Source: a virus
Virus record (IMG/VR): IMGVR_UViG_3300049988_000024
Span: 1-64,000 of that record
Length of the DNA: 64,000 bases
Strand: one strand, 5' to 3'
Of this stretch, positions 1 through 64,000 are shown piece after piece. Under the pieces are notes generated by a model. It was given only the letters and a program-made list of their open reading frames with translations, was not told where the DNA came from and did no database searches. Every line of letters starts with the position of its first letter. Within the stretch, counting starts at the first letter, position 1. Both the position numbers and the translations under genes were made by a program.

Positions 1-198
1 TGCGGAACCCTCTTTCTGGCGCCATACGAACGCACCGTAGCGCGAATCGCGCAAAGGTGCCGCCTTGTACCGGACAATGGCGTAATCGCGTTCTACGGGG
101 TACGTATGGCCGTCTATGACCTCCTCTGGTGTCTCTAGGACGATGATAATCAGCTTGCCGCTGCGCGGGTTGCCTTCGGACATGGGGAGGTAGGTCAT
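1..198 (-). CDS. hypothetical protein, N-terminal 66 codons (gene runs off the left edge)
   Basis: Hand translation from ATG at 198 (MTYLPMSEGNPRSGKLIIIVLETPEEV...) stays open to position 1. ATGA start/stop overlap with the upstream gene. Confidence 0.5.
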   Translation of the reverse strand, partial: MTYLPMSEGNPRSGKLIIIVLETPEEVIDGHTYPVERDYAIVRYKAAPLRDSRYGAFVWRQKEGSA

Positions 199-353
199 TG
201 CTTTCTCTTATGGCCTGGGTTTAGTTCTTCGAACTCAGCTAGAGCTTCGAGTGAACGTCGGAATAACGTTTCCGACTCTTTAGGTTGATACCCATCCACC
301 CAATCTTCAATCACACTTTTCAAAATTTCGTAGAATTCTTCGTTAGATGGCAT
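195..353 (-). CDS. hypothetical small protein (52 aa)
   Basis: Hand-found ORF below the track cutoff: ATG at 353, TGA at 195-197 (MPSNEEFYEILKSVIEDWVDGYQPKESETLF...). Overlaps both neighbours, operon style. Confidence 0.5.
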   Translation of the reverse strand: MPSNEEFYEILKSVIEDWVDGYQPKESETLFRRSLEALAEFEELNPGHKRKQ

Positions 354-552
354 CGTGTTCTCCTCTTGGTTGATAATCTAGTTCATCAACCTTCTCCACT
401 CGAATATTGGTATGCGTTCCGCAATCTTCCGAATACCACGCTTCGTATTCCGCGCCGTCGATCGTGATCCGTTCGCCAAGGCGAATGCGGCGGTAGGACA
501 GCGGGAGAGGAATAGTGGTGTTCTCGTTATCAACGTAAAGGATTTGTCGCAT
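343..552 (-). CDS. hypothetical protein (69 aa)
   Basis: ORF track 343..570. The internal ATG at 552 is preceded by AGGAGG (MRQILYVDNENTT...). Confidence 0.6.
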   Translation of the reverse strand: MRQILYVDNENTTIPLPLSYRRIRLGERITIDGAEYEAWYSEDCGTHTNIRVEKVDELDYQPRGEHDAI

Positions 553-576
553 CTGACCTCCTATGTGCAAGCCACC

Positions 577-605
577 GTTATAAGCGATCCCGTCGTGCCT
601 GTCAA
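577..605 (-). promoter_or_regulatory. sigma70-type promoter for the leftward operon
   Basis: Minus strand TTGACA (600-605), 17 nt, TATAAC (577-582), about 25 nt upstream of the AGGAGG/ATG at 552. Confidence 0.65.
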
Positions 606-606
606 G

Positions 607-835
607 CCTATACGGCAGCTATACGGATTTCCGGTTTCCAGGCGAAAAGCGTATAGGCTAAGTGGTTGAAATTGATTGATTATTTTTCTAGATATACCAT
701 ATTCTTTCTCTTTTCTAAAAGTATATAAAAAAGAAGAGAGGAAGGTAATATGTTAATAAGAAAAGTTTCTGGTTTCACACGAAAAGTGGTATAGCGCGAA
801 AATAAGTTGTTTTGTTTCAATAAGTTAGCGTATAC
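607..835 (+). repeat. 229-bp composite element, copy 1 (six GCTATAC-type boxes plus AT-rich dyad core)
   Basis: Boxes at 607, 618, 651 (complement), 693, 789 (complement) and 829. The same offsets occur in the copies at 23869-24097 and 43592-43820 (inverted). Confidence 0.9.
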
Positions 836-847
836 GGATTAGTGGGC

Positions 848-876
848 TTGTCTTTTGTGGCGCGCTGGTGTATATG
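848..876 (+). promoter_or_regulatory. candidate sigma70-type promoter for the rightward early genes
   Basis: TTGTCT (848-853), 17 nt, TATATG (871-876), 12 nt after the repeat element and 36 nt before the ATG at 912. Confidence 0.4.
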
Positions 877-911
877 GTTTTGGGCGCGATTTGCGTGAAC
901 AGGAGAGCGGA

Positions 912-1169
912 ATGGCTTACGAATATGCAAATGAGCGGGAGTTCGTTTTTACGGAAGAAGGACAGCGGCAATTTCTGAAGATCAGGGATCGCGCCTTTTC
1001 TCTTTGCAAGACGGCAGGCGTGGCGCGCATGGAAGAGATTATCAGCGGCAGCTATGGCGATTCCTGGCAGCTACTCGCTTGCGTCGATAGGCTTGTGGAG
1101 ATTGGCGATTTGCACGAAATTCGGCAAGTTGGATATGTGGCGGGACAACACAGGATTTTTTGGCGTTAG
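912..1169 (+). CDS. hypothetical protein (85 aa)
   Basis: ORF track 855..1169. Internal ATG at 912 follows GGAGAG (MAYEYANEREF...). Confidence 0.6.
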   Translation: MAYEYANEREFVFTEEGQRQFLKIRDRAFSLCKTAGVARMEEIISGSYGDSWQLLACVDRLVEIGDLHEIRQVGYVAGQHRIFWR

Positions 1170-1254
1170 CCTCGATTTCGCTTGACTTTCCCGTCCCAAT
1201 CGGGTACATATGCGTTGCGCCAACGTGCGCCGAAACCACAAACAGGAAAACAGA

Positions 1255-2022
1255 ATGGCCAAGACCGACGTAGTTGTGAAGGACGACAAGACGAACGCTG
1301 TAGCGCTTGCGGGTGCTTTCGATGACGTGGACAATGGATTCGGGTCCATTGATTCCAGCGATTTCATTATTCCGCGACTGAGCATTCTTGGCGATCTTTC
1401 GCCGCAGATCAAGAAGAGCGATCCGAAGTACCTTCATGGCGCTGAGCCTGGAATGATTGCCGACGTTTCGCTTGGCGAGCTTTTCGAGGGTCCGGTTCAC
1501 TTCCTGCCGGTTTACCGCGAAAAGCTTCAGCTTGAGTGGGCGCCGCGCAAGAGCGGCAAGGGCATCGTTGCCCGTCACTACAATGACCGTATCGCAGAGC
1601 TTGGGCTGGAGCGAAATGAGCGAAATGAGACGTTGACGGCGGACGGAAACGAGATCATCCAGACGATTCAGCTTTACGGCCTGAACCTGTCGGCGGATGG
1701 TCGCTGGACGTTTGCCAGCTTCAAGAAGAGTGGCTTGAAGGTGATGCGCCAGTTCATCACCAAGGCATCAGCGATTCGGATGCCGAACGGCAAGCCTGCG
1801 CCGCTGATGTACAAGACCTATCTTCTGTCGTCGTTTGACGATGCGGGCAATGGTAATTCGTGGAAGAACTGGCGGATTGAAGACGGCCCGCTGACAATGG
1901 ACCTTCCGAACGCCGCTGAGGCTATCGAAAGTGCCAAGGCCCTGATGACTTCGATTCAGAGCGGCATTGCAAAGGCTGACGAACGAGAAGATGTGACGGA
2001 TGATGAGACTATTCCGTTTTGA
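1255..2022 (+). CDS. putative ssDNA-binding / replication accessory protein with SSB-like acidic C-terminal tip
   Basis: ORF track 1210..2022, start taken at MAKTD. The C-terminus ...ADEREDVTDDETIPF resembles the bacterial SSB tip (DDDIPF) and the acidic, F-ending tail of T7 gp2.5. Second gene of the replication-gene block. Confidence 0.45.
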   Translation: MAKTDVVVKDDKTNAVALAGAFDDVDNGFGSIDSSDFIIPRLSILGDLSPQIKKSDPKYLHGAEPGMIADVSLGELFEGPVHFLPVYREKLQLEWAPRKSGKGIVARHYNDRIAELGLERNERNETLTADGNEIIQTIQLYGLNLSADGRWTFASFKKSGLKVMRQFITKASAIRMPNGKPAPLMYKTYLLSSFDDAGNGNSWKNWRIEDGPLTMDLPNAAEAIESAKALMTSIQSGIAKADEREDVTDDETIPF

Positions 2023-2034
2023 GGAGCGTAACCC

Positions 2035-2271
2035 ATGAAGACCCTTCTTGCCATTTTCGGCGTGTTCTTTCTGATTGCCGCCTTGCCTCTTCTTGGCACT
2101 CTCGCGGGTGCCTTTGTGGGGTGGGTCGTCGGCCTGTTTTTCGAGGAAACCGTTATGGGGTTCTTCAGCCGTCTAGGATTTGACACCGCAGGCTATGCGA
2201 TGTGGCAGCTAGGCGCGGCTCTAGGATTTGTGTCGGCTTTCTTTCGATCCACGACAACAAAGGAAAGCTAA
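2035..2271 (+). CDS. small membrane protein
   Basis: ORF track. Two hydrophobic stretches (LLAIFGVFFLIAALPLLGTLAGAFVGWVVGLFF; AMWQLGAALGFVSAFF). Confidence 0.6.
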   Translation: MKTLLAIFGVFFLIAALPLLGTLAGAFVGWVVGLFFEETVMGFFSRLGFDTAGYAMWQLGAALGFVSAFFRSTTTKES

Positions 2272-2433
2272 ATGCATCGGTCGGAAGAAGATTTCGATTA
2301 TCTCCTTTGGTTCTGGATAAATGCTGATTTTGGCCCCTCAGACGGTGACGTTCGATATAGTATGAATCGGCGTTTTGAGAAAGAAACCGGGCGAAAAGTA
2401 CCAGAAGAGTTTCAAGAGACAGATGAAGACTGA
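2272..2433 (+). CDS. hypothetical small acidic protein (53 aa)
   Basis: Hand-found: the ATG at 2272 directly follows the upstream TAA; TGA at 2431-2433 (MHRSEEDFDYLLWFWINADFG...). Confidence 0.45.
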   Translation: MHRSEEDFDYLLWFWINADFGPSDGDVRYSMNRRFEKETGRKVPEEFQETDED

Positions 2434-2445
2434 GTAATCCCCGAC

Positions 2446-2481
2446 CCCGGCATGGCGCAAGTTGTGCCGGGTTTCTTGTTT
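2446..2481 (+). terminator. rho-independent terminator candidate
   Basis: Stem CCCGGCA (2446-2452) / TGCCGGG (2465-2471) followed by TTTCTTGTTT. Confidence 0.5.
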
Positions 2482-2495
2482 GATGGAGAAGAATA

Positions 2496-2663
2496 ATGAA
2501 GCGTTATCGAGCCTATCTAAATATTGGTTTTCCAACTGCCATTCGCGAAGAAACCTTCGAATTTGAAGACGACGCAACAAATGAATATATCGAGGAAGAA
2601 ATCAGAGATTGGATGAATAACTATCTTGATTGGGGCTTCCAAGAAATCGAGGATGAAGACTGA
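2496..2663 (+). CDS. hypothetical small acidic protein (55 aa)
   Basis: Hand-found: GGAGAAGAATA then ATG at 2496. The TGA at 2661-2663 overlaps the next ATG. Confidence 0.5.
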   Translation: MKRYRAYLNIGFPTAIREETFEFEDDATNEYIEEEIRDWMNNYLDWGFQEIEDED

Positions 2664-2899
2664 TGCCTCAAGCAACCGACGAACTACGCGCACGGATGAA
2701 CCAGTTGTTTGGCGACCCCGTTGATGACGCGGGGCCAATCAGTTTTCTGGAGAAGCGCGGCTTTGTGCTGACATCCGCTTTCGAATGGCGATTGCCGCCC
2801 GGTGTGAAGACGTGGGCCGAATTGACAACCGACGAACAGAACTGTATTTGCTTTTTGTGCGATGAATGGGATTTTGGAGGAGTGGCGCTCGATGCGTGA
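2663..2899 (+). CDS. hypothetical protein
   Basis: ORF track. TGATG coupling to the upstream ORF. Confidence 0.6.
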   Translation: MPQATDELRARMNQLFGDPVDDAGPISFLEKRGFVLTSAFEWRLPPGVKTWAELTTDEQNCICFLCDEWDFGGVALDA

Positions 2900-3140
2900 A
2901 TGGGCAAAGATTTTGCGAGTCGATGAAACACAAATTTTGTATTTCGTTGAGTATGATACGGAACACGAAAAGGATGAGATGGCGATCTTGCATCAGATGA
3001 TTCAGGATGACGATGTGAACTTTGATATGAAGCTTCGCAACGTATCGGTCGAAACAGCTTTTAAGCTCTACGATAGCATGGATGAGAACGCGGCACGGAA
3101 GTTGATTGGTATCTACGAGAACACGGTGAGGGATTACTAA
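2892..3140 (+). CDS. hypothetical protein
   Basis: ORF track 2862..3140. Internal ATG at 2892 follows GGAGGAG. Confidence 0.55.
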   Translation: MREWAKILRVDETQILYFVEYDTEHEKDEMAILHQMIQDDDVNFDMKLRNVSVETAFKLYDSMDENAARKLIGIYENTVRDY

Positions 3141-3691
3141 TGGACCTTTCAGCCTTTGACACACCCACCAGCACGACCGACCTTGAAACGGTTCGCACGT
3201 TGGCCACGGAACTTCGTGATTTGGAAACCGAGATCGCGGAACTGGAGGAAACGTTGAAGCTCTTGAAGGGCCGTGCCAACGACCTGAAGACGCAAGAGCT
3301 TCCTGAAGCATTGGGCGATTTGGGTATGGAGTCCTTCAGCCTTTCGGACGGTTTCAGCGTCAAGATCAACGAAGTGGTATCGGGCACACTGCCCAAGGAC
3401 CCTGCGGCCAAGCGTGCGGCCCTGGCGCTTCTCGCGGAATACGGTCTAGACGGCATTATCAAGAACGAAATCAGCCTTGCGTTTGGGCGAGGTGAAGACA
3501 ACATTGCTAAGAGCCTTGCGGCTGAGCTTCGCGAAAAGGGCTATGAAGCCGACGTGACGGAAGGCGTGCACCCGCAGACGCTTGCGGCAGCGGTTCGCGA
3601 GCGCCTTCGCAGTGGTGAGGAAGTCGATACGCAGGCGCTTGGCATCTACTGCGGGCGTACCGTGAAGACAAGTTTCGGGAAGGTTAGGTGA
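3140..3691 (+). CDS. hypothetical protein with N-terminal coiled coil
   Basis: ORF track. Heptad-like LRDLETEIAELEETLKLLKGRANDLK. Confidence 0.65.
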   Translation: MDLSAFDTPTSTTDLETVRTLATELRDLETEIAELEETLKLLKGRANDLKTQELPEALGDLGMESFSLSDGFSVKINEVVSGTLPKDPAAKRAALALLAEYGLDGIIKNEISLAFGRGEDNIAKSLAAELREKGYEADVTEGVHPQTLAAAVRERLRSGEEVDTQALGIYCGRTVKTSFGKVR

Positions 3692-3855
3692 TGACTTTTG
3701 CCTTCTTTTGCCTTGCGATGGCAATCGTAAATGCAATTATTTTTGCTGATGTAGTCAGAGAATCCGCACCATTTATGTACTGGGTTTGGTTTTGTCTTAG
3801 TACGATTTTCTGGTTTACATACTTTGGCTACCAAATCGAGGAATATCTAAAATGA
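3691..3855 (+). CDS. small membrane protein (54 aa)
   Basis: Hand-found, with TGATG coupling at both ends (MTFAFFCLAMAIVNAIIFADVV...WVWFCLSTIFWFTYFGY). Confidence 0.5.
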   Translation: MTFAFFCLAMAIVNAIIFADVVRESAPFMYWVWFCLSTIFWFTYFGYQIEEYLK

Positions 3856-4082
3856 TTGGCGCTGAAATTCTTGCATTGCCGATGGGTCCTAATGACGCAG
3901 ATGCAGAAAATGTTCGCGAGTATTTGAAGGCGCTCCTAACCGAGCTTTGGCGCGAGGGCGAAAGTTTCTCGGGAAAGCGTCCATTCGGAAATAGCGGATG
4001 GGAGCGAGAGCTTCTAGAGAATATTGAGGATCATACACTTGATCCAGAAAGCGCTATTTTTAGGGCTATTGAAGCGCTATGA
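3852..4082 (+). CDS. hypothetical protein
   Basis: ORF track; translationally coupled. Confidence 0.6.
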   Translation: MIGAEILALPMGPNDADAENVREYLKALLTELWREGESFSGKRPFGNSGWERELLENIEDHTLDPESAIFRAIEAL

Positions 4083-4510
4083 CCAAACACATCGTTGTTG
4101 AAATAGACGATGTAATCGCGGACACGACGTCGCGTCAATCGTTGCTGAACGAAAGCTTTGACGCTTATCATGCCGCGTGCGCGTCGGACAAGCCGCGCGT
4201 CGATACCGTCGAGGTCTTGCGGGCGCTGAGTTCGCATGGCCACGAAATTCTGGCCGTAACGGGTCGCCCAGCGCGTTTCGACAAGCCGACCCTGGAATGG
4301 CTCAACCGATACAGCGTGCCCGTTGACGAGGTTCTGATGCGCCCTGACACCGATTACCGATCGGAAGTCGATGTAAAGGCTGCGCTTCTGGAGAACTATT
4401 TTGGTTCCTTGGATGCGGCACGTGAACGGGTGTTGGTTGGCTTTGAGTCTAAAGACCGGACGATTGAAGGGCTGCGCGATCTTGGGTTTACGATTTGGGG
4501 GCTACGATGA
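4079..4510 (+). CDS. HAD-superfamily phosphatase (polynucleotide/nucleotide phosphatase-like)
   Basis: N-terminal IVVEIDDVIADT (DxD-type motif I). TLEWLNRYSVPVDEVLMRPDTDYRSEVDVKAALL resembles small phage HAD/PNK-phosphatase proteins. Confidence 0.5.
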   Translation: MTKHIVVEIDDVIADTTSRQSLLNESFDAYHAACASDKPRVDTVEVLRALSSHGHEILAVTGRPARFDKPTLEWLNRYSVPVDEVLMRPDTDYRSEVDVKAALLENYFGSLDAARERVLVGFESKDRTIEGLRDLGFTIWGLR

Positions 4511-4719
4511 CGGAACATCCTATCGAGAAGATCGGTGAAACGAAGTTCGGACATAGCGTGTATGCACAAGACAATGAAGTTGGCGGCACGACTTATTATT
4601 CAGATGAGTGCGGAGCCGTCTTTCCGATTTGGGATACGGCGATTGCATCACTAGAAACAATGCGTATTGCGCTTGAATTCGAAGAAGCATCTTACAAGCA
4701 ATTGGTGGAGGGCTTTTGA
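4507..4719 (+). CDS. hypothetical protein
   Basis: ORF track 4495..4719. The ATG at 4507 gives an ATGA overlap. Confidence 0.55.
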   Translation: MTEHPIEKIGETKFGHSVYAQDNEVGGTTYYSDECGAVFPIWDTAIASLETMRIALEFEEASYKQLVEGF

Positions 4720-4898
4720 TGACGCCATCAGAACAGAAGATCAAACTTTATGACTTGTGTAAGCGTTTCGTAGAGGAGAACAACGTTTGGGAGGCATGTT
4801 GTGTCACAGACAACGACAGGACGTATTTGAATTCGATTGATCTTGTCGTGGAGATTTGCGAGATCGTGGGATACAAGGAGATGGAAGATGACGAATAA
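4716..4898 (+). CDS. hypothetical protein
   Basis: ORF track. Confidence 0.55.
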   Translation: MMTPSEQKIKLYDLCKRFVEENNVWEACCVTDNDRTYLNSIDLVVEICEIVGYKEMEDDE

Positions 4899-5328
4899 GC
4901 AAACATCAGACGGTGGCAGCACCAGCTACTACGAACTTCCGCCCGGTGCGACAGAGCTAAACGACTTGATAGAACACAAGAATATGAGCTTTGCAGTCGG
5001 TAACATTTTCAAGGCAGCTTATCGGCTTGGACAAAAGGAAGGCGCTGAAGAGGAGTACGATTTGCGAAAGATCATTTATTTTGCGGAGCGACGGCTGAAG
5101 CAGCTAGAAAAGTGGAAAGAAGCTGATTTCGCTGGCCATCGAAGCCGGTTTCTAGCTGCTTTGAGTGACGTTCGTTTAGATAGCGTTCGTGTTAGCGGTC
5201 CCGAAGTTCGCCCGAAGGGACAGCCAGTGGACGCCATCGCTGGTGGCGAGTTTGTTGTGAAGCCACCTAACACTGTTGTTCCTGCTATGTACGGCGGTCT
5301 TAAGACGGATGGCAGCGATGCTTTTTAG
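4888..5328 (+). CDS. DUF3310-like (SaV-like) phage protein
   Basis: GGSTSYYELPPGATELNDLIEHKNMSFAVGNIFKAAYRLGQK matches the pattern I know from DUF3310 proteins. AAGGAG precedes the ATG at 4888. Confidence 0.55.
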   Translation: MTNKQTSDGGSTSYYELPPGATELNDLIEHKNMSFAVGNIFKAAYRLGQKEGAEEEYDLRKIIYFAERRLKQLEKWKEADFAGHRSRFLAALSDVRLDSVRVSGPEVRPKGQPVDAIAGGEFVVKPPNTVVPAMYGGLKTDGSDAF

Positions 5329-5653
5329 AAATTTGGATGTCACTCCGAATACGGTTCAGATAGATGAGGATGTTGTCGAGCGCCCTTCGTATGTAAGCGT
5401 AGGGCAGTGGACCGAGTTTTGGGAGAACGCGAAAGACGAGCATAGTTATGATGCGGGATATGAGGAAGGGCTAGCTGAGTCAAAGCGTGAACTTGACGAG
5501 CTAGAAAGTGAAAAAGAGGCGTTGGAAGACGAGATTGCAGACCTTCAAAAGAAAGTCAATGATCTAGAAGCTGAATTGAACGATACCTTGAACCGTTTTG
5601 ATAAGGAATATGATCGTGGCTTTCAGGATGGTCTTGGGGCGGATGATTCATGA
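5318..5653 (+). CDS. hypothetical coiled-coil protein
   Basis: ORF track 5276..5653, internal ATG at 5318. ELDELESEKEALEDEIADLQKKVNDLEAEL. Confidence 0.55.
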   Translation: MLFRNLDVTPNTVQIDEDVVERPSYVSVGQWTEFWENAKDEHSYDAGYEEGLAESKRELDELESEKEALEDEIADLQKKVNDLEAELNDTLNRFDKEYDRGFQDGLGADDS

Positions 5654-6168
5654 GAGAGGTTCGCAATCGTAGGTTAGTTGATCTTAACAGTAGAAAAAGC
5701 ATAGGTCAAAGCAAAGCTTGGGAAAAGCGTCGCCCTGCTACCATTGAAGCTTATTTAGATAGTAAATGCGAAAAGAAGGAAAACGGTTGTTGGGAAAGTA
5801 AAAATTGCAGAGAAGGAAAATACAAAGAAGGGCAATATAATGGAGAGGAATTTCTTTTACATATAAAGAGTTACGAAGTGCATAATGGTCTCGTTCCTAA
5901 AGGATTGATTGTTAGACATAAATGCGATAATACTAAGTGTATCAATCCTGAACATTTGGAAGTTGGAACAAAGAAGGATAATCGGCAGGACTTTCTTCGT
6001 AGGCATCCAAAAGCAAAAGAGCTTATTGCTGAACTTGTCGAGAAGGGAACAGAGGCTATAAAAGGTTTTTGGGATTCAATTGACGAGGGAGAGCGAAAGG
6101 ATTTTGTAAAGAGGCGCGCAGAAAAGCAGGCACAAATTCGGCGTGAAAGGCTGGCTAAATGCGAGTAA
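5650..6168 (+). CDS. HNH homing endonuclease
   Basis: LIVRHKCDNTKCINPEHLEVGTKKDNRQD (HNH/His-Cys box). AT-rich relative to its neighbours. Confidence 0.75.
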   Translation: MREVRNRRLVDLNSRKSIGQSKAWEKRRPATIEAYLDSKCEKKENGCWESKNCREGKYKEGQYNGEEFLLHIKSYEVHNGLVPKGLIVRHKCDNTKCINPEHLEVGTKKDNRQDFLRRHPKAKELIAELVEKGTEAIKGFWDSIDEGERKDFVKRRAEKQAQIRRERLAKCE

Positions 6169-6698
6169 TTGTCTTTGATACTGAGACGAGCGCGCTTTGG
6201 CAGAATACCCAACGCGCTCTTGCTAAACAACCTTGGACCGTAGAGTTATACGCCAAGCGCATTGACACTGAAACAGGTGAAGCCCTTGGCGACTACCATT
6301 CTTGGTTTAAGATCGGCGTTCCTATGGACGCCGGAGCCATGAAAGTTACAGGTTTGACGGAAGAATTTCTTCTGGACAAACCCACTTTTGTTTCTGAATC
6401 CGAGAAGATTCATGCGTTTATGCAGGATTGTGACGCTTACGCTGGCCACAATCTGCTCTTCGATTTGATGATGCTGAGCTTTGACTTCCGGCGTGCCGGG
6501 ATTGATTGGGACTATTCGGATAAGCGCTTGATTGATACGGTCTCGGAAAATGAATGGCGATTTGGCTTTCGTCCGAACTTGACATTGCTTCACGAAACGT
6601 TTTATAATGAAGGATTCGACGGAGCCCACGGCGCGAAGTCGGACGTTGAGGCGACTGAACGTTGCCTTATGTATATGGTGAAGGAAGGTTCGCTATGA
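6159..6698 (+). CDS. DEDDh 3'-5' exonuclease (DnaQ / pol III epsilon-like)
   Basis: Exo motifs VFDTETS, AGHNLLFDLMML and HGAKSDVEAT. Lies just upstream of the DnaE-type polymerase. Confidence 0.8.
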   Translation: MRVIVFDTETSALWQNTQRALAKQPWTVELYAKRIDTETGEALGDYHSWFKIGVPMDAGAMKVTGLTEEFLLDKPTFVSESEKIHAFMQDCDAYAGHNLLFDLMMLSFDFRRAGIDWDYSDKRLIDTVSENEWRFGFRPNLTLLHETFYNEGFDGAHGAKSDVEATERCLMYMVKEGSL

Positions 6699-6949
6699 GC
6701 AATATCGATTTTCACGATGGCGGCGACGACGAAGACGATTTTGACGACGGCGGCAGCGGCCTAACCGATGATCAGGTTAACGCTTTCCTTCAGGAGCTAG
6801 CACACCTGACCATGAAGCACGGCGTTGAGATCGGCGCATGGGGCGATGCGGAGCCTTTCCTAGTGAAGACTGAGGCCAAGCATGGGTATTATGCGGCTGA
6901 TGATGATCACGAAGGGTTGATGTTTATCACGGGGACAATGATCCAGTGA
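6695..6949 (+). CDS. hypothetical, strongly acidic protein (84 aa)
   Basis: ORF track 6662..6949, ATG at 6695. HDGGDDEDDFDDGGSGLTDD. Confidence 0.55.
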   Translation: MSNIDFHDGGDDEDDFDDGGSGLTDDQVNAFLQELAHLTMKHGVEIGAWGDAEPFLVKTEAKHGYYAADDDHEGLMFITGTMIQ

Positions 6950-9786
6950 TCCGCACTTCTTATTCATTTCGGCACGCCTACGGCTCCCCAAAGGACGCCG
7001 TAGCGCGGCTAAAGGAGATCGGTTGGACCGATGCCCCTCTAGCCGATACAACGGTATTTGGCTACGACGAATGGAGCAAGGCCGCGACCGACGCAGGGCT
7101 CAAGCCTATCTTCGGCGCGACGATTGCGGTTACGCCGTCGCTGAACGCCAAGAAGCCCGTTGTAGACGGCTTTACGTTTCTGGCCAATGAATCAATCCAG
7201 CCAGTTAATCTGCTGATCAGCAAGGCAACGGCACAGTTCCGGTATGTGCCGCAGCTTACGTATGCCGATATCGCGAACGTGGAAGGCGTCTACAAGATCG
7301 CGGGTTATCGTGCGCGGCTAGATGAGCTAGACCCGGCAGACGAAAATCTGTTTATTGGGCTGAGCGTTGCTACGCCGAAGGGCTTCGTTCGTGAGGCGCA
7401 GCGACGGGGCTTCCGCTTCATCGCACATCAGGAAAACCGCTACGCGGCTGAAGACCAGCGCTATGACTATGAGACGGCTTGCGGGCGCGGGGCGTCTTTG
7501 CAAACGTATCCGCAGCATATCTTGAGTGATGAGGAGTGGACGGCGGCGATTGAAGCCAAGGGTCTTGGCGATCTTACATGGGTTGCGTTGCGCAATCGCA
7601 TGGTTGTTTTTGATAACTGTAATGCCACCCTGCCAAAAGCCTCGCTAATTGATCCGAAGCCCTCACAGACGTTGCGCGAGCTGTGCGAAGAAGGCGCAAA
7701 GGAACTCGGCGTTGACCTGAGCAATCCGGTTTATGCCGAACGCCTCGACACAGAGCTAAAGGTCATCGCTGACAAGAAATTCGACAACTATTTCCACCTT
7801 CTAAGCGATCTTCTGCGTTGGGCGCGACGGGAAATGCTTGTTGGCCCTGGTCGGGGGTCTTCGGCGGGTTCTCTTGTCTGCTATCTTCTGCGCATTACCG
7901 AAGTCGATCCGATCCCGCACGGGCTTCTGTTCTGGCGCTTCATCGATCCGAACCGCCCTGACTATCCCGATATCGATACGGACTTTTCTGCAACAGAACG
8001 TGATCAGGTTATCGAGTATCTGAAGCAAAAGTACGGGGCGGATCGTGTCGCAAAGATCGGTGCCGTTTCCATGTGGCAATCCAAGAACGCGATGAACGAG
8101 ACGGCCAAAGCGATGGGCGTTTCGAAATATGAGACCACTGCCGTTATCGGATCGGTCACGAAGTATGCGGCGGGCGATTCGCGCTCCGATCATGCCTTGC
8201 AAGACGCCTTTGACCAAACGGCAAACGGCAAGGCATTCCTCCAACGACATCCTGAGATGGCGGTTGCGGGGCGGCTTGGCGGCAATCCTTCGCATTCCAC
8301 GACGCACGCGGCAGGCTTGATCCTGACGAACGAGCCGCTTTCGCTTTACGTGGCCATGGACGCGCGGACGCAAACGGCACAGATCGATGGGCCGACTGCT
8401 GAGAAGCGCGGCGCGATCAAGCTGGATGCGCTGGGCCTGACTTCGCTTTCGATATTTCAGGATGCCTTGCGCCTTGCAGGGCTTCCCGTGGATCATCTGT
8501 CGCACGTCCCGCTAGACGATCCTGCCGCTTTCGACGTTCTGAACAAGGGGCATTTCTGTTCGTTGTTTCAGTTCGATGGGAGGGCGTTGCAGAACTTGAC
8601 GCGCGAGGTTCATGTTTCGTCGCTCTACGATATTTCCACGCTTTCGGCGCTGGCACGTCCTGGTCCATTGAATAGCGGGGCGGCTTCGTCGTGGGTTAAG
8701 CGCAAGAACGGGCGCGAGGAAGTCACTTATGTTGATCCACGACTAGAGCCGTATCTGAAGCCGTACCTTGGCCTTCTGATCATGCAAGAAAGCGTGATGC
8801 TGATCGCGCGGGAATTGGCGGGACTGGATTGGAACGCCGTGGCAGCGCTGCGCAAGGCTATCGGCAAGTCCATGGGACCGGAAGCCATGCGGGCTTATGG
8901 CGATCCGTTCCGTGAGGGCTTGATCGCAAACGGGTTTGAGCCTGAGACGGCCAATCGCCTTTGGCAGGACATTCTAGGATTCGGTGGGTATGGCTTCAAT
9001 CTTTCGCATTCGATTGCCTATGCCACGGTTTCTTATTGGTCGTGTTGGCTGAAGGCGCACTATCCATTAGAATTTGCCGCAGCCGCTTTGACGCATCAGG
9101 ATGACTCAGAAAAGCAGATTGCGCTCTTGCGCGAATTGGCGCAAGAAGGCGTTTCCTACGTTCCGATTGATGCCGAGCAATCCACGGATCAATGGCGCGT
9201 CGGTTATCGCGATGGCCGAAAGGTTCTAGTTGGCCCCTTGTCGAATTGCATCGGCCTTGGTCCCAAGATGCAGCAATCCATCTTGTCGGCGCGGGCTAGG
9301 GGCGAGGCGTTGCCAGACCGAGCCGCCAAGCTACTGGCGAAAGCTGAAACCAAGATTGATTCGCTTTGGCCTATCGCTGATGCAATTCGCAACATCGATC
9401 TAGCGGCAAAGGGTATTCAGACGAAGCCGATTCCTATCGGCGAATACGCAGCGACCGACGAATGGGAAGAGGATCGCGTTGTTGTGGGCGTCGTCACGGT
9501 TTGCAAGGAACGGGACGAAAATGAGCCGCAGCGGATCGAGGATCGTCTAGCGAATGGCCGCGAAGGGCGCATGAGCGGCAAGACGGCTTATCTAGAAATG
9601 CGCGTTTCGGATGACAGCGGGACACTGCTTTGCAAGGTTGGGCGCAATGACTTCGATCCGCTCGGCAAATCGCTACTTGACAAAGTGCGTGAAGGGCATA
9701 CTATCATCGCTTGCAAGGGCACATGCCCACCTGAGATTAGCATGATGCTGGTGAAACAAGCGCGGATTCTAGGAGAATTAAAATGA
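6946..9786 (+). CDS. DNA polymerase III alpha-type (DnaE-like) replicative polymerase
   Basis: 946 aa. GPGRGSSAGSLVCYLLRITEVDPIPHGLLFWRFIDPNRPDYPDIDTDF is the DnaE palm signature. The N-terminal PHP histidines look degenerate (IRTSYSFRHAYGS). Confidence 0.9.
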   Translation: MIRTSYSFRHAYGSPKDAVARLKEIGWTDAPLADTTVFGYDEWSKAATDAGLKPIFGATIAVTPSLNAKKPVVDGFTFLANESIQPVNLLISKATAQFRYVPQLTYADIANVEGVYKIAGYRARLDELDPADENLFIGLSVATPKGFVREAQRRGFRFIAHQENRYAAEDQRYDYETACGRGASLQTYPQHILSDEEWTAAIEAKGLGDLTWVALRNRMVVFDNCNATLPKASLIDPKPSQTLRELCEEGAKELGVDLSNPVYAERLDTELKVIADKKFDNYFHLLSDLLRWARREMLVGPGRGSSAGSLVCYLLRITEVDPIPHGLLFWRFIDPNRPDYPDIDTDFSATERDQVIEYLKQKYGADRVAKIGAVSMWQSKNAMNETAKAMGVSKYETTAVIGSVTKYAAGDSRSDHALQDAFDQTANGKAFLQRHPEMAVAGRLGGNPSHSTTHAAGLILTNEPLSLYVAMDARTQTAQIDGPTAEKRGAIKLDALGLTSLSIFQDALRLAGLPVDHLSHVPLDDPAAFDVLNKGHFCSLFQFDGRALQNLTREVHVSSLYDISTLSALARPGPLNSGAASSWVKRKNGREEVTYVDPRLEPYLKPYLGLLIMQESVMLIARELAGLDWNAVAALRKAIGKSMGPEAMRAYGDPFREGLIANGFEPETANRLWQDILGFGGYGFNLSHSIAYATVSYWSCWLKAHYPLEFAAAALTHQDDSEKQIALLRELAQEGVSYVPIDAEQSTDQWRVGYRDGRKVLVGPLSNCIGLGPKMQQSILSARARGEALPDRAAKLLAKAETKIDSLWPIADAIRNIDLAAKGIQTKPIPIGEYAATDEWEEDRVVVGVVTVCKERDENEPQRIEDRLANGREGRMSGKTAYLEMRVSDDSGTLLCKVGRNDFDPLGKSLLDKVREGHTIIACKGTCPPEISMMLVKQARILGELK

Positions 9787-10166
9787 CGCATATTCAGAAC
9801 GCTCGCATCACAGATGCAACGATCCATTTTGAGCGCGGTTTTGCGCTCACGGCTTGGATTCACGTTGAAATGGAGTCGGGCAACCAAGGTTTTGGCGGCT
9901 TTGTTATGGGCGGTAACCCATTTGATGAGAACGTTGTTTGCGCCAAGCATCAGAACCAGAAGAATCTTGCGGCAGACGTTATTGGCGGGTTTATGGCGAT
10001 TGCCGATGTGGAGTCGTGGGACAAGATGAAGGGCAAGGTTATTCGTGTAGAACACGAAACAAGTGGGTGGAATGGACCTATTTTGGCTATTGGTCATGCG
10101 GTCAAGGATCGTTGGTATCGACCGAAGGAGCGTATGGCACTCCTAACAGGTCGGACAGATGACTAA
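9783..10166 (+). CDS. hypothetical protein
   Basis: ORF track. GGAGAATTAAAATG start context. Confidence 0.65.
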   Translation: MTHIQNARITDATIHFERGFALTAWIHVEMESGNQGFGGFVMGGNPFDENVVCAKHQNQKNLAADVIGGFMAIADVESWDKMKGKVIRVEHETSGWNGPILAIGHAVKDRWYRPKERMALLTGRTDD

Positions 10167-10476
10167 GCACCGCGACCCCGGCGCATGGAAACGCGAGGAT
10201 TATCGTGGGGCGCACCGAAAAGGAGAGATCACATGGGGCGGTATTCGCTTTCTCATGGTGAAGGAAAAGGTTGATTCGAAGCCTCATCCGCGTTATTATG
10301 CCCTGTTGACCACGGATTACCAGCCGGTGGCCGTGGGTTCGCAGAATAACAGCGGTCGTGGCGATCCTGGTCCGCAGACCGTGGATGACTGGCTTAAGCT
10401 GTTTGCGGAGTGCTTTCCCGATACGGCGGATGGACGCGCTTTTTTGCGCGCAAGACTAGAGGAGATTGCAGCGTGA
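10159..10476 (+). CDS. hypothetical protein
   Basis: ORF track. Confidence 0.6.
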   Translation: MTKHRDPGAWKREDYRGAHRKGEITWGGIRFLMVKEKVDSKPHPRYYALLTTDYQPVAVGSQNNSGRGDPGPQTVDDWLKLFAECFPDTADGRAFLRARLEEIAA

Positions 10477-10799
10477 AAGATTGGCATTTGGGGCAGCGTT
10501 GTGTTTGTATTCGCGACTTTAGCGGAGAAGCAAGAGCTTATCCTGCTAAAGTGAGCTGGCCCGTAAAAGATCAGATTTTAACGATTCGTGGGATTGATAA
10601 GAGAATATCTAATCGTGGTAGCGAAGTTCTTGGGCTTCTTTTTGAAGAAATCACGAATCCTATTCTTTTGTTGAGCGACGGAACAACACGCGAACCAGCT
10701 TTTGGTGATTGGGATTTCCGCCCCCTAGACGAATCGCGCCTTGACCAGTTCCGCGCGCACTTGAATCCGAAGAGCGTAGAGGAGAAGATGGATGCCTAA
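10473..10799 (+). CDS. hypothetical protein
   Basis: ORF track 10410..10799. In-frame GTG at 10473 follows GGAG and overlaps the upstream TGA. Confidence 0.55.
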   Translation: MKDWHLGQRCVCIRDFSGEARAYPAKVSWPVKDQILTIRGIDKRISNRGSEVLGLLFEEITNPILLLSDGTTREPAFGDWDFRPLDESRLDQFRAHLNPKSVEEKMDA

Positions 10800-10926
10800 G
10801 TATGTTTCACGTTTCGGTTCCGAAAGCGTTATTCTTCGATCTAAACCGGAACAGCAAGCCATTCTAAAGCTTTCAGCGCTTGAGCTAATCAAGCAAACTG
10901 CAAAGGAGATGAAAACGAATGCCTAA
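10792..10926 (+). CDS. hypothetical small protein (44 aa)
   Basis: Hand-found. ATG at 10792 after GGAGAAG; TAA at 10924-10926; overlaps both neighbours. Confidence 0.4.
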   Translation: MPKYVSRFGSESVILRSKPEQQAILKLSALELIKQTAKEMKTNA

Positions 10927-11113
10927 CGATTGGATGGAATGGGTGGCTTTGGTTGGCCGATACGACCTTCCGGTTGACGTGAAGCATAACGATCTGGTTG
11001 AATATCGTTTGCGGGACGGTTACACGCATACGATTGCTGCGGGCCAACTCGAATGGGATGCTTCCCAAGAAGATTCCGATACGGATATCGTAGCTTATCG
11101 AAAGGTGTCGTAA
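10919..11113 (+). CDS. small protein carrying the W..G..P..RDG..W..DI(I/V)AY(R/K) domain
   Basis: ORF track. Shares a C-terminal pattern with the tandem paralogues at 19616-20469. Confidence 0.6.
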   Translation: MPNDWMEWVALVGRYDLPVDVKHNDLVEYRLRDGYTHTIAAGQLEWDASQEDSDTDIVAYRKVS

Positions 11114-11778
11114 TGGCTGATATCAGCGTCGAATACATCAATCACATGGGAGACGATTTGAGCGTCGTGAATGCGGCGCGAGTTTCATTCAGCAAACAAT
11201 CTGAAGCGATTGGAATTTGGCCAAATGAGCTTGAAGAACGCGATCAAAAGCTTATCCGCTACCTAGCCAAGCACAATCACGAAATGCCGTTCGCTCATCC
11301 TCATATCACGGTTCGCGTCAAGGCCCCTGTGCCTATCGCTCGGCAAGCGTTCAAGTCGAAGATTGGCTTCGTGGAGTCAGAGGAGTCGCGGCGCTATATC
11401 AAGACGACGCCTGAGGTGTACGTGCCGGATGTGTTTCGCTCCGCGCCGGAAGGGTCGATTAAGCAGGGGAGCGGCGAGGCGCATAAAGATTCGTCTTGGT
11501 GGCGAATGAAATATGCGCAAAATACGAAAGAAGCAATTGAATTATATGAAGATATGATCCGAAATGGCATTTGTCCCGAACAAGCCCGTTTCGTTCTCCC
11601 GCAAGGTGCTATGGTGAATTGGGTTTGGACGGGTTCGCTTCTGGCATTTGCACGGTTCTACAAGCTGCGAAGCGACGCGCACGCTCAGCAAGAGGTGCAA
11701 GTGTTGGCGCGGAAGGTTGGCGAGATTTTAGGGCCGCTGTTTCCAGTGAGTTGGGAGGCTTTGACGAATGCGGTTTGA
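11113..11778 (+). CDS. thyX: ThyX-family (flavin-dependent thymidylate synthase-like) protein with non-canonical signature motif
   Basis: HMGDDLSVVNAARVSF, ETPF-like HEMPFAH, ESRRY and RSDAHAQQEV line up with ThyX. The RHR signature position reads KSK (ARQAFKSKIGF). Confidence 0.75.
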   Translation: MADISVEYINHMGDDLSVVNAARVSFSKQSEAIGIWPNELEERDQKLIRYLAKHNHEMPFAHPHITVRVKAPVPIARQAFKSKIGFVESEESRRYIKTTPEVYVPDVFRSAPEGSIKQGSGEAHKDSSWWRMKYAQNTKEAIELYEDMIRNGICPEQARFVLPQGAMVNWVWTGSLLAFARFYKLRSDAHAQQEVQVLARKVGEILGPLFPVSWEALTNAV

Positions 11779-11971
11779 AACAGGTGATTTTGTTTTCTGC
11801 CCAACGTTGGGTGCAAAAGAGGCATTCTATGGCATAGTAACATCGTTTTTAGGCGGGACAAAAAATTACGGCGAGCAATATGAAATCAAAGATGTATCAG
11901 ATGGCACGGGATGGGTACGAACGACTAAAGAAGCCTTTATTGCTTATGGGCCTTTAAGAAACAAATTGTGA
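11768..11971 (+). CDS. hypothetical protein
   Basis: ORF track. Confidence 0.55.
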   Translation: MRFETGDFVFCPTLGAKEAFYGIVTSFLGGTKNYGEQYEIKDVSDGTGWVRTTKEAFIAYGPLRNKL

Positions 11972-11993
11972 CGTAAGTTAACGGTTAAAAGGT

Positions 11994-12022
11994 TTGACTT
12001 TCGCGGTCATCTCGTGTATAAT
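11994..12022 (+). promoter_or_regulatory. consensus sigma70-type promoter upstream of the RNR gene
   Basis: TTGACT (11994-11999), 17 nt, TATAAT (12017-12022). Confidence 0.75.
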
Positions 12023-12045
12023 TCACGGTCTTTCGCTATTCGGAA

Positions 12046-14181
12046 ATGGCACCCATTCAAGCGCCCCTAGTGGGCGCTATTTTTGTCCCTGTAAGGTCAT
12101 CATACATGCTTCAGACCACCGTTGAATTCGACACCCGCGCCACCTTGGCGGAATCCAAGTTTCTGGAATCCTATAGCCGCCTCAAGCCCGACAATACCTA
12201 TGAAACGTGGGACGATTCGGTTGAGCGCGTCATGCGGATGCACCGCGAAAAGTACGCGGATCGCATGACCTACGAGCTTGATGGGTACATGCGCGAGGCC
12301 GAAGACAGTTACAAGCGCAAAGCGTTTTTGGGATCGCAGCGCGCCCTTCAGTTCGGAGGGGCGGAAATCCTGCGCAAGAACGCGCGAATGTATAATTGCA
12401 CGGCGTCCTATGCGGATCGGCCGCGCTTCTTCGCGGAAACCTTCTGGCTTCTCCTGTGCGGCTGCGGCGTCGGCTTCAGTGTGCAAACGCAGCACATCGC
12501 CAAGTTGCCGGTTGTTCAAGAACCTACGGGGCGCCCGATCGTTCATATCGTCGCAGACAGCATCGAAGGATGGGCCGATGCGGCACAAGCGCTATTCGAT
12601 AGCTACTTCCGTGGCACGCCACCCGTCAAGTTTAACTTTGATCTGGTTCGCGAAAAGGGCGCCTTCATTTCGGGCGGCTTCAAGGCCCCTGGCCCGGAGC
12701 CATTGCGCAAGGCACTCGATAAGATTCGCCCGATCCTGGATGCTGCTATCGGTCGCCAGATGGCCGATATCGAGGTTTACGATTGCGTCATGCACCTCAG
12801 TGACGCCGTTCTGTCAGGCGGTGTCCGACGCGCGGCCACGATTTGCATTTTCTCCAAGACTTCGGAGGCGATGCTGAAGGCCAAGACCGGCAACTGGTTT
12901 GTGGAGAACCCGCAGCGTGGGCGTTCCAATAACTCGGTTGCGCTTCTCCGGTCTGAAACCACATGGGAAGAGTTCTCTGCGATCATGCGGAGCGTGGAAC
13001 AGTTCGGCGAACCGGGCTTTGTGTTCTTGGATGACCTAGACCACCTGTTCAACCCATGCGTTGAAGTGGGTATGAAGGGCAAGACGGAAGACGGCGTTTC
13101 TGGTTGGCAGGGTTGCAACCTTTGCGAGATTTCCGGCGCTTATTGCACAACTGAAGAGCTTTTCTTTGAAGCCTGCCGGTCTGCCGCTATCATGGGCACA
13201 TTGCAGGCGGGTTACACGGACTTCGCTTATCTTGGCGAGGCGTCGGAACGGATTTTCCGTCGCGAAGCCCTGCTTGGCGTTTCCATTACAGGCTTCATGA
13301 ATTCGCCGGATATCTTGCTGAACGCGGACACGCTGCGGCGCGGGGCTGAGATCGTTAAGGAAACCAACCGCGAAGTCGCGGCGCTGATCGGCATCAATCC
13401 TGCGGCCCGTTGCACCGTTGTGAAGCCTTCCGGCAATGCGTCGGTTCTTCTTCAAACGGCTTCTTCGACGCAAGGCGAACACGCTAAGCGCTACCTTCGC
13501 AATGTCCAATACAACGCCCTGAACGAGGTTCCGCAGCTTATCCAGGCGACTAACCCGGCAATGGTGGAACGTTCCGTTTGGTCGCAGAATGAGACGGATG
13601 TGGTTATCTCCTATCCTATCACGCCGCCGAAGTCGTCCCGGTTCCGGCAGGATATCATGGGCGTTCGGCAGCTAGAAATCGTCCGCATGATTCAAGAGAA
13701 CTGGATCGAAGGCGGAAAGAACGCTGAGCTTTGCGTTGACGAGTCGTTGTCGCACAACGTCAGCAATACGATTACGGTCGATAATTGGGCTGATGTCGCG
13801 CGCTACGTGTACGACAACCGATTTACGTTTGCGGGTATCTCGTTTCTTGCCTATAGTGGTGACCGTGACTATGCGCAGGCACCTTTTACGGAAGTCTTGT
13901 TGGCGGATGAGATTCGCCGGAAGCATGGGCTGAACTGGCGGTTATTTGATGAGGTCTTTGAGGACGTAAATTATAACGTTGCTATTCGCCGGAAGCCTTG
14001 GCACGAGCTAAGCTTGCTCGAAAAGGATTGCTTGATCCTTGGGAAGTGGAATGCCATTCAAGAAACCTATGTGCCGATTGATTGGCGGGACCTGAAAACA
14101 AAGGACTACACGGATATTGATCAATTAGGGGCAATGGCTTGCAACGTTGATCCATTGACAGGAGTTTCAAACTGTGCTTGA
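12046..14181 (+). CDS. ribonucleotide reductase, class II-like (monomeric RTPR/NrdJ-like)
   Basis: 711 aa. GCGVGFSV, VLSGGVRRAA, RGRSNNSV, FGEPGFVF, NPCVE...CNLCEI and TVVKPSGN line up with RNR catalytic-core motifs. Start uncertain (alternative ATG at 12106). Confidence 0.75.
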   Translation: MAPIQAPLVGAIFVPVRSSYMLQTTVEFDTRATLAESKFLESYSRLKPDNTYETWDDSVERVMRMHREKYADRMTYELDGYMREAEDSYKRKAFLGSQRALQFGGAEILRKNARMYNCTASYADRPRFFAETFWLLLCGCGVGFSVQTQHIAKLPVVQEPTGRPIVHIVADSIEGWADAAQALFDSYFRGTPPVKFNFDLVREKGAFISGGFKAPGPEPLRKALDKIRPILDAAIGRQMADIEVYDCVMHLSDAVLSGGVRRAATICIFSKTSEAMLKAKTGNWFVENPQRGRSNNSVALLRSETTWEEFSAIMRSVEQFGEPGFVFLDDLDHLFNPCVEVGMKGKTEDGVSGWQGCNLCEISGAYCTTEELFFEACRSAAIMGTLQAGYTDFAYLGEASERIFRREALLGVSITGFMNSPDILLNADTLRRGAEIVKETNREVAALIGINPAARCTVVKPSGNASVLLQTASSTQGEHAKRYLRNVQYNALNEVPQLIQATNPAMVERSVWSQNETDVVISYPITPPKSSRFRQDIMGVRQLEIVRMIQENWIEGGKNAELCVDESLSHNVSNTITVDNWADVARYVYDNRFTFAGISFLAYSGDRDYAQAPFTEVLLADEIRRKHGLNWRLFDEVFEDVNYNVAIRRKPWHELSLLEKDCLILGKWNAIQETYVPIDWRDLKTKDYTDIDQLGAMACNVDPLTGVSNCA

Positions 14182-14701
14182 AGTTTGGAAACAGGTAATT
14201 GGATATGAAGATTCTTATGAGGTTTCAAGCATAGGAAGGGTGCGGTCGATTGACCGCACGGTTAGTTGCAATACAGGAACAAGAGTTGTTCCGGGAGTTT
14301 TTCTAAAGCTAAATCCTCACAATAGAACTGGACATCCGCGCGTTTCGCTTTCACGTAAAAGAAAGATGACTTCTTTCTTTGTCCACACACTCATGATGCG
14401 CGCTTTTGTTGGTGAAAGACCAAAAGGATATCATATTTGCCATAACGATGGGGATTCAAGCAACAATCGATTAGATAATTTGCGATATGATACGCCTAAA
14501 GCAAATAGCCGTGATAAAATTATTCATGGAACAATTGCAAAAATGGAAAGGAACGGTTTCGCAAAATTAAATTCGGAAGAGGTAGAAAAGATTCGAGGCT
14601 TTAGAAAAGAGGGCAGAACACTCAAATCAATCTCAATTGAATTTGATACTTGTATTAGCAACGTAGCTAAGATATGTAATCACGAAACGTGGACAGGTTA
14701 G
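14174..14701 (+). CDS. HNH homing endonuclease (NUMOD4 + HNH_3-like)
   Basis: WKQVIGYEDSYEVSSIGRVRS and ICHNDGDSSNNRLDNLRYDT. AT-rich; overlaps the RNR stop. Confidence 0.8.
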   Translation: MLEVWKQVIGYEDSYEVSSIGRVRSIDRTVSCNTGTRVVPGVFLKLNPHNRTGHPRVSLSRKRKMTSFFVHTLMMRAFVGERPKGYHICHNDGDSSNNRLDNLRYDTPKANSRDKIIHGTIAKMERNGFAKLNSEEVEKIRGFRKEGRTLKSISIEFDTCISNVAKICNHETWTG

Positions 14702-14711
14702 GAGAACCAAA

Positions 14712-15131
14712 ATGCCCGACATTCGCGAAGAGCATATGAATGACCATTTCACGAAGTTCCATCTAGGGGGACTGCCATTCGCGGCAGTTATCCATCGGTT
14801 TACGCAGGCCGATGGCCCCGGCGCTGACCCTCACGACCATCCCTGGCCGTTCACGTCTACGATTCTAAAAGGCGGTTACGTAGAACAGGTTTTCAGCGTT
14901 GACGCTCCGATGACAATGTTGGAAAAATATCGAATTGCTGGCGAGACTTTTCGAAATGAAGCCGGAACGATTCATCGAATTACTCGTCTTCTAGCGGACG
15001 AATGCTGGACTCTCATTCTACCTGAGGAATGGGAACGTAAGTCCGGTTTCTATCAATTCGACGGACACGCTGTCTTTCATCGCTTCTGGGACGAACACGA
15101 ATTTCAGCCCTACAAGGAGGACCGCAAATGA
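14712..15131 (+). CDS. hypothetical protein (His-rich DPHDHPWPF motif, possibly cupin-like)
   Basis: ORF track. The motif assignment is only a guess. Confidence 0.6.
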   Translation: MPDIREEHMNDHFTKFHLGGLPFAAVIHRFTQADGPGADPHDHPWPFTSTILKGGYVEQVFSVDAPMTMLEKYRIAGETFRNEAGTIHRITRLLADECWTLILPEEWERKSGFYQFDGHAVFHRFWDEHEFQPYKEDRK

Positions 15132-15298
15132 TGCGACTCCTTGAATTGCTTATCTTTGGCCATGTCCACAAGTGGAAGGAGGACAAACGATTTGCGCTAA
15201 CCGGCCCGAATTGGAACGGCGAACGCGCTACTATTGGTGAGAAAGTTCATTGTACGTGCGAAATCTGTGGTAAACCAAAGGCGTTTAAGCTTACATGA
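15128..15298 (+). CDS. hypothetical small protein (56 aa)
   Basis: Hand-found; overlaps both neighbours (MMRLLELLIFGHVHKWKEDKRF...CTCEICGKPKAFKLT). Confidence 0.45.
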   Translation: MMRLLELLIFGHVHKWKEDKRFALTGPNWNGERATIGEKVHCTCEICGKPKAFKLT

Positions 15299-15531
15299 CG
15301 TATCGAGTCTATGGATACACCGGCTGCATCTGGTGCGACAAGGCTAAGGAATTCCTTGGCGACGTTGGCGAGAGCTTCGTTTTCATTCCGCTGGAAACGG
15401 CTGAGGAGCGTGAGGCTTTTCTTGACGAGCGTGGGATTGAAGCGCCGAATCGGACTTGGCCAAGGGTCTACGAGGGAGAGACACTTGTCGGTGGCTACAG
15501 GGAATTGCTAGAAAAGTTCATGCCTGTGTGA
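15295..15531 (+). CDS. glutaredoxin / NrdH-like redoxin
   Basis: 78 aa. CIWC active-site motif at residues 11-14. TWPRVYEGETLVGGYREL is typical of glutaredoxins. Near the RNR gene. Confidence 0.8.
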   Translation: MTYRVYGYTGCIWCDKAKEFLGDVGESFVFIPLETAEEREAFLDERGIEAPNRTWPRVYEGETLVGGYRELLEKFMPV

Positions 15532-15613
15532 TTTAGGGCTTGACATAGCCGTCAAAATATGAAAGAACTTGAGCCGTGGGTATGTTGCCTGCGGCTTTTT
15601 CTATGAGGCTAAG

Positions 15614-15931
15614 ATGAAATATTTTGAAGGCCAGATCGTCCATGTTCGTGGCAAGATCACGAATGAAGACGCTTACGTTCAGTTTGGTAGCGGGCCGGGA
15701 TCAATGCTGATTCCAACCGAGCAATGCGAAATTGTTTGGAGCGAGAAGCCGGAATTGAAGATTGGCAATCTTGTGACTGTTAGCGGGATGGCATATCGAG
15801 ATAATGTTTATCGGATTATCGGATCGGATAGCGATATCTTTTGGCTCAAGAACATTAAAGATGGTTCACGAATTACAATGCATAAGCCCAATGTTTTCTA
15901 TTGGGGCGAAGGTACGTTGAAGTCTGCATGA
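15614..15931 (+). CDS. hypothetical protein
   Basis: ORF track 15569..15931, ATG at 15614. Confidence 0.55.
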   Translation: MKYFEGQIVHVRGKITNEDAYVQFGSGPGSMLIPTEQCEIVWSEKPELKIGNLVTVSGMAYRDNVYRIIGSDSDIFWLKNIKDGSRITMHKPNVFYWGEGTLKSA

Positions 15932-16101
15932 CAATCACCCCTGAAGAATATGAGCGATACCTCATGCCGGTTTCAAAGAAGACATGCGTTTACCACTACA
16001 TGGACTTCAATCTCAGGGGAATTCCTGAGATTCGATCTGTCACGCTTCCCATGATTACTTGCCTTGGAGAAGGCCCATTCATGATCAAGCGCAGGGATTG
16101 A
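15928..16101 (+). CDS. hypothetical protein
   Basis: ORF track 15901..16101. ATGA overlap at 15928. Confidence 0.5.
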   Translation: MTITPEEYERYLMPVSKKTCVYHYMDFNLRGIPEIRSVTLPMITCLGEGPFMIKRRD

Positions 16102-16104
16102 ACG

Positions 16105-16284
16105 ATGCCTAGTCTTTATATCAAGTGTGAAAAATGTACCGAGACTTTCACAATTTTTGAATATATTGCTGGAAGCGGCAAGCCAACAAGGAAAGCTGCC
16201 TTTGCAAATGGTTGGCAGACTATAATCATTGACGGAGAAGCGAATGATTTTTGCCCTAAGCATCGGAGTGAGGAGGAGAATTGA
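16105..16284 (+). CDS. small Cys-containing protein (59 aa, zinc-ribbon-like)
   Basis: Hand-found: MPSLYIKCEKCTETF...DFCPKH. Confidence 0.45.
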   Translation: MPSLYIKCEKCTETFTIFEYIAGSGKPTRKAAFANGWQTIIIDGEANDFCPKHRSEEEN

Positions 16285-16347
16285 CGGCGTGGACTGGTTG
16301 GTTTATGGTGCCTTTTTCGGGCTTTATCTGGTTTGGTGGGTGGTGAA

Positions 16348-16884
16348 ATGATTCTATCAGCGCAAAGCATTCGGGCGCGTTGCGAGATGGCGACGCCCAT
16401 GATTACACCATTTGTCGCGGAGAAGACGGTTTTACGTGGCAAGAGCTACGGATTGTCGGCTTGTTCGTATGATGTGAGGATTGCGCATGATTGCGAGCTA
16501 GGACCGCTTCATGGCGGTGATACGATCTATAACGATCCTATTCGTGGCATCGTCATGAATCGTTTATCGCACTACGCACTGGCCCACACAGTCGAAGATT
16601 TCCACATGCCCGATGACGTGTGTGGAACGGTTGTGGACAAGTCGTCTTATGCCCGCGTGTTCGTATCGGCGTTCAATACGTTGATCGATTCTGGCTTTGT
16701 CGGCAATTTGACGTTGGAACTGGTGAACTTGTCGAATGAGCCGGTGTTTATCGAGGCTGGTTCACCGATTTGCCAGATCATGTTTCATCAGCTTGACAAG
16801 CCTACGGAACGTCCGTATGGGCCGAAGGATAAGTATTACGGTCAGACTAAAACTGCGCATCCCGCGCGATATGAGGAGAATTAA
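16348..16884 (+). CDS. dcd: dCTP deaminase family protein
   Basis: SACSYDVRI and VVDKSSYARVFVSAFNTLIDSGFVGNLTLELVNLSNEPVFIEAGSPICQIMF match the Dcd/dUTPase-superfamily pattern. Confidence 0.8.
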   Translation: MILSAQSIRARCEMATPMITPFVAEKTVLRGKSYGLSACSYDVRIAHDCELGPLHGGDTIYNDPIRGIVMNRLSHYALAHTVEDFHMPDDVCGTVVDKSSYARVFVSAFNTLIDSGFVGNLTLELVNLSNEPVFIEAGSPICQIMFHQLDKPTERPYGPKDKYYGQTKTAHPARYEEN

Positions 16885-16885
16885 A

Positions 16886-17074
16886 ATGAAGATTTCGACG
16901 TTCGTTGCCAAGCTTGAATCGTTGAAGTTTCAGTATGGCGATCTTCCGGTTTCAACAGAAGATGGCATGGTTGTTAGCATAAAAGGAACGCCGTGCCGAG
17001 ATGGTATTTACCGTGAAGTCAATGGCATCGTTCCAGAGCCTAATGAAATCTGTATCGATTTTACTTGCGAATAA
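16886..17074 (+). CDS. hypothetical protein
   Basis: ORF track 16736..17074. ATG at 16886 after AGGAGAATTAAA. Confidence 0.55.
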   Translation: MKISTFVAKLESLKFQYGDLPVSTEDGMVVSIKGTPCRDGIYREVNGIVPEPNEICIDFTCE

Positions 17075-17085
17075 GGAGAATTAAA

Positions 17086-17496
17086 ATGAAGAAGCTTACG
17101 ATTGCCGTTGTTCTCGCCACGCTCGCTTTGAGCGCTTGTACGGACGCCGATACAGTTTCGCACAATCTGTCGAAGGCCGCTGATCAGTTCGAAGTGAATC
17201 GCCGAGTGGTGTTCTATAACGGCATTACGGATAGCTATATGCTGGAGATTCAGGGTCTTTGCTCGCTAGGTAATAACGACAAGGCACGCGAAGTTACGGT
17301 CGTCTGCAAGACCGGTCCTGGCACCTACAAGAAGCATTTTCTCGGTCTTTCCGATAACGTCACGTATTTCGCTGAACAGCTAGAGCCCGTGGACGCCAGC
17401 GCCTACCACTACCGCGTCATCTTCAAGCCGCAGACGATCCTTCCCGATATCGATTTCCGTGGGGATGCGGGCGAGTTGCTGAGCGGAGGAAAGTGA
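17086..17496 (+). CDS. lipoprotein
   Basis: MKKLTIAVVLATLALSAC: signal peptide with lipobox LSAC. AGGAGAATTAAA precedes the ATG. Confidence 0.7.
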   Translation: MKKLTIAVVLATLALSACTDADTVSHNLSKAADQFEVNRRVVFYNGITDSYMLEIQGLCSLGNNDKAREVTVVCKTGPGTYKKHFLGLSDNVTYFAEQLEPVDASAYHYRVIFKPQTILPDIDFRGDAGELLSGGK

Positions 17497-17765
17497 TGGA
17501 ACGTATCACGCATTCCGCTTGCAAGACGCCTGATGATCGATTTTGGATCAAGAAAGCGCCAGCGCGTCATCATGACGTTTTTCGTATCATGCAGGCTCAT
17601 GGCTTTACAGCATGGGGTTCGGAGGAAACAGGCTTTTGGACAAATGAACAGCGCTATGTAGACCGCGAAGAAGCGTGGCGCATTGCGGAAGCGGCAGGAC
17701 AGCTAAACGAGCGCGCGCCAACCGATGGGCGAGGCGGCACGCTTTATTCGGAGGACGTGTGGTAA
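17493..17765 (+). CDS. hypothetical protein
   Basis: ORF track. Confidence 0.6.
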   Translation: MMERITHSACKTPDDRFWIKKAPARHHDVFRIMQAHGFTAWGSEETGFWTNEQRYVDREEAWRIAEAAGQLNERAPTDGRGGTLYSEDVW

Positions 17766-17980
17766 TGATAAGCCGCTTTATTTCATGGGCCTACACATAT
17801 CATCTCTACGGCCCTAGATGCCCTGACACCGATCCCGATTGCCCGTGCTGCTTTGCGTGGCGATTGCATGACTTCTATTTCAATGGTGGGGATGATCCGC
17901 ATGAAACTGAGGGCTTCATATCGAGGATGTCTCCTGAGCAACTGAAGAAGGCGCTTGAATACGATGGTCCGTTGTCATGA
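17765..17980 (+). CDS. hypothetical Cys-rich protein
   Basis: ORF track 17675..17980, ATG at 17765. CPDTDPDCPCC. Confidence 0.5.
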   Translation: MISRFISWAYTYHLYGPRCPDTDPDCPCCFAWRLHDFYFNGGDDPHETEGFISRMSPEQLKKALEYDGPLS

Positions 17981-18126
17981 ACACGCGTAACGCGACTGTC
18001 GCGGTCATCCAGCGCGGAAGCCATACGCCAAACCAGCGATCCAATTTGATCCGCTGTGCGCATCGTACTCAGTTGCTAAGGTATCCGGTCAAGGAGAAGA
18101 AGAGTTACGGAGGCAAAGTGGCGTGA
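17977..18126 (+). CDS. possible small basic protein (49 aa)
   Basis: Hand-found gap-filling ORF with ATGA overlap. Weak coding look. Confidence 0.3.
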   Translation: MNTRNATVAVIQRGSHTPNQRSNLIRCAHRTQLLRYPVKEKKSYGGKVA

Positions 18127-18449
18127 ACATTGAACAAGCAAAAGCAGCGGCAGGACGACGAATTGCGGAAACGCGGCGACGGATCGAAACTGATTTGCCT
18201 GCATTTCTAGCTGAGATTGCGGAGCGACATAACAACGCAACTCAAGATCGATATGATTCATGGGAAGCCCGTAACGATCCGCTAACCGTTCGCGTCGCAA
18301 AGGCACTGTGTGCGGCTGGTTTTCATGATTGGCCGGTTGCGCGCGACGGGGTTTCGGCGTACAACGCCTTATCGGAGCGGCGCTATTGGATGCAGCTAGC
18401 GGAAGCCGCTATACGGGAGATAGGACATGACCAAGGATCAATTCGCTGA
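18123..18449 (+). CDS. hypothetical protein
   Basis: ORF track. GTG start after GGAGG. Confidence 0.55.
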   Translation: MNIEQAKAAAGRRIAETRRRIETDLPAFLAEIAERHNNATQDRYDSWEARNDPLTVRVAKALCAAGFHDWPVARDGVSAYNALSERRYWMQLAEAAIREIGHDQGSIR

Positions 18450-18627
18450 GATCATGCGTGGTGCTGTCGAGGAATGTTCGCGTGACGGCAACCCGTCGTA
18501 TTATGCGGTTCGGTTGATCGTGGAGAACGCGGCAACGGTGTTTCAACGGGAAGAGCGCTATTGTCTTGACGCCGATGGCGATCCGATGTTTGATCGCGCG
18601 GCGTTTATTCGCGATTGCGGGTTGTGA
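18427..18627 (+). CDS. hypothetical protein
   Basis: ORF track. Confidence 0.55.
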   Translation: MTKDQFAEIMRGAVEECSRDGNPSYYAVRLIVENAATVFQREERYCLDADGDPMFDRAAFIRDCGL

Positions 18628-19010
18628 ACCGCATTGACCGCATCATGCGCGATTTGTGCCTGATGGCTCAAGACACGCCCGCCGTAGGCCAAGCACGGCT
18701 TGCGGCGGCGATCGTGTATCGGCGTCAGGTCGTGGCGTATGGCGTCAATCAGCGCAAGTCCCATCCATTGCAAAAGCGTTTTGGAAAGAACAGCGATTCG
18801 ATTTATCCCCACGCCGAGGTTAACGCCGTTCGCAATAGCGTTAACCGGATGGGTGGGGTTGACTTCTTGCGTGAAAGCGTGTTAATCGTGGCTCGAATGC
18901 GCGTGATCGACGGCAAGTGGCGGCGTGGTCTTGCCAAACCATGTTCGGGATGCGAGCGTTGCATCGAGGCGTTTGGGATTCGTGATGTTGTTTGGACGGA
19001 GGATGAGTAG
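18615..19010 (+). CDS. deoxycytidylate (dCMP) / cytidine deaminase family protein
   Basis: Zinc motifs HAEVNA and PCSGCERC. Start uncertain (TTG 18615, GTG 18624 or ATG 18645). Confidence 0.8.
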   Translation: MRVVNRIDRIMRDLCLMAQDTPAVGQARLAAAIVYRRQVVAYGVNQRKSHPLQKRFGKNSDSIYPHAEVNAVRNSVNRMGGVDFLRESVLIVARMRVIDGKWRRGLAKPCSGCERCIEAFGIRDVVWTEDE

Positions 19011-19373
19011 ATGGCTTATTGCAGATGGAGTTCCGATAACTGGCGATCGGATGTCTACGTTTATGAATCGGATCAAGGGATTGCGATTCATGTGGCGGGG
19101 ATGCGGTACGTAGGCGAAAGGCCGGAAGGGAGTTGGATCAAGGAAAAGGATGGCAAGCTGGTTGTGGACGAAGACTTTGCGCTTCGGTCGCGGCAGTGGC
19201 TAGAAACGGCTGATATGGTTGCGATCGGTGGACCTAGTGACGGCGATACCTACGCGTGCGATCATGCTGAGGCCCTGGAAACGCTTGCGCGTTTGCGCCG
19301 GGAAGGATATCATGTGCCGCAGCATGTGATTGATGAGATTCGGGAAGAGCTAGAGGAGATGAAGGTTGACTGA
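19011..19373 (+). CDS. hypothetical protein
   Basis: ORF track. Confidence 0.65.
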   Translation: MAYCRWSSDNWRSDVYVYESDQGIAIHVAGMRYVGERPEGSWIKEKDGKLVVDEDFALRSRQWLETADMVAIGGPSDGDTYACDHAEALETLARLRREGYHVPQHVIDEIREELEEMKVD

Positions 19374-19623
19374 GAAATATACGCTCGAAAGGGTTTACAA
19401 GGTTTTTGATAATGAAAGCGGGGCGATGATTAAGATCAGTCCCGACGTAGATGGTTTAGGACTTATAGAACTTGATGGCGGCGATGATTATGGACGTTTG
19501 ACACTTCCGCCTGAGTTGGCTGGCATTGTAGGACATGCGATTCTTCATTGTTGCGATGATGTTGAATTCTTTCAAAAGCGCATTGAAGAAAAGCTTACGA
19601 ACAAGGAGAAGACCGATGTCTGA
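19366..19623 (+). CDS. hypothetical protein
   Basis: ORF track; TTG start. Confidence 0.5.
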   Translation: MTEKYTLERVYKVFDNESGAMIKISPDVDGLGLIELDGGDDYGRLTLPPELAGIVGHAILHCCDDVEFFQKRIEEKLTNKEKTDV

Positions 19624-20038
19624 GAAGACGTTTCGCGATGAGTTGGCAATGTTGTTCGATACGGAAGGATATACATTTGAATCTTTGCAGGATTTGTTTC
19701 GCTTTGCAGGACACGAATATTCGCGTGAAGCTGATGCGTTGAAGGCTGCTAGCATGGCGGCGCAAGCCAAGCTCCGATATATGTACGCGGATGCTATGTT
19801 GCGGGCGAGTGGTCGGGTAGAGAAGACGGCTCCGGCGGCTGATGCGGATGGGTGGATCGTACATGACGGCAAGGGTATGCCCTGCGATAAGGAAACCGTT
19901 GTTGATGTGAAGTTCAGAGATGACGATACATCGTATGGTTCGGATGCAATGTTTTGGGACGGACCACTGCCAAAGGATAGTTGGTGGAACCATCAAAACA
20001 GAAGTTGCGACATCATTGCTTGGAGGCACGCACGATGA
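19616..20038 (+). CDS. paralogue 1 with C-terminal DGWI.HDGKGMP domain
   Basis: ORF track 19535..20038. ATG at 19616 after AAGGAGAAG. Confidence 0.65.
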   Translation: MSEKTFRDELAMLFDTEGYTFESLQDLFRFAGHEYSREADALKAASMAAQAKLRYMYADAMLRASGRVEKTAPAADADGWIVHDGKGMPCDKETVVDVKFRDDDTSYGSDAMFWDGPLPKDSWWNHQNRSCDIIAWRHAR

Positions 20039-20469
20039 ACACGTTCAATAACGCAAAGGCCGACACCTTGCGGCGCGAGTTGGGGAAGCTTCAGTGCTGG
20101 TTGACCGGCTATCATGCGGGCGCGGGGCACCGGACAGGAGTGATTGGAGTAGGGATTCCTGGCGAAGATGCTGTGCGTCAGGCGCAATTGTTTTTGGAAG
20201 ACCTGATGCGGGAAGCTGCGGAACGGACACCGGTTACGGAACCGGAAAAGCCGCAGCCCGTGGCTGCTGCGGACGGGTGGATCACACATGACGGGAAGGG
20301 TATGCCAGTTGATGGTCTGACGGAAGTTACGATTAAGTGCCGTGATGGATATGAAGGAGCCGATTGCGACGCAAGTTTTTGGTACGGCGGTGAAGAAGAC
20401 TGGTGGACTTTTGGATCACCTAAAAACACAGGAGATGAAATCATAGCGTACAAGGTTGTAAAGTCATGA
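20035..20469 (+). CDS. paralogue 2 with C-terminal DGWI.HDGKGMP domain
   Basis: ORF track 19981..20469. ATGA overlap at 20035. Confidence 0.65.
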   Translation: MNTFNNAKADTLRRELGKLQCWLTGYHAGAGHRTGVIGVGIPGEDAVRQAQLFLEDLMREAAERTPVTEPEKPQPVAAADGWITHDGKGMPVDGLTEVTIKCRDGYEGADCDASFWYGGEEDWWTFGSPKNTGDEIIAYKVVKS

Positions 20470-20636
20470 GTCTATCCCTTACAACGATTCCCGAAGACGA
20501 GGTTGAACGTCTTTACCGTATTGAAACGTTAGCGATGGGCTATAAGCGGGTCATGGAAGACAGCGACATGCCCGACGCAGAGTGGGAGGCAAGGCAACGG
20601 GAAACGCAGCAGTTGTTGTTCGAGGCGCTAGGATGA
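20466..20636 (+). CDS. hypothetical small protein (56 aa)
   Basis: Hand-found; ATGA overlaps at both ends. Confidence 0.45.
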   Translation: MSLSLTTIPEDEVERLYRIETLAMGYKRVMEDSDMPDAEWEARQRETQQLLFEALG

Positions 20637-20722
20637 GCCCTGAAGTTTTGACAAACGGATTGATCTTCTCGGGGCTCCTGTGGCTCCTTCTGGTGGTTCT
20701 CGTGGCGTGGTGGATGGCATGA
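20633..20722 (+). CDS. possible 29-aa hydrophobic peptide
   Basis: Hand-found: MSPEVLTNGLIFSGLLWLLLVVLVAWWMA. Coupled to both neighbours. Confidence 0.3.
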   Translation: MSPEVLTNGLIFSGLLWLLLVVLVAWWMA

Positions 20723-20895
20723 TCGATTGGTTGGCTCTTGGTAAGGCTGTTGTGGCTGCAATCGCGTTGATTGCGGGCTTTATTTTCTATGTATTTGCGC
20801 TTGGGCAGTGGCCTTTGATCGTGTTGCCGCTAGTCGGGGTAGGATTAGCTGGCTCCTTCGTGTTCTTATTCTACGTAGGGTTTGCACGGCGATGA
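20719..20895 (+). CDS. small membrane protein (58 aa)
   Basis: ORF track 20680..20895, ATG at 20719. Two hydrophobic helices. Confidence 0.5.
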   Translation: MIDWLALGKAVVAAIALIAGFIFYVFALGQWPLIVLPLVGVGLAGSFVFLFYVGFARR

Positions 20896-21089
20896 AGATC
20901 ATTCTTGAATACGAGCCCGGTGAGGATCATGTCTGGGCGCTGAAGGCGGCGCTTGCAGCTTTGGAGGAGTATGGGAAGCCGAAGGACGGGACGCCGTTCA
21001 ATCTGATTCAGTTCACGATGATGGGAGGCGAGGTCAAGCTCTATGCTGTCAAGTGGAATAAGGCGAGTGTGAGTGTTTGGAGGCAGTGA
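20892..21089 (+). CDS. hypothetical protein
   Basis: ORF track 20808..21089. ATGA overlap at 20892. Confidence 0.55.
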   Translation: MKIILEYEPGEDHVWALKAALAALEEYGKPKDGTPFNLIQFTMMGGEVKLYAVKWNKASVSVWRQ

Positions 21090-21283
21090 TGGCTCACGGC
21101 AAGAATGCAGCGAAGCGAAGAGATCGTGAATATTGGTCGCCAAGGCTTGGTGGTAAGCATTTTTCTTTGCCGCATGGGAAGTTTGCTAAGTGGTTGACGC
21201 ATCGCCGCGAACGACGAAAAGGTGACAAAGAGACGCGGGAAGAAGCTGCTGAGCTGCCTTATGAGATGCCGATTGATGCGTGA
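21089..21283 (+). CDS. hypothetical basic protein
   Basis: ORF track 21077..21283, ATG at 21089. Confidence 0.5.
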   Translation: MAHGKNAAKRRDREYWSPRLGGKHFSLPHGKFAKWLTHRRERRKGDKETREEAAELPYEMPIDA

Positions 21284-21500
21284 GCTTTTCATGATTGTTC
21301 CGCCGTTGAATCCTTGGGACAAGCCGCACGCTGAAACGATCTATTTCGAGTTAGGGCTTATGACGATCGCAAAGACAGCGGGCGAGGCTTGGTATAAACA
21401 CACGCGCGGCGATATGGGGAAGGTACAGGCATGGTTTGATCGCGGTTATCGGTTGCGGCGCGTTCGGTGTGAATTGGTTGAAGAAGGAGAAATGAAATGA
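21276..21500 (+). CDS. hypothetical protein
   Basis: ORF track 21222..21500. Start at 21276 or 21291. Confidence 0.5.
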   Translation: MRELFMIVPPLNPWDKPHAETIYFELGLMTIAKTAGEAWYKHTRGDMGKVQAWFDRGYRLRRVRCELVEEGEMK

Positions 21501-21573
21501 GCTATAATACATCAGTAGTCATGATTTGCGGCATGTATCTCGCGTTCTTGTGCCTTATGGTCGTTTATGTGGG

Positions 21574-21602
21574 TTGACTTGCGCCGGGTTATGGTGTATG
21601 CG
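21574..21602 (+). promoter_or_regulatory. candidate sigma70-type promoter for the primase-helicase gene
   Basis: TTGACT (21574-21579), 17 nt, TATGCG (21597-21602). Confidence 0.45.
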
Positions 21603-21631
21603 TTGGGGTTTGGAGACGTGAAGGCATAAGA

Positions 21632-23869
21632 ATGGCGCAAATCGAATCATACGCAGATATTCCAGAGGTCAACGCATACGTCAAACGCCACGGGGCACAG
21701 TTCCGTTCGGCGTCGAAGGCGGTTGTAGAGGAGAAGGTTGGAGAGTATTTTCGCGAGGTCGCCAAGATCAAGTTCTCGCGCGATGGGACCGTCAAGGCAA
21801 CACCTGGATACGAACCGGATGAAGCGGAAGGCGAGCGGATCGCGTTCGCTATTCGCAATGGGCAGTGGCCTGTCTGGCGCATGGCAACGGAAGCGGATGA
21901 GCCGCCCGACGCCGTGAAGCGGGCACTAGCCGAGAACCCTGACGACGTGTTTGCTTATCGCGATGTGACCGGCAAGCGCATATACATGTATCAGGTTCGA
22001 TACATGACCAAGAAGGGCAAGCGGTCCTATCATGCGTGGACCATCTACGAGGACAACGTTTGGCGTCCATGGGAACCGGATACGGAGCATCTACCGCTCT
22101 ACGGCCTGGAAACGCTGAAGGACAACAGCGTTGCGATCATCCATGAAGGCGCCAAGGCCGCTCGGGCGATGCAACGCATGATCGCACAAAAGACGGCGAA
22201 AGACAAGCGCCTGTTCGAGAATCATCCATGGGCGCAAGAGCTTTCGTTCGCGGCTCATGTGGCGTTCACGGCGGGCGCATTTGCTGCCAAGGACACCGAA
22301 TGGGAGATGTTGCGCCGTAACGGGATCGAAAGCGTCATCATCATTCCCGACAATGACGAGGCGGGACGGTCCGCTGTTCGCGACATCAGCAAGGCGGTCG
22401 GGTTGCCCGCGAAGTGGGTTCAATTCGATTCGCGGTTCCCGTCGTCGTTCGATATGGCTGACCCAATGCCGGAGGCGTTGTTCGTGGAAGCGGACGGGAA
22501 GAAGCATTGGAAGGGGCCGACGTTCGGAGAACTGATTACGCCTTGCACATGGGCGACACGGTTGATTCCGAACCCCGACAAGCCGGAAAAGATGATCGCG
22601 ACGCTGAACAGGGCGTTTCAACGGGAATGGTTCTATGTCGGGCAAACAGGGTTGTTCGCTTGGCGGCACGATCCGCGCATTCGCTACAACGAAACCAGCT
22701 TTAATGCCAATATGCGGCGCTGTTCTGATGTGAAGGACACGGCGGCGCTTGTGTTACAGGGTTTGACGGATAGTATCGACAAGCTGACGTATCGCCCCGA
22801 CTTGCGGTCGCAGAATGGCGATCGGCGCGTGAACGAGGGAATCGGCGAAACGGCGCTGAACACCTATTCGCCAACCAATGTCAAGGCCATACCGGGCGAC
22901 GTGACGATGTGGCACGAGTTCCTGGCACATCTGATACCCGATGAATCCGAACGCAAGCTTGTGGAGCGGTGGATCGCAACAGTTGTTGCGCGGCCAGCAA
23001 CACGAATGCGTTATGCGATGCTTCTGACCTCAGCCATGCAAGGAACCGGCAAGACCACGCTTTGCGAAGCGGTGTTGCGTCCGCTTGTTGGCAAACAGAA
23101 CTACAATGCCGTCACCGAAGACACGATCATGAACCCGCAGTTCAACGACTGGTTTGTTGAAAAGACGCTGGTTGTCGTGAATGAGTTCTACCAGAACAAG
23201 ACTAATCGCGCAGGAAACAAACTGAAAAGCGTGATTTCCGACGATATTGCGATGGTGAACACGAAGTATTTGGTTCCCTATGCTATCCGCAATCACGCGC
23301 ATTTGATTGCTTGTTCTAACACGGCTGTCGCGGTCGGAATCGAGGACTCGGATCGTCGTTGGCTTATTCCGACGTGTACGGAAGAAGCCTGGAAGTGGTC
23401 GGATAAGTTCTATCGCTGGTTGCATAGCGGTGGCTTGGAAGCGATCAAGCATTGGGCGGATACCTACGGTGATTACGTGACCACGGGCGAGCGGGCGCCG
23501 GATACCAAGGCCAAGCGCATGATCGTGGAGGAATCGCGCACGCCTCGCTGTCAGGAGGCTTATAACCTTTGGCGGGCTTTGGAGGAGCAAGGGGCGGAAC
23601 GGTCGATATCGCAGCGCAGGCTGAACAATTGGCTGCGCGGGTTCGATGCGGGCTATGCCAAGGATAAGGACGTAGACTATCGAAAAGCGATCCTGGAAGC
23701 GGGCGGATCGATCCTGGATGAGCGCATGAGCATCGACGGACGACCTCAGTATGTGATGGTCACTTCGGCTTTGAAGGCAAAGATGCAACAGTTGGATAAT
23801 GAATTGCGGCGAAAACTTGTTCGTGAATCGCTGCTTTGTGACGAAGATATGGCCAATCCGACCATCTAG
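21632..23869 (+). CDS. primase-helicase (Toprim-type primase fused to SF3 / P4-alpha, D5-like helicase)
   Basis: 745 aa. Toprim-like IHEGAKAARA...VIIIPDNDEAGRSA; Walker A SAMQGTGKTT; Walker B LVVVNEF; SF3-like IACSN. Confidence 0.8.
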   Translation: MAQIESYADIPEVNAYVKRHGAQFRSASKAVVEEKVGEYFREVAKIKFSRDGTVKATPGYEPDEAEGERIAFAIRNGQWPVWRMATEADEPPDAVKRALAENPDDVFAYRDVTGKRIYMYQVRYMTKKGKRSYHAWTIYEDNVWRPWEPDTEHLPLYGLETLKDNSVAIIHEGAKAARAMQRMIAQKTAKDKRLFENHPWAQELSFAAHVAFTAGAFAAKDTEWEMLRRNGIESVIIIPDNDEAGRSAVRDISKAVGLPAKWVQFDSRFPSSFDMADPMPEALFVEADGKKHWKGPTFGELITPCTWATRLIPNPDKPEKMIATLNRAFQREWFYVGQTGLFAWRHDPRIRYNETSFNANMRRCSDVKDTAALVLQGLTDSIDKLTYRPDLRSQNGDRRVNEGIGETALNTYSPTNVKAIPGDVTMWHEFLAHLIPDESERKLVERWIATVVARPATRMRYAMLLTSAMQGTGKTTLCEAVLRPLVGKQNYNAVTEDTIMNPQFNDWFVEKTLVVVNEFYQNKTNRAGNKLKSVISDDIAMVNTKYLVPYAIRNHAHLIACSNTAVAVGIEDSDRRWLIPTCTEEAWKWSDKFYRWLHSGGLEAIKHWADTYGDYVTTGERAPDTKAKRMIVEESRTPRCQEAYNLWRALEEQGAERSISQRRLNNWLRGFDAGYAKDKDVDYRKAILEAGGSILDERMSIDGRPQYVMVTSALKAKMQQLDNELRRKLVRESLLCDEDMANPTI

Positions 23870-24097
23870 CTATACGAGTGCTATACGGAAAACAGGGGCT
23901 TCGGAAAATTTGGTATAGCGTAAGCCCTTGATTTTCCTATCTTTTATTTCTTACTATACCACTTTTCTTCTTCTAATAGAAAGTATATAGAAAAATAATA
24001 AGGGTAATAATATCATCAGTTAAAAAGTTTTAGGTTTCACCCGAAATTCCGTATAGCTGTTCGTGAAAGCCCTATGAATCAAGGGTTTGAGCTATAC
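23869..24097 (+). repeat. 229-bp composite element, copy 2
   Basis: Boxes at 23869, 23880, 23913 (complement), 23955, 24051 (complement) and 24091, the same offsets as copy 1. The first box overlaps the primase-helicase TAG. Confidence 0.9.
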
Positions 24098-24119
24098 ATG
24101 TCCTGAAAGGAGCTTCTTT

Positions 24120-24533
24120 TTGCCTACGGAAACGGACTATAAACGGGCTTTTAGGGCCTCTTGCGGCGGTTGGACCAGTGCTGTTGAGCCTGGAAGGGGC
24201 GGCGATAGCGGCGCGGCTGACTTGCTGGTGCTGGTTGGACAGCGCATTGTGCCCGTGGAACTGAAGATCGGCCAGCTTGGCGACGATGGCTTGTTTTGCT
24301 TCCATAAGCCGGGGATACGGCCAGCGCAGATCAGTTGGCACTTCGAATTGGCGAAGGCGGGCGGGTTCAGTCTTTTGGCCGGTGGACATTGGATGGACGG
24401 CTGGTGGCAAACCTATGTCTTTGAGGCTGCGAATTTGAGCGGTTGGCGTGATGGCCTTGTGCCGATTGCGGACACGGAACACGAATCCTTGGTCGAGTTG
24501 CTCCCTTGGTTGGTTGATGTCTGGGTCAGTTAA
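24120..24533 (+). CDS. VRR-NUC / PD-(D/E)xK nuclease-like protein
   Basis: ORF track 24087..24533. In-frame TTG at 24120 sits 7 nt after AAAGGAG. AADLLVLVGQRIVPVELK...RPAQISWHFELAKAGG fits D...ExK...Q..W. Confidence 0.55.
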   Translation: MPTETDYKRAFRASCGGWTSAVEPGRGGDSGAADLLVLVGQRIVPVELKIGQLGDDGLFCFHKPGIRPAQISWHFELAKAGGFSLLAGGHWMDGWWQTYVFEAANLSGWRDGLVPIADTEHESLVELLPWLVDVWVS

Positions 24534-24534
24534 A

Positions 24535-24563
24535 TTGACTTTTTGCGAGAAATATGTTATTTT
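24535..24563 (+). promoter_or_regulatory. candidate sigma70-type promoter for the HNH gene
   Basis: TTGACT (24535-24540), 17 nt, TATTTT (24558-24563). Confidence 0.45.
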
Positions 24564-24584
24564 CTTTGTTTAACGGAGAATAAC

Positions 24585-25085
24585 ATGAACGATTCGCATG
24601 ATGAGTTTAGACATAAGATCATTGGTCATTGGTGTACTTATTGCGGAGATAACGCCGAAGAGTTTGACCATTTCCCGCCGCGTGCCGTAACCAATTACGG
24701 TCTGCTAGTTCCTTGCTGTAGAGAGTGTAATAGTCACATATCGACTTTGTATGCGTTTTCCTTTAAAGATCGTTCGCTTTTAGCAAAAGATAAGATCAGG
24801 AAAAAATACTCGAAGCTTCTTCGAATACCTGAATGGGATGAAGAAGAGCTAAACGATATGGCTCCTCATATGCGTGATAGCGTTCTAGATGGTCAACGGA
24901 TTCAAGAAATTATAAAGCAACGATTAGCTTGGGACTCGTGGTCTTATCTAAAGGGCATTGACATTAAAAACGATATAGAACGGGTCGTTGTAGAAATAGA
25001 CCTAATTCTTGGAAATATGAAACGCGAATTTGACCGCTCAGAGCGTTTGAACAAGAAAAACGATCAGGACTTGCTCAAACCCTAG
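24585..25085 (+). CDS. HNH-type nuclease (packaging-associated position)
   Basis: CTYCG...EFDHFPP...PCCRECN Cys/His pattern. AT-rich. Lies upstream of the terminase genes. Confidence 0.6.
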   Translation: MNDSHDEFRHKIIGHWCTYCGDNAEEFDHFPPRAVTNYGLLVPCCRECNSHISTLYAFSFKDRSLLAKDKIRKKYSKLLRIPEWDEEELNDMAPHMRDSVLDGQRIQEIIKQRLAWDSWSYLKGIDIKNDIERVVVEIDLILGNMKREFDRSERLNKKNDQDLLKP

Positions 25086-25168
25086 AAATCGCGTCAGCGG
25101 GCTTGTATGGCCGAATACGGGGCTATTGGACGTGATATGGTGGGTTGGGATTGCAGTGGGCAAAGAAA

Positions 25169-25186
25169 AAGGCCCCGGAGGGCCTT
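25169..25186. terminator. bidirectional hairpin terminator between convergent genes
   Basis: AAGGCCC-CGGA-GGGCCTT, flanked by an A-run on one side and a T-run on the other. Confidence 0.65.
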
Positions 25187-25192
25187 AATTTT

Positions 25193-25396
25193 TCATGTAT
25201 CGGTCAACATGCGAGCGGCCTGATTCATCGCTTCTCTCTTAGTTTGAGCGAAATTGATAAACACGCTCGGATTCCATTTTCCCATCACGCGCCACCGAAA
25301 GCCGTCATAGAACTGCGCCTTTTCCACCGTAACCTTATGCTTGCCTTGCACGATCTCGTACTTGCCTGCGGCTATGCGATGTGACTTCAGGTTCAT
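25193..25396 (-). CDS. hypothetical protein (67 aa)
   Basis: ORF track 25193..25468. ATG at 25396 after AGGAGAG. Confidence 0.6.
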   Translation of the reverse strand: MNLKSHRIAAGKYEIVQGKHKVTVEKAQFYDGFRWRVMGKWNPSVFINFAQTKREAMNQAARMLTDT

Positions 25397-25463
25397 GACT
25401 GCGCTCTCCTGTTTTGGCCTAGCTCCTTGGGGCGTCGTGCCGGTTTCGATAAACACAGCCTGC

Positions 25464-25493
25464 GACATATCGCCTTAGCCGTCAAGCGGTCAA
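25464..25493 (-). promoter_or_regulatory. candidate promoter for the 25396 gene
   Basis: Minus strand TTGACC (25488-25493), 18 nt, TATGTC (25464-25469). Confidence 0.35.
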
Positions 25494-25521
25494 ATCACGT
25501 TTTTGTAAATTATTTTTGGGC

Positions 25522-25550
25522 TTGACAAACGTAATGAAATAGCTTATAAT
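25522..25550 (+). promoter_or_regulatory. perfect consensus sigma70 promoter with upstream A/T tract
   Basis: TTGACA (25522-25527), 17 nt, TATAAT (25545-25550). TTTTGTAAATTATTTTT at 25501-25517 resembles an UP element. Confidence 0.8.
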
Positions 25551-25556
25551 CATGAG

Positions 25557-26102
25557 CATAACTCGCCAAAGCCTCTCCCAACGCATTGTCGGTTCTACTT
25601 GCATTGCCCTGGTCGAGTCTTAAAGGCCAAAGCGCGAGTCTCCTGCCTCCGCATGAAGCGTATAGAGGCGGGCGCGACTAGACGGGCTGCTTCTCTCCCG
25701 GTTCGTCTAGTCCTCAGTTTGAATTGGGTGCGATGCTGGAAAACGCCTAGCCATTTGGTTTTAGTGAGGTGCTTCGGCTGCTGTTCCCAATAATGCCAAT
25801 CGTGCCAGAACCCCGTGGCAAGGGCACGACAACCGCTTGAGTCTTGCGTAATGCTGACGAGGTTGAAAGGGGTGTTACAACTGGCGAAAGCCATGCGCCG
25901 CGAATGGCGCACTTATTCGATGTCTACAGGGGTCATCGACCCTTAGGCAGAGACGTTCTGAGCGTCTAGCCTTAGCCGCTTTGTGAAGGCGGCTAGAAAT
26001 TGCTTAGTGGCCAATGCTTAGCTTCGGTTGTGGCAGACACTAGGCTTGAGGCGGGATCACATCGGCTGCAAGCTGCGATCTTGACAGGACGCCCGCCTTT
26101 TT
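25557..26102 (+). ncRNA. candidate large structured non-coding RNA (about 550 nt)
   Basis: No credible ORF on either strand. Many hairpins: 25676-25684/25704-25712 (9 bp), 25800-25806/25823-25829, GAAA tetraloop 25882-25893, 25894-25911, 25973-25979/25989-25995. The terminal stem 26050-26055/26092-26097 is followed by TTTTT. Confidence 0.45.
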
Positions 26103-26108
26103 GAATTT

Positions 26109-26184
26109 CTGGGTGTAGCTCAGTTGGTAGAGTCCCGCGTTTGGAGCGCGGTTGTCGTTGGTTCGAGTCCAGCCACCTAGACCA
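26109..26184 (+). tRNA. tRNA-Pro (anticodon TGG) with encoded CCA
   Basis: Hand-folded cloverleaf: acceptor CTGGGTG/CACCTAG, D arm GCTC..GAGT, anticodon arm CCGCG-TTTGGAG-CGCGG, T arm GTTGG-TTCGAGT-CCAGC, then A-CCA. Confidence 0.85.
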
Positions 26185-26290
26185 TTTTGAGTGGGAGTGA
26201 TGAGGAACGCTAACCCAGAAGCGTCTAAGTCTAGGGGTAGAAGCTATGTTTGGGTTGAATAGCACAATGCAACCGCCCCGCTCAATTCAA

Positions 26291-26401
26291 ATCAGGACGT
26301 ACACGGCCCGGTAACGGTGTCCGTCTTCGCGGGAGACTCCGATCAGACCCGCTTGCATATAGAGCCCGCTGACTTTCGGATAGAGCGGGTTCCGTCCTGA
26401 T
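26291..26401 (+). other. structured leader element upstream of terS
   Basis: 9-bp closing helix ATCAGGACG (26291-26299) / CGTCCTGAT (26393-26401). Two alternative left arms (ACCCGCT 26347-26353, GCCCGCT 26364-26370) compete for AGCGGGT (26384-26390). Confidence 0.4.
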
Positions 26402-26472
26402 ATCATCGTTCAACTATAATGAACAATCGAGTTAATTGTCAATTATTTTACGATATAAGCCAAGGAGGCCAA

Positions 26473-26895
26473 ATGTCTGAGGATAACCCGGTTGGGCGTC
26501 CTTCGCTCTTTAGGGAAGAATACGGCGATGTCATTATTGAATGGATGGACAAGGGTTTTAGTCTTACGGCGGCTGCATCACGTCTAGATGTTAGCCGCCA
26601 AACTGTTTACAATTGGGTAGACGAACACCCCGAATTCGCAGCCAAGGTGAAGATAGCTCAATCAAAGCGCCAGTTCTTCCTTGAGAATCGCCTACTGAAG
26701 GCGACTGAAGGCCCGGTCGTCACCTCTTCCATCTTCGCCCTCAAGAACGCCGCCCCCGCCGATTGGCTAGAGAAGACCCATACAGAGGTCACGGGCAAGG
26801 ACGGCGGGCCGATAGAGTCTAAGCAGTCGCTTGACATCACGGGCCTATCCGATGCGGTACTAGAAGAACTGCTTTCGAAGTTGGGGCAAAAGTAA
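26473..26895 (+). CDS. terS: terminase small subunit
   Basis: ORF track 26419..26895. ATG at 26473 after AGGAGG. GRPSLFREEYGDVIIEWMDKGFSLTAAASRLDVSRQTVYNWVDEHPEF is a typical TerS HTH N-terminus. Confidence 0.8.
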   Translation: MSEDNPVGRPSLFREEYGDVIIEWMDKGFSLTAAASRLDVSRQTVYNWVDEHPEFAAKVKIAQSKRQFFLENRLLKATEGPVVTSSIFALKNAAPADWLEKTHTEVTGKDGGPIESKQSLDITGLSDAVLEELLSKLGQK

Positions 26896-26913
26896 AGGGC
26901 CGTAAAGGCCCTT
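26895..26913. terminator. bidirectional hairpin between terS and the antisense cassette
   Basis: AAGGGCC-GTAAA-GGCCCTT. Confidence 0.55.
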
Positions 26914-27115
26914 AATTACTTCCTAGAAGTCTCAAGCTTTCTGGGATTTCAAGATCAAAAACAGGGTCAAGCTCTACCCCTCCTCCCTCAAAAGACCAAG
27001 CGTCCCACCCTCGTGTCTTAATTCCTAGCATAGCTAGTTTCGAAAATTGATAGAAATCTTCTCTTTCGAATGAAGATCGTGGATCAATTAGACATGTTGC
27101 TTTGTAGTATGCCAT
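26912..27115 (-). CDS. hypothetical protein (cassette A, gene A1)
   Basis: ORF track. AT-rich; GGAGAG RBS; own promoter. Confidence 0.6.
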   Translation of the reverse strand: MAYYKATCLIDPRSSFEREDFYQFSKLAMLGIKTRGWDAWSFEGGGVELDPVFDLEIPESLRLLGSN

Positions 27116-27141
27116 CTCATCTCTCCGTTCTCAACACCCAC

Positions 27142-27170
27142 AACATAGCCCGTGGTTTGGGGCTTGTCAA
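27142..27170 (-). promoter_or_regulatory. promoter of A1
   Basis: Minus strand TTGACA (27165-27170), 17 nt, TATGTT (27142-27147). The A2 TGA stop (27167-27169) lies inside the -35. Confidence 0.55.
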
Positions 27171-27370
27171 CTAGAAATATTGTCTTCTTTGGTTGGGCTT
27201 ACAGTTCCAACGATACGTTTCTGTGTATAGTATTCATTTGGAACACAATCGTACTTACCGCGCTTGAATTCAATGATCTTGTAAGGCTCTTTCATTGTAT
27301 CGGCCCAAGCTTGCGCTTTTGCGAATGCCCACGCTTCCGAGCATGGTTTGAGAGAAAGAAAATAGCTCAT
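27167..27370 (-). CDS. hypothetical protein (A2)
   Basis: ORF track. Confidence 0.6.
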   Translation of the reverse strand: MSYFLSLKPCSEAWAFAKAQAWADTMKEPYKIIEFKRGKYDCVPNEYYTQKRIVGTVSPTKEDNISS

Positions 27371-27523
27371 TTAAGCCACCTTCTTAAGAAGAAAAATTTC
27401 AATCGAAGCATCAGCCGTGTAAATTTCGGCAAGCTGCGCAATGATATCCTGACGATCAATTGCGTATGTTTCCATAAACTTGGAAACGCCGTCGATGTAT
27501 GCCATGAAAGCGAACTTGGACAT
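27371..27523 (-). CDS. hypothetical small protein (A3, 50 aa)
   Basis: ORF track 27371..27697. Internal ATG at 27523 after CGGAG (MSKFAFMAYIDG...). Confidence 0.5.
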   Translation of the reverse strand: MSKFAFMAYIDGVSKFMETYAIDRQDIIAQLAEIYTADASIEIFLLKKVA

Positions 27524-27547
27524 CTGCTTGCTCCGTTTCGATGATTG

Positions 27548-27576
27548 ATATTCGCACACGGCCGAAACCCTGTCAA
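27548..27576 (-). promoter_or_regulatory. promoter of A3-A2
   Basis: Minus strand TTGACA (27571-27576), 17 nt, GAATAT (27548-27553). The A4 TGA stop (27573-27575) lies inside the -35. Confidence 0.5.
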
Positions 27577-27842
27577 CAAGAATCCGCAATCTCTCGCGAT
27601 TTAATTTCGGCATATTCTTCAACGGCCAGAACGTACAATCCCCAATCCGTCCGCTTTCGCCCTGGCCAAACCGATGCCTTCTCAAATCCCATACCACGCT
27701 CTAGAGCATATTCCTGAGCCTTCTCGATGAAGGCAAAGAAGTCCCAAGTCGGTGGCAAAGGATCGCCTTCCACCAGCCCTTTTGACCGGAGGAAGGCGCG
27801 ATAAAAATCGGTGTAAACCGAAAGCTCTTCGACTCTCTTCAT
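27573..27842 (-). CDS. hypothetical protein (A4)
   Basis: ORF track 27573..27854. ATGA overlap at 27842. Confidence 0.6.
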   Translation of the reverse strand: MKRVEELSVYTDFYRAFLRSKGLVEGDPLPPTWDFFAFIEKAQEYALERGMGFEKASVWPGRKRTDWGLYVLAVEEYAEIKSREIADSC

Positions 27843-28033
27843 GCAACCATCCACATCGAACCGTTCTTGGTGATCAGGCCCTTCTCAGAAGCCATACGGA
27901 AAGCAGCCGAGTAAGCAGCGCGGGTGTGCGAGACGTTGAAGTAGGAAGCGACGAACCAAGACTGACCGGCGTTGATGGCGTCCACGATCTCGTTAAAGCA
28001 GACTTCGACAGAGGGGTTGAGGTTGCGGGCCAT
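27839..28033 (-). CDS. hypothetical protein (A5)
   Basis: ORF track; AGGAA RBS. Confidence 0.6.
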   Translation of the reverse strand: MARNLNPSVEVCFNEIVDAINAGQSWFVASYFNVSHTRAAYSAAFRMASEKGLITKNGSMWMVA

Positions 28034-28070
28034 TTGCTTCGTTCCTGTGTTTGTCCGTTTCGATGATCAA

Positions 28071-28099
28071 GTTATAGCCCTACCCCAAATCCCTGTCAA
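28071..28099 (-). promoter_or_regulatory. promoter of A5-A4
   Basis: Minus strand TTGACA (28094-28099), 17 nt, TATAAC (28071-28076). Confidence 0.6.
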
Positions 28100-28145
28100 C
28101 CACTTTCTCGCATCCAACGCAAAATAATCAGAAGGACCAGACCCC

Positions 28146-28220
28146 ATGTCCATCGAACGAATCCTAGGCATCTGCATTCTCGTAATCTTGGTCGTATGGC
28201 TGGCGACAAGGGTTCTGTAG
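28146..28220 (+). CDS. possible 24-aa hydrophobic peptide on the opposite strand
   Basis: Hand-found: MSIERILGICILVILVVWLATRVL, between the A5 promoter and the A6 terminator. No clear RBS. Confidence 0.25.
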   Translation: MSIERILGICILVILVVWLATRVL

Positions 28221-28229
28221 GCAAAGGAA

Positions 28230-28248
28230 AAGGGGCTTAGCGCCCCTT
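28230..28248 (-). terminator. rho-independent terminator of the A9-A6 unit
   Basis: Minus strand AAGGGGC-GCTAA-GCCCCTT followed by TTTCCTTTG. Confidence 0.6.
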
Positions 28249-28629
28249 AACCATTTTATACGTAACGCCTTGGCTTTCAAATAGGCGGGTTGCCCAATCG
28301 CCGTCTAGCGGGTTGAAGCCTGTCATCGAGCCTTCTGCGATGAGGCCGCGTACAAGCTTTAGGCCGCTAACAAGGGCGTCCCGCTCAGCGGTCAGGGATT
28401 CGATTTCAAGCGCATCTCGCTCTGAATCAGAACAGAGCTTTTCCCAACCCTGCATGGTCGCATCCATGTTGGCGAACTCTTCGTTAAGCCGACGCTTCAA
28501 CTCGTCGCGTTCAGCCGTCAGGGATTCGATTTCCTCAGCCGCTTCCTTAATGACGCCCCGCAAATTGCCAGGATGAGCGTTTTCGTACAGCGTCCATTCG
28601 CGAAGTTTATCGGCGAAAGTCTTTTCCAT
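28237..28629 (-). CDS. coiled-coil protein with internal EIESLTAERD(E/A)L repeat (A6)
   Basis: ORF track 28237..28668. ATG at 28629 after GGGAGAAAAG. Confidence 0.6.
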   Translation of the reverse strand: MEKTFADKLREWTLYENAHPGNLRGVIKEAAEEIESLTAERDELKRRLNEEFANMDATMQGWEKLCSDSERDALEIESLTAERDALVSGLKLVRGLIAEGSMTGFNPLDGDWATRLFESQGVTYKMVKGR

Positions 28630-28802
28630 CACTTTTCTCCCGTCTTCGGCACCGCCACCATCTCGCAAGCATACACGTTATGCTGACGGGCGCAATCGCG
28701 GAGCTTGCGTTCATACTTGTTAGGTGATCCAAAAATCAAGATCGCAAGCCCAAACCCAATTATCAGGGAGCCGACCCCGACAAGTGCTAGAGACTTCATC
28801 AT
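28629..28802 (-). CDS. small membrane protein (A7, 57 aa)
   Basis: Hand-found. GGAGGAAGGACG then ATGATG at 28802 (MMKSLALVGVGSLIIGFGLAILIFG...). Confidence 0.5.
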   Translation of the reverse strand: MMKSLALVGVGSLIIGFGLAILIFGSPNKYERKLRDCARQHNVYACEMVAVPKTGEK

Positions 28803-28927
28803 CGTCCTTCCTCCACAACATACCCACGCGCCACCAAGAACGCACGGGCTTCGTCTAGCATGTGGGTGGGCAAGCTGTAAACGCCTTGGAACTTGCGGCC
28901 GGGTTGGGTGAAGCGGATGGTGATCAT
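28799..28927 (-). CDS. hypothetical small protein (A8)
   Basis: ORF track 28799..28987. The longer form overlaps A9, so the ATG at 28927 is preferred (MITIRFTQPGRKF...). Start uncertain. Confidence 0.4.
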   Translation of the reverse strand: MITIRFTQPGRKFQGVYSLPTHMLDEARAFLVARGYVVEEGR

Positions 28928-28946
28928 TTGTAAAATACCTTGTTGA

Positions 28947-29156
28947 TTAGATTTCGAGTTCGCGCAGGAAAACGCGATCGTTTGCAATTTTTCGAATTTC
29001 AGCAGCTAGCTCAAAGTCGCGCTCAGCCAACATCTCGGAAACAGTGTTTGCATTATCACCAAAAGGTGCAACATGCTTGGAGTTGGATGCGGTGTTTGCG
29101 CCCTCAATTATAAGAGCGGCACGATTCAAGATTTGGTTCATTTGTAAGCGGTTCAT
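28947..29156 (-). CDS. hypothetical protein (A9)
   Basis: ORF track; AGGAGA RBS. Confidence 0.6.
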   Translation of the reverse strand: MNRLQMNQILNRAALIIEGANTASNSKHVAPFGDNANTVSEMLAERDFELAAEIRKIANDRVFLRELEI

Positions 29157-29182
29157 CGTCTTTCTCCTACGGTTCCCCGTTA

Positions 29183-29211
29183 CGTGTAGCTGAGGATGGG
29201 TTGGGTGTCAA
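29183..29211 (-). promoter_or_regulatory. promoter of A9-A6
   Basis: Minus strand TTGACA (29206-29211), 17 nt, TACACG (29183-29188). The A10 TGA stop (29208-29210) lies inside the -35. Confidence 0.45.
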
Positions 29212-29450
29212 GTACCGTAAAAATCAGAATTTTCGCGAATTGAATATGTTGCTGGATTTCCGTTGCCATCTATAAAAGAAATCTCAATCTTTTCGGATGT
29301 CACGCGCTTGACGGTCAAGTCCTTAATGCGGGTATTGATGCACTTTGAAACAACAAAACCGCTCGCTGTCTCCAGATCATTTGCGGTTATAGCCCAAGCT
29401 GTTGTGAAAGGCAACTTAGATGGCACAGCTTCAATGATAAAGGTCTTCAT
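29208..29450 (-). CDS. hypothetical protein (A10)
   Basis: ORF track 29208..29477. ATG at 29450 after AGGAG. Confidence 0.6.
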   Translation of the reverse strand: MKTFIIEAVPSKLPFTTAWAITANDLETASGFVVSKCINTRIKDLTVKRVTSEKIEISFIDGNGNPATYSIRENSDFYGT

Positions 29451-29476
29451 CTCTCTTCTCCTTTGTCCACAATCCA

Positions 29477-29505
29477 TGTGTAGCGGGTTTGGGGTGGGTG
29501 GTCAA
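29477..29505 (-). promoter_or_regulatory. promoter of A10
   Basis: Minus strand TTGACC (29500-29505), 17 nt, TACACA (29477-29482). The A11 TGA stop (29502-29504) lies inside the -35. Confidence 0.45.
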
Positions 29506-29771
29506 TCGCTTTTCTTCGGCAATCTAGCTTCTGGCCAGCCGAGTTTAGCGCACCAAACGGTTCGCGCTTCTAGATAGCGCCAAGGAAATTCATCACCGCA
29601 ATTTCTAACATAGTCGTCTTCCCAACGCAGCGCAGTTATCTCCCAAGCCTTTGCGCGATATTCTCCTTTGCCTAGCAGCATATCGCAAGCTCTTTCGTGG
29701 GCCTCCGCTCGGAAGCGGAGGAGGGTTTCGTATTTGTGTCGGGCGTAGATTTCATCCATTCCTTCGATCAT
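29502..29771 (-). CDS. hypothetical protein (A11)
   Basis: ORF track. Confidence 0.6.
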   Translation of the reverse strand: MIEGMDEIYARHKYETLLRFRAEAHERACDMLLGKGEYRAKAWEITALRWEDDYVRNCGDEFPWRYLEARTVWCAKLGWPEARLPKKSD

Positions 29772-29914
29772 GCCACGATCTCGCGAGTCTCGATTTCGAT
29801 AAGCTGGCAGGAGTAGAAACCGCCAAATTCGCGCATCCGAAAACCATGAGCGCGGGGAACGATGCGGATTTCAACGGCGCTGTTGTGGTTGTCCTGAGTG
29901 TGCATTTCGATCAT
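29768..29914 (-). CDS. hypothetical small protein (A12, 48 aa)
   Basis: Hand-found. ACGGAGCAAACAA then ATG at 29914. ATGA overlap with A11. Confidence 0.45.
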   Translation of the reverse strand: MIEMHTQDNHNSAVEIRIVPRAHGFRMREFGGFYSCQLIEIETREIVA

Positions 29915-29950
29915 TTGTTTGCTCCGTTGTGTTCGCCTTTTGTGATTACG

Positions 29951-29979
29951 AATATGCCTGACCCGATAACGAGTGTCAA
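29951..29979 (-). promoter_or_regulatory. promoter of A12-A11, back-to-back with the terL start
   Basis: Minus strand TTGACA (29974-29979), 17 nt, CATATT (29951-29956). Confidence 0.5.
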
Positions 29980-29987
29980 CACATAAA

Positions 29988-31457
29988 ATGCCTAAACCCG
30001 CATCTATTCCGCTTAGTCGCCTACCGAGCGTCGATCAGATCGAAACCGAGCTTAGCCGTCGCCATTGTCAGCGCTCGTTCCGCGAGTTCGCTAAGCAGGC
30101 TTGGCATGTCATCGAACCGTCCACCTCGCTCAAATGGAATTGGGCGATGGACGCTATCTGCGATCACCTCCAAGCCGTCCACGAAGGTCACATCAAGCGC
30201 CTCCTGATGAACGTGCCTCCTGGTACGTCTAAATCGACGCTGACGGGCGTTCTCTATCCGGCTTGGGTGTGGACGCAAGACCCTTCGAAACGCTTCCTAG
30301 GGACGGCCCATAAGGCTGAGCTTGCGCACCGAGACAATCTGAAGTGCCGTCGTATCATTCAGTCCGAATGGTATCAGAAGCGTTGGAAGATCGAACTGAC
30401 GGGCGATGCTAACCGCACAACCAAATTCGAGAACACAAAGACCGGCTTTCGCGAATCGATGGCCTTTACTGGCATGACGGGTTCCCGTGGCGACTGCGTG
30501 ATTCTTGACGATCCGATTAGCGCGGGCAATTCAAATAGCGAAGCCGAGCTTTACAAGGCCGAAATCGAGTTCACGGAAACGCTGCCAACGCGCGTCAACA
30601 ATGACGAATCGGCCATTATCGTCGTGATGCAGCGGCTTAACGAACGTGATACGTCTGGTCTCATCCTGAGCCGCGATCTTGGATACGAACACTTGATGTT
30701 GCCTATGCGCTTTGAGCCTGAGCGCAAGTGTTATACTTCGATTGGCTTTGGAGACCCGCGCACCGAAGAAGGCGAATTGCTCTTTCCTGAGCGCTTCCCT
30801 GAATCACAGGTCGCAAGCCTAGAGAAGACGATGGGATCGTTCGGCGCGGCTGGCCAGTTGCAGCAACGGCCTATTCCGCGTGGTGGTGGACTCTTTCAGC
30901 GATCTTGGTTCAATCCGATCCGAGAAGTGCCGCAGGGCACACGCTTCTTCCGAGGATGGGACTTAGCCGCTTCCACTAGTGCTACTTCGGCCTATACCGC
31001 AGGCGTCAAGCTTGGCCTTACGCCAGAAGGCCGGATCGTTATTGCCCATGCTATCCGTGACCGCATGACGGCTGGCAAGGTCATTGCAACTATTCGCGCA
31101 ACGGCTATGGCCGATACTGAGAAAACAAAGCTATCGATCCCGCAAGACCCTGGCCAAGCGGGCAAGGCTCAAAAGGAAGGATTCGCGCAACAGCTTCGTG
31201 AGTTCAATGTGCATTTCTCGCCTGAGTCTGGCGACAAGGTGACGCGCGCCGAACCTTTCGCGGCACAAGCCGAAGCCGGTCTTGTGGATATCGTCGTTGG
31301 CGAGTGGACAGACGCCTATCTAGACGAGATTTCAACGTTCCCGAATGGATCGTATCTCGATCAGGTAGACGCGACTTCGCGCGCCTACCATTTGTTGTTG
31401 CGGGAAACAGCAAAACCAAAAGCGACTATCGGCTGGGGTCCGAAGTTGGTTAGTTAA
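29988..31457 (+). CDS. terL: terminase large subunit
   Basis: ORF track 29973..31457 (ATG at 29988 preferred over GTG at 29973). Walker A-like NVPPGTSKST; VILDDP Walker B; C-terminal nuclease-like half. Length and N-terminus are typical of TerL. Confidence 0.85.
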   Translation: MPKPASIPLSRLPSVDQIETELSRRHCQRSFREFAKQAWHVIEPSTSLKWNWAMDAICDHLQAVHEGHIKRLLMNVPPGTSKSTLTGVLYPAWVWTQDPSKRFLGTAHKAELAHRDNLKCRRIIQSEWYQKRWKIELTGDANRTTKFENTKTGFRESMAFTGMTGSRGDCVILDDPISAGNSNSEAELYKAEIEFTETLPTRVNNDESAIIVVMQRLNERDTSGLILSRDLGYEHLMLPMRFEPERKCYTSIGFGDPRTEEGELLFPERFPESQVASLEKTMGSFGAAGQLQQRPIPRGGGLFQRSWFNPIREVPQGTRFFRGWDLAASTSATSAYTAGVKLGLTPEGRIVIAHAIRDRMTAGKVIATIRATAMADTEKTKLSIPQDPGQAGKAQKEGFAQQLREFNVHFSPESGDKVTRAEPFAAQAEAGLVDIVVGEWTDAYLDEISTFPNGSYLDQVDATSRAYHLLLRETAKPKATIGWGPKLVS

Positions 31458-31648
31458 CGCCCACCCTCCACGGCCTGCCGCGCCTGCTCTTCTAGCATTG
31501 CCGTCTGCCACCCGTCAAGCCACCATCGGCCCTCGTTGGATGGATGCTCGTAAGGACATTCTGTCCAATCCTTGCCATCGCGAAAGGCGTCTTCGCCCGC
31601 GTTCTCTAGGGCAAGGCGGGTAAGGTTTGGTTTAGTGTTCATGATCAA
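31454..31648 (-). CDS. Rmf / CrpP-family small protein (B1)
   Basis: DGKDWTECPYEHPSNEGRWWLDGWQTAM parallels E. coli Rmf ...SKEMCPYQTLNQRSQWLGGWREAM. Confidence 0.6.
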   Translation of the reverse strand: MIMNTKPNLTRLALENAGEDAFRDGKDWTECPYEHPSNEGRWWLDGWQTAMLEEQARQAVEGGR

Positions 31649-31886
31649 TCTCCGGCTGAATCATTCTTGGGTAGGCACTTCGCACGTCACAGTTAGGTCG
31701 CGGAATTACAATCAAAACGTAGTCTGAGCCCCGCGACGAAATCCCCGGCATCGAGCCATTTTCGCGAATGATTTCGTCGCGGTTAATTTCATGCCAACCA
31801 TCATGCGTTGGACGCGGAAACCGGCCTTCGCCTTCGTATTTCCATTTACCACCGGGCTTGAAATAATAGAAATCGCAGTCGTTCAT
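31632..31886 (-). CDS. hypothetical protein (B2)
   Basis: ORF track. Confidence 0.6.
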   Translation of the reverse strand: MNDCDFYYFKPGGKWKYEGEGRFPRPTHDGWHEINRDEIIRENGSMPGISSRGSDYVLIVIPRPNCDVRSAYPRMIQPEIDHEH

Positions 31887-31887
31887 C

Positions 31888-32163
31888 CTATTCTCCTTCC
31901 CCTACCGGCCTCGTATAGCGCTCTAGGCACTTGCGAGCAAGCGGCTGTACATATGGCACACCATTCTCAGCAACAAGATACCCGATACCCCGGCGCGGCC
32001 AAGCGAGCTTCGCGTATCCGACAATCTCGATCTTAGCTCCTTCCGCGAGAATGTCAAGCTGGTTCTTATCGCGGCAAAAGTCTTCGAAGATCGGTATCTC
32101 CACCACAAAACGGTCGCCTCGCTTGAACCGCAGTTCGGCATCGTACTCAGCGTCGGTTTTCAT
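31888..32163 (-). CDS. hypothetical protein (B3)
   Basis: ORF track 31888..32238. ATGA overlap at 32163. Confidence 0.55.
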   Translation of the reverse strand: MKTDAEYDAELRFKRGDRFVVEIPIFEDFCRDKNQLDILAEGAKIEIVGYAKLAWPRRGIGYLVAENGVPYVQPLARKCLERYTRPVGEGE

Positions 32164-32354
32164 CGATCCGTAACCACTTGTTGTAGGTTGCGTCCTGCGG
32201 TCGTGATGTCTTCTAGCGTTGCATCGCGCCACAAACAAATGGCGCGAAAGTTGATATCGTCTCCGATATACTCCTCGACTTGAAGCACGATTGCGGGCGG
32301 CTTATCGGGCTCCAGAACGACATTCCTGAAACGGCTTCGTCCGGTTAGGCTCAT
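32160..32354 (-). CDS. hypothetical protein (B4)
   Basis: ORF track 32160..32450. ATGA overlap at 32354. Confidence 0.55.
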   Translation of the reverse strand: MSLTGRSRFRNVVLEPDKPPAIVLQVEEYIGDDINFRAICLWRDATLEDITTAGRNLQQVVTDR

Positions 32355-32584
32355 AGGTCTTTCGCCTTTTCTATGCTCAGCACGCGCCACGACCACTTGT
32401 TGGGGATCGAACCCGCAGCGTTCATGGCCACTTCTGCGGCATGGTTCCAATCGCGCGCCGATACCAGCAACTCAACGTCGCGCGTTTCATAATCCAGTTC
32501 ATGTGTTCTGAGATACGGATGACGACCGTTCAAGTGAACCTTGACATGGAACGGGAATTCGGGTTTGCGGCAAAAGCAGAACAT
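32351..32584 (-). CDS. hypothetical protein (B5)
   Basis: ORF track 32351..32587. ATG at 32584 after GGAGG. Confidence 0.55.
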   Translation of the reverse strand: MFCFCRKPEFPFHVKVHLNGRHPYLRTHELDYETRDVELLVSARDWNHAAEVAMNAAGSIPNKWSWRVLSIEKAKDL

Positions 32585-32592
32585 CAAACCTC

Positions 32593-32796
32593 CTATGCGA
32601 CGTTATACGCCGCAATGGCGTCCCGAAGATCGTAACCGGAATGCACCTTCTGTCCATCGGCCCACACAACAAAATACATGACCTTTTGCATCATGTCGAT
32701 TTCAGCCGTGATGCACTTATCAGTTGTCGCATCGATATGCCGTGCCACCTGAACGTCAAGTGGTTTGATCATACTAGTGTTAAGAATTGCAGCCAT
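32593..32796 (-). CDS. hypothetical protein (B6)
   Basis: ORF track 32593..32817. ATG at 32796 after AGGAG. Confidence 0.55.
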   Translation of the reverse strand: MAAILNTSMIKPLDVQVARHIDATTDKCITAEIDMMQKVMYFVVWADGQKVHSGYDLRDAIAAYNVA

Positions 32797-32797
32797 T

Positions 32798-33016
32798 TCA
32801 GTTCTCCTTTGTTGCATTAGCGCGCTTTAGAAGCTCAGCCTTCAATTCACGCACCTCTTCCATCTTCCAGCGATGCAAATCCCATTCCTCTTCAGCTAAC
32901 TTGGTTTGCTTCCGCGCTTCGTTTTCGGCATTGCTAGCGCGCGACATGGCGTCCCACGCTTCACGTTCTAGCTCAAGCATTTCGCCATAGATGGCTTCTG
33001 TGGTTTTCCAATCCAT
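32798..33016 (-). CDS. hypothetical coiled-coil protein (B7)
   Basis: ORF track 32798..33052. ATG at 33016 after GGAG. Confidence 0.55.
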   Translation of the reverse strand: MDWKTTEAIYGEMLELEREAWDAMSRASNAENEARKQTKLAEEEWDLHRWKMEEVRELKAELLKRANATKEN

Positions 33017-33017
33017 C

Positions 33018-33245
33018 TTAGTTACTCCTCTGCATCTGAATACCGCGCGCAATCATCTCACGCATCACGACGGTTTGAACCAAAAGCTTTGACACCAAAT
33101 CCTGCTTCATGTCAAGCCGATTCATGAGATCAACGATTGCCGCATCGTCGCCTTCAAAGCGACGCGCCATCGGATTTGCGAGATTATCACAAGCCTTCAC
33201 AACATCGATAAGTTGGTCGTCAGTCATCGCGTAAACGATAAGCAT
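33018..33245 (-). CDS. hypothetical protein (B8)
   Basis: ORF track; GGAG RBS. Confidence 0.6.
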   Translation of the reverse strand: MLIVYAMTDDQLIDVVKACDNLANPMARRFEGDDAAIVDLMNRLDMKQDLVSKLLVQTVVMREMIARGIQMQRSN

Positions 33246-33272
33246 CTCGGTTCTCCGTTAAATCCGATCCAC

Positions 33273-33301
33273 CATCTATCCCATCCCACAACCCCTGTCA
33301 A
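33273..33301 (-). promoter_or_regulatory. candidate promoter of cassette B
   Basis: Minus strand TTGACA (33296-33301), 17 nt, TAGATG (33273-33278). Weak -10. Confidence 0.4.
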
Positions 33302-33330
33302 GCGCGAAATTGCCTAGCAAGAATAAAAGC

Positions 33331-33359
33331 TTGACTTTCGAATAACAATCATGTATAAT
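33331..33359 (+). promoter_or_regulatory. consensus sigma70-type promoter for the portal gene
   Basis: TTGACT (33331-33336), 17 nt, TATAAT (33354-33359). Confidence 0.75.
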
Positions 33360-33384
33360 TCGCGCTTTACCGAGGAAATACGAT

Positions 33385-34728
33385 ATGGCGCTAGGCCCGC
33401 TCAGGAACTTCCTTGGCTTTTCTGGTGCCATTGACAAGAAACCAGTTGCTCCCCTCCGCGAAATGGGCGTTTCCAACGTCCAGGTTTTCGGGGGTTTTCT
33501 TGCGACCGCCGAACGTGCGCGCCAGTTGCAGGGGCAGGAAAAGTTTCGCACCTATAACGACATCGTTTCAAATTGCTCGATTGTTGCAGCATCGATTCGT
33601 TTTTATTCCAACGTCCTGACCAACAGCGAATGGAAGGTCAACGCGCCCGACGATTCGGCGGCAGCGCAGCAATATGCTGACTTCGTTGAAGACGTGATGT
33701 ACGGCATGGAATCCTCGTGGGATCGCATCATCCGACGCGCCGCAGGATTCAAGTTCTCCGGTTGCTCCGTCAACGAATGGACGGCACGCCGTACCGAGAA
33801 CGGCCAGATCGTTTATCGCAATATCGAAGCCCGCGCCCCTGGCACCATCACGCAATGGGACCTGGATGAACAAGGCAATGTGCAAGGCTTCGTTCAGCGC
33901 GATCCTAACACGCAAGAGGAAGTCTACCTTCCTCGCGCCAAGACCATCTATCTTGTTGACGATATGCTGAGCGACCAGCCTGACGGCTTGGGCTTGCTTC
34001 GTCATTGCGCCGAACCAGCGGAACGGCTGAAGGCATATCAAATTCTTGAACAGCGCGGATATGAGCGCGACTTGCGCGGTATCCCAATTGGCCACGCACC
34101 TTATGCTGAACTTGCGGATTGGGCGGGCGACGATCCTGAACGACTGGCAAGAGCGCAACAACACACATCCGCTATTGAAAACTTTGTTTCCATGCAAGTC
34201 AAGGGCGAATCCACGGGTGTCGTTCTGGATTCGCGAACCTACACATCGCAAAGCGATACGGGTAACAGCGTTACCGGCCAGCGTCAATGGGATTTGAGCC
34301 TTCTTCAGGGCGGCGCAAATGGCTTGAGCGATATGGCCGCTGCGGTCACGCGCCTGAATACGGAGATGGCGCGTGTTCTTGGTTGCGAGATGCTTCTTCT
34401 TGGCGAAACCGCGTCGTCACAAGCCTTGTCAAAGGACAAGTCAGGCAACCTTTTTTTGAGCGTCAATTCCACGCTGAAAGACCTTACCTCACAATTCGAC
34501 AAGGACTTCATTGATCCGCTATGGGAAATGAACGGATTTCCCGATGAATACAAGCCTTACTTTTCGACAGAAGACGTTGCGAAGCGTACCGCTGAAGATA
34601 TCGCGGAAACCTTGGCAAATCTTGCGCGTGCTGCGCTTCAGCCTGACGACGAAGCCACGGATTACGTGCGTGGCATGTTGGGCGTTCCGAATCAACCCGA
34701 ATCTACTTTAGCTGTAACCGAAGTCTAA
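33385..34728 (+). CDS. portal protein (Mu gp29 / DUF935-like by general resemblance)
   Basis: 447 aa, first structural gene after terL, with a MuF-like gene downstream. The family call is from memory of similar N-termini and is not verified. Confidence 0.7.
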   Translation: MALGPLRNFLGFSGAIDKKPVAPLREMGVSNVQVFGGFLATAERARQLQGQEKFRTYNDIVSNCSIVAASIRFYSNVLTNSEWKVNAPDDSAAAQQYADFVEDVMYGMESSWDRIIRRAAGFKFSGCSVNEWTARRTENGQIVYRNIEARAPGTITQWDLDEQGNVQGFVQRDPNTQEEVYLPRAKTIYLVDDMLSDQPDGLGLLRHCAEPAERLKAYQILEQRGYERDLRGIPIGHAPYAELADWAGDDPERLARAQQHTSAIENFVSMQVKGESTGVVLDSRTYTSQSDTGNSVTGQRQWDLSLLQGGANGLSDMAAAVTRLNTEMARVLGCEMLLLGETASSQALSKDKSGNLFLSVNSTLKDLTSQFDKDFIDPLWEMNGFPDEYKPYFSTEDVAKRTAEDIAETLANLARAALQPDDEATDYVRGMLGVPNQPESTLAVTEV

Positions 34729-34737
34729 GGAATACCG

Positions 34738-36849
34738 ATGGCCAGCACGGATCGTTTCAACCGTATCGCGACCAACAATTCGCGTTATAGCTATGCTACG
34801 GCATACAACGCGAATACCAAGACGATCAGTGGCCGTGCGCCTCGCGGATCACAGGTTCCGGTTTACGTGGATAACACGTTGAATGGAACGGCCACGGCCG
34901 ATGATAGCGGTTTGTGGGCGCTTGTCCTGAGTGGTACGATCGCCCCCGGACAGACGGTCAAGACCGGCAATGCGGTTGGCAACGGCGTCAATCAGCGCAT
35001 CTTTACGATTCCGAATCCTGTTACCTTGACGGCTCTTTCCCTGGCGCCCAAGCCGCCTCATGCGCGCGTCCAGACGCCAGTTATTGGCCAGTTGTTTGAA
35101 GCGTTTATCCAGGGCGGAAGCGGCGGTACATTCAGTGTTTCGGGTGCCGGTGCGCCCGGTCTTACGGTTTCCGGTAATCTGATCTACGGTTATCCGGTGG
35201 CTGCGGGCGCGTGGAACATTGCAGAAACGCTTGACACGGCTACCAATTCGCCAAGAACGACGAATGCCGTTGCCACGACGACGAATGGTAGTGTTGTTGC
35301 GCCTGTCGCAAAACACGCCTTCGGTAATCGAATGGTCTTGCAAACGCAAGCTTTTGTTTCGATCACCAATCAAACCAACGGTGCCTATCACATGGTTGAC
35401 GTATCCCCTTCGTGGGATACGATGTCGCCTCAGTTGTCTTTTGCCGGATTCATTGCCAATGAGATTCCACTTGGCAATGATTACAACGTCGAAGGTGTTT
35501 GGATCGAAGTTGTTGGCACAAAGTATGATCTGAAGGTCAATGGTTCTACGTCGTTTGTTGTTCCAAACGGCGGCTTTGTTGTTACCGACGAAGACGATTC
35601 GATCAAGATTCCAGCTAATACCGTTATTCGTATTGGTTGGGCCAACAATGCTGCTATCGGGCTTTCCCGTCCTTCTGGCGGGGCTGTTGTGCTGCCTACT
35701 GCAACTTATGGCACTGCGGATGGTCGCGGTGATATGCTGATTGCAAGTGGTTCTTCGCTCCTCGCAACCGCAAAAGCTAATACAACGGGTAATCAGGTCG
35801 GTGTTCCTGGTGCAGCCCTTTATTACGGTGCCCCGATTGCAGCTTGCGCCAAGCCGGATGGTGCTGCGGCAATCGCTGCCGCCAAGTCTGTTCTGGTCGT
35901 TGGCGACTCGATTGGTTGGGGCGCAAACGACAATGCTTTCTTCTATGGTATGACTGCGGCAGAGGGCGGCGCGCAGGGATACGTTTCGCGCGGTCTTGGT
36001 GACACGACCAACGGTCGAATTCCTCGCATCAATCTTTGCGTTCCGGGTACGCGATATCCCGATCTCGGTGTTGGAAATCCGGCTGAGTCTGGTAGTGGTG
36101 GAACCACGGTCAAGGGCTTCGGGGTTCGTGCCGCTATTCTTGCTGCCATGGGCAATCCGTTCTCGACCATCATTTGCGAGATGGGCATCAACACGGTCTC
36201 TAACGAGACGGGCACGGCTCAGCAGATTGCGGATAACACCCGTGCCAAGGCGCTGGCTGCTTGGACGTATCTAAAGACGCTCGGCAACAAGAAGCTCATC
36301 CAGACCACGATGACGCCGCAGACTCAATCGGTCACTGACGGAGGGGCAACTAACTACTTCAAGTGGTCTAGTGCTGACGAAACAAAGCAGACGCGCGGCG
36401 CCGATGGCGCACACGTCGCGCTTGATGCGTATATCGTATCGAAGCCCGCTCCGCTGGATGCAGTGATCGACGTGCGTCCTTATCTGGAAAGCTCTAGTGG
36501 TTCCCGCAAGTGGAGCCGTCCTGCGAATCAGCAAGGTACGTTGACGGCTGCTGTTTCTGCGAACGCCACGACCTTCCAGATGACGGGGTGGTTGCCATCG
36601 CTTGGCGATGCCATCATTATGACACCGGGTGATACGACTGATACGACTGATAGTCCGGTTATCGTGGCGGTTTCCGGTAACGCCAGCGCTTCCACGATCA
36701 CGGTTCGTAACTCGTCGCAAATCACCAAGGCTCACGCCTCGGGTGATGCTGTGATTGGTATCTTCACGAACGATGGAACGCATACCACGACGCAGGGCGC
36801 GCGTGCGGCAAAGCAAGCAATCATCGCATCGAAATCTCTTATTGTCTAG
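34738..36849 (+). CDS. virion-associated SGNH/GDSL esterase with N-terminal Ig-like domain
   Basis: 703 aa. Ig-like ISGRAPRGSQVPVYVDNTLNGTATADDSGLWALVL; block I VLVVGDSIGWGAND; block V NDGTHTT. Confidence 0.6.
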   Translation: MASTDRFNRIATNNSRYSYATAYNANTKTISGRAPRGSQVPVYVDNTLNGTATADDSGLWALVLSGTIAPGQTVKTGNAVGNGVNQRIFTIPNPVTLTALSLAPKPPHARVQTPVIGQLFEAFIQGGSGGTFSVSGAGAPGLTVSGNLIYGYPVAAGAWNIAETLDTATNSPRTTNAVATTTNGSVVAPVAKHAFGNRMVLQTQAFVSITNQTNGAYHMVDVSPSWDTMSPQLSFAGFIANEIPLGNDYNVEGVWIEVVGTKYDLKVNGSTSFVVPNGGFVVTDEDDSIKIPANTVIRIGWANNAAIGLSRPSGGAVVLPTATYGTADGRGDMLIASGSSLLATAKANTTGNQVGVPGAALYYGAPIAACAKPDGAAAIAAAKSVLVVGDSIGWGANDNAFFYGMTAAEGGAQGYVSRGLGDTTNGRIPRINLCVPGTRYPDLGVGNPAESGSGGTTVKGFGVRAAILAAMGNPFSTIICEMGINTVSNETGTAQQIADNTRAKALAAWTYLKTLGNKKLIQTTMTPQTQSVTDGGATNYFKWSSADETKQTRGADGAHVALDAYIVSKPAPLDAVIDVRPYLESSSGSRKWSRPANQQGTLTAAVSANATTFQMTGWLPSLGDAIIMTPGDTTDTTDSPVIVAVSGNASASTITVRNSSQITKAHASGDAVIGIFTNDGTHTTTQGARAAKQAIIASKSLIV

Positions 36850-36866
36850 CTTAAAGGACAGCGCAA

Positions 36867-37220
36867 ATGCCCTCCTGGGAACGACTTCGTTACGATCGCG
36901 ATCTTAACTCTAATTTAGGTAATACGGGCGACTCGACCGCGCCGTTCCCGACGATTCCGACCGATGCCAACCTTGAAATGACCGATCAAACGGTTGGTAC
37001 GTCTTGGGCACCTCTTCTCGCAGCCAACGACTCGCGACAAGGCTTTCTTGTTCAGAACACGTCGCAGAATGAACTTTCGGTTCGCGTTGTGGGTTCCAAC
37101 GTGAGCGGCAACCGATTGCCGGGTTATGGCGATTCGTTTTCGCCTGACTTCAAGCCGGTGGGCGCCTACGAAATAAAGGCATCTGCCGCATCGTCCTCGT
37201 TTGTTTTAACGGTGTGGTGA
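36867..37220 (+). CDS. hypothetical structural-module protein
   Basis: ORF track. Confidence 0.6.
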   Translation: MPSWERLRYDRDLNSNLGNTGDSTAPFPTIPTDANLEMTDQTVGTSWAPLLAANDSRQGFLVQNTSQNELSVRVVGSNVSGNRLPGYGDSFSPDFKPVGAYEIKASAASSSFVLTVW

Positions 37221-37951
37221 TGCTGAGCATTCGCGCAAACCTAGACGCCCTTAAAAAGCAATTCGACCAGCTAACGCAAACTGTTAGCGGAATCAAGGTT
37301 CCCGACGTTTCCGGTCTTGCTACAAAGCAGGATGTGACAAACGTTGCGAACGCTATTCCGGTCATCCCGCCCGCGCAGGACTTGTCTAGCTACGCAACCA
37401 AGACCGCACTAACCGTCGTTGAAAACAAGATTCCTGTTGTTCCTGACATCTCCGGTCTTGCATCCAAGACAGCGCTCAGCACGGTCGAAAGCAAGATTCC
37501 TGCGGCCTCGACAGTTGCCCCTCCAAATACCGATCTTGTTCAGCAAGTTGGAACTTCCGCGAAGTTCGCGCGCGAAGACCATACGCACAAAGCCCGTATC
37601 AAACGCGCCATGGTAACGATTGGTGCGGACGGCACCGCCAAGTGGGACTTTGCGGAAGCCTTCACAATGGTTCCGATCGTTACCCATATGGTTCAAGAAA
37701 CGTCGGGACAGAATCGTGTAAACGTCATTATTACAGCCGTTTCAACCACATCTGTTACAGTATATGCCGACCGAATGCGCAATCTTCCGGTCATGCAACA
37801 GTTGAATAGCGGTCTGCTGGGAACGCTTTCTGCGGTTGTTGGTGGCGTCAATGGTCTAGTAACAGCACTTAGCGGCTACAATCTTCTTGGTGGTCCTGGT
37901 TCAGCAAATGGCGTCAAAGTACACCTTTACGCAGCCGAGCCTATTGCATAA
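37220..37951 (+). CDS. fibre-like protein
   Basis: ORF track 37214..37951 (ATG at 37220). Repeats of the type VPDVSGLATKQD / VPDISGLASKTAL. The SAKFAREDHTHK motif is seen in tail-fibre proteins. Confidence 0.55.
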   Translation: MLSIRANLDALKKQFDQLTQTVSGIKVPDVSGLATKQDVTNVANAIPVIPPAQDLSSYATKTALTVVENKIPVVPDISGLASKTALSTVESKIPAASTVAPPNTDLVQQVGTSAKFAREDHTHKARIKRAMVTIGADGTAKWDFAEAFTMVPIVTHMVQETSGQNRVNVIITAVSTTSVTVYADRMRNLPVMQQLNSGLLGTLSAVVGGVNGLVTALSGYNLLGGPGSANGVKVHLYAAEPIA

Positions 37952-37962
37952 TAAAATAACGC

Positions 37963-37991
37963 TTGACAATTAATTGCTTTTGTTGTATAAT
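37963..37991 (+). promoter_or_regulatory. perfect consensus sigma70 promoter inside the structural region
   Basis: TTGACA (37963-37968), 17 nt, TATAAT (37986-37991). Confidence 0.75.
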
Positions 37992-38014
37992 TCGCATTGT
38001 GCTTGAGGTATTGC

Positions 38015-38530
38015 ATGTCAACCGTCGAAATCGGCACCAATACATATTTTACGTATGCGACTCGCGACGAAGCCGACGCATACCTCTTGCCCACCTCCTA
38101 CAACGCAACGTGGAGCGCCCTTCAGCCCGACGAAAAGAGTGGCTATCTGGTTGAGTCCGCGCGTATCATAGACCGGCAAAAGTGGAAGGCCGACTACGAT
38201 ACGCAAGAGAAGCGTGAAGTTGTGGAAGGAATCGTGAATGGTTCAATTCTTATCGCCGCTATGCTGGCTTCTGGAGAAGCAGACTTTGTGGCGAACGCAA
38301 CTACAGCTTCCTCGACCAAACGACTGAAGGCTGGTTCCGCTGAAGTCGAATATTTCCGAGACTTTTCCCAAAGCTCGCAGAACCGTTTCCCGGTCTCGCT
38401 TATGGAATTGTTCGGCGTATATCTAGGCACCAACGGAAGCGCATCAGCCCCCGTTGGTGGTTCTTTCGTATCAGGGGTTAGCGGTTGTTCTCTGGCGTCT
38501 CAGCCATGGGGCTATTCGTTAGGAATTTGA
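38015..38530 (+). CDS. head-tail connector (gp6-like) protein
   Basis: ORF track 37997..38530. ATG at 38015 after GAGG. YFTYATRDEADAYLL...W..L....K..YLVESARIID resembles gp6-type connectors. Confidence 0.5.
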   Translation: MSTVEIGTNTYFTYATRDEADAYLLPTSYNATWSALQPDEKSGYLVESARIIDRQKWKADYDTQEKREVVEGIVNGSILIAAMLASGEADFVANATTASSTKRLKAGSAEVEYFRDFSQSSQNRFPVSLMELFGVYLGTNGSASAPVGGSFVSGVSGCSLASQPWGYSLGI

Positions 38531-38678
38531 TCAACCTGCTAATCTGTTCGTTGATCAAAACTACTTCTTCTTCATTAACAGCAGTAGTTATTCGAAAGAT
38601 CATATCCCCATCTGATTCAATTTCGAGTTCAAACCGATCCCCATCCTCATTCGTAAAATACTGGCCTGATACCGGCAT
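38478..38678 (-). CDS. AT-rich antisense small acidic protein (moron candidate)
   Basis: ORF track. GGGAGAAG RBS before the ATG at 38678. Candidate promoter TTGACG (38739-38744), 17 nt, TATGTC (38716-38721). Overlaps the connector gene 3' end by 53 nt. Confidence 0.45.
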   Translation of the reverse strand: MPVSGQYFTNEDGDRFELEIESDGDMIFRITTAVNEEEVVLINEQISRLIKFLTNSPMAETPENNR

Positions 38679-39708
38679 GATTCACTTCTCCCTTATCGCA
38701 AAAGCGCGAGAAGATGACATAGCACGAATTCAAGCTTTCGTCAAGAGCGTCGAAAACACCTTTCTGAAAGCCTTCCTTCGCTATCTGACCAATGCCGCTT
38801 CGGATGAAATGGTGGCTGAGGTCGCCAAGCTGATCGAAGCGAATCGTCAAGGCGACATCTCGGTTTACCTAGACCAATTCGCCAAGAGCTTTGAAGGCAC
38901 GATCTTTGACGCGGTAATCGCCGCAGCCCGATTTGAAGACGACATGAGTGGGCCGGAAATCCTGCGCGTTGCGCGTAAGACATTTCCTGATGGCGGGCCA
39001 GTTGTCGGCATCAGCTTCAATCCTGGCAATCCTCGCGCCGCTGAACTTGTGCAACAGCAAGCCGCACGCCTTGTTCGCGAGATCGGCGAATCCACGCGCG
39101 CTGTTGTGACGGATGCCTTGATCGAAGGGCAAAACAACGGATACGGAGCGCGCAAGACCGCGCAAACAATCAAGGACAATATCGGCCTAACCGAGCGCCA
39201 GCTTGCAGCGGTCAAGAATTACCGCAAGCTTCTCGAAGAAGGTTCATCAGAGGCTTTGAATCGCGAGCTACGTGACAAGCGATCCGATCGCACCGTCGCC
39301 AACGCCAAAGACAAGCCGCTTACCTCTGCGCAAATCGATAAGATGGTGGTGCGGTACAAGGAAAAGTATATCCAATACCGCGCTCAGGTGATCGCACGAA
39401 CGGAAGCCGCCGAAGCCGTATCAAATGGCCGCACGGAAGCGCTTCGCCAGCAACTGGAAGCGACAGGACTTGGCGATAATGCAGTTGAGCGCACGTGGGC
39501 CGCAACAAAGGACAAACGCACCCGCACATCGCATAAACACGGCGGGCTAGACGGCCAGAAGGTTCGTGGCGTCGATACGCCTTTTACGTCGCCATTGACG
39601 GGCGCAAAGTTAAAGGCCCCTGGCGATCGTTCGCTAGGAGCCCCCGCTTCGGAAGTTGTTCAATGTCGGTGTACAGTTACGCACCGCATTTTACTTGAAG
39701 ATCAATAA
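38677..39708 (+). CDS. MuF / SPP1 gp7-like minor head (head morphogenesis) protein
   Basis: ORF track 38485..39708. The first 64 codons look like an antisense shadow, so the start is taken at MIHFSL (38677), though uncertain. The C-terminal half (RTEAAEAVSNGR...TRTSHKHGGLDGQ...QCRC) is MuF-like. Confidence 0.65.
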   Translation: MIHFSLIAKAREDDIARIQAFVKSVENTFLKAFLRYLTNAASDEMVAEVAKLIEANRQGDISVYLDQFAKSFEGTIFDAVIAAARFEDDMSGPEILRVARKTFPDGGPVVGISFNPGNPRAAELVQQQAARLVREIGESTRAVVTDALIEGQNNGYGARKTAQTIKDNIGLTERQLAAVKNYRKLLEEGSSEALNRELRDKRSDRTVANAKDKPLTSAQIDKMVVRYKEKYIQYRAQVIARTEAAEAVSNGRTEALRQQLEATGLGDNAVERTWAATKDKRTRTSHKHGGLDGQKVRGVDTPFTSPLTGAKLKAPGDRSLGAPASEVVQCRCTVTHRILLEDQ

Positions 39709-40085
39709 TCTTCTTCATCAAGAGAATCACCAGTTTCGATTCGCAAGATTTTGTTTCCGCCGTCAAGAGAAATAACACCTTCGATGTCTATCGATATGTT
39801 GGGCGGAAATTCAAATTCATGAAGAACAAGACAAAAATCTGGCTCGTCGCCTTCTAAATATTCAACGAAGCCGATAAGGCCACTATCTACGGGATAATTA
39901 TTTCCTTCATTATCTGGATATTCGCCGTCTCCATAAAGAGTAGAAGCCCCGCCAACGTAACGACCATTAAAACTCAACACATTGGGCGGACTGAAATACC
40001 CAGAAGATTCTAGAAGTTTCATCCAGTTATCCCCTTCTTTGAAGGCATGATGATAGCATGGATCGCCAACCAAAAACTTTCGCAT
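39702..40085 (-). CDS. AT-rich antisense gene, DUF4241-like / immunity-protein-like (tentative)
   Basis: ORF track; AGGAGA RBS. STLYGDGEYPDNEGNNYPVDSGLIGF recalls the GDG.YP..VDSG pattern of DUF4241-type proteins (from memory). Confidence 0.6.
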   Translation of the reverse strand: MRKFLVGDPCYHHAFKEGDNWMKLLESSGYFSPPNVLSFNGRYVGGASTLYGDGEYPDNEGNNYPVDSGLIGFVEYLEGDEPDFCLVLHEFEFPPNISIDIEGVISLDGGNKILRIETGDSLDEEDY

Positions 40086-40111
40086 TTCAATCTCCTATCG
40101 GCCCATCGCCA

Positions 40112-40321
40112 ATGACCAACATACAACGTTTCGCCAAGAATGCAACCCCCGCTGAGACTTTTCGCGAACACAGCCCTGCGGAACACCGCTTTCTCACAGC
40201 TACCATTGTTCGCCTGACCGAAACCAACGACGCAACTGCCGAGTACCTTTTGCAGGAAATTATCAACAAATTGTATCGGTCGGCTGACGAACGCCTGCGG
40301 GAAATGGGAATTCGTACATGA
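40112..40321 (+). CDS. hypothetical protein
   Basis: ORF track 40058..40321. The start is moved to 40112 to clear the divergent gene. Confidence 0.45.
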   Translation: MTNIQRFAKNATPAETFREHSPAEHRFLTATIVRLTETNDATAEYLLQEIINKLYRSADERLREMGIRT

Positions 40322-40713
40322 GTGAAGACGTTTCGACGGTTGGCGATATTCTAAGCACCGATGCCGAACACCGTGTTGTTTATGGCTGGGCTTCCGTGAT
40401 TTCGGAAGACGGTAAACCGGTGGAAGACCTTCAAGGCGATATCATCAAGTCTTCTGAACTTGTTTATGCCACCACAGAATTCATGAAGTCGGCGCGCGAC
40501 GCAAAGCACATGCACGCTGGAGCGCCCGTTGGACAGGTCGTTCATTCGTTCCCTTTTACCGCTGATATCGCTAAGTCTCTAGGACTAGAATCTAATCGAG
40601 AGGGTTGGATTGTAGGCGTCTACGTTGCTGATGATACGGTTTGGAAGTCCGTAAAAGACGGTACGTTGTCCGCTTTCAGCATCGGTGGAAATGCTCAAAG
40701 GGTTAATATCTGA
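40318..40713 (+). CDS. XkdF-like putative prohead protease
   Basis: HRVVYGWASVISEDGKPVEDLQGDII...HMHAG...GWIVGVYVADDTVWKSVKDGTLSAFSIGG resembles XkdF-family proteins. Lies upstream of the scaffold gene. Confidence 0.55.
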   Translation: MSEDVSTVGDILSTDAEHRVVYGWASVISEDGKPVEDLQGDIIKSSELVYATTEFMKSARDAKHMHAGAPVGQVVHSFPFTADIAKSLGLESNREGWIVGVYVADDTVWKSVKDGTLSAFSIGGNAQRVNI

Positions 40714-41582
40714 TGCCAACTTTTCTTGAAAAACTTTCCCTAAACGAATTGTCGCTTGTTGACAAGGGGGCGAATCAACACGCTTCCGTAACGATCTTCA
40801 AGCGCGATGCCTCTTCGGGGGCAGACAAAGGCGGATCGTCCGCCGATTCCACAGCCGAAACAAAGGATGATCCCAACATGGCTGCTACTGAGGCACAGGT
40901 TGCTGACCTGAACAAGAGCGTGGAAGCGCTCACGAAGTCCCTAGACGATACCAAGGCTGAGCTTGCAAAGGCTGAAGCCATCTCCAAGATGAGCGATGCC
41001 GCGAAGACCTATATGAAGTCGCTTGACGACGACGCCAAGGCCAAGTTCATGTCGCTTTCCACGGCTGAGCAGGACGCCAAGGCCGCGAAGGTTGCCAAGG
41101 CTGACGAGACGCTTGAGCTTCACGGCCAGCGCATCCAGAAGTCCGCTGTTGGTGACGGCGTGTTTGCCGTTATGAAGGCGCAGGCTGCGGAAATTCAGAA
41201 GGCCAACGAGCGTATTGAGAAGGCTGAGAACGAGGCTAAGCTTCAGGTTCTTGCCAAGCGAGCTGATGACGAGTTTGCTTCGCTTCCTGGCGATCGCCTC
41301 GCGAAGGCTCGCATTCTGAAGAGCTTCGAGACGCTTTCCGATGAGGACCGCGCCGCTGCGGAGGCCATGCTGAAGGCGGGTTCGTCCTCGCTTGCGAAGG
41401 CGTTTTCGACGGTCGGCAAGAACGGCTCGCCCGCGCAGGCCGAGGGTTCTGCCGAGTCGCAGCTTCAGAAGAAGGCCGAAGAGATCGCGAAGCGCGACAA
41501 CGTTTCCGTCGCCAAGGCTTATGAGACGGCTATTACCGAGAACCCGGACCTTTACGAGTCCATTGAAACCCCTAAGGCGTAA
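40713..41582 (+). CDS. scaffolding protein
   Basis: 289 aa, Ala/Lys/Glu-rich and predicted helical. Positioned between the protease-like and capsid genes. Confidence 0.65.
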   Translation: MPTFLEKLSLNELSLVDKGANQHASVTIFKRDASSGADKGGSSADSTAETKDDPNMAATEAQVADLNKSVEALTKSLDDTKAELAKAEAISKMSDAAKTYMKSLDDDAKAKFMSLSTAEQDAKAAKVAKADETLELHGQRIQKSAVGDGVFAVMKAQAAEIQKANERIEKAENEAKLQVLAKRADDEFASLPGDRLAKARILKSFETLSDEDRAAAEAMLKAGSSSLAKAFSTVGKNGSPAQAEGSAESQLQKKAEEIAKRDNVSVAKAYETAITENPDLYESIETPKA

Positions 41583-41594
41583 AGGAGCCGAGGA

Positions 41595-41951
41595 ATGGCA
41601 ACTTATGACAATCGACAGCTAGTTTCCATGGTCGCCGAGGCGGACATGCGGAACGATTTTTTCAAATTCGTCAAGCACGGTGCGACCGCCGAGGGTATGC
41701 TTCGTGCGGATGGTACGGGTCAGGTTATCGGCGTACTGAGCGCCAAGCCTAACACCGGACAGCCGGGTGCGGTCGGCATTGGTGGCAAGCTTCGCGTTCG
41801 CGCGGGTGGCACCGTTGCTATCGGCGCTCAGGTCACGACCGACGCCAACGGACTTGCGGTCGCTGGTTCTACCAACGTTCTTGGCACCGCTGCAACCGCT
41901 GGCGTAAATGGCCAGCTTATGGAAATCTTCTTCGCGAAGACCGGCTCTTAA
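41595..41951 (+). CDS. head decoration protein (DUF2190-like)
   Basis: 118 aa, Gly/Ala/Val-rich beta pattern (GAVGIGGKLRVRAGGTVAIGAQVTTDANG). Directly precedes the capsid gene. Confidence 0.55.
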   Translation: MATYDNRQLVSMVAEADMRNDFFKFVKHGATAEGMLRADGTGQVIGVLSAKPNTGQPGAVGIGGKLRVRAGGTVAIGAQVTTDANGLAVAGSTNVLGTAATAGVNGQLMEIFFAKTGS

Positions 41952-41974
41952 TCGCCCTAAAAGGATAAACAACG

Positions 41975-42961
41975 ATGCCTATTACTCAGGGCGATGTCTA
42001 CGTTAGCGCCCCTCTAACCAATATCTCGGTTGGCTACGCACAGGATGCCAACAACTTTATTGCGGATCGCGTTTTCCCGCGCGTGCCGGTTGCCGTTCAG
42101 GGTGGCCAGTATTGGGTGTGGAACCGTGAGGACTGGAACCGCAACAACATGAAGAAGCGCGCCGATGGGACCGAATCCCAGGGCGTTGACCTGAATGTGT
42201 CGCGCAAGAACTACTTCGCGTCGGTTTGGGCTCTCCATGTTGATATCGGCGATCAGACTCGCGCCAATGCTTCCAGCGCTTTTGCGCTTGACGCCGACAC
42301 CACGCGCTTCCTGACCACGCAGTACCTTATCAACAAGGAAGCCAACTTTACGAACACCTATTTCAAGACGGGTGTTTGGGGTACGGACTATACGGGCGTT
42401 GCGTCGGGTGCCACGGGCAACCAGCGTATCCAGTGGAGCGATTACACCGCTTCCGATCCGATTGCCGACATTCAGAAGGCGATTATCCGTCAGCTTCTCC
42501 TGACCGGCCAGCGTCCCAACAAGCTGGTTGTCGGTATCGATACGGATTACGTTCTGAAGAACCATCCCGATATCGTGGATCGCGTCAAGTACGGCGGCAC
42601 GAACGCGGCTCCGTCTCAGGTCAACAACGCGGCTCTTGCTACGGTGTTTGGCGTTGACGAGTACCTTGTTTCGGCAGCAACGCAGAACACGGCTGAGGAC
42701 GGCGCACCGGAGAACAACCAGTTCTTCACCGGTAAGAACGCCCTTCTGGTGTATGCGCCGAACGCTCCGGGCCTCATGACTCCTTCCGCCGGTTACACGT
42801 TTGTTTGGTCTTCGTATATCGGTGCTGCCAACGGTGGCGCGCGTATCTCGAAGATGCGTATCGACGTTCGCCGCGCGGATCGCATTGAGGCCGAGGCTGC
42901 GTATTCGCAGGAAGTGGTTGCAGCCGACATGGGTGCCTATTTCTCGAATATCGTCGCCTAA
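41975..42961 (+). CDS. major capsid protein
   Basis: 328 aa, positioned after scaffold and decoration genes. The N-terminus LTNISVGYAQDANNFIADRVFPRVPV is typical of a phage major capsid family. Confidence 0.8.
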   Translation: MPITQGDVYVSAPLTNISVGYAQDANNFIADRVFPRVPVAVQGGQYWVWNREDWNRNNMKKRADGTESQGVDLNVSRKNYFASVWALHVDIGDQTRANASSAFALDADTTRFLTTQYLINKEANFTNTYFKTGVWGTDYTGVASGATGNQRIQWSDYTASDPIADIQKAIIRQLLLTGQRPNKLVVGIDTDYVLKNHPDIVDRVKYGGTNAAPSQVNNAALATVFGVDEYLVSAATQNTAEDGAPENNQFFTGKNALLVYAPNAPGLMTPSAGYTFVWSSYIGAANGGARISKMRIDVRRADRIEAEAAYSQEVVAADMGAYFSNIVA

Positions 42962-42988
42962 AATTAACGCCCAAGAAGGAATCAGTCA

Positions 42989-43582
42989 ATGCCTCAGTCG
43001 AAATATTTCTTGGGCGAATGGAAGGACGTTGCAGATGGGGAGTTCGTGGTTGCGCGAGCTTTCCCGGTTGCAGGCGAAGTGCAGGCTCCCGGAACTCCGT
43101 TCGAAAAGGACGGCATTGACGGGCGCCGGTTGAAGCAGCTTTACGAAGCAAGATACATCACGCCTCGCGATAGCGATTTGCCGGGGCTTGGAGGCACCGT
43201 AGAACGCGAATTGAAGGGCGATGCTACCGACCTAGCGGCCAGCCCTTCCGAAGGCGCCCTAGAGGCTTTTACGGGCGATTCCACTGAAGAGGTTGCGGAA
43301 CGCTACGAAGACGAGCCTACGGACGCGGAAGAGCCGGTTGTGAATAGCGCTACCGAGCCTGAACTTCGCGAAGGCGATGAAGCCGCGCCAGTTAGCGATA
43401 TCAAGGAAGACACCGAGACGGAAAAACAGCCCAAGCGCACCGGAACGGTTGTCGAAGGCAAGGCCGGTTGGTTCCACGTCGAGGACGGCGAAGGCAATAA
43501 GGTCGGCAAGTCCACCCGTGACGAGGAAGAGGCAAAGGAGAACCTTGAACTCTACCTTTTGGGTGAGAATTTCGAGGAATAA
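42989..43582 (+). CDS. hypothetical acidic protein
   Basis: ORF track. Long Asp/Glu-rich, probably disordered middle section. Confidence 0.6.
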   Translation: MPQSKYFLGEWKDVADGEFVVARAFPVAGEVQAPGTPFEKDGIDGRRLKQLYEARYITPRDSDLPGLGGTVERELKGDATDLAASPSEGALEAFTGDSTEEVAERYEDEPTDAEEPVVNSATEPELREGDEAAPVSDIKEDTETEKQPKRTGTVVEGKAGWFHVEDGEGNKVGKSTRDEEEAKENLELYLLGENFEE

Positions 43583-43591
43583 TCCAGACTT

Positions 43592-43820
43592 GTATAGCTT
43601 AAACTATTGATTTTGTTGGTTCTTTTTCGGAGCTATACGGGTTTTTGAGTGAAAGTGAAAAGTTTTTAAACTGATATTACTACTACCCTTTCTCTTTTTT
43701 ATATACTTTATAAAAGAGAGAAGAATATGGTATAGCTAAAAAAATAAGATAACAAAAACAACAGCTTAAGCTATACGCAATTTGAAATCAGACCCCAAAT
43801 CCGTATAGCCTTCGTATAGC
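43592..43820 (-). repeat. 229-bp composite element, copy 3 (inverted)
   Basis: The reverse complement aligns with copies 1 and 2. Boxes at the same offsets counted from 43820 (43820, 43809, 43776, 43734, 43638, 43598). Confidence 0.9.
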
Positions 43821-43832
43821 GGGAACCCCGAA

Positions 43833-44213
43833 ATGCCCAGCTTCCTTGAAGGTCCTCTTCGTAACGCCGTGGCCGTTGGCTTTCGCGGCAAGCTGAAAAA
43901 GGGTATGTTGCGCCGGGATGTGTTCGCTGCTGGCGTAGATGAATACGGCGATCCGCTTCCATCGTCAACCGTTTCTTATCCGTTCGAAGGCTTCGTAGAT
44001 ACGTATTCTGCTTTCGTTCGCGCTCAGGCGGGCATCCCTGATACAGATGCCAAGATTTGTATTCTAGGCGCAAATTTGCCTAAAGGCGTTGTTCCGCGTC
44101 AAGGCGATCGGATCACGCTTGGCGGGCAACGCTTCCAAGCGGTTCGATTGACCAATGTTGATCCCGCTGGCGCCCTCTACGAAGTTCAGTCTACGGAGCT
44201 TCCGGATGGCTGA
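43833..44213 (+). CDS. head-tail joining / head closure protein
   Basis: ORF track. Size and position before the gp10-like gene. Family not verified. Confidence 0.5.
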   Translation: MPSFLEGPLRNAVAVGFRGKLKKGMLRRDVFAAGVDEYGDPLPSSTVSYPFEGFVDTYSAFVRAQAGIPDTDAKICILGANLPKGVVPRQGDRITLGGQRFQAVRLTNVDPAGALYEVQSTELPDG

Positions 44214-44607
44214 ATCCAAGCTCTCAGGCGGATGGGACGGTATACCCGACAAGTTGCGTCAGGCAGCGGCACGCGGTGTGTTGGCCGGAACGGAAGCGGT
44301 TCGAACAGAAGCCGTATCCTTGATCCTGAATACAGCCAAGACGGGACGTGTCTATGGAAAGCATCAGGCTTCGGCTCCTGGCGAACCTTTTGCGTCTGAT
44401 ACTGGAACGGCGGTCAATCAAATCAGGACCTCCTATGAACCGGACGGTTTGACGGGTTACGTGAACAGTTCCGTTGAGTATGGTGCAGCTCTTGAGTTTG
44501 GCACCGAAAATATGGCGCCACGTCCTTACCTCCGTCCCGCGCTTCAAAACAAGACCAAGGAAGTAAGCGACGGCATTTACAACGAAATCGTGAAGGCCCT
44601 CAAGTGA
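44206..44607 (+). CDS. HK97 gp10-like neck / tail-completion protein
   Basis: ORF track 44155..44607, ATG at 44206. VEYGAALEFGTENMAPRPYLRPAL is the gp10-family hallmark. Confidence 0.65.
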   Translation: MAESKLSGGWDGIPDKLRQAAARGVLAGTEAVRTEAVSLILNTAKTGRVYGKHQASAPGEPFASDTGTAVNQIRTSYEPDGLTGYVNSSVEYGAALEFGTENMAPRPYLRPALQNKTKEVSDGIYNEIVKALK

Positions 44608-45068
44608 TCGATCTTTCCGTTTCCGTTCGATCTTTGATCCTTGCAACGCCCGCTATCGCTAACCTTTTGCCCACTTACCAAAATTCTAAAGCCGTTTTCA
44701 CCCGCCGCCCCGCTCCTGCTGATGCAACCGGCCTCATGGTCTTTGTTTCGCCTATGATTGGCGGCGGCGTCGATAGCGATTTCCTTCGGTCGCAAAAGCG
44801 CGAAGTCACTTACGATATCTCGGTTTATGGTCCGAACGATACTGCCACAAACTATCGCAAAGCGCAAGACGTTGGCTTTGCTCTAGCGCAAACCTTTCAT
44901 CGCCTGGACCCGCGCAAGCTTGATATGCCGGAAGGCTGGCATCTTGTCCGCGCCAAATGTTTTGGGCCAATGCCCGCCCCGACTGATGATCAAAAGATCG
45001 TAGGCCGCATGGTTAGCGTCCAGTTCTTGATTGCTCAGAACACGGCATCCGCCGTTACAACGCCCTGA
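44604..45068 (+). CDS. tail terminator / tail completion protein (DUF3168-like)
   Basis: ORF track. Positioned before the major tail gene. Confidence 0.5.
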   Translation: MIDLSVSVRSLILATPAIANLLPTYQNSKAVFTRRPAPADATGLMVFVSPMIGGGVDSDFLRSQKREVTYDISVYGPNDTATNYRKAQDVGFALAQTFHRLDPRKLDMPEGWHLVRAKCFGPMPAPTDDQKIVGRMVSVQFLIAQNTASAVTTP

Positions 45069-45109
45069 AGGGCTTCTTCCCACAACGCCATATTGAAGGA
45101 TGATCCCTA

Positions 45110-45601
45110 ATGGCTCTGAATGTTTACACCGCTGCTGGCACTGATGTTGCGATTGGCACCACCAAGGATGTTGATCTGACTGGTAATGACGCTGCGATCG
45201 TCACGTCTTTTGCTGCGGATACTTATACCGAAGTTTCGCTTGTCGAGGACGTTGGCGAGTTTGGCGACGAGGCTACCGCTGTTACGTTTACGGCGCTGAA
45301 GGATTCGCGCGTTCGCAAGGCCAAGGGTTCGCGCGACGCGGGTACGATTGCTCTGGTTTGCGCTCGCGCGCCTAACGACGCAGGTCAGGACATCATGCGT
45401 CAGGCAGAGAAGTCGCCGCTTGACTACAACCTTCGCATTACGCTGAACGACCAGTTGACGGATGCGGGTGATCCTACGGTTTATTACATGCGCGTCAAGG
45501 TTATGTCGCAGCGTACCGCCGTTGGTTCGGTTGACAACGTGATCCGTACTACGTTTAATCTTGGCATCAACTCTGCAATCTACGAAGTTGAAGCCGATTA
45601 A
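45110..45601 (+). CDS. major tail protein
   Basis: 163 aa, positioned upstream of the chaperone pair and tape measure gene. Confidence 0.7.
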   Translation: MALNVYTAAGTDVAIGTTKDVDLTGNDAAIVTSFAADTYTEVSLVEDVGEFGDEATAVTFTALKDSRVRKAKGSRDAGTIALVCARAPNDAGQDIMRQAEKSPLDYNLRITLNDQLTDAGDPTVYYMRVKVMSQRTAVGSVDNVIRTTFNLGINSAIYEVEAD

Positions 45602-45604
45602 CAC

Positions 45605-45633
45605 TTGACTTTGCCGCGTAGTTATGCTATAAG
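45605..45633 (+). promoter_or_regulatory. sigma70-type promoter candidate after the major tail gene
   Basis: TTGACT (45605-45610), 17 nt, TATAAG (45628-45633). Confidence 0.5.
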
Positions 45634-45729
45634 GCAAAGTCCACTATCCCGCGATATGCGGGCTAGGAAAGCTGGCGGCGTCGGGGCGCTGGCTTTCCGC
45701 TTCCCGACACTCCGGCGAAAGGTTTTGAA

Positions 45730-46098
45730 ATGGCTACCGCTTACACGGATGGCGTGATCGATATTGTTCTTGACGGCAAAGACTATACGCTTGTTTCGTC
45801 TGCCAAGGCAATGCGCGATATCAACGCCGCTTTCGGGGGAATGCAGAACGCCTTTGCGGCTGTTCAGAGTTTGAACACGGATAGTCTGGAAGCTATTCTT
45901 CGCGCTGGTTTGACGCGCAAGGATGCAATAGATTTGCAGGAGAAGATTTATCTAACCGGTGTTCAGGAACTTGTTCTTCCGGCTATGCAGTTTGTTATGA
46001 TGGTCAACAACGGCGGCAAGCACCCGGATAACGTTGCGGAGGACAAGGAAGCGGAGACGCGCCCTCCGCAACGAAAGCCAAAGGCAAGCGAAACCTAA
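45730..46098 (+). CDS. tail assembly chaperone (gpG-like)
   Basis: 122 aa, positioned between the major tail and tape measure genes. Confidence 0.65.
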   Translation: MATAYTDGVIDIVLDGKDYTLVSSAKAMRDINAAFGGMQNAFAAVQSLNTDSLEAILRAGLTRKDAIDLQEKIYLTGVQELVLPAMQFVMMVNNGGKHPDNVAEDKEAETRPPQRKPKASET

Positions 46099-46184
46099 CC
46101 GTAGAAGAATGGCTGGTTGAGTGGCTGAAAGACAAGATAGCCGCTCTACCGCATTGGCGCTTCAAGGATATCGAATCGCTTCCG

Positions 46185-46382
46185 ATGCCGATAGTCGAGA
46201 TGGCCGCTGAAGCTGCTAACGAACGGCGTGACGAAGAGAATCGCTTTCAGGCCGCCTTGCATGGAATGAAGCTACCCGAAAAGCGCGTTCCGCTTTCTGC
46301 GAATAGCATTAAAGCAACACTCGCGAATATGCCGAAAGGTATCAAGACCGTAAAGAGGTCAGACGTAGCTAAAGCCTCTTGA
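46185..46382 (+). CDS. tail assembly chaperone extension (gpT-like), possibly made by -1 frameshift
   Basis: This frame is already open from 46092 or earlier, upstream of the gpG-like stop, and is -1 relative to that gene. No canonical slippery heptamer was seen. Confidence 0.45.
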   Translation: MPIVEMAAEAANERRDEENRFQAALHGMKLPEKRVPLSANSIKATLANMPKGIKTVKRSDVAKAS

Positions 46383-46440
46383 CATTTCAGGAAAGGGCGA
46401 CAATCTGCCTCTCATCGCAAACGATCCATAGGAGATCACG

Positions 46441-46737
46441 ATGAAGACCGCAGTTGCCGCCCTTTTTCTTTGCCTTGCCGCCAGTGCGGCACAGGCTCAA
46501 GATGCGCAGATTTGCCGTTCTATTCATGACGCTTCTGAGCGCATGATCGAAGCAACAGAAGCGCAGATCGAAGCCCTTTCACAACTTGATTTTGAAGACA
46601 CGGCGGTTGTTCTTCGCGTAGAAGATCGCAACATCGCTTATGCCATGGTTCGCGCTCGCAACGAGACGCTTGAAGCCTTGACGCAACTACGTCTTACTCA
46701 GAAGCAATTCCTTGGAGCACTTGAACGTTGCTCCTAA
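46441..46737 (+). CDS. secreted small protein (moron candidate)
   Basis: Signal peptide MKTAVAALFLCLAASAAQA-QD; GGAG RBS. Inserted between the chaperone and tape measure genes. Confidence 0.65.
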   Translation: MKTAVAALFLCLAASAAQAQDAQICRSIHDASERMIEATEAQIEALSQLDFEDTAVVLRVEDRNIAYAMVRARNETLEALTQLRLTQKQFLGALERCS

Positions 46738-46752
46738 TCGTATGGAGCAATT

Positions 46753-49700
46753 ATGGCTGAAACAACGGGTGCAACGGGCGATCTTCGGCTAACGATTACG
46801 GCTGATGTCGGTCAAGCCAATAAAGCGCTTGATCAGCTTGAAAAGGATGCGAAGTCTGCGGGCAACGCGGCATCCGTCAGTCTTGGAAAGATTGAATCGC
46901 TCTTAGAGCAAATCAATGCAGCCGCACAGTCTGCAGCCGGGTCTTTGGGTAAACCTTTCTCGCAGGCTAATCCAGAGATCGATAAGTATCGCAGTAATAT
47001 TCTAAAGCTGGAAAAGCAGGTTTCTTCGCTTCAGACGCAACTTGACAAGCTTGCAAAGACGCCTGCGCCTAAACCTCCTGAAGGTCCCGATGTCAACGCG
47101 CTACGGGCAAAGTGGGACCCTCTTTTTGCAATTTCTCAGAAGTACAAGGAAAATATTGCTGAAATTGCTGCGGCAGAGAAGGCGGGCGCCCTAACAACTG
47201 CGACAGCAAATAATGCCAGAGAAGCTGCGGCTAATATCGCGAATACCCAAATGCTTGCCACTAACAAGCTTAATGCAAGTATGGGCACGCTCAATAGCAC
47301 AACCAAGCTGACCTCCAACCAGCTTCTAAACCTTTCTCGGCAGGGCAATGACGCCCTGACAATGCTGGCCTCCGGGTCTAGCATTTTTCAAGTTGCCGCA
47401 ACCCAAGCAGGACAAGTTTTCGGTGCGCTTGAAGAGGGGCCGCAAGGGCTTAAAGGCTCTATGGAAGCCGTTAAGCAATACGCGCTTTCCGCTATCTCCG
47501 CAATCGGACCTCTTAATCTAGCGTTTGGCGCTGCCGCTCTTGCGGCTGGCGGACTTTTAATTGCGCTGAAGCGTGATGTTGAACCTACGGAAGACATCAT
47601 AAAGCGTCAGGCCGCTAGTGTCAAGCGGCTTACCGAAGAATATAATCTTGTTGCGCCTGCGGCGGAAGCCGCTGGGCGGCGTTCGCGTGCCGCTATGAAT
47701 TTCGAGGTTGGCGAGCAAACAAAGAAGGATTTGCTGAATCTTCAGCGAATGGCCTTCGATATGCAATCGCTTCCTGGCGTTAATACGCTTTTCAATCAAC
47801 GTAATCGCACCTATGATATGGGTGCGCCAATTCGTAAGGCTTTGGAAGACCTTCGCGCGTCTGCCAAGGCTGGTGTTCCTGATTTTGTTGCGTATCGTGA
47901 TGCTCTAACGCGCGTAGCAGAAAGCAATGCCCCGGAAAATATTCGCGAGCTTGCGAAGCAGCTTTTGACATCTTCCGAGGAAGCGGAAAAGGCGCGTCGC
48001 TCTTATCTTGGTGTGGCTGATGCGCAAAACGAAATCAAGACCCGTTCTAACGAAGCACGCCAGAAGCTTGCGGAGTTGCAGCGCGAATTCAGTGCTTTTA
48101 ATCCTGATTCGCGCTCTGATGCGCAAAAAATTCGTGATAATTATGTGAAGCAGATAGCGGAAATCAATAAGATCGTCACGGACAATCCTCGTGTGATCAA
48201 CGGACTTATTGATTCTGCGACGCAGCAAGCTACCGCAGCGTTGGATAAACTTGCGGAAGGAGCAAAGCAGAAGCAAATTGAAACTGCGCAAGCGCTTGCA
48301 AATGTTGGATTGAAGCCTCTTGAAAAGTCTATTCAGGAAACAACTCAACGTTATAACGCCGAAATCGAGGAATACAAGAAAACAAAAGGAGATTTGGCTG
48401 GCGTTCAGGCCCTTGAAGCTGCTAAGCTTAACGATATTGCACGTCTTCGTAAGGAAGCTGGAATTGCGGCAGAAGAAGAAGCTGTAAAAATTCGTAAGGC
48501 TGGCGACGATCGTATTGCGTCACTGAATCAGACTGTTGCGCAAATGCAGGTGCAAGTTGAAACTTTCGGGATGACCGAAGGTGCGGCTGCGGCTTATGAG
48601 TTTCGTTTGCGTGCTCTCGCGGAAGCACAGCGCGCGGTTGGCGAGAATAGCGTTATCCCGGAAGCGGAGCGCGCTGCAATCGAAGCTGCCGCGCAGCAAG
48701 TTGGTCAATATACCGATCAACTGAAGGCTATGAACGAGGAAAAGCAGAAATCGCAGCGGTTGGCGGACTTCGAAGCCGATCTAGCTTTTGGCTCGCAGAT
48801 TCGTGGCCTTTCCCGCGAAGATCAAGCTATTGCGGAAAAGCTTCGTTCCGTTGGCGTTGATTACCTCAGCGTTCAAGGTCAGCAATACGCAGCCCAAATG
48901 AAATTCAACGATGCGTTCAAGGAAACCAAGGACGCAGCGATTGATTTTCAGGACGTTGGCGAATCTATTTTTGACACTCTGAACGAAAGCCTCAGCAAGG
49001 GTGAAGGTTTGCTGAAAAGCTTTGCCAATATGTTTTCGAAGCTTGCAAACCAGCTTGCTTCGCAGGCATTCGGTAAGCTTTTTGGTGGGTTGTTTAATCC
49101 CGGCCAACCTACCGGCATTGGTTCCGGTGGCGGCCTAGCTGGGGCTATTGGTTCGGCTCTAAGCGGTGGCGGTTCTGCGGCTACGCCTTCCGCGAACCCA
49201 TACCTTAAGTCGCAGCAACAGTTCAGTTCGGCGGTTCCTGAGTTCAGCGACGCAACGGGCGATCTTGCGGCGGCGGCTAAGGCTATCAGGAAGATTGAAA
49301 GTGGCTCGTTTGAAGGTAACTATAACGCAAAAGGCGTGATCACCAAGAACGGCGACCGTGCTTACGGCGCGTATCAGATGATGGGGAATAACATCCCATC
49401 TTGGTCTAAGACAGCGCTTGGCCGTGCCATTTCAATTAATGAATTTCTTGGAAATAAGCCGGTTCAAGACGCAATTTATAACAAAATCTTTGGAGGATAC
49501 GCCAAAAAATACGGTTGGGAAGGTGCTTCTCGTGCTTGGTTTGGTGGCGAAGGAGGAATGAAAAACTGGAATGCCAAGGACGCCGTTGGCACATCGGTTG
49601 GCTCCTATGGTTCGCAGTTCGGCAAATACTTTGCTATGAACGGCGGCGGCTCTGGTTATCGCAATACTGGTTCTATTGATGAGCGCGGCGCGACCAAGGA

Positions 49701-52104
49701 AGCTATCTCTTCTGGCTTTATTGACGCGCAAAAGAAGATCGCAAATGGTCAGGCCGGTATTGCGAACGTACCGATCCCGACCGCGCGCCCTGGCGGCATC
49801 CCGATCCCAACGCCCCGTCCTGCAAACGGAAATGTGCCTACGCCTACCCCACGGCCTGCTAATGGCGGCGGCGGTCTGTTCTCTGGTATGAATGGAATGA
49901 CCGGCGCTGGCTCTATTCTCGGAGTTCAGTATCCGGCCTTCAGTGCAATTGGCGGCATCGGTGCGGGCCTTGGCGGCTTTAGTTCCGGTTATTCGTCAGG
50001 TTCGCCGATTTCTGGCGCGCTTACGGGCGGTCTTTCCGGCTTCATGCAGGGCGGTCCTATTGGTGGCATCATCGGTCTTGGCGCCGGTATTCTTGGCGGC
50101 ATCTTCGGCGGTCGTGCGCAGCGCAAGCAAAAGCACATGGAAGCCGCTGCGGCTTGGGAACAGATGCGTCCTCAGTACGAGGCATTTGACCAGTCGCTAA
50201 GCGGCAAGGGTCGCGGCAATCTTCGCGAGTCCATCGGTTCCATGTGGTCTCAGCTTGAGAGCTTCATGGAAACGGGCGGCAAAGCCTGGAAGTACGGCAA
50301 GGGCAACTCCTCCGCGCAGTTCGCCGCGACCGGTACGAAGATGTTTGCCAAGTGGCAACAGGAAATCAATGAGTTCCAAGAAGGCTTCCAGTACATGCTG
50401 GAAGACCTGTCTGGCGGTCAAGGCTTGGAAGGCGCTTTCGCAAAGGGTCGTTCTCAGGTCAAAGCACTTGACGAACAAGTCAAGGGCTTCATTGATGACG
50501 TAGAAATCGCTTTTGGTTCCAATGACATCGGAATCCCGACTTCTGCGGCCTACGATCAGATGTCGCAGGATACGGAAAAACAACGGCTGGAAAACGTCGC
50601 TAAGGCTAAAAAAGCCGCTGGCGATTACGCCTTGACGATGCTTTATACGGCCGAGAAGACTTCCGATATGCAGAATACCCTTGATTCGTTCAAGGGAACG
50701 GCTGCTGGGCTTTTACCAGTTCTGACGAAGCTTGGTTGGAGCGCAGAACAAGCGGCGAAGGATATTGATGAGCGTCTAAATCAGGCTATCGATAATCTGC
50801 GCAAGACGTTCGTGGAAGGCTTTGAATCACAGATCAATGATTTAAAGGGCGTTGGCTACTTCAACGACATTCAAGAGCTTTTAAAATCTCGCGATACCGG
50901 CATTAGCGATGCAAAGCTTTTGGGCGTTGATCCTGAACTTGTTACGCGCTGGTTCAATCTCGCAGCACAAAACGTGGTCGATTCGGCAGAATTGACCGGA
51001 GACGCCTTTGACGAATTGATTAAGCGTTTTCCTGAGCTTAACGGTGTTGTGAAGCAATTCGCTGACACCACAAAGGAAACCGCGCAGCAAATCAAGGAAG
51101 CTGCGTTTCAGTCGGCGCAATCTTCGTTTGATCAAGCCACTTCTCAGCTTCAAACATTCTATGATCGGATCAAGAGTTTTGCAGATAATCTAACAAACTT
51201 CTTGGACTCAATCAAGCTTGACGAAAGCTCGCCACTTTCGAACAAGGAAAAGCTCGATGAAGCTCAAAAGCAATACGCTGATACGCTCGCGAAGGCGAAT
51301 GCTGGCGATGCGGACGCCCAAGGAAATCTAACCAATGCCGCAAAGGAATATCTGGATCAAGCGCGTGAATATTACGCTTCCTCGGATCAATATGGTGAAA
51401 TATTCAAGAACGTAGAATCGCAACTAAAAGACGCAAATACAAAAGCGACCACGCAGCTTGACACAATGCGATCTCAGGCTAAGTGGCTTGAAGACATCAA
51501 CACAAACACCATGACGATGGCTAAAGCGCTTTCTGATTATTTGGAAGCGCAAAAGATGCTGAACTCGAATCGTTCTTGGGGCGTGGAAGAAAATCGTAAC
51601 AAGTCGATTGTTTCCGCGCTTTCTGCCAGCGGTATCAACTACACAGGAAACTTCGGTGGAGGCGAATTCCAAAATTGGACTAACTCGCAGTTGCCTTCTG
51701 TGCAAGCTATTATTATGGATATTGTGCGAAAGTACGATAAAATCTATGGTGTCAATCAGCCAGCCGCTACCGCTGGGCCTGTAAAAGGTTATGCAACGGG
51801 CGGACTTGTGATGAATGGTGTTTGGAATCGCGATAGTGTTACCGCAAAGCTTGCAGGCGGCGAGCATATCACGCGCGCCCCTTCCGTCAACAATGGTACA
51901 CGGTCCATGCTGGATTACATTAATCGAACAGGAATGCTTCCTGGCTCTAATGATAATTCTCGAATGGATGGGGTTGAGCGTCGCTTGGATCGCGTTATTC
52001 AAACCTTGGCGTTTGGTTTTAACACCAACGTTCAAACAATCGAAGAAGGCAATATGATTGCTGAGCGTCAATCCGACGCAATGAAGCTGATGGGTTCCCG
52101 ATGA
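46753..52104 (+). CDS. tail tape measure protein with embedded lytic transglycosylase-like segment
   Basis: 1783 aa, long helical regions and Gly-rich tracts. IRKIESGSFEGNYNAKG...AYGAYQMMG (about 49270-49400) is SLT-like. Confidence 0.9.
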   Translation: MAETTGATGDLRLTITADVGQANKALDQLEKDAKSAGNAASVSLGKIESLLEQINAAAQSAAGSLGKPFSQANPEIDKYRSNILKLEKQVSSLQTQLDKLAKTPAPKPPEGPDVNALRAKWDPLFAISQKYKENIAEIAAAEKAGALTTATANNAREAAANIANTQMLATNKLNASMGTLNSTTKLTSNQLLNLSRQGNDALTMLASGSSIFQVAATQAGQVFGALEEGPQGLKGSMEAVKQYALSAISAIGPLNLAFGAAALAAGGLLIALKRDVEPTEDIIKRQAASVKRLTEEYNLVAPAAEAAGRRSRAAMNFEVGEQTKKDLLNLQRMAFDMQSLPGVNTLFNQRNRTYDMGAPIRKALEDLRASAKAGVPDFVAYRDALTRVAESNAPENIRELAKQLLTSSEEAEKARRSYLGVADAQNEIKTRSNEARQKLAELQREFSAFNPDSRSDAQKIRDNYVKQIAEINKIVTDNPRVINGLIDSATQQATAALDKLAEGAKQKQIETAQALANVGLKPLEKSIQETTQRYNAEIEEYKKTKGDLAGVQALEAAKLNDIARLRKEAGIAAEEEAVKIRKAGDDRIASLNQTVAQMQVQVETFGMTEGAAAAYEFRLRALAEAQRAVGENSVIPEAERAAIEAAAQQVGQYTDQLKAMNEEKQKSQRLADFEADLAFGSQIRGLSREDQAIAEKLRSVGVDYLSVQGQQYAAQMKFNDAFKETKDAAIDFQDVGESIFDTLNESLSKGEGLLKSFANMFSKLANQLASQAFGKLFGGLFNPGQPTGIGSGGGLAGAIGSALSGGGSAATPSANPYLKSQQQFSSAVPEFSDATGDLAAAAKAIRKIESGSFEGNYNAKGVITKNGDRAYGAYQMMGNNIPSWSKTALGRAISINEFLGNKPVQDAIYNKIFGGYAKKYGWEGASRAWFGGEGGMKNWNAKDAVGTSVGSYGSQFGKYFAMNGGGSGYRNTGSIDERGATKEAISSGFIDAQKKIANGQAGIANVPIPTARPGGIPIPTPRPANGNVPTPTPRPANGGGGLFSGMNGMTGAGSILGVQYPAFSAIGGIGAGLGGFSSGYSSGSPISGALTGGLSGFMQGGPIGGIIGLGAGILGGIFGGRAQRKQKHMEAAAAWEQMRPQYEAFDQSLSGKGRGNLRESIGSMWSQLESFMETGGKAWKYGKGNSSAQFAATGTKMFAKWQQEINEFQEGFQYMLEDLSGGQGLEGAFAKGRSQVKALDEQVKGFIDDVEIAFGSNDIGIPTSAAYDQMSQDTEKQRLENVAKAKKAAGDYALTMLYTAEKTSDMQNTLDSFKGTAAGLLPVLTKLGWSAEQAAKDIDERLNQAIDNLRKTFVEGFESQINDLKGVGYFNDIQELLKSRDTGISDAKLLGVDPELVTRWFNLAAQNVVDSAELTGDAFDELIKRFPELNGVVKQFADTTKETAQQIKEAAFQSAQSSFDQATSQLQTFYDRIKSFADNLTNFLDSIKLDESSPLSNKEKLDEAQKQYADTLAKANAGDADAQGNLTNAAKEYLDQAREYYASSDQYGEIFKNVESQLKDANTKATTQLDTMRSQAKWLEDINTNTMTMAKALSDYLEAQKMLNSNRSWGVEENRNKSIVSALSASGINYTGNFGGGEFQNWTNSQLPSVQAIIMDIVRKYDKIYGVNQPAATAGPVKGYATGGLVMNGVWNRDSVTAKLAGGEHITRAPSVNNGTRSMLDYINRTGMLPGSNDNSRMDGVERRLDRVIQTLAFGFNTNVQTIEEGNMIAERQSDAMKLMGSR

Positions 52105-53648
52105 TTTATCTTCTTGAGTTTGACGTTTACGACCTTGCGCAAAACAAGGTCGTAACGCAGCGGTTTTCTACGCATGGTTACGCGACAAAGCCAACGGATA
52201 CGCCTTCAAATACGTTTTACTCCGAACGTATTCAACAAGCAGGCAACTACGAACGAAGTGTTTTCGCGAATGGTACAACTTCAGGCGAGCCCGATGCGAC
52301 TTTTGGTTTCATTGAACTAGCGAATGCGGATGGTGGACTAGACTATCTTACCAACGTTGCGGTTGATGGTCGTCAACTTCGAATCATAGCCCTGTCAGAT
52401 AGGATGGCTAGTTGGTCATCTCGCATGACATTGTTTGTTGGGACGATGGAGCAAATCGAGCATTCATGGACAACCGTAACCATTCGGTTGCGCGACCGTT
52501 TGTTTGAACTCAAGAAAAACATTCAAACAAATTTGTATCTGGGAACAACAACGGCTGGTGGGCAAAACACAGCCGAAGGAACGCCAGATGACCTAAAAGA
52601 CAAGCCAAAGCCAATTCTATTTGGCGCTGCATTCAACTTTCTTCCGGTTTTGGCGAATCGCTTTGATCGAATCTATCAGGTTTCAGATGGTGCTTTCAAT
52701 TCTGGCATTGTAGTCAGAGATGCTGGCGTACCCTTGACTTTTGCTGCTGATTATGCTACAATAACAGCCTTAAGAACTGCAACAATTCCATCCGGTGGTT
52801 TTGCAACTGCCCGCGCTTTGGGATTGTTTCGCATTCAATCAAATCCTTTGGGCGATATCACGGTTGATGCTTCTGAGGGCGCCGATGGTTCGCGTTCTGC
52901 GGCTAGAACCGTAGCGAGAATTTTGCAGCGTTTCGGTTTCACTTCCGCTCAATATTCGCAGACCGATATTGAAGCGCTTCATGCGCTGAATCCAGCAGAA
53001 GTCGGAATTTGGACGGGTGCTGAAACTCAGGAAACCTTTAGTATCATTGCGCGCCTACTGGACAGCATTGGCGCAACCGTTGTTCCTGATCGATTAGGCG
53101 TTCTTCGCTTCTTTCGAATTGACGCACCCTCAGGCACGCCCGTTGCTGTTTTCGATCGAACCAGAATTCTTGATAATGGTCAAGGTTTAGAGCGCATATC
53201 AACAAATGATGAAGGGCGTGGCGTTCCTGCGAAAAAGGTTTCGGTCACTTACGCCTTTAATTATACGCTTCAAAGCGGCACGGCTTTAGCTGGTGCAGCG
53301 ACCGAAGCGTTCAAAGCTTTTGCGAAGGAAAGCGTTCGAACGTCGAAAGCGGAGGATACCTCTGTAGCAGCTATTTTTTTGGTTGCTACTGAACTTGAAT
53401 TCGACACGCTTTTAACGCAAACTGCTGATGCGCAAAATGAGGCTAATCGCAGGCTTGGAATCTTTAAGATCAAGCGCGATCGTTATCGCGTAAAGCTCAA
53501 AACTGATTACACGACTAACATCGATCTAGGCAAAGTGATTTCTCTGCAAGTTCCCCGTTTCGGTCTTGATGCCGGAAAACCGTTCTTGGTTATAGGCATG
53601 AATGAAAATTATCGAGATAACACTACAACGCTCGATTTGTTTGGATAA
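52101..53648 (+). CDS. distal tail / minor tail protein
   Basis: 515 aa; directly follows the tape measure gene. Confidence 0.6.
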   Translation: MIYLLEFDVYDLAQNKVVTQRFSTHGYATKPTDTPSNTFYSERIQQAGNYERSVFANGTTSGEPDATFGFIELANADGGLDYLTNVAVDGRQLRIIALSDRMASWSSRMTLFVGTMEQIEHSWTTVTIRLRDRLFELKKNIQTNLYLGTTTAGGQNTAEGTPDDLKDKPKPILFGAAFNFLPVLANRFDRIYQVSDGAFNSGIVVRDAGVPLTFAADYATITALRTATIPSGGFATARALGLFRIQSNPLGDITVDASEGADGSRSAARTVARILQRFGFTSAQYSQTDIEALHALNPAEVGIWTGAETQETFSIIARLLDSIGATVVPDRLGVLRFFRIDAPSGTPVAVFDRTRILDNGQGLERISTNDEGRGVPAKKVSVTYAFNYTLQSGTALAGAATEAFKAFAKESVRTSKAEDTSVAAIFLVATELEFDTLLTQTADAQNEANRRLGIFKIKRDRYRVKLKTDYTTNIDLGKVISLQVPRFGLDAGKPFLVIGMNENYRDNTTTLDLFG

Positions 53649-53651
53649 GCC

Positions 53652-54536
53652 ATGCCCAACACGAATATTATGCTTGGCTTTCCTAATCGAACCGATGAGT
53701 CTACGCTAAGCAGTGGTTCTTGGTCTTCGACCCTACCTCTCACAAATCTACAAACGCGAGAAATCGCGGAGGTAGCTCGCACAACAAATACCGATGAAAG
53801 TTCAACAAGATTCATTATCGATCTAGGCCAGCCAAGAAATATTGATATTCTTGCGCTTGTAAATCATAATGCTTCGTTTGATGCCAAGATTACGATTGAT
53901 TCTTCTACGGTTTCTAATTTTGCCTCCATTCAAGATACCTATACTGCTGATGTTTGGGCTGGCGTATCCGACGCAGATTGGGTAATCGATGAACTGGAAT
54001 GGGAGAACGATAACTTCTGGATCGGTTCTTATACCGCCGAGGATATTGCCGGTTTTACCGCTGTTTCGACACATAATCTCCAATCGTTTCGCTCAGCCCG
54101 TTATTTCCGAGTTCAAATCAAAGACGTTTTGAATGAAGACGGTTATTTTGAAATCGGTCGCTTGTTTATTGGCCCAGCGGTTCAACCAACCGTCAACTAT
54201 TCTTATGGCGCTGGACTTGCCTATGAAACCAACACGGCAATCGAAACCGCTCTAAACGGCGCTGAGTATTTCGACGTTCGCGAACCTTTTCGTGTGTTTC
54301 GTTTTTCGCTGGAAATGATGCCAAGCAATGAAGCATATGGCAAGTTCTTGGAGATCGTTCGCCGCGCCGGAGTGCATGGCGAAATCTTTGTTATTCCCGA
54401 TCCAGATGATTTGTTTCAAGGCTTGCGCCGAAACTTCATGGGGCGTAATCGTCAGTTGAACCCATTAGAACAAACTCTTTACGCCGATAATGAAGTCAAA
54501 AACACAATGGCTTTTGAAATCAAGGAACTTCGCTGA
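53652..54536 (+). CDS. minor tail / baseplate-like protein
   Basis: ORF track; position. Confidence 0.55.
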   Translation: MPNTNIMLGFPNRTDESTLSSGSWSSTLPLTNLQTREIAEVARTTNTDESSTRFIIDLGQPRNIDILALVNHNASFDAKITIDSSTVSNFASIQDTYTADVWAGVSDADWVIDELEWENDNFWIGSYTAEDIAGFTAVSTHNLQSFRSARYFRVQIKDVLNEDGYFEIGRLFIGPAVQPTVNYSYGAGLAYETNTAIETALNGAEYFDVREPFRVFRFSLEMMPSNEAYGKFLEIVRRAGVHGEIFVIPDPDDLFQGLRRNFMGRNRQLNPLEQTLYADNEVKNTMAFEIKELR

Positions 54537-55645
54537 TGGCGACAAAACCACAATCTTCTTTTGATCGTATTCGCGATTCCAACGGAAACGCCTACGATCC
54601 CAACAACAACCCTGGTGGTTTGGCGCAAGGGGGTCATCGTCAAAACTTTGTTCCTGATTTGAATGCCGTAGCAGATGTAGCCGAATACGCCGCAAGCGTC
54701 GCAACCGAGGCTGCTACTGCTGCCACTTCCGCAACAAACTCCGCTTCTGCGGCTGCTGGCTCTGCCACCAATGCTGCTAGCAGCGCAACTGATGCTAGCA
54801 ATAGCGCCGCTCGTTTTCAAGGAACCTCCACAACTAGCAACACTCCAAGTCTAGCCAGTAAGTCTTTTACAACGCAGCCTAACAAGGCTTTTACGGTTGG
54901 AACTTTTCTGCTAGCTCAATCAAGAGCCACAAGCGCGCTTTGGATGTTTGGAAAGGTTGTTTCCTATAATTCAAGTACAGGCGCGCTGGTTCTTGCTGTT
55001 GAGGCGATTGGAACAACGATTGCGGCTGCAACCGATTGGGATATTCTTGTTACCGGCGCTCGGGGCGTTGTTGGTCCTGATAGTTGGTCGACACCCGTTG
55101 CTTGGGCTGCTTCCATTGATTATAGTGCATCACCGCCGCGCTCAACGGTTGTTTATGATGGCGAAACCTATGTAGCTACCACGTCTCATACTTCTGGATC
55201 GACGTTCGATTCAACGAAGTGGATCAAAATTGCACAAAAAGGTTCTCAACTTTCCAAAGCCACGGGCGCGATTCTTCGTGCGCTTACGGATGACGCAAGC
55301 TATCTTACCGCAAAATCTCATGCGGATGCTATGGCTTATGACGTAAGAACAAACGTAAGCGTTAGCACGACTCCAAATCTTTCCTCGGCGTTTAATTTTT
55401 CGTTTACTATAACTGGAAATCTATCGATTAACGCCGGAACAAATTCAAAAGAAGGTTCATCTGGATTATTTGCTCTTAAACAAGATGCAACTGGCGGGCG
55501 AACGGTGTCTTGGAATACCTTCTGGGACTTTGGTGCTGATGGTCCGCCAACCATTCGCACTACTGCTGGTGCTACTGATTATGTATTCTATGTGATCAAG
55601 CCGGGAGCCACAGGAGCTATTTGCACATACAAGGCAGGCGCGTAA
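54536..55645 (+). CDS. tail fibre-like protein
   Basis: Ala/Ser/Thr-rich repeat AASVATEAATAATSATNSASAAAGSATNAASSATDASNSAARF is typical of fibre shafts. Confidence 0.6.
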   Translation: MATKPQSSFDRIRDSNGNAYDPNNNPGGLAQGGHRQNFVPDLNAVADVAEYAASVATEAATAATSATNSASAAAGSATNAASSATDASNSAARFQGTSTTSNTPSLASKSFTTQPNKAFTVGTFLLAQSRATSALWMFGKVVSYNSSTGALVLAVEAIGTTIAAATDWDILVTGARGVVGPDSWSTPVAWAASIDYSASPPRSTVVYDGETYVATTSHTSGSTFDSTKWIKIAQKGSQLSKATGAILRALTDDASYLTAKSHADAMAYDVRTNVSVSTTPNLSSAFNFSFTITGNLSINAGTNSKEGSSGLFALKQDATGGRTVSWNTFWDFGADGPPTIRTTAGATDYVFYVIKPGATGAICTYKAGA

Positions 55646-56586
55646 TGCTTCCTCAGATTAATCCTATGATGCTTGGTGGGGCACTCGCTGTAGATCAAGT
55701 ATTCAAGAACCAGAACCTTTCAACCCCTGCGACGTTTACACTTCCATTTGCACCAAGTTTGATTATCGATAAAAGCATCAGCTACAGCGACTCGGCTCGT
55801 TGGAGAACAAGTGAAAGCCTTAATGTCTTAGTTAGCAGTGCAACTACTGGTGCCGTATCAGCTTATCCGGGTAATACAGTCAATGGGTCAAATAGAACTT
55901 TCGATACGTATACTGCTGGAACCCAAGGAACCACTTCAGTATGGTCTTTTGCCAAGGCTGGAAATTTCTACGACTCGTTTACCTATATTGGTGATGGGTC
56001 TAACATCAAAACTCTCAGCCATAATCTAAGAGGTTATCCCGGTCTTATTATCGTTAAACGTTTAGATAGCACCTCAAATTGGACTGTTTGGCAACAAAGC
56101 TTATCTACAAATTCGTATCTATCTTTAAATACAACAGATATCATTTCGACTAATGCTTCTAATGCCATCAACTCTGTAACAAACACTCAATTCACTATTG
56201 GTAGCTTATTCAATATTTCTGGTGCCAGTTATATTGTGATGCTGTTTGGACATCAGACTTCTTCTGGTGGTTTCATTCGAACAGGGACGTATGTTGGAAC
56301 CGGTACATCAGGCAACACGGTTGAACTCGGTTGGGAACCTCAATGGATCGTCATTAAAAGCATTTCAAGCACCGGTTTAAACTGGACTGTTTTTGATAAT
56401 ATGAGAATTGGTAATTCCACTCTACCATCTAGAAACAGCGCTATTACTCTTAACACCGCAAATACCCAAGCAACAAATATTGGAACCATCGCATTTACTT
56501 CCACGGGTTTTAGCCCACAGGCTGGTTCCATCAATCTTAATAATGGTACATATATTTACCTAGTCATTCGAAAGGGTATCTCCTAA
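55645..56586 (+). CDS. receptor-binding / tail fibre distal protein (tentative)
   Basis: ORF track 55621..56586, ATG at 55645. AT-richer, Ser/Thr/Asn-rich. Confidence 0.5.
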   Translation: MLPQINPMMLGGALAVDQVFKNQNLSTPATFTLPFAPSLIIDKSISYSDSARWRTSESLNVLVSSATTGAVSAYPGNTVNGSNRTFDTYTAGTQGTTSVWSFAKAGNFYDSFTYIGDGSNIKTLSHNLRGYPGLIIVKRLDSTSNWTVWQQSLSTNSYLSLNTTDIISTNASNAINSVTNTQFTIGSLFNISGASYIVMLFGHQTSSGGFIRTGTYVGTGTSGNTVELGWEPQWIVIKSISSTGLNWTVFDNMRIGNSTLPSRNSAITLNTANTQATNIGTIAFTSTGFSPQAGSINLNNGTYIYLVIRKGIS

Positions 56587-57092
56587 TGGCTTATGCTCAA
56601 AAACTTAACGGCTCTTGGGTAGAGTTACTAGCTGGAGTACCTGTTCAATATCGTATTGATAAAGATGAATTTCTTGTTTCCTATGATAGCATCCTTATTT
56701 GGAGTGATTCGGAACGTGAATTTGCGGGAATCTACCCGATAAAAGAAGGTGAGCAACCAGCCCAAGGCTATTTTGTTGCGTCGCGTAAGCTAGTTGACAA
56801 AGACCTTCGCCCCGTATGGAAAAACACGTTCGCTAAAACTGCAGAGCCGGAAGTCCCTGAAGAGGTGACTATGCGGCAAGCAAAGATCGTTCTTTCGCGT
56901 GCTGGTCGTTTCGCGCAAGCTAATGCCGCGCTTGAATCAATGTCAGGACAGCAAGGCGAAGAAGCCCGAATCGAATGGCAGTATGCCACTGTCCTTCGTC
57001 GCGATCATCCACTTGTTATAGGGATTGGCCAAGCGCTTGGTATGGATGATACAACGATTGACACGTTGTTTCGAGAAGCCGCCAAAGTGTAG
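56586..57092 (+). CDS. hypothetical tail-module protein (possible fibre assembly factor)
   Basis: ORF track; position only. Confidence 0.45.
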   Translation: MAYAQKLNGSWVELLAGVPVQYRIDKDEFLVSYDSILIWSDSEREFAGIYPIKEGEQPAQGYFVASRKLVDKDLRPVWKNTFAKTAEPEVPEEVTMRQAKIVLSRAGRFAQANAALESMSGQQGEEARIEWQYATVLRRDHPLVIGIGQALGMDDTTIDTLFREAAKV

Positions 57093-57121
57093 TTGCCTAA
57101 ATAAGATACAAGGAAACCCCG

Positions 57122-57928
57122 ATGAAACTAACCTCCGCCCATCTTAACACTATCGCCGGTGGCACAAAAACAGCCGCCCGTCAAGCTAATATCGATGCCA
57201 TTCTTCTTGGCCTTGACGCCTATGGCGAACAGGTCGGATTAAACACGGCACCGCGACTCGCTCAGTACATCGCACAGCTTGCACACGAATCGGGACGGTT
57301 CCGTTACGATCGCGAGGTTTGGGGACCAACCGCCGCTCAGAAGCGATACGAAGGCCGCGCCGATCTTGGAAACACCCAACCAGGAGATGGCTCCAAGTTT
57401 CGCGGCTACACCCCTATTCAAATCACGGGCCGCGCAAATGCAACGGCTTTTCGTGATTGGTGCCGCGCCAAGGGTTTGAATCCGCCCGACTTCGCGCAAT
57501 TTCCCGAACTGATGAATACCGATCCTTGGGAAGGTCTTGGACCTATCTGGTTTTGGACGACGCGCGATTTGAACCGTTATGCCGACGAAGGCAATACGGA
57601 AATGATTTCGCGACGCATCAACGGCGGGACAAACGGTCTTTCGGATCGACTAGAACTTTTTGTTCGCGCTGGTCTTGTTCTTCTGGATTACAAGCTGGAA
57701 GCATCGGTTGTCAAGCGTTTCCAATCGGAACACGGTTTGACGCCGGATGACGTTGCGGGGCCAGCCACACGTCTAGCCATTCATAAGGCTCTTCAGAAGC
57801 TCGATACGGAACCATCAGCGCCAGCGGCAGAAGCGCCAACGGATACGCCTGTAGCAGAAGCGCCGCTTACGCTTGCTGATTATCTTCGCATCATCGAAGC
57901 GGCAACCGCCGCCATTCGCCAACTCTAA
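57122..57928 (+). CDS. endolysin: GH19 chitinase-like muramidase with C-terminal peptidoglycan-binding domain
   Basis: LAQYIAQLAHESGRFRYDREVW...GRADLGNTQPGDGSKFRGYTPIQITGRAN is GH19-like. VVKRFQSEHGLTPDDVAGPATRLAI is PG_binding_1-like. Confidence 0.8.
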   Translation: MKLTSAHLNTIAGGTKTAARQANIDAILLGLDAYGEQVGLNTAPRLAQYIAQLAHESGRFRYDREVWGPTAAQKRYEGRADLGNTQPGDGSKFRGYTPIQITGRANATAFRDWCRAKGLNPPDFAQFPELMNTDPWEGLGPIWFWTTRDLNRYADEGNTEMISRRINGGTNGLSDRLELFVRAGLVLLDYKLEASVVKRFQSEHGLTPDDVAGPATRLAIHKALQKLDTEPSAPAAEAPTDTPVAEAPLTLADYLRIIEAATAAIRQL

Positions 57929-57940
57929 AGGATTGCCCCG

Positions 57941-58369
57941 ATGGAAACCTTGATTGCCGCACTAACCCCTATATACACGGTTGCGGTTAGCATCCTTGTT
58001 CCGCTAGCCGTTGCGTATCTTCTGAAGCTTGTGAAAGATCGTACCGGCATCGCTTTGGAACAATCGGATCGCGATGCCTTGCAAACTGCGATTAAGAATG
58101 CGGCCCTTGTTGCGGTTGACAAGAGCGGTGGCGCCAAGATGGCAACCGTTGTCACGGATACGGCTATTGACGCGGGCGTTCGATACGTCAAGGAAGCGGT
58201 TCCTGACGCCGTGGAGCGCTTCCGCAAGCAAGGCTTGGACGATCATGCAATTGCGGCCAAGATCGCACCACAGGCTCAGATTTTGATTGATAGCGTTCCG
58301 ACCGTTATTGCCGATACGACTAAGGCTGTTGCCACTGACGCCTTTGTACGCTCTGCCCTTGGTCGCTAA
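57941..58369 (+). CDS. membrane-anchored lysis-cassette protein (holin or accessory candidate)
   Basis: N-terminal TM segment LTPIYTVAVSILVPLAVAYLL. Follows the endolysin gene. Confidence 0.45.
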   Translation: METLIAALTPIYTVAVSILVPLAVAYLLKLVKDRTGIALEQSDRDALQTAIKNAALVAVDKSGGAKMATVVTDTAIDAGVRYVKEAVPDAVERFRKQGLDDHAIAAKIAPQAQILIDSVPTVIADTTKAVATDAFVRSALGR

Positions 58370-58371
58370 CC

Positions 58372-58749
58372 GTGGACTTCTCACCCGTTGTTCAATACCT
58401 AATCGAACAAGGCGGCTTTGCGATAGCTTGCCTTGCCTTGGTTTGGTATGCGAACAAGCTCGATAAACGCAATCTTGATCTCAGCAACACGGTCAACACT
58501 CTTCAAAAAGAAGCGTCGGCTCACGTTGAGAGACTATATCAATCACGGCTGGAAGCCGAAGGCCGCATCAATACAACGCTGAACGAAGCTTCGCAAACTA
58601 TGGAGGCGGTCGTTGATGTCGCCAAGGAACTGAAGCAAGCTGTTCAAACCAACAGCGAACAAATCAAGTCTCTTCAGACAATTTCACAAACGAACCAGGA
58701 AATCGGCCGCGACCTAAAAGCCGCTCTGCAAGTACGGAGGGACGCATGA
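58372..58749 (+). CDS. i-spanin-like protein (N-terminal TM plus coiled coil)
   Basis: GTG start. GGFAIACLALVWYA followed by a long helical region. Confidence 0.45.
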   Translation: MDFSPVVQYLIEQGGFAIACLALVWYANKLDKRNLDLSNTVNTLQKEASAHVERLYQSRLEAEGRINTTLNEASQTMEAVVDVAKELKQAVQTNSEQIKSLQTISQTNQEIGRDLKAALQVRRDA

Positions 58750-58943
58750 GTTGGTTTCGCCGTGCTTTTGGCCATATTGATCCTCCACAAACATTGAATA
58801 TTAATGAAGACTTATTGCGTCGCTCTTCTGAACTAGAAGATGCTCAGAAAATACAAACCGCTCTTGTGCGTTTGCAAGGCAGGGAACTAAGACAAGAGAT
58901 GATCAACACCGCTCTTGATATTCGACAAAGGCGAGAGCGATGA
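58746..58943 (+). CDS. hypothetical protein
   Basis: ORF track. No lipobox, so not an obvious o-spanin. Confidence 0.5.
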   Translation: MSWFRRAFGHIDPPQTLNINEDLLRRSSELEDAQKIQTALVRLQGRELRQEMINTALDIRQRRER

Positions 58944-59710
58944 TAGCGCGTATAAAAAACTTCTTTCAAGCCGCGAATGAGTTGCTTTTTTCGCGCATTG
59001 GCATGACGTTTACGGTTTTCACGCTTGTTTACGTCTTTGCAATCTCACTCTTTCCGATGCTGTTTCTGGTGGAGGTAGCGAACGCTCTTGTTTTTGCGTT
59101 TGCAATTATTCTAGCAGTCATGTATATTCCCGACGCAATCTATGTTGCGCGAAACGATAAAGGTGAAGGCGGCCAATATTTTCTTGTAGGCTTCTCACTT
59201 GTCATTGTATGGCTTCTGGAATCGCGCGCTTTTTCGTCGGTTTGGCGATGGATGGGCAATCCCGATACATGGTTGAATCATCCATTTAACACGTTCTTTC
59301 TTTTCCTCCTCGCTTGGGGTTTGTTTACCCTAGCCGCTGCCCCTGGAATGCGGGGCGGTGAAGTCCCTATCAAGAATTGGCGCGTTATCGGTCTTGCTAT
59401 TGCAGTTGCGATCTTCGTGTTCGGCGTAACCATCGGTCTTGTGTTCTCTGGCAAGATCAAGGAAGTTGCGGTTCCTACAACTGTTGCTGAGCTTCGCACG
59501 CAATGCGCAGCCAATCAACCCATCAAAGGAAATGTTCGTGGCTCGCGACTCATCTACCATGTCCCCGGTGGACTCTCTTATGACTCTACCATTCCTGAGC
59601 GTTGTTTTGCGACCGAATCCGAAGCCGAAGCGCAGGGTTTTCGTCGGGCGGGCGACTCGCCAGAAGGACGAAGATCGGAAAAACAAAGCTTGACTTTCGC
59701 GCGTAAATAG
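58940..59710 (+). CDS. polytopic membrane protein with C-terminal sunset-like domain
   Basis: About five hydrophobic segments, then PIKGNVRGSRLIYHVPGGLSYDSTIPERCFATESEAEAQGFRRAG. Confidence 0.6.
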   Translation: MIARIKNFFQAANELLFSRIGMTFTVFTLVYVFAISLFPMLFLVEVANALVFAFAIILAVMYIPDAIYVARNDKGEGGQYFLVGFSLVIVWLLESRAFSSVWRWMGNPDTWLNHPFNTFFLFLLAWGLFTLAAAPGMRGGEVPIKNWRVIGLAIAVAIFVFGVTIGLVFSGKIKEVAVPTTVAELRTQCAANQPIKGNVRGSRLIYHVPGGLSYDSTIPERCFATESEAEAQGFRRAGDSPEGRRSEKQSLTFARK

Positions 59711-59721
59711 TATACGAACAA

Positions 59722-59749
59722 AGGCCGCTCAGAGCGGCCTTTTTCTTTT
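59722..59749 (+). terminator. rho-independent terminator of the late operon
   Basis: AGGCCGCT-CAG-AGCGGCCT followed by TTTTTCTTTT. Confidence 0.75.
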
Positions 59750-59765
59750 CAAGTGAGTCCCTGAC

Positions 59766-60893
59766 ATGGTAGCATTGACCGATGAACTGGCGCAAGAGGC
59801 TGTTGCGCTTTTGGCTCAGGAAGGAACGGTTACAGCGGTCGCGCGTCGGCTTGGCCTTTCACGTTCAACCGTTCAAAACCGTTTGAATCGTGCCAGTGAA
59901 CGCGGTTTGGATGGTCGTTTGCCTGCTTCATTGCCACAAGGTCAAGTCGTCAAGGGTGAGTCGGTTTTGTATGACGAAGCCGGTAACATTAAAATGCGAT
60001 GGGTTAAGACGAAAGCCGATCAGCCGACACCGGAACACATCGCTGAAATTCTAAAAGAAAGCTTCGAAAATTACCAAGCTCCTTACCTGAATGCAAAGCC
60101 GCAAGGCTATTCTGACACGGACCTTTTGACGGTTATTCCAGTTGCAGACGCACACGTTGGATTATTTAGCTGGGCTGAGGAAACTGGCAACGATTGGGAT
60201 ATCTCAATTGCCCGACGTGTTATCGCACAAACCACGAAGCGCTTGATCGAATCGACGCCAAATGCGGGTCATTGCGTTATTCTTGGCGGAGGTGATGCCA
60301 CACATACCAACAACTTCGAAAACCATACCGCGAAGTCCAAGAACGCGCTGGATGTTGATTCACGGTTTTCCAAGGTTCTTCGCTCGGCTTGTGAACTGTT
60401 TGTTCAAATTACTGACTTGGCTCTTCAGAAGTTTCCGCGTGTCACTGTTCGTATCTTGCCTGGAAATCACGACGAGACGGCTTGCTTTGCGATTGCCTAT
60501 TTCTTGTCGGCTTGGTATCGCAATGAGCCGCGCGTTGAAGTCGATACATCGCCTTCACTTTTCTGGTGGTATCGTTTCGACAACGTGCTTCTGGGCGGCG
60601 TTCATGGGCATACGGCCAAAATGAAGGATATGCCGCAGATTATGGCGGTTCGGCGTGCTGAGGATTGGGGACGGACCCAGCATAGATACATCCACACGTT
60701 CCATATTCACCACATAGAACGGTTTGTAAATGAAGCTGGTGGCGTTATCTGCGAAAGCCATCAGTCGCCTTCGTCGCAAGACGCTTGGCATTTCAACGAA
60801 GGATTCTTGTCAGGGCGGTCCATGCAATCCGTGACTTATCACAGAAAGCACGGTGAAGTTACACGAAATAGGATTGCAATCTACGATGAATGA
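59766..60893 (+). CDS. HTH domain fused to a calcineurin-like metallophosphoesterase
   Basis: N-terminal VTAVARRLGLSRSTVQNRLNRA. Phosphoesterase motifs VADAHVG, GGGDATH, PGNHDE, GGVHGH and FHIHH. Confidence 0.7.
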   Translation: MVALTDELAQEAVALLAQEGTVTAVARRLGLSRSTVQNRLNRASERGLDGRLPASLPQGQVVKGESVLYDEAGNIKMRWVKTKADQPTPEHIAEILKESFENYQAPYLNAKPQGYSDTDLLTVIPVADAHVGLFSWAEETGNDWDISIARRVIAQTTKRLIESTPNAGHCVILGGGDATHTNNFENHTAKSKNALDVDSRFSKVLRSACELFVQITDLALQKFPRVTVRILPGNHDETACFAIAYFLSAWYRNEPRVEVDTSPSLFWWYRFDNVLLGGVHGHTAKMKDMPQIMAVRRAEDWGRTQHRYIHTFHIHHIERFVNEAGGVICESHQSPSSQDAWHFNEGFLSGRSMQSVTYHRKHGEVTRNRIAIYDE

Positions 60894-60917
60894 AAAAGGG
60901 GCCAATTGGCCCCTTTT
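60894..60917. terminator. bidirectional terminator between convergent units
   Basis: AAAAGGGGCC-AATT-GGCCCCTTTT. Confidence 0.75.
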
Positions 60918-61195
60918 TACTTTTCGTATTTGAAAGTCTCGCTTGATTTCCAACTTTCGCTTATTTCCTTCTCGGAAAAGGACCCTGGACCTCTCCTTAA
61001 TGAGAAACCATCCAGAAAACCTTCGCGATAAGCTTCTTCGTTGGAAATCTCCTCTTCGTATCCAAGAATTTTCATCGCCCGTTCAATTCCAATAGGCCCT
61101 TCGCACATATAGCAAAAGCAAGGCGTTCCTTTTGAATTCGAAATATCGCAAGGACACATTTCGGAAAGTATTTCTGCCTCTTGTATATTAACCAT
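60917..61195 (-). CDS. Cys-rich small protein (92 aa)
   Basis: ORF track 60917..61327. ATG at 61195 after GAGGGGGAGAAGGGGA. CPCD...CFCYMCEG. Confidence 0.55.
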   Translation of the reverse strand: MVNIQEAEILSEMCPCDISNSKGTPCFCYMCEGPIGIERAMKILGYEEEISNEEAYREGFLDGFSLRRGPGSFSEKEISESWKSSETFKYEK

Positions 61196-61559
61196 TCCCC
61201 TTCTCCCCCTCGGCGGTTGTGGTGCTTCGGAGGGCGGCGCGGGACGCTGCTGGCATGGCGTCGGCACCGAGCAACCATGCTGCAGCGATCTGTCCTGTAA
61301 GCCCGCCCTGGTTCTCGGCCCGAGCATACAGCCGATCCCGCTCGTCCTCGCGGATGCGCTCCTCCTCCGCTGCCCTATCCCGATCGGCCTCGTGTGGGGC
61401 GGGTCGGGAGGCGAGGCGCGTGTTTGCCCAGCGGATCGCAGCGCGGGCCGTCCGCATCTCTTGCGCAGTCATCTCACCCATGTGCAACCGAAGCTGCTGG
61501 GCTGGCATGTCGGGGTCGAGAGGCTCATCACGGGCCGGGATGTCGTCGCGCGCGGTCAT
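61188..61559 (-). CDS. hypothetical protein (GC-rich island)
   Basis: ORF track. Arg/Ala/Glu-rich. Confidence 0.55.
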   Translation of the reverse strand: MTARDDIPARDEPLDPDMPAQQLRLHMGEMTAQEMRTARAAIRWANTRLASRPAPHEADRDRAAEEERIREDERDRLYARAENQGGLTGQIAAAWLLGADAMPAASRAALRSTTTAEGEKGNG

Positions 61560-61804
61560 GGCTGGCTCCGAGCGGCGAGAATGGCTTGTCGGCCTGCTTC
61601 GGTGATCTGCCAGGCGCCTTGATACTCAACGAACCCCGCTCGCCGTAGATTGGCGAGAAGACGAGACGCTTCCTCCCGCGTCCAATTGTGCCGCCGAGCG
61701 AGATGCAGCGCCGAGCATCGCATGACGCTCATGTCCGCCATGATGCCGTTGTAGGGAGGACCCCAAGGGCCGCGCACGGTCTCGCGAGAAAGGTGGTCAC
61801 CCAT
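61556..61804 (-). CDS. winged-helix DNA-binding protein candidate (GC-rich island)
   Basis: ORF track 61556..61960. ATG at 61804 overlaps the upstream stop. NWTREEASRLLANLRRAGFVEYQGAWQITEAG is wHTH-like. Confidence 0.5.
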   Translation of the reverse strand: MGDHLSRETVRGPWGPPYNGIMADMSVMRCSALHLARRHNWTREEASRLLANLRRAGFVEYQGAWQITEAGRQAILAARSQP

Positions 61805-62630
61805 TGGCCCCACCCTCCGCATCGCTGGCCGGGAGTGCCGGAGCCTTGTGTTGGGTGAGGGAGGCAGGCAGGCGAGCGGCATAGTTCTGCCAGGCGCGAC
61901 CCGCATAATGTCGATCCGTTCCCGACGTGCTATTGCGTCCAGCCATGAACGCGCCTTCAAGTCGAGCCAGTTGCCCTTTCCTTTGTGCCTCTACCGTCTC
62001 CTCTAGGAGAGCGGATCTGGCCCGCTCGTCCTTATAGGCTTTCGACAGGACTTCCTTCTCGACGCCGAGTGCGGCGAAGGCTGCGATGGCATCGACCAGT
62101 TTCTCCTTCGTCTCCTCGTGTGCGGCGCGCTCTGCATCAAGGGCGGCTTCGGCAATGCGCGCTTTGCTTGCCATCATGGAAGGCGTCATGCCTTCCTCTT
62201 TGATGAAGCCGCGAAGGCAAAGGGCGTCGGCTCGATCGTGCTCGCCCGCCACCGCCTCCTGATCCTTTCCACCTGATGGAACGAGACAGGAGCGGATGAA
62301 CGGCAGCAGTGCTTCGGCAAGGGCGCCGGCCCCGAGGTCATGCCGTCCATCAACGCGGCGGATTTCCTGCGCAAGGGCGTCAACGTCCAGCCCCATCACC
62401 CCGGCATCAGATGGGACCGGAAAGGCGAGGGCGGGGGATGCGGCGAGGGCGGAGCGAACGTCAGCCACAACGGGCATGAAGAGCTTCTTCCACCAGCCGC
62501 GCCAGTCGTTGTGCAAACCCCACCGCTCGTGAAGGTCTTCTGGGTCACCAGCGATAGGCTGCTTCGCCAAAACGGCGTCCAGCCTCGCCAAGACAGTCTC
62601 GGTGGGCACGGGGATCGTGGGGGAGGTCAT
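61797..62630 (-). CDS. hypothetical protein, 277 aa (GC-rich island)
   Basis: ORF track. Confidence 0.6.
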   Translation of the reverse strand: MTSPTIPVPTETVLARLDAVLAKQPIAGDPEDLHERWGLHNDWRGWWKKLFMPVVADVRSALAASPALAFPVPSDAGVMGLDVDALAQEIRRVDGRHDLGAGALAEALLPFIRSCLVPSGGKDQEAVAGEHDRADALCLRGFIKEEGMTPSMMASKARIAEAALDAERAAHEETKEKLVDAIAAFAALGVEKEVLSKAYKDERARSALLEETVEAQRKGQLARLEGAFMAGRNSTSGTDRHYAGRAWQNYAARLPASLTQHKAPALPASDAEGGANG

Positions 62631-62905
62631 TCGTCATCTCCTTGGGTTTCCATCAGCGTCTTGTACCACGATCGTTTGGCGTCCGCAAGGTTCTCCGCCT
62701 TGCCGGCTGGCGAAGCGGCAAAAGCCGCATCGATGCGCTGGCGTTCGATCAATGGTGACATTTCTCCATCAAACGCATCCTTCAACGTATTGAAAAACAG
62801 GTAATAAGCAAATTCCTCGTTTGCCCTTGAAACACCGTTCTCAGCCAAAATCTTGCTCAACTGACTAGCAGCATGGGAAATAATCTTACTAGCATCATCC
62901 ATCAT
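62627..62905 (-). CDS. hypothetical protein
   Basis: ORF track. Confidence 0.6.
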   Translation of the reverse strand: MMDDASKIISHAASQLSKILAENGVSRANEEFAYYLFFNTLKDAFDGEMSPLIERQRIDAAFAASPAGKAENLADAKRSWYKTLMETQGDDE

Positions 62906-63078
62906 GGCCGCATCGCCACTTCCTTAGCTCGCGCCACGAGATTCAGAACGTCTTCGTCCATATAAACCTCATCTTCGATGGACTCGATCCATTCCACAAG
63001 CTCGCAAACCATTTGCTCGGATTCTTCACAACGATACATCCAGTAAGAATCGTCGCGCTTCAGGTCGTCATCGTACAT
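62902..63078 (-). CDS. hypothetical small acidic protein (58 aa)
   Basis: Hand-found (MYDDDLKRDDSYWMYRCEESEQMVCELVEWIES...). Overlaps both neighbours. Confidence 0.5.
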   Translation of the reverse strand: MYDDDLKRDDSYWMYRCEESEQMVCELVEWIESIEDEVYMDEDVLNLVARAKEVAMRP

Positions 63079-63440
63079 TAGTAAGTTCCCTTCAGCGCGC
63101 CAATCCGGTCATAAAAGCAGTCGCGAACACGGCGCGTATCCAATGCTACGCCTTCAACGATATTAGTGTTCAGGCAATCCGTCAACGGTTCAATGATATC
63201 CTGGCCCGCATTTATCATGGTTTGAGCGGTTTCGAAAAATTCAACGGTAGCGACTTGCTGTTCCCGAACGCACGCCTCATAAGGCGCGGTCAATTCGCCA
63301 TTGTTTTCAAGATAACAGAATTGCACCGCAAGACGCGCGATTGTTGCAACCGGGTCGGCGTTCATTTCCGGTTGCGTAGGTGATCCGATTGCAGGGTTAG
63401 CCGCAATCAGTGACAGAGCAATAAAGGCCGACGCGATCAT
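63078..63440 (-). CDS. secreted protein (120 aa)
   Basis: ORF track 63078..63494, ATG at 63440. Signal-like MIASAFIALSLIAANPAIG. Four Cys residues. Confidence 0.55.
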   Translation of the reverse strand: MIASAFIALSLIAANPAIGSPTQPEMNADPVATIARLAVQFCYLENNGELTAPYEACVREQQVATVEFFETAQTMINAGQDIIEPLTDCLNTNIVEGVALDTRRVRDCFYDRIGALKGTY

Positions 63441-63664
63441 GTGTCTAGCTCCCTGACTTCTTCCGCCAGATACGGCCACGTTTCGCCCGCGCACGGGTCG
63501 GCATCGAACTCGATGTCATAAACGATTTCGCCGTGGTCGTTCGGGAAACTGGCGCGAACCGTTCCCTCCTCAGCGGCTAGCGGAAACCAATCGAACTGAG
63601 GCATTTTGTCGGCATCCAGAAAATCGTGGATGACATAGACGCGCGTTCCGTTGGGGTAGGTCAT
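63437..63664 (-). CDS. hypothetical protein
   Basis: ORF track. Confidence 0.6.
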   Translation of the reverse strand: MTYPNGTRVYVIHDFLDADKMPQFDWFPLAAEEGTVRASFPNDHGEIVYDIEFDADPCAGETWPYLAEEVRELDT

Positions 63665-64000
63665 TGGGCGTTCTCCTGTTCTTCGTTGTAGGCAAATTCG
63701 CCATAATGCAAAATAGCAGATTTTCGATAAGCGTCAACCGCATCTTCAATCTTATCAAACGAACCTATGTGCAATCGTTTACCCTCTACTCCAATCTGAG
63801 CGACCCATTTTTGTGCTGCCTTATGCCATCGAACGCCCTTATATCCGCACTTATTATCCTTATGCCTTCTGCCATTCCTTCCGTTTTGTTGTCTAGTTGC
63901 CTCTCTTAAATTTTCGAATCTATTGTCAGTTCTGTTACCATTTTTATGATCAATTAGCTCTTTTGGCCAATTAGAGGTCATATAAAACCAAGCCAAACGA
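63661..64000 (-). CDS. HNH (HNH_3) + AP2-domain homing endonuclease, C-terminal part (gene runs off the right edge)
   Basis: LIDHKNGNRTDNRFENLREAT (HNH) followed by GYKGVRWHKAAQKWVAQIGVEGKRLHIGSFDKIEDAVDAYRKSA (AP2). The frame is open to position 64000. Confidence 0.75.
   Translation of the reverse strand, partial: RLAWFYMTSNWPKELIDHKNGNRTDNRFENLREATRQQNGRNGRRHKDNKCGYKGVRWHKAAQKWVAQIGVEGKRLHIGSFDKIEDAVDAYRKSAILHYGEFAYNEEQENAQ

Follow-up and report, generated by a model that had tools for sequence, protein, structure and literature searches.

A promoter-led chain of short structured RNA modules around a phage tRNA-Pro gene: a candidate tRNA/stable-RNA operon

What does a phage keep in several hundred nucleotides of non-coding, hairpin-dense sequence between a strong promoter and a tRNA gene? 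The question is raised by IMG/VR virus record IMGVR_UViG_3300049988_000024, of which positions 1 to 64,000 were analysed (this 64,000-nt stretch is the window throughout) and for which the original prediction, made without database searches, proposed one large RNA of the GOLLD or ROOL type, or else a new class. Here we show that a conserved sigma70-like, host-type promoter is followed by a non-coding chain of about 850 nt made of short, separately conserved structured modules. In the window, this chain joins a single tRNA-Pro to about a dozen small folded modules, among them A to F and several hairpins private to the window. We consider it about 60% probable that a phage operon of tRNA and stable RNAs occupies this region and that its transcript is processed into discrete small RNAs. 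On our best reading the kind of locus is already known (phage tRNA operons with stable RNAs), and what is new are two motifs, A and F, neither of which belongs to an Rfam family. The features of the locus are as follows.

25500-25519, plus strand: A/T-rich tract resembling an UP element, 5' of the promoter (read from the sequence)
25522-25550, plus strand: sigma70-type promoter, -35 TTGACA at 25522-25527, 17-nt spacer, -10 TATAAT at 25545-25550 (score 12/12)
25561-25639, plus strand: module A0, leader domain closed by ACUCGCC/GCGAGU (z = -2.0)
25642-25672, plus strand: module A1, bulged hairpin with a conserved UGAA-containing loop (covariance model R1)
25676-25712, plus strand: module A2, 14-bp hairpin with a conserved C/U-rich 9-nt loop, CUUCUCUCC, at 25690-25698 (covariation and fold)
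25723-25791, plus strand: Y-shaped spacer module closed by AUUGGG/CCCAAU, window-only (predicted fold, z = -1.8)
25794-25877, plus strand: module B, sequence-constrained, holding hairpin 25800-25829 (conservation)
25878-25917, plus strand: module C, GAAA-tetraloop hairpin 25882-25893 and GCGCC hairpin 25894-25911 (z = -2.7)
25918-26045, plus strand: run of four hairpins, window-only, at 25928-25944, 25945-25972, 25973-25995 and 26002-26045 (predicted fold)
26048-26102, plus strand: module D, branched stem-loop GGCGGG.../...CCCGCC, then UUUUU (z = -1.2)
26109-26184, plus strand: tRNA-Pro, anticodon TGG, encoded CCA end (ARAGORN; Rfam RF00005)
26187-26285, plus strand: module E, about 99 nt, 9-bp terminal stem enclosing three hairpins (z = -2.1)
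26291-26401, plus strand: module F, four-way junction of about 111 nt (covariance model R2; z = -2.8)
26473-26895, plus strand: terminase small subunit gene (terS), context downstream of the array (PHROG 309, 6e-25; Pfam Sf6_terminase)

The promoter would start transcription near 25557. Its perfect score agrees with the original prediction, but it is not the single best promoter of the window, sites at 37963 (spacer 17) and 6579 (spacer 18) also scoring 12/12. The promoter sequence, CTTGACAA...TATAAT/TATACT, occupies the same position in every relative whose contig includes the 5' end. The A/T-rich tract that had been noticed upstream of it is present, and comparable tracts lie 5' of the promoter in L001, L003 and L025 (L numbers denote related phage contigs), where the upstream gene is divergent. 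At the other end, the tRNA starts 7 nt after TTTTT (26098-26102), as had been described; the stretch does not end with this tRNA at 26184, however, as the non-coding array runs on through two more structured RNAs to 26401. No terminator-like site was predicted between that point and terS (26402-26472).

The non-coding character of the stretch, also claimed originally, is borne out by comparison. The inventory of ORFs was reproduced: a plus-strand ORF of 64 aa and minus-strand ORFs of 105 aa and 90 aa, of which the shorter crosses the tRNA. All reading frames of the stretch contain stops. Between the array and its relatives, substitutions lack 3-nt periodicity (p = 0.4-0.9) and indels disrupt the reading frame; the neighbouring TerS, analysed as a comparison, shows codon periodicity at p = 1e-11 to 1e-14 and has no indels.

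All eight hairpins on which the prediction of a large RNA was built appear in the predicted folds at the same positions. Taken as a whole, however, 25557-26108 has an unexceptional folding energy (z = -1.6; 6 of 100 shuffles fold as well), and exceptional folding is confined to the sub-regions 25640-25714 (z = -4.2), 25918-26001 (z = -4.2) and 25878-25917 (z = -2.7). AATT linker motifs, reminiscent of RNase E-like AAUU punctuation, were counted 23 times against 15.9 +/- 3.4 expected, a weak enrichment of counts that are not independent, and this idea was dropped.

GOLLD (~800 nt) and ROOL (~580 nt) are structured, non-coding phage or prophage RNAs, often located beside tRNA genes, and each is a single conserved RNA. 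The array is likewise non-coding, structured, phage-borne and tRNA-adjacent, and this context, together with the numerous GNRA- or UUCG-capped hairpins and the strong promoter, is what would be expected of one ornate RNA of at least 550 nt, of this type or of a new such class, folded as a single unit. The searches and the comparison with relatives both speak against it. Rfam 15, in which both families are included, returned only the tRNA from the whole window at the gathering threshold; cmscan of 25300-26600 at E<=10 yielded the tRNA and one chance match to sX7; and the 12 relatives gave only tRNAs at E<=1. Covariance-model matches to GOLLD (RF01998) and ROOL (RF03087) were thus absent from the window and all 12 relatives. 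The long-range pairs of the global minimum-free-energy fold are unsupported, and conservation does not extend over the 550 nt as a whole: the array consists of units of 30-115 nt that are exchanged independently, and the insertion, deletion and reordering of these modules make a conserved long-range architecture impossible. We therefore consider a single large RNA, which the mosaic comparison contradicts, highly improbable. What survives of the original prediction is a promoter-driven, non-coding, structured locus beside a phage tRNA, and also the notion of novelty, applied to the parts and not to one conserved RNA: in the absence of Rfam matches, parts of the stretch are RNA motifs without a described family. 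The case is a cautionary one, as a run of hairpins behind a strong promoter that looked like one ornate RNA is actually a chain of independent units.

This conclusion rests on about 12 related phage contigs, which show the stretch to be mosaic: each of its modules, 30-115 nt long, may be there or not independently of the others, and their order changes. Four of the arrays come from one JGI sample series, and L023-L027 from other studies. The blocks common to relatives are 25506-25722, 25794-25877, 25875-25917, 26044-26098 and the tRNA, in varying combinations and orders; for example, the block L011:157-214 follows module B, and its copy L012:876-933 precedes B. For A, D, E, F and the tRNA, the ends of the homology blocks fall within a few nucleotides of the ends of predicted structural domains. 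Three parts are constant across relatives: the promoter, module A (25561-25712) straight after it, and module F, which is located at the 3' end or adjacent to it. The interval from A to F holds zero to three tRNAs (Pro, Met, Trp, Thr) and shuffled structured spacers. Thus, the order is A, tRNA-Pro, tRNA-Met, tRNA-Trp, F in L023; A, tRNA-Pro, tRNA-Thr, F in L025; and A, tRNA-Pro, F and a tRNA-Met-like element in L024, these three being independent samples with TerS proteins only 66-70% identical that carry A and F alongside tRNA genes. L002, L003, L004 and L012 have no tRNA but retain A, F and spacers.

Searches of INPHARED phages with blastn and megablast recovered tRNA similarity only, neither the TerS profile nor the module B pattern matched in bacterial genomes, and pattern scans of IMG/VR (window A2 hairpin; modules A, F and B) either came back to these few contigs or had no match. 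In TerS relatives at a greater distance (54-64% identity), A and F are both absent. The nearest phage by TerL is Rhizobium phage RHph_X3_2, which has no comparable gap at this place, and the host is probably alphaproteobacterial.

Both constant modules show covariation: in A, 94.4% of alignment cells are paired and 9 pairs show double changes (0/500 shuffles; slid controls at most 47%), and in F, 96.5% of cells are paired and 13 pairs show double changes (0/500 shuffles), these alignments representing few independent lineages (effective sequence number 1.1-1.4). Within A, the hairpins at 25642-25672 and 25676-25712 keep their pairing through compensatory changes in 10 sequences, the outcome that the original prediction had named as a check in homologues. 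The lower helices of A1 are 95-96% paired in these sequences, and the 10-pair lower helix of A2 is 99% paired, with compensatory double changes in 8 of the 10 pairs. For A0, a 6-sequence alignment contains some compensatory pairs; L001 and L025 share its closing stem and differ in the apical hairpin. Model R1 matches once per locus, on the plus strand only, and always as the first element after the promoter.

The fixed position of A bears on another explanation, in which A is a cis-acting leader that renders RNA polymerase termination-resistant, either put-like or of the nut/ops type acting with a NusG paralogue, and the array is the read-through 5' leader of a packaging operon that continues into terS and the late genes. 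Long untranslated transcripts are normally terminated by Rho, and the U-run of module D in the window would need read-through. In 8 loci, terS directly adjoins the array without a terminator. Five relatives encode, immediately 5' of the array, an NGN+KOW protein resembling NusG/RfaH, the stop codon of which overlaps the array promoter, an arrangement reminiscent of the operon-specific NusG paralogues RfaH and LoaP in that such a gene stands next to a long untranslated array; its AF2 model is of too low confidence to use (pLDDT 44). The window lacks such a gene, however, by tblastn, by an HMM search and by a regular expression for KOW; in L023, L024 and L025 none was called 5' of the array, and an ops-like or LoaP-type leader was not identified.

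The other precedent for such a leader is the put RNA of HK022 (putL/putR), which is ~70-75 nt long and forms two adjacent stem-loops just past a strong phage promoter (PMC9378689). Compared by description, A1+A2 has the same build, a pair of stem-loops of roughly 70 nt downstream of a phage promoter: it spans ~75 nt (z = -4.2), with A1 of 31 nt and A2 of 37 nt separated by 3 nt (2-3 nt in general). The likeness is one of size and shape only. A1+A2 lies about 85-100 nt past the predicted start, behind A0, and the host clades differ: put acts on the RNA polymerase of a gamma-proteobacterium, whereas an alphaproteobacterial host is likely for this phage. In L018 and L024, the array leads into a terminator hairpin and a convergent gene ahead of TerS; a termination-proof polymerase would be harmful there, and in these two phages the array is an autonomous transcription unit. 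Moreover, the array is not tied to terS: F is missing from L001, which has terS, and present in L018, which lacks this terS type. We consider antitermination by A an unlikely account of the locus.

The tRNA-Pro scores 57.8 bits against RF00005 (gathering score 29) and has orthologues in L001, L023, L024, L025 and L027. In the window, E follows it after 2 nt and F follows E after 5 nt; in L023, L024, L025 and L027, F begins 2-3 nt past the CCA end of the preceding tRNA. F combines an invariant 9-bp terminal stem (AUCAGGACG/CGUCCUGAU) with three inner hairpins, including one with a GUAA tetraloop, and model R2 scores 95-138 bits in 12 distinct sequences, once per locus and on the plus strand only. 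Module E is common to L007 and L018 (78-81% identity), with a consensus fold that includes one compensatory pair. E and F do not qualify as tRNAs: neither matches RF00005 at E<=10, and ARAGORN with relaxed settings gave nothing credible at 90% of its thresholds and only implausible calls at 80%. In the predicted folds, their tRNA likeness appears limited to the four-way or cloverleaf topology. A relationship between E and F as paralogues was also considered and dropped, as they yielded no matches.

The middle modules are heterogeneous. Module B is 94-98% identical in L002, L011, L012 and L018, with 4 variable sites in a 78-nt core, and shows no thermodynamic fold signal (z = 0.05); it is conserved as sequence. 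A pseudoknot is proposed for it, pairing GCCA with UGGC and CGUGCC with GGCACG. Module C is common to L002, L003, L004 and L011 (88-92% identity) and has one compensatory pair. The D homologues L012:1043-1095 and L024:1852-1914 (~81% identity) both lack the T-run; accordingly, the closing stem with TTTTT that was originally described is present in the window but is not a conserved terminator. The spacer 25723-25791 has no homologue in the relatives compared, and hence no comparative support, and the four-hairpin run 25918-26045 (z = -4.2 for 25918-26001, -1.85 for 26002-26047) also has none there; these two window-only modules may be inert spacer.

Such variability might indicate that only the tRNAs matter and that the remainder, made up of decayed tRNAs, scars of recombination and stabilising hairpins, is debris from the evolution of a tRNA cluster and has no function of its own, in line with the window modules that lack any homologue, the highly variable content, the unremarkable z-score of the whole region and a T-arm-like remnant in L024, GGGGTTCGAATCCTC, for which no tRNA is called. 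Degenerate tRNAs were sought among the modules, but relaxed ARAGORN produced noise, such as 'tmRNAp' calls. Debris would hardly keep the pairing of A and F through 9 and 13 compensatory pair changes, or leave window-type F 89-96% identical among phages whose TerS proteins are 66-70% identical and module B 94-98% identical where terS DNA is ~80% identical; and the tRNA-free L002, L003, L004 and L012 still keep A, F and spacers. We find this explanation quite improbable.

The location of the array, right after the primase/helicase module and before terS, where the rise of the cumulative GC skew stops (near 25-26 kb), would also suit a DNA-level element between replication and packaging modules, such as an origin or a pac/cos site, with the hairpins serving as cruciform or protein-binding sites and the terminal stem of F as an invariant 9-bp inverted repeat. 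Iterons and tandem repeats were sought and none was found. The helices of A and F are rich in G-U pairs, which on the opposite strand would become A-C mismatches, and both models match only the plus strand; the conserved promoter is directed into the array, and tRNA genes are embedded in it. A DNA element is, on this evidence, hardly credible.

For an operon of tRNA and other stable RNAs, the closest parallel is the tRNA operon of phage T4. In the T4 record, tRNA-Arg is followed after 1 nt by rnaD (species 2, 119 nt) and then, 6 nt later, by rnaC (species 1, 139 nt) at the end of the operon. The tRNA-Pro, E (99 nt) and F (111 nt) of the window mirror this order, with non-tRNA RNAs packed head to tail at gaps of 1-6 nt as at the 3' end of the T4 cluster; the array thus has the T4-type layout, structured non-tRNA RNAs head to tail with a tRNA on one strand behind one promoter. 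T4 rnaC folds as an expanded tRNA-like RNA, its terminal stem and several arms resembling those of E and F, and Rfam has no family for the T4 RNAs or for A and F. The T4 RNAs are processed by RNase P and RNase E, and we know of no function assigned to them. F is a homologue of neither: scoring the T4 locus with model R2, filters off, gave no match on rnaC or rnaD, and rnaC has a canonical T-arm (GGGUUCGAAUCCC) that E and F lack. Here, in addition, the tRNAs are optional (0-3), non-tRNA modules dominate, the leader A is conserved, and the middle is shuffled among close relatives.

In this reading, the promoter would yield one untranslated precursor, to be cut within its short A/U-rich linkers by the nucleases with which the host matures tRNAs: RNase P would act at the 5' end of each tRNA, and other sites would fall to RNase E, RNase Z or exonucleases. 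The tRNA and discrete small RNAs would thereby be released; precursor, cleavage sites and product stability are all inferences here. In the predicted folds of A0, E and F, the two ends of the RNA pair with each other in a terminal stem, which would protect these RNAs as in tRNA. With no terminator after F in the window, read-through past F probably also contributes to terS expression. Most speculatively, A and F could be the functional core, helping to make or stabilise the precursor or acting in trans, as might be suggested by the resemblance of the A2 loop to an anti-Shine-Dalgarno sequence and by the tRNA-like cloverleaf topology of F and E, with the shuffled middle modules as accessories.

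The usual view of phage tRNA clusters is simply that they are sets of tRNAs serving codon usage or counter-defence. In this locus, A and F persist whereas the tRNAs and other modules around them are exchanged, and some relatives are tRNA-free, a pattern which suggests that the core maintained by selection in such operons is their non-tRNA RNAs. The locus provides a second example, unrelated to T4 rnaC/rnaD and comparatively tractable, and covariance models R1 (A) and R2 (F) can be used to find more members and a cultivable phage-host pair. A bolder proposal, which we regard as possible but hold only tentatively, is that A, F and perhaps B and E are new functional classes of phage RNA tied to tRNA operons and that the A-F stretch is a recombining island of exchangeable RNA genes; possible roles would be tRNA-shaped decoys against tRNA-targeting host defences, or scaffolds for precursor processing. 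If true, the A-F stretch would be a non-coding counterpart of the protein-coding accessory or anti-defence islands of phages.

The A2 loop, with the variants CUUCUCUCC, UCCUCUCUC and UCCUCUCCUC (motif YCCUCUCYC), is complementary to GGAGAG-type ribosome-binding sites, a complementarity that is generic; a search for a specific target found few GGAGAG sites, resembling Shine-Dalgarno sequences only generically. The absence of GGAGG from terS of the L002 type led us to reject cis pairing of the loop with the ribosome-binding site of terS. A leader-trailer interaction was likewise dropped, as the complementarity between the A1 flank and F2 (10/11 nt in the window) is not kept in relatives. Rfam alpha-r families had no match in the window or its relatives, placing the array outside the Cuckoo/alpha-r14 sRNAs (CcsR1-4, NfeR1), which consist of 2-4 adjacent hairpins, each loop with CCUCCUCCC (PMC4615179). 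The resemblance to them lies in freely varying stems, a conserved pyrimidine-rich anti-Shine-Dalgarno-like loop, co-transcribed clusters and an alphaproteobacterial clade that is also the probable host clade of the array (PMC4615179). In the array, by contrast, only A2 has such a loop, with YCCUCUCYC and not CCUCCUCCC, and the A1 loop is of the UGAA type.

The array, a non-coding stretch at 25522-26401 (+), lies in a tailed-phage genome, in a gap of approximately 1 kb that lacks a credible gene and is flanked by the following features:

21632-23869, primase/helicase, replication module, upstream of the array
24543-25085, HNH-like ORF, replication module, upstream of the array
25193-25468, minus strand, small ORF, replication module, upstream of the array
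26473-26895, TerS gene, packaging module, downstream of the array
29973-31457, TerL gene, packaging module
33385-34728, portal gene, packaging module

The closest TerL proteins are those of Rhizobium and Paracoccus phages (50-55% identity), and one TerS relative is located within an Oricola (Rhizobiales) genome, which points to a likely alphaproteobacterial host.

The feature is real and non-coding. The ORFs mentioned in the original prediction are present as described but are not genes: they show no codon-position bias and carry frequent 1-2-nt indels compared to relatives. Substitutions in the array alignments are spread evenly across the three codon positions (p = 0.4-0.9); the adjacent TerS shows codon-position bias (p = 1e-11 to 1e-14) and zero indels. 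All the hairpins listed originally were recovered by folding; the folding energy of 25557-26108 as a whole is not unusual (z = -1.6), and the sub-regions 25640-25714 and 25918-26001 fold exceptionally (z = -4.2 each). Searches of Rfam 15 yielded nothing beyond tRNA, in the whole window at gathering thresholds, in 25300-26600 at E<=10, and in twelve related loci at E<=1; therefore, the suggested membership in the GOLLD or ROOL families was not borne out.

None of the INPHARED phages shares the non-coding DNA of the array. The first relatives were found by using TerS to search IMG/VR and JGI metagenomes; contigs retrieved after a search of a large protein collection added others, bringing the total to about 12 distinct arrays. 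Pairwise comparison of these phage contigs (denoted by L numbers) showed that the window stretch is not kept as a unit; instead, separate blocks recur in varied combinations:

25506-25722, promoter and module A, in every relative whose sequence reaches the 5' end
25794-25877, module B, in L002, L011, L012 and L018 (94-98% identity)
25875-25917, module C, in L002, L003, L004 and L011
26044-26098, module D, in L012 and L024
26109-26184, tRNA-Pro(TGG), in L001, L023, L024, L025 and L027
26186-26289, module E, in L007 and L018
26290-26402, module F, in all but L001

Two segments, 25723-25793 and 25918-26043, occur in the window alone. Block order varies as well: the module at L011:157-214 follows B, and its copy at L012:876-933 precedes it. 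The ends of A, D, E, F and the tRNA fall within a few nucleotides of predicted structural domain ends, so that each of these blocks behaves like a small gene. Such a mosaic, as read from the alignments, is incompatible with a single large RNA, as originally envisaged, if it depends on long-range architecture being conserved.

Once the additional lineages are included, the arrays share a plan of promoter, module A, a variable middle, and module F. The middle consists of spacers followed by tRNA-Pro, tRNA-Met and tRNA-Trp in L023, and of spacers, tRNA-Pro, a spacer and tRNA-Thr in L025, in both cases with TerS after F. In L024, spacers, D and tRNA-Pro precede F, which is followed by a tRNA-Met-like gene, a terminator hairpin, a convergent gene and TerS; L018 is built likewise. 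Only spacers, and no tRNA, separate A from F in L002, L003, L004 and L012, and L001 carries A, tRNA-Trp, a spacer and tRNA-Pro, with F missing. In the relatives, a gap of 2-3 nt separates F from the CCA end of the tRNA before it. The original prediction closed the unit at 26184, with the tRNA-Pro; the tRNA is indeed there, but F is part of the common plan, directly after a tRNA CCA end, and the window unit therefore extends to 26401.

Directly after module A, L024:1720-1800 contains a tRNA-like remnant that retains an acceptor-like stem and a T-arm of canonical sequence (GGGGTTCGAATCCTC) and is called as a tRNA by neither ARAGORN nor Rfam, a hint at a tRNA origin for some of the spacer modules.

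The structural domains of the array are as follows:

25561-25639, A0, leader domain of module A
25642-25672, hairpin A1
25676-25712, hairpin A2
26187-26285, module E, same plan as F (9-bp terminal stem and three hairpins)
26291-26401, module F, four-way junction with an invariant 9-bp terminal stem and three inner hairpins

Compensatory pairing, proposed in the original prediction as something to look for in relatives, is present in modules A and F. In alignments fitted to the models, 94.4% of the cells of A are paired in ten sequences, versus at most 47% with slid partners, with compensatory double changes at nine pairs and 0 of 500 shuffles matching the covariation score, and 96.5% of the cells of F are paired in twelve sequences, with double changes at thirteen pairs, equalled by 0 of 500 shuffles; few lineages contribute to this covariation (effective sequence numbers 1.1-1.4), and the slid-partner controls and independent MAFFT/RNAalifold results agree. 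Module E shows little covariation (three near-identical sequences). The A2 stem (13-14 bp) is almost completely rewritten across lineages, and its loop remains pyrimidine-rich (CUUCUCUCC, UCCUCUCUC or UCCUCUCCUC). Window-type F is 89-96% identical between phages whose TerS proteins are just 66-70% identical. By comparative evidence, A and F are two well-supported RNA motifs, matching no Rfam family. Their covariance models give one match per locus, on the plus strand only, and include many G-U pairs, which argues for action as RNA rather than as a DNA element. An origin or pac site, lacking iterons here and at odds with strand-specific G-U pairing, is a very improbable reading of the array.

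The A2 loop is suggestive of the cuckoo/alpha-r14 anti-Shine-Dalgarno sRNAs, but the motif that defines this family in every loop is not present in all loops, and no specific target emerges for the A2 loop.

The 78-nt core of module B is 94-98% identical among phages with approximately 80% identical terS DNA; the module has a folding energy no lower than that of its shuffles (z = 0.05). A possible H-type pseudoknot in B would combine the helices GCCA/UGGC and CGUGCC/GGCACG, in a core with too little variation for covariation. The reading of the array as remains of a tRNA cluster in decay may apply to the hairpins found only in the window; it does not apply to A, F or B, and is distinctly unlikely overall. 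Perfect 11-nt complementarity between 25826-25836 in B and 26148-26158 in the anticodon-stem/variable-loop of tRNA-Pro, seen only in the window, is probably coincidental, with about 0.1 such matches expected by chance in the stretch.

Most likely, by analogy, the array is a modular phage tRNA/small-RNA operon that encodes small stable RNAs alongside tRNA. The promoter would drive one untranslated precursor that host tRNA-processing nucleases would cut in the short linkers, releasing tRNA and discrete small RNAs protected by their terminal stems. In the window, the transcript probably runs on into terS because no terminator follows F. In L018 and L024, the array is closed by a terminator hairpin and a convergent gene, a layout that shows the putative operon to be autonomous, more than a terS leader. 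A similar arrangement closes the tRNA cluster of phage T4, where a gap of 1 nt separates tRNA-Arg from rnaD (119 nt) and one of 6 nt separates rnaD from rnaC (139 nt); in the window, the gaps are 2 nt between tRNA-Pro and E (99 nt) and 5 nt between E and F (111 nt). T4 rnaC folds as an expanded tRNA-like RNA. No homology was found between F and rnaC or rnaD, and the likeness is an analogy of design, not family membership. The stability of the two T4 RNAs (L032, T4 70908-71171) has long been known, and neither belongs to an Rfam family; the best match there is a sub-threshold tRNA-Sec on rnaC (17.5 bits).

A different role for module A, as an antitermination leader of the put type or linked to a NusG paralogue, is doubtful. 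The size and shape of module A recall those of HK022 put RNA, and a 151-aa NGN+KOW protein is encoded next to the promoter in five relatives (L004:2857-3312, L002:2383-2838, L003:2189-2635, L012:179-634, L018:447-902); this protein is NusG/Spt5/RfaH-like (Pfam KOW, 3e-6; PDB sequence matches all Spt5, NusG or RfaH). However, the gene is missing from the window and was not called 5' of the array in L023-L025, and the closed arrays of L018 and L024 speak against termination-proof transcription. In the five relatives, its stop codon overlaps the -35 element of the array promoter; in the window, the slot is taken by the HNH-like ORF and the minus-strand ORF. This NGN+KOW family is very rare: only 2 clusters of it occur among 5.8 billion proteins.

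Modules A and F were found neither at TerS identities of 54-64% nor elsewhere in IMG/VR, so that their family appears narrow in the data available. At L031:1711-2821 (TerS 54% identity), 1.1 kb free of genes other than tRNA-Met and tRNA-Thr precedes terS, with no detectable A or F; non-coding gaps that carry tRNAs ahead of terS may thus extend to more phages than the two motifs do.

Between TerS and TerL, a 3-kb block of small minus-strand ORFs (26900-29970) contains six 40-70-nt islands (27113-27181, 27518-27579, 28085-28127, 28627-28682, 29152-29212 and 29445-29509) that are 84-98% identical to relatives and read as conserved minus-strand TTGACA-type promoters with ribosome-binding sites. 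The ORFs between the islands differ, which suggests a shuffled accessory-gene region.

The array promoter (TTGACA-17-TATAAT, 25522-25550, with an A/T-rich tract upstream) scores 12/12; described originally as the best in the window, it ties with two further 12/12 sites. Other plus-strand promoters of sigma70 type, consensus or near-consensus, at 6579 (12/12), 37963 (12/12), 11994 (11/12) and 33331 (11/12), precede phage genes, one of them immediately 5' of the portal gene, and it seems that the phage depends on promoters of the host type throughout. On the minus strand, a promoter-like TTGACA-18-TATAGT (26413-26442, 11/12), directed back into module F and the tRNA, would yield antisense RNA; L027 shares the site, which is not conserved in more distant relatives. 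L024 has a second consensus promoter (TTGACA-17-TATAGT, within 1320-1520), about 200 nt 5' of the array promoter and followed by about 180 nt of additional non-coding sequence.

Follow-up and report, generated by a model that had tools for sequence, protein, structure and literature searches.

Opposite-strand arrays of small genes, bounded by conserved promoter-bearing junction units, between terS, terL and portal in the packaging module of a phage

The packaging genes terS, terL and portal of a ~66 kb phage genome are separated by two groups of small opposite-strand genes (cassettes 1 and 2), and the main new result of our analysis is that the junction units of cassette 1 form a conserved scaffold between ORFs that are swapped among relatives. 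We consider it fairly probable that both gaps are hyperplastic accessory-gene arrays seated in fixed slots of the packaging/head module throughout the clade (probably virulent siphovirus-like phages infecting Rhizobiales), with the junction units as breakpoints of exchange. Coordinates refer to the window, i.e., the whole stretch of 64,000 nucleotides analysed, which covers 64 of ~66.5 kb.

26473-26895, plus strand: terS, 140 aa, HTH / Sf6_terminase-like, with a strong SD sequence (AAGGAGG)
29988-31457, plus strand: terL, Terminase_6C family match (8e-12)
33385-34728, plus strand: portal, Portal_Mu / DUF935 (Portal_Mu match 3e-22)

As the sequence-only reading of this DNA had proposed, the three genes stand apart, with gaps of 3092 nt (terS-terL) and 1927 nt (terL-portal). 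This split is more than chance: in terL-related loci with detectable homologues the corresponding gaps are 5-91 nt (12 loci) and 56-646 nt (7 loci). The terS product passes the Pfam Sf6_terminase cut-off (28.4 bits vs 27), and the terL ATG is kept in relatives. The 12 and eight minus-strand genes counted in the two gaps hold up under a gene model that combines RBS and start inspection with a codon-usage score; their products have 42-130 aa (median 68), coding sequence takes up 0.84 of cassette 1 and 0.93 of cassette 2, and GC skew goes negative in both.

26912-27115, minus strand: cassette 1 gene 12, slot A, 67-aa orphan
27167-27523, minus strand: cassette 1 genes 10-11, slot B, 50 and 67 aa
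27573-28033, minus strand: cassette 1 genes 8-9, slot C, 64-aa winged-helix-like protein and 89-aa protein
28237-29156, minus strand: cassette 1 genes 4-7, slot D, four genes (69-aa orphan, 42-aa protein, 57-aa membrane protein and 130-aa coiled-coil protein, the last with an internal 126-nt duplication in its gene)
29208-29450, minus strand: cassette 1 gene 3, slot E, 80-aa orphan
29502-29914, minus strand: cassette 1 genes 1-2, slot F, 48 and 89 aa
31454-31642, minus strand: cassette 2 gene 8, 62 aa, Rmf/CrpP-family
31632-31886, minus strand: cassette 2 gene 7, 84-aa conserved phage family
31888-33245, minus strand: cassette 2 genes 1-6, orphans of 75, 72, 67, 77, 64 and 91 aa in a tight single operon

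Coding score, RBS, the 84-aa family and a passed Rmf/CrpP cut-off establish the cassette ORFs as real genes. The Rmf/CrpP-family gene (NCBIfam NF041886 34.3 bits, cut-off 28; Pfam RMF 25.5, under the cut-off of 27.9) had been singled out as the only recognisable one, and so it is: the other 19 have no annotated family, their matches being limited to a sub-threshold DUF7170 / phrog_4653 hit (48-aa slot F protein) and a weak one to phrog_13113 (unknown function, E 7e-4). It is also the sole cassette gene found in all four relatives and overlaps the terL stop codon convergently by 4 nt. The neighbouring 84-aa family has 38 members and a predicted structure with pLDDT 92.9; P0019 carries it fused with an Rmf-like domain, and its homologues in unrelated phages lie in early/replication modules beside Gad2, RtcB, AAA_24 and DUF669. 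The 89-aa slot F protein has no homologue among 5.8 billion proteins, and 13 of the 20 cassette genes have none in any of three relatives, i.e., L006 (the closest), L168 and the more distant L173. Slot D has a partly conserved core (42-aa, 57-aa membrane and 130-aa coiled-coil proteins). The earlier suggestion of host-takeover and anti-defence genes stands in part: they are real, mostly orphan, promoter-led and variable between close relatives, and such high variability is as expected for accessory or arms-race genes, but the cassette proteins yielded no domain known from host takeover, defence or anti-defence, and PADLOC matched 0 of 21 proteins.

Sequence prediction places six host-type sigma-70-like promoters and two intrinsic terminators in cassette 1 and one promoter in cassette 2, the region holding 19 promoter-like sites vs 7.8 +/- 2.4 in shuffles. 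Cassette 1 is thus not one unit, a point absent from the sequence-only reading. Each junction unit is a sharply bounded element of 56-69 nt (~58) from -35 box to ATG, in the order -35 box, GC-rich spacer, weak -10 box, 5'UTR, AACGGAG ribosome-binding site and ATG.

27113-27170, minus strand: junction unit P6 (TTGACA, GC-rich spacer, TATGTT, 5'UTR, AACGGAG RBS, ATG), 58/58 identical with L006 and 61/62 with L173
27521-27576, minus strand: junction unit P5, 54/56 identical with L006
28031-28099, minus strand: junction unit P4
29154-29211, minus strand: junction unit P3, 54/58 identical with L006
29448-29505, minus strand: junction unit P2, 57/58 identical with L006
29912-29979, minus strand: junction unit P1, divergent from terL, -35 box at 29974-29979
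33243-33301, minus strand: junction unit P7, sole cassette 2 promoter, back-to-back with the portal promoter
26895-26913, minus strand: intrinsic terminator at the cassette 1 end, abutting the terS stop codon (fold z = -2.56)
28230-28248, minus strand: intrinsic terminator at the end of the P3 operon (fold z = -2.52)
25522-25550, plus strand: sigma-70 promoter of perfect consensus (TTGACA-17-TATAAT), conserved in L006
33331-33359, plus strand: portal promoter (TTGACT-17-TATAAT, extended TG), of the plus-strand GCTTGACTTTCG promoter family

The divergent promoter reported next to terL is confirmed as that of P1, TTGACA(29979-29974)-N17-CATATT, with 8 nt from the end of its -35 box to the terL ATG. 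Upstream of terS lie no minus-strand genes but a tRNA-Pro and a putative structured RNA; the promoter at 25522-25550 probably drives both RNAs together with terS.

Four units compared between the window and L006 are identical at 223 of 230 positions (97.0%), above the DNA identity of terL (87.3%, Fisher p = 2e-6) and of terS (83.6%, p = 5e-8), and the 40 nt either side of each unit show 25-37% identity, i.e., random level. The first 29 nt of P2 (-35 to -10 box) recur as an exact match in L168. Slot contents, compared among the window, L006 and L168 by blastn and tblastx, are unrelated in slots F, E and A (coverage 0 in both searches); slot C (genes 8-9) is shared by the window and L168 at 94% and missing from L006, while slot B is common to L006 and L168 (81.5%) with unrelated content in the window. 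The two-gene module of slot C is an indel between two similar units, and L006 has in their place one chimeric promoter that joins the upstream part of P4 to the downstream part of P5. In every slot the replacement boundaries coincide with unit edges. Since unit order is kept in the relatives while the ORFs between are swapped, gained or lost, the units are the breakpoints of exchange. Their conservation is uneven, P2 and P3 being 79-84% identical in L173, about the level of terS, and may be due in part to ordinary purifying selection acting on regulatory DNA. In L173 the promoter leader of cassette 2 matches unit P1 from cassette 1 of the window.

Such exchange would proceed by homologous recombination between co-infecting relatives, the units acting as ~60-nt anchors for gene replacement, and the arrays would turn each packaging gene into an independently exchangeable module. 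The orphan genes may serve early, dispensable host-interaction functions (takeover, exclusion or anti-defence), and we infer a host-takeover or anti-defence role for them; host RNA polymerase would drive them before or independently of the late plus-strand program, and the terminators would shield terS from antisense read-in. It is their sigma-70-like promoters that suggest early timing; plus-strand structural genes also carry strong promoters of this kind (33331, 37963), and therefore promoter type alone is no mark of an early gene.

The arrays recall the promoter-early stem-loop (PeSL) cassettes in hyperplastic regions of T4-like phages (Arbiol et al. 2010, PMC2839356; Comeau et al. 2014, PMC4122927). 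In both, orphan genes that fill hyperplastic regions between conserved core genes are preceded by sigma-70-like promoter units whose last elements are an SD sequence and a start codon, and insertions, deletions and replacements between close relatives have their breakpoints at these units. Unlike PeSLs, the junction units contain no stem-loop or terminator and are position-specific and loosely alike within the genome rather than near-identical repeats. Moreover, the arrays run opposite to the packaging module that contains them, in a phage that is not a T4-like myovirus (siphovirus-like head/tail, Mu-type portal, Mu-F protein and PolIII-alpha replication module).

We regard it as unlikely that these are ordinary morons or late accessory genes at permissive late-operon boundaries, with junctions that have no special role and no link to packaging-gene exchange, and with units conserved by purifying selection on promoters, operators and RBS. 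Morons, reportedly described in the lambdoid phages HK97 and HK022 in work attributed to Juhala et al. and Hendrix et al. (both 2000), are likewise autonomous promoter-gene-terminator units, slightly off in base composition, between genes adjacent in relatives. Predicted P6, gene 12 and its terminator make a complete unit of this kind, a textbook moron, and cassette 1 has a GC content of 0.491, lower than the 0.53-0.55 of terS/terL/portal; several L173 units are conserved no better than terS, and three opposite-strand genes also separate terL from portal in an unrelated phage (L170). However, spacer and leader positions usually free in promoters are 97-100% identical in L006 and L168, above essential genes, swaps end exactly at unit edges, and the P4/P5 chimera is a direct recombination footprint. 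In contrast to lambdoid morons, the window has opposite-strand arrays of several genes each, built on conserved junctions in a fixed order, their content changes even between very close relatives, and nothing points to a temperate lifestyle; because neither an integrase nor a repressor turned up in 64 of ~66.5 kb, prophage expression of morons is unlikely. Nor do relatives carry the same genes as late structural accessories; the same slots hold different genes.

It is less probable still that the cassettes are mainly antisense regulatory spacers, in which late read-through from the terS promoter to terL and portal would meet convergent transcription, or form dsRNA, as a temporal switch with the ORFs secondary. 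No convincing plus-strand promoter was recognised upstream of terL, the cassettes have no strong plus-strand terminators (both real terminators score on the minus strand only), and terL overlaps the last cassette 2 gene convergently. Against this, the ORFs show good RBS and a coding signal, and those with homologues belong to conserved protein families; portal is preceded by a strong conserved predicted promoter of its own, and the free replacement of array content speaks against sequence-specific antisense roles.

The array reading is further favoured by synteny, which we compared as proposed earlier: opposite-strand cassettes occupy the same slots in four related metagenomic contigs and in cultured Rhizobium phages (RHph_TM3_3_9 and RHph_Y5A groups), while terS, terL and portal are adjacent in the closest TerL match, RHph_X3_2, and in other TerL relatives. 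The close relatives are metagenome contigs, three of them (L006, L168 and L174) from one JGI sample series (3300017421, 3300017694 and 3300017682), and short-read assemblers can switch strains at shared repeats; shared 60-nt units could thus give chimeric assemblies, so individual slot linkage may be unreliable. That the mosaic is largely such an artefact of co-occurring strains, and the split of the window perhaps a mis-join or inversion, is nevertheless very improbable, as the split recurs in the independent Logan assembly L173 (66.2 kb, 100% identical to L174 over 10.4 kb) and in nine or more isolates of cultured Rhizobium phages with complete sequences. Even with chimeric linkage, the population has to contain the different ORFs that lie between identical units, and the TerL ends of L168 and the window, homologous with 74-80% DNA identity rather than full identity, are no assembly join.

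The Rhizobium phages (RHph_TM3_3_9 / RHEph19 and the RHph_Y5A group; GenBank MN988470, MW980069 and MN988531) share with the window three slots (terS|terL, terL|portal and head morphogenesis|protease) and syntenic TerL, portal, Mu-F, protease, capsid and tail-tube genes at 30-50% aa identity, and their cassettes also vary between the TM3_3_9 and Y5A groups. They differ in having no cassette gene or junction unit in common with the window, a terS that is not recognisably homologous and a different replication module. The Rhizobium phage records annotate the split layout, and the searchable literature yielded no discussion of it. The third slot of the window, flanked by the Mu-F-like head morphogenesis gene and the protease region, holds a further island, and L006, L173 and TM3_3_9 have unrelated opposite-strand genes there.

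39702-40085, minus strand: third opposite-strand island, one 127-aa orphan with its own predicted promoter

Slot contents are discordant with terS/terL/portal identities among the relatives, and the histories of the three packaging genes are themselves, judged by their similarities, mutually incongruent. At the amino acid level, terS of the window is 89% identical to that of L006 and 88% to that of L173 (L168 retains only the last 26 terS codons, all identical); terL is 97% identical in L006 and 52% in L173; portal is 63% identical in L006, 71% in L168 and 78% in L173. This discordance, like the conserved layout and the junction breakpoints, had been overlooked in the sequence-only reading. 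Hybrid terminases of lambda and 21 are a known precedent linked with terminase docking peptides. The window terL has a lineage-specific N-terminal peptide (..IPLSxLPSVDQIxxELxRR) and C-terminal tail (IGWGPKLVS); the TerL body of L168 belongs to a different Pfam family, yet both end peptides are kept. In P22, the first 23 residues of TerL bind TerS (review PMC9611059), and a C-terminal arm of TerL has been linked with portal binding (PMC5727402). The end peptides of this lineage, which survive a body swap as would be expected of TerS-docking and portal-docking elements, may have that role, read here from natural chimeras, the swap being in L168 and not in the window.

A plus-strand micro-ORF inside cassette 1 is conserved in L006, L168 and L173, with 7 synonymous and 3 non-synonymous codon differences from L006.

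28146-28220, plus strand: micro-ORF with SD sequence, 24 aa, hydrophobic, MSIERILGICILVILVVWLATRVL

The window covers most of a phage genome of ~66.5 kb (about 2.5 kb lies outside it), and a megablast of the region against INPHARED gave no near-identical deposited phage. A gene model built from inspection of starts and ribosome-binding sites, together with a codon-usage score trained on long ORFs, places terS, terL and portal apart from each other, isolated by minus-strand arrays of small genes (42-130 aa): 12 in the 3092-nt terS-terL gap (cassette 1) and 8 in the 1927-nt terL-portal gap (cassette 2). The sign of the GC skew flips in both gaps, and a divergent promoter (TTGACA at 29979-29974, 17-nt spacer, CATATT) lies 8 nt from the terL ATG. 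This split and the promoter beside terL had been described in a sequence-only reading; as gene model and promoter scan agree, its coordinates, counts and promoter are correct, and its interpretation of the cassettes is partly supported by what follows.

Features of the packaging region
26473-26895, plus strand: terS, with an AAGGAGG ribosome-binding site, above the Pfam Sf6_terminase cut-off
26895-26913, minus strand: terminator in cassette 1
28230-28248, minus strand: terminator in cassette 1
29988-31457, plus strand: terL, Terminase_6C
31454-31642, minus strand: Rmf/CrpP-like gene, cassette 2
31632-31886, minus strand: 84-aa gene, cassette 2, overlapping the previous one by 11 nt (31454-31886 together)
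33385-34728, plus strand: portal, Mu / DUF935 type
39702-40085, minus strand: 127-aa orphan with its own promoter, exactly at the slot between MuF and protease

Neither a promoter scan nor a comparison of four genomes found a sigma-70 promoter dedicated to terL, and no plus-strand one is recognizable upstream. Both terminators score on the minus strand only, so read-through from the terS promoter over cassette 1 is possible, and terL may be reached in this way.

Among ~165 loci fetched via TerL similarity, gaps were measured wherever a terS or portal homologue was recognizable. The terS-terL gap spans 5-91 nt (12 loci) and the terL-portal gap 56-646 nt (7 loci), and the three genes are contiguous in Rhizobium phage RHph_X3_2, whose TerL is the best match among deposited phages (55%). 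The split layout is thus unusual within the TerL family, yet it is not unique. The cultured RHph_TM3_3_9/RHEph19 and RHph_Y5A groups (TerL 47%, portal 44%) have terS, terL and portal in this order, with 5-7 small genes on the opposite strand in the first gap and 4-8 in the second. In TM3_3_9-like phages the TerL-portal-MuF-protease-capsid-tail module is homologous and syntenic (30-50% amino acid identity, order conserved), and a third opposite-strand cassette separates the Mu-F-like head morphogenesis region from the protease. Opposite-strand cassettes therefore occupy the terS/terL, terL/portal and MuF/protease slots in the window and in this clade alike. None of the cassette proteins has a tblastn match in TM3_3_9-like phages and no junction sequences are in common; with the same slots occupied and no cassette gene shared, it is the slots that are conserved across the clade. 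The layout is already present in deposited Rhizobium phage genomes, and the searchable literature holds no mention of these layout-sharing phages.

RHph_TM3_3_9 itself carries repeated ~55-60-nt junctions, 89-98% identical (1701-1758, 2373-2434, 2862-2907, 3487-3548), in the same-strand small-gene array that lies upstream of terS in TM3_3_9 and Y5A phages, and gene arrays bounded by such junctions may be a general trait of the clade. Three opposite-strand small genes also stand between terL and portal in an unrelated phage (GCA_036704275.1 contig, 16028-20297; Terminase_2, Terminase_3, Phage_portal_3), whose early region encodes an anti-defence Gad2 domain close to an 84-aa family homologue. 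Over 66 TerL loci, a crude strand heuristic based on the longest ORF did not flag the window itself and was discarded.

Closer relatives came from metagenomes: L006 (IMG/VR, 15.8 kb; TerL 97% identical to that of the window), L168 (IMG/VR, 10.8 kb; found by searching with the junction sequences) and L173/L174 (a Logan contig of 66.2 kb plus a JGI contig identical to it, located by way of an 84-aa protein homologue). A metagenome scan for a second close TerL relative gave only the IMG/VR contig again. All of these share the split layout and the cassette 1 junction sequences with the window. The junction pattern had no match in 185,579 bacterial and archaeal genomes and thus gave no prophage or host lead. 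The close relatives are all metagenome contigs, three of them from one sample series, and shared units could yield chimeric contigs. The split layout and the population-level diversity of slots are robust to this risk, given the isolate genomes and the independent Logan assembly that equals the JGI contig; the specific linkage between slots is less certain.

Between the window and L006, only blocks of ~60 nt align in cassette 1 (93-97%). Each reads, on the minus strand, as a -35 TTGACA, a 17-nt GC-rich spacer, a weak -10 box (TACACA, TACACG, GAATAT, TATGTT or TATAAC among the units), a leader, an AACGGAG-type ribosome-binding site and an ATG. We refer to these junction units, 56-69 nt from -35 box to ATG, as P1-P6 in cassette 1 and P7 in cassette 2. 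Over P2, P3, P5 and P6, 223 of 230 positions are identical in window and L006, as compared with 87.3% for terL and 83.6% for terS DNA (Fisher p = 2e-6 and 5e-8, respectively), and the 40-nt flanks of each unit match at random level only (25-37%). Identity of the units to the more distant L173 is mixed (P6 98%, P5 89%, P3 84%, P2 79%). Cassette 1 holds six predicted promoters and two terminators (fold z ~ -2.5), and cassette 2 is a single operon behind the P7 promoter with no recognized terminator. The promoters of P1-P7 (TTGACA/TTGACC-N17-TAnnnn) are predicted, being called by consensus only; promoter-like sites number 19 in the region vs 7.8 +/- 2.4 expected. These alignments show a conserved, ordered scaffold of minus-strand units with putative sigma-70-like promoters and terminators. 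The promoter leader of L173 cassette 2 agrees in -10 box, leader and ribosome-binding site with P1 of the window, which lies in cassette 1; a unit type can also pass from one array to another.

A second, plus-strand promoter class (GCTTGACTTTCG...TATAAT, AT-rich spacers) is seen at 1180, 11992, 33329 and 59688, with similar sites at 24535, 45605 and 52732, and precedes replication and structural genes. Cassette promoters are distinct from it, with GC-rich spacers (0.59-0.71 GC) and weak -10 boxes, and the two classes may reflect different regulation. A shared operator-like CCCCAAACC/GGTTTGGGG spacer element was rejected as only weakly enriched (21 vs 12.5 +/- 3.7), with a TTGACA-N5-TTTGGGG pattern that was not significant; it is left as an observation of GC-rich spacers.

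We cut cassette 1 at the units into slots A (next to terS) to F (next to terL) and compared their contents in the window, L006 and L168 by blastn and tblastx.

Contents of cassette 1 slots in the window, L006 and L168
Slot F, P1 to P2: unrelated in all three (coverage 0 with both blastn and tblastx)
Slot E, P2 to P3: unrelated in all three
Slot D, P3 to terminator: partly conserved core (42-aa, small membrane and coiled-coil proteins)
Slot C, P4 to P5: window and L168 94% identical; missing in L006
Slot B, P5 to P6: L006 and L168 81.5% identical; window content unrelated
Slot A, P6 to terminator: unrelated in all three

The groupings of the genomes by slot B and by slot C are incompatible, i.e., the pattern is reticulate. 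At slot C, the sole promoter of L006 consists of the upstream part of P4 and the downstream part of P5 joined at the shared TTGACAGGG, by its sequence the trace left when 523 bp were gained or lost between two units that resemble each other. Of all 20 cassette genes in the window, 13 are without a homologue in any of the three relatives, and the Rmf/CrpP-like gene alone is kept in all four genomes, always in cassette 2 near the terL end. The alignments show that ORFs between units have been replaced, gained and lost exactly at unit edges. Such exchange would proceed by homologous recombination at the ~60-nt units during co-infection, and the orphan genes themselves would be expressed early and act on the host.

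The packaging genes that stand between the arrays also appear to have separate histories.

Amino acid identity of packaging proteins to those of the window (%)
TerS: L006 89; L168 contig holds the last 26 codons only; L173 88
TerL: L006 97; L168 different family; L173 52
Portal: L006 63; L168 71; L173 78

As judged from these comparisons, the similarities of terS, terL and portal are discordant among relatives. The arrays would supply flanking homology through which each packaging gene can be exchanged alone. The most extreme case is the TerL of L168 (2564-3922, plus strand), a Terminase_3/Terminase_3C protein whose residues ~49-437 match Xanthomonas phage PBR31 and Rhizobium phages RHEph04/05, while its N-terminal ~37-45 and C-terminal ~9-15 residues resemble the window lineage. 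With the Terminase_6-type TerL of the window it has in common the N-terminus STHKM..TTIPLSALPSVDQIxxELxRR and the C-terminus IG[FW][GA]PKL[LV]S, a tail missing from the C-termini of the other relatives among the 45 listed (window and L006 included). These shared ends are 74-80% identical at the DNA level and not 100%, so that they do not stem from an assembly join; by sequence, the protein is a natural cross-family chimera. The TerS-binding site of P22 TerL has been placed in its first 23 residues (PMC9611059). The C-terminal arm of TerL has been implicated in portal binding (PMC5727402). We infer that the conserved ends may be docking peptides kept through a swap of the body.

It is conceivable, if on balance somewhat doubtful, that the arrays, beyond being cargo, act as landing pads for recombination that make terS, terL and portal separately exchangeable, a traffic tolerated through short lineage-specific TerL docking peptides on a body replaceable across Pfam families. 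In this reading, ~35-45 N-terminal TerL residues would serve TerS and ~10 C-terminal ones the portal, and the ATPase-nuclease body could be replaced whole, with L168 as an example. The discordant packaging genes and the chimera point to minimal peptides that may couple the motor to TerS and portal. TerL, a frequent phylogenetic marker, would mislead in this clade.

The feature as a whole consists of hyperplastic arrays bounded by promoter junctions; they occupy fixed slots on the opposite strand and isolate terS, terL and portal from each other. Two known systems come close to it. Morons have their own promoter and terminator, as do the P6-gene-terminator and P3-operon-terminator units, and are insertions that part genes which lie side by side in related phages, as here (RHph_X3_2 and the 12 + 7 loci). 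Morons are also expressed from prophages to the benefit of the lysogen; neither an integrase nor a repressor turned up in the 64 kb covered here. Individual units qualify as morons. In function, the PeSL system of the hyperplastic regions of T4-like phages is the closest analogue by comparison of features. PeSL units have a sigma-70-like promoter each, as do P1-P7 (by consensus only), carry a Shine-Dalgarno sequence and start codon at the 3' end directly upstream of variable-region orphans, and are the places where indels and replacements between close relatives have their breakpoints, as seen here in the drop of identity at unit edges, the 523-bp indel chimera and the slot contents. However, the PeSL stem-loop in or overlapping the promoter unit is missing: the seven junction folds have z = -0.73 to +1.69 vs shuffles, against which only the two separate terminators are significant. 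Neither are the units near-identical dispersed copies like those of PeSL (mean pairwise identity of the seven 0.56 vs 0.50 +/- 0.05 under the null); no more than three pairs attain 0.70-0.73, and the units are position-specific. A further trait of PeSL cassettes is the formation of excised mini-circles. With promoter, Shine-Dalgarno-ATG and breakpoint features present and the defining stem-loop absent, the arrays are PeSL-like in their working and not members of that family.

The layout and the orphan arrays are familiar in principle, and the sharply bounded ultra-conserved units, the independent assortment of packaging genes and the TerL chimera are specific, testable leads. Shuffling of genes at promoter junctions had been described for T4-like myoviruses only; the feature extends it to another phage lineage and places it in the packaging module, the most conserved part of tailed-phage genomes. 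A fixed scaffold of expression units with different orphans in each relative is, moreover, a compact natural library for screens of toxicity and of defence inhibition.

Most of the cassette proteins are true orphans: the 89-aa protein of slot F had no homologue among 5.8 billion proteins and the 91-aa protein of cassette 2 one real homologue among 1.8 billion representatives. The Rmf/CrpP-like assignment made earlier holds (NCBIfam NF041886 34.3 vs a cut-off of 28; Pfam RMF 25.5, under its 27.9), and so does the absence of an annotated family in the other 19, where Pfam, PHROGs and NCBIfam gave only sub-threshold DUF7170/phrog_4653 and weak phrog_13113 matches. PADLOC defence models matched none of 21 proteins (the 20 plus the 127-aa orphan). 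The 84-aa protein belongs to a conserved phage family of 38 members, encoded elsewhere in early/replication modules, either close to Gad2 and RtcB or flanked by AAA_24 and DUF669. Its confident model (pLDDT 92.9) has no fold match in the PDB, and BFVD gave uncharacterized phage proteins only. In the metagenomic homologue P0019 (137 aa), this family is fused to an Rmf-like domain, which links it functionally to its Rmf/CrpP-like neighbor and suggests that the two proteins may work together. In L006, Rmf-like genes occur as a tandem pair of paralogues. The first gene behind P4 (64 aa) is predicted as a stand-alone winged helix like GntR DNA-binding domains (pLDDT 75; TMq 0.73-0.78).

The 130-aa coiled-coil gene (28237-28629, minus strand) contains a direct duplication (28377-28533, 126-nt period) with an IESLTAERD motif that is common to its L006 and L173 counterparts. 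Just before a terminator, a 24-aa hydrophobic micro-ORF with a Shine-Dalgarno sequence (28146-28220, plus strand) within cassette 1 is conserved in all four relatives, with 7 synonymous and 3 non-synonymous changes vs L006, and could encode a type I-like toxin or else a small peptide of the membrane.

Elsewhere, the genome codes for PolIII-alpha, ribonucleotide reductase, ThyX, deaminases, a primase-helicase and HNH endonucleases, and no integrase, repressor, RNA polymerase or sigma factor was found in the 64-kb window (~2.5 kb of the genome being outside it); the phage is probably virulent and dependent on host RNA polymerase. The nearest phages and the presence of 84-aa homologues in Rhizobium jumbo phages suggest a Rhizobiales host. 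Two clear HNH genes lie within the replication module and a third ORF, with a weak HNH_5 match, upstream of the terS region (5650-6168, 14174-14701 and 24543-25085, plus strand); they may be homing endonucleases or packaging-associated HNH proteins.

Upstream of terS, a perfect sigma-70 consensus promoter (25522-25550, plus strand) is followed by ~165 nt of strongly structured RNA (25522-25720 for promoter and RNA together; MFE -60.8 kcal/mol, z = -3.58), 80% conserved in L006 and without an Rfam family, a candidate new phage ncRNA or leader. Between it and terS lies a tRNA-Pro(TGG) (26109-26184, plus strand), also conserved in L006. Minus-strand ORFs at 25595-25912 and 25993-26265 overlap this tRNA and the structured RNA and were therefore rejected as genes. 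Between tRNA and terS, the window has a ~250-bp insertion relative to L006 (26188-26440) with a strong predicted minus-strand promoter (26442-26413, TTGACA-18-TATAGT) and a possibly leaderless 39-aa ORF (26287-26406), the L173 counterpart of which is 47% identical.
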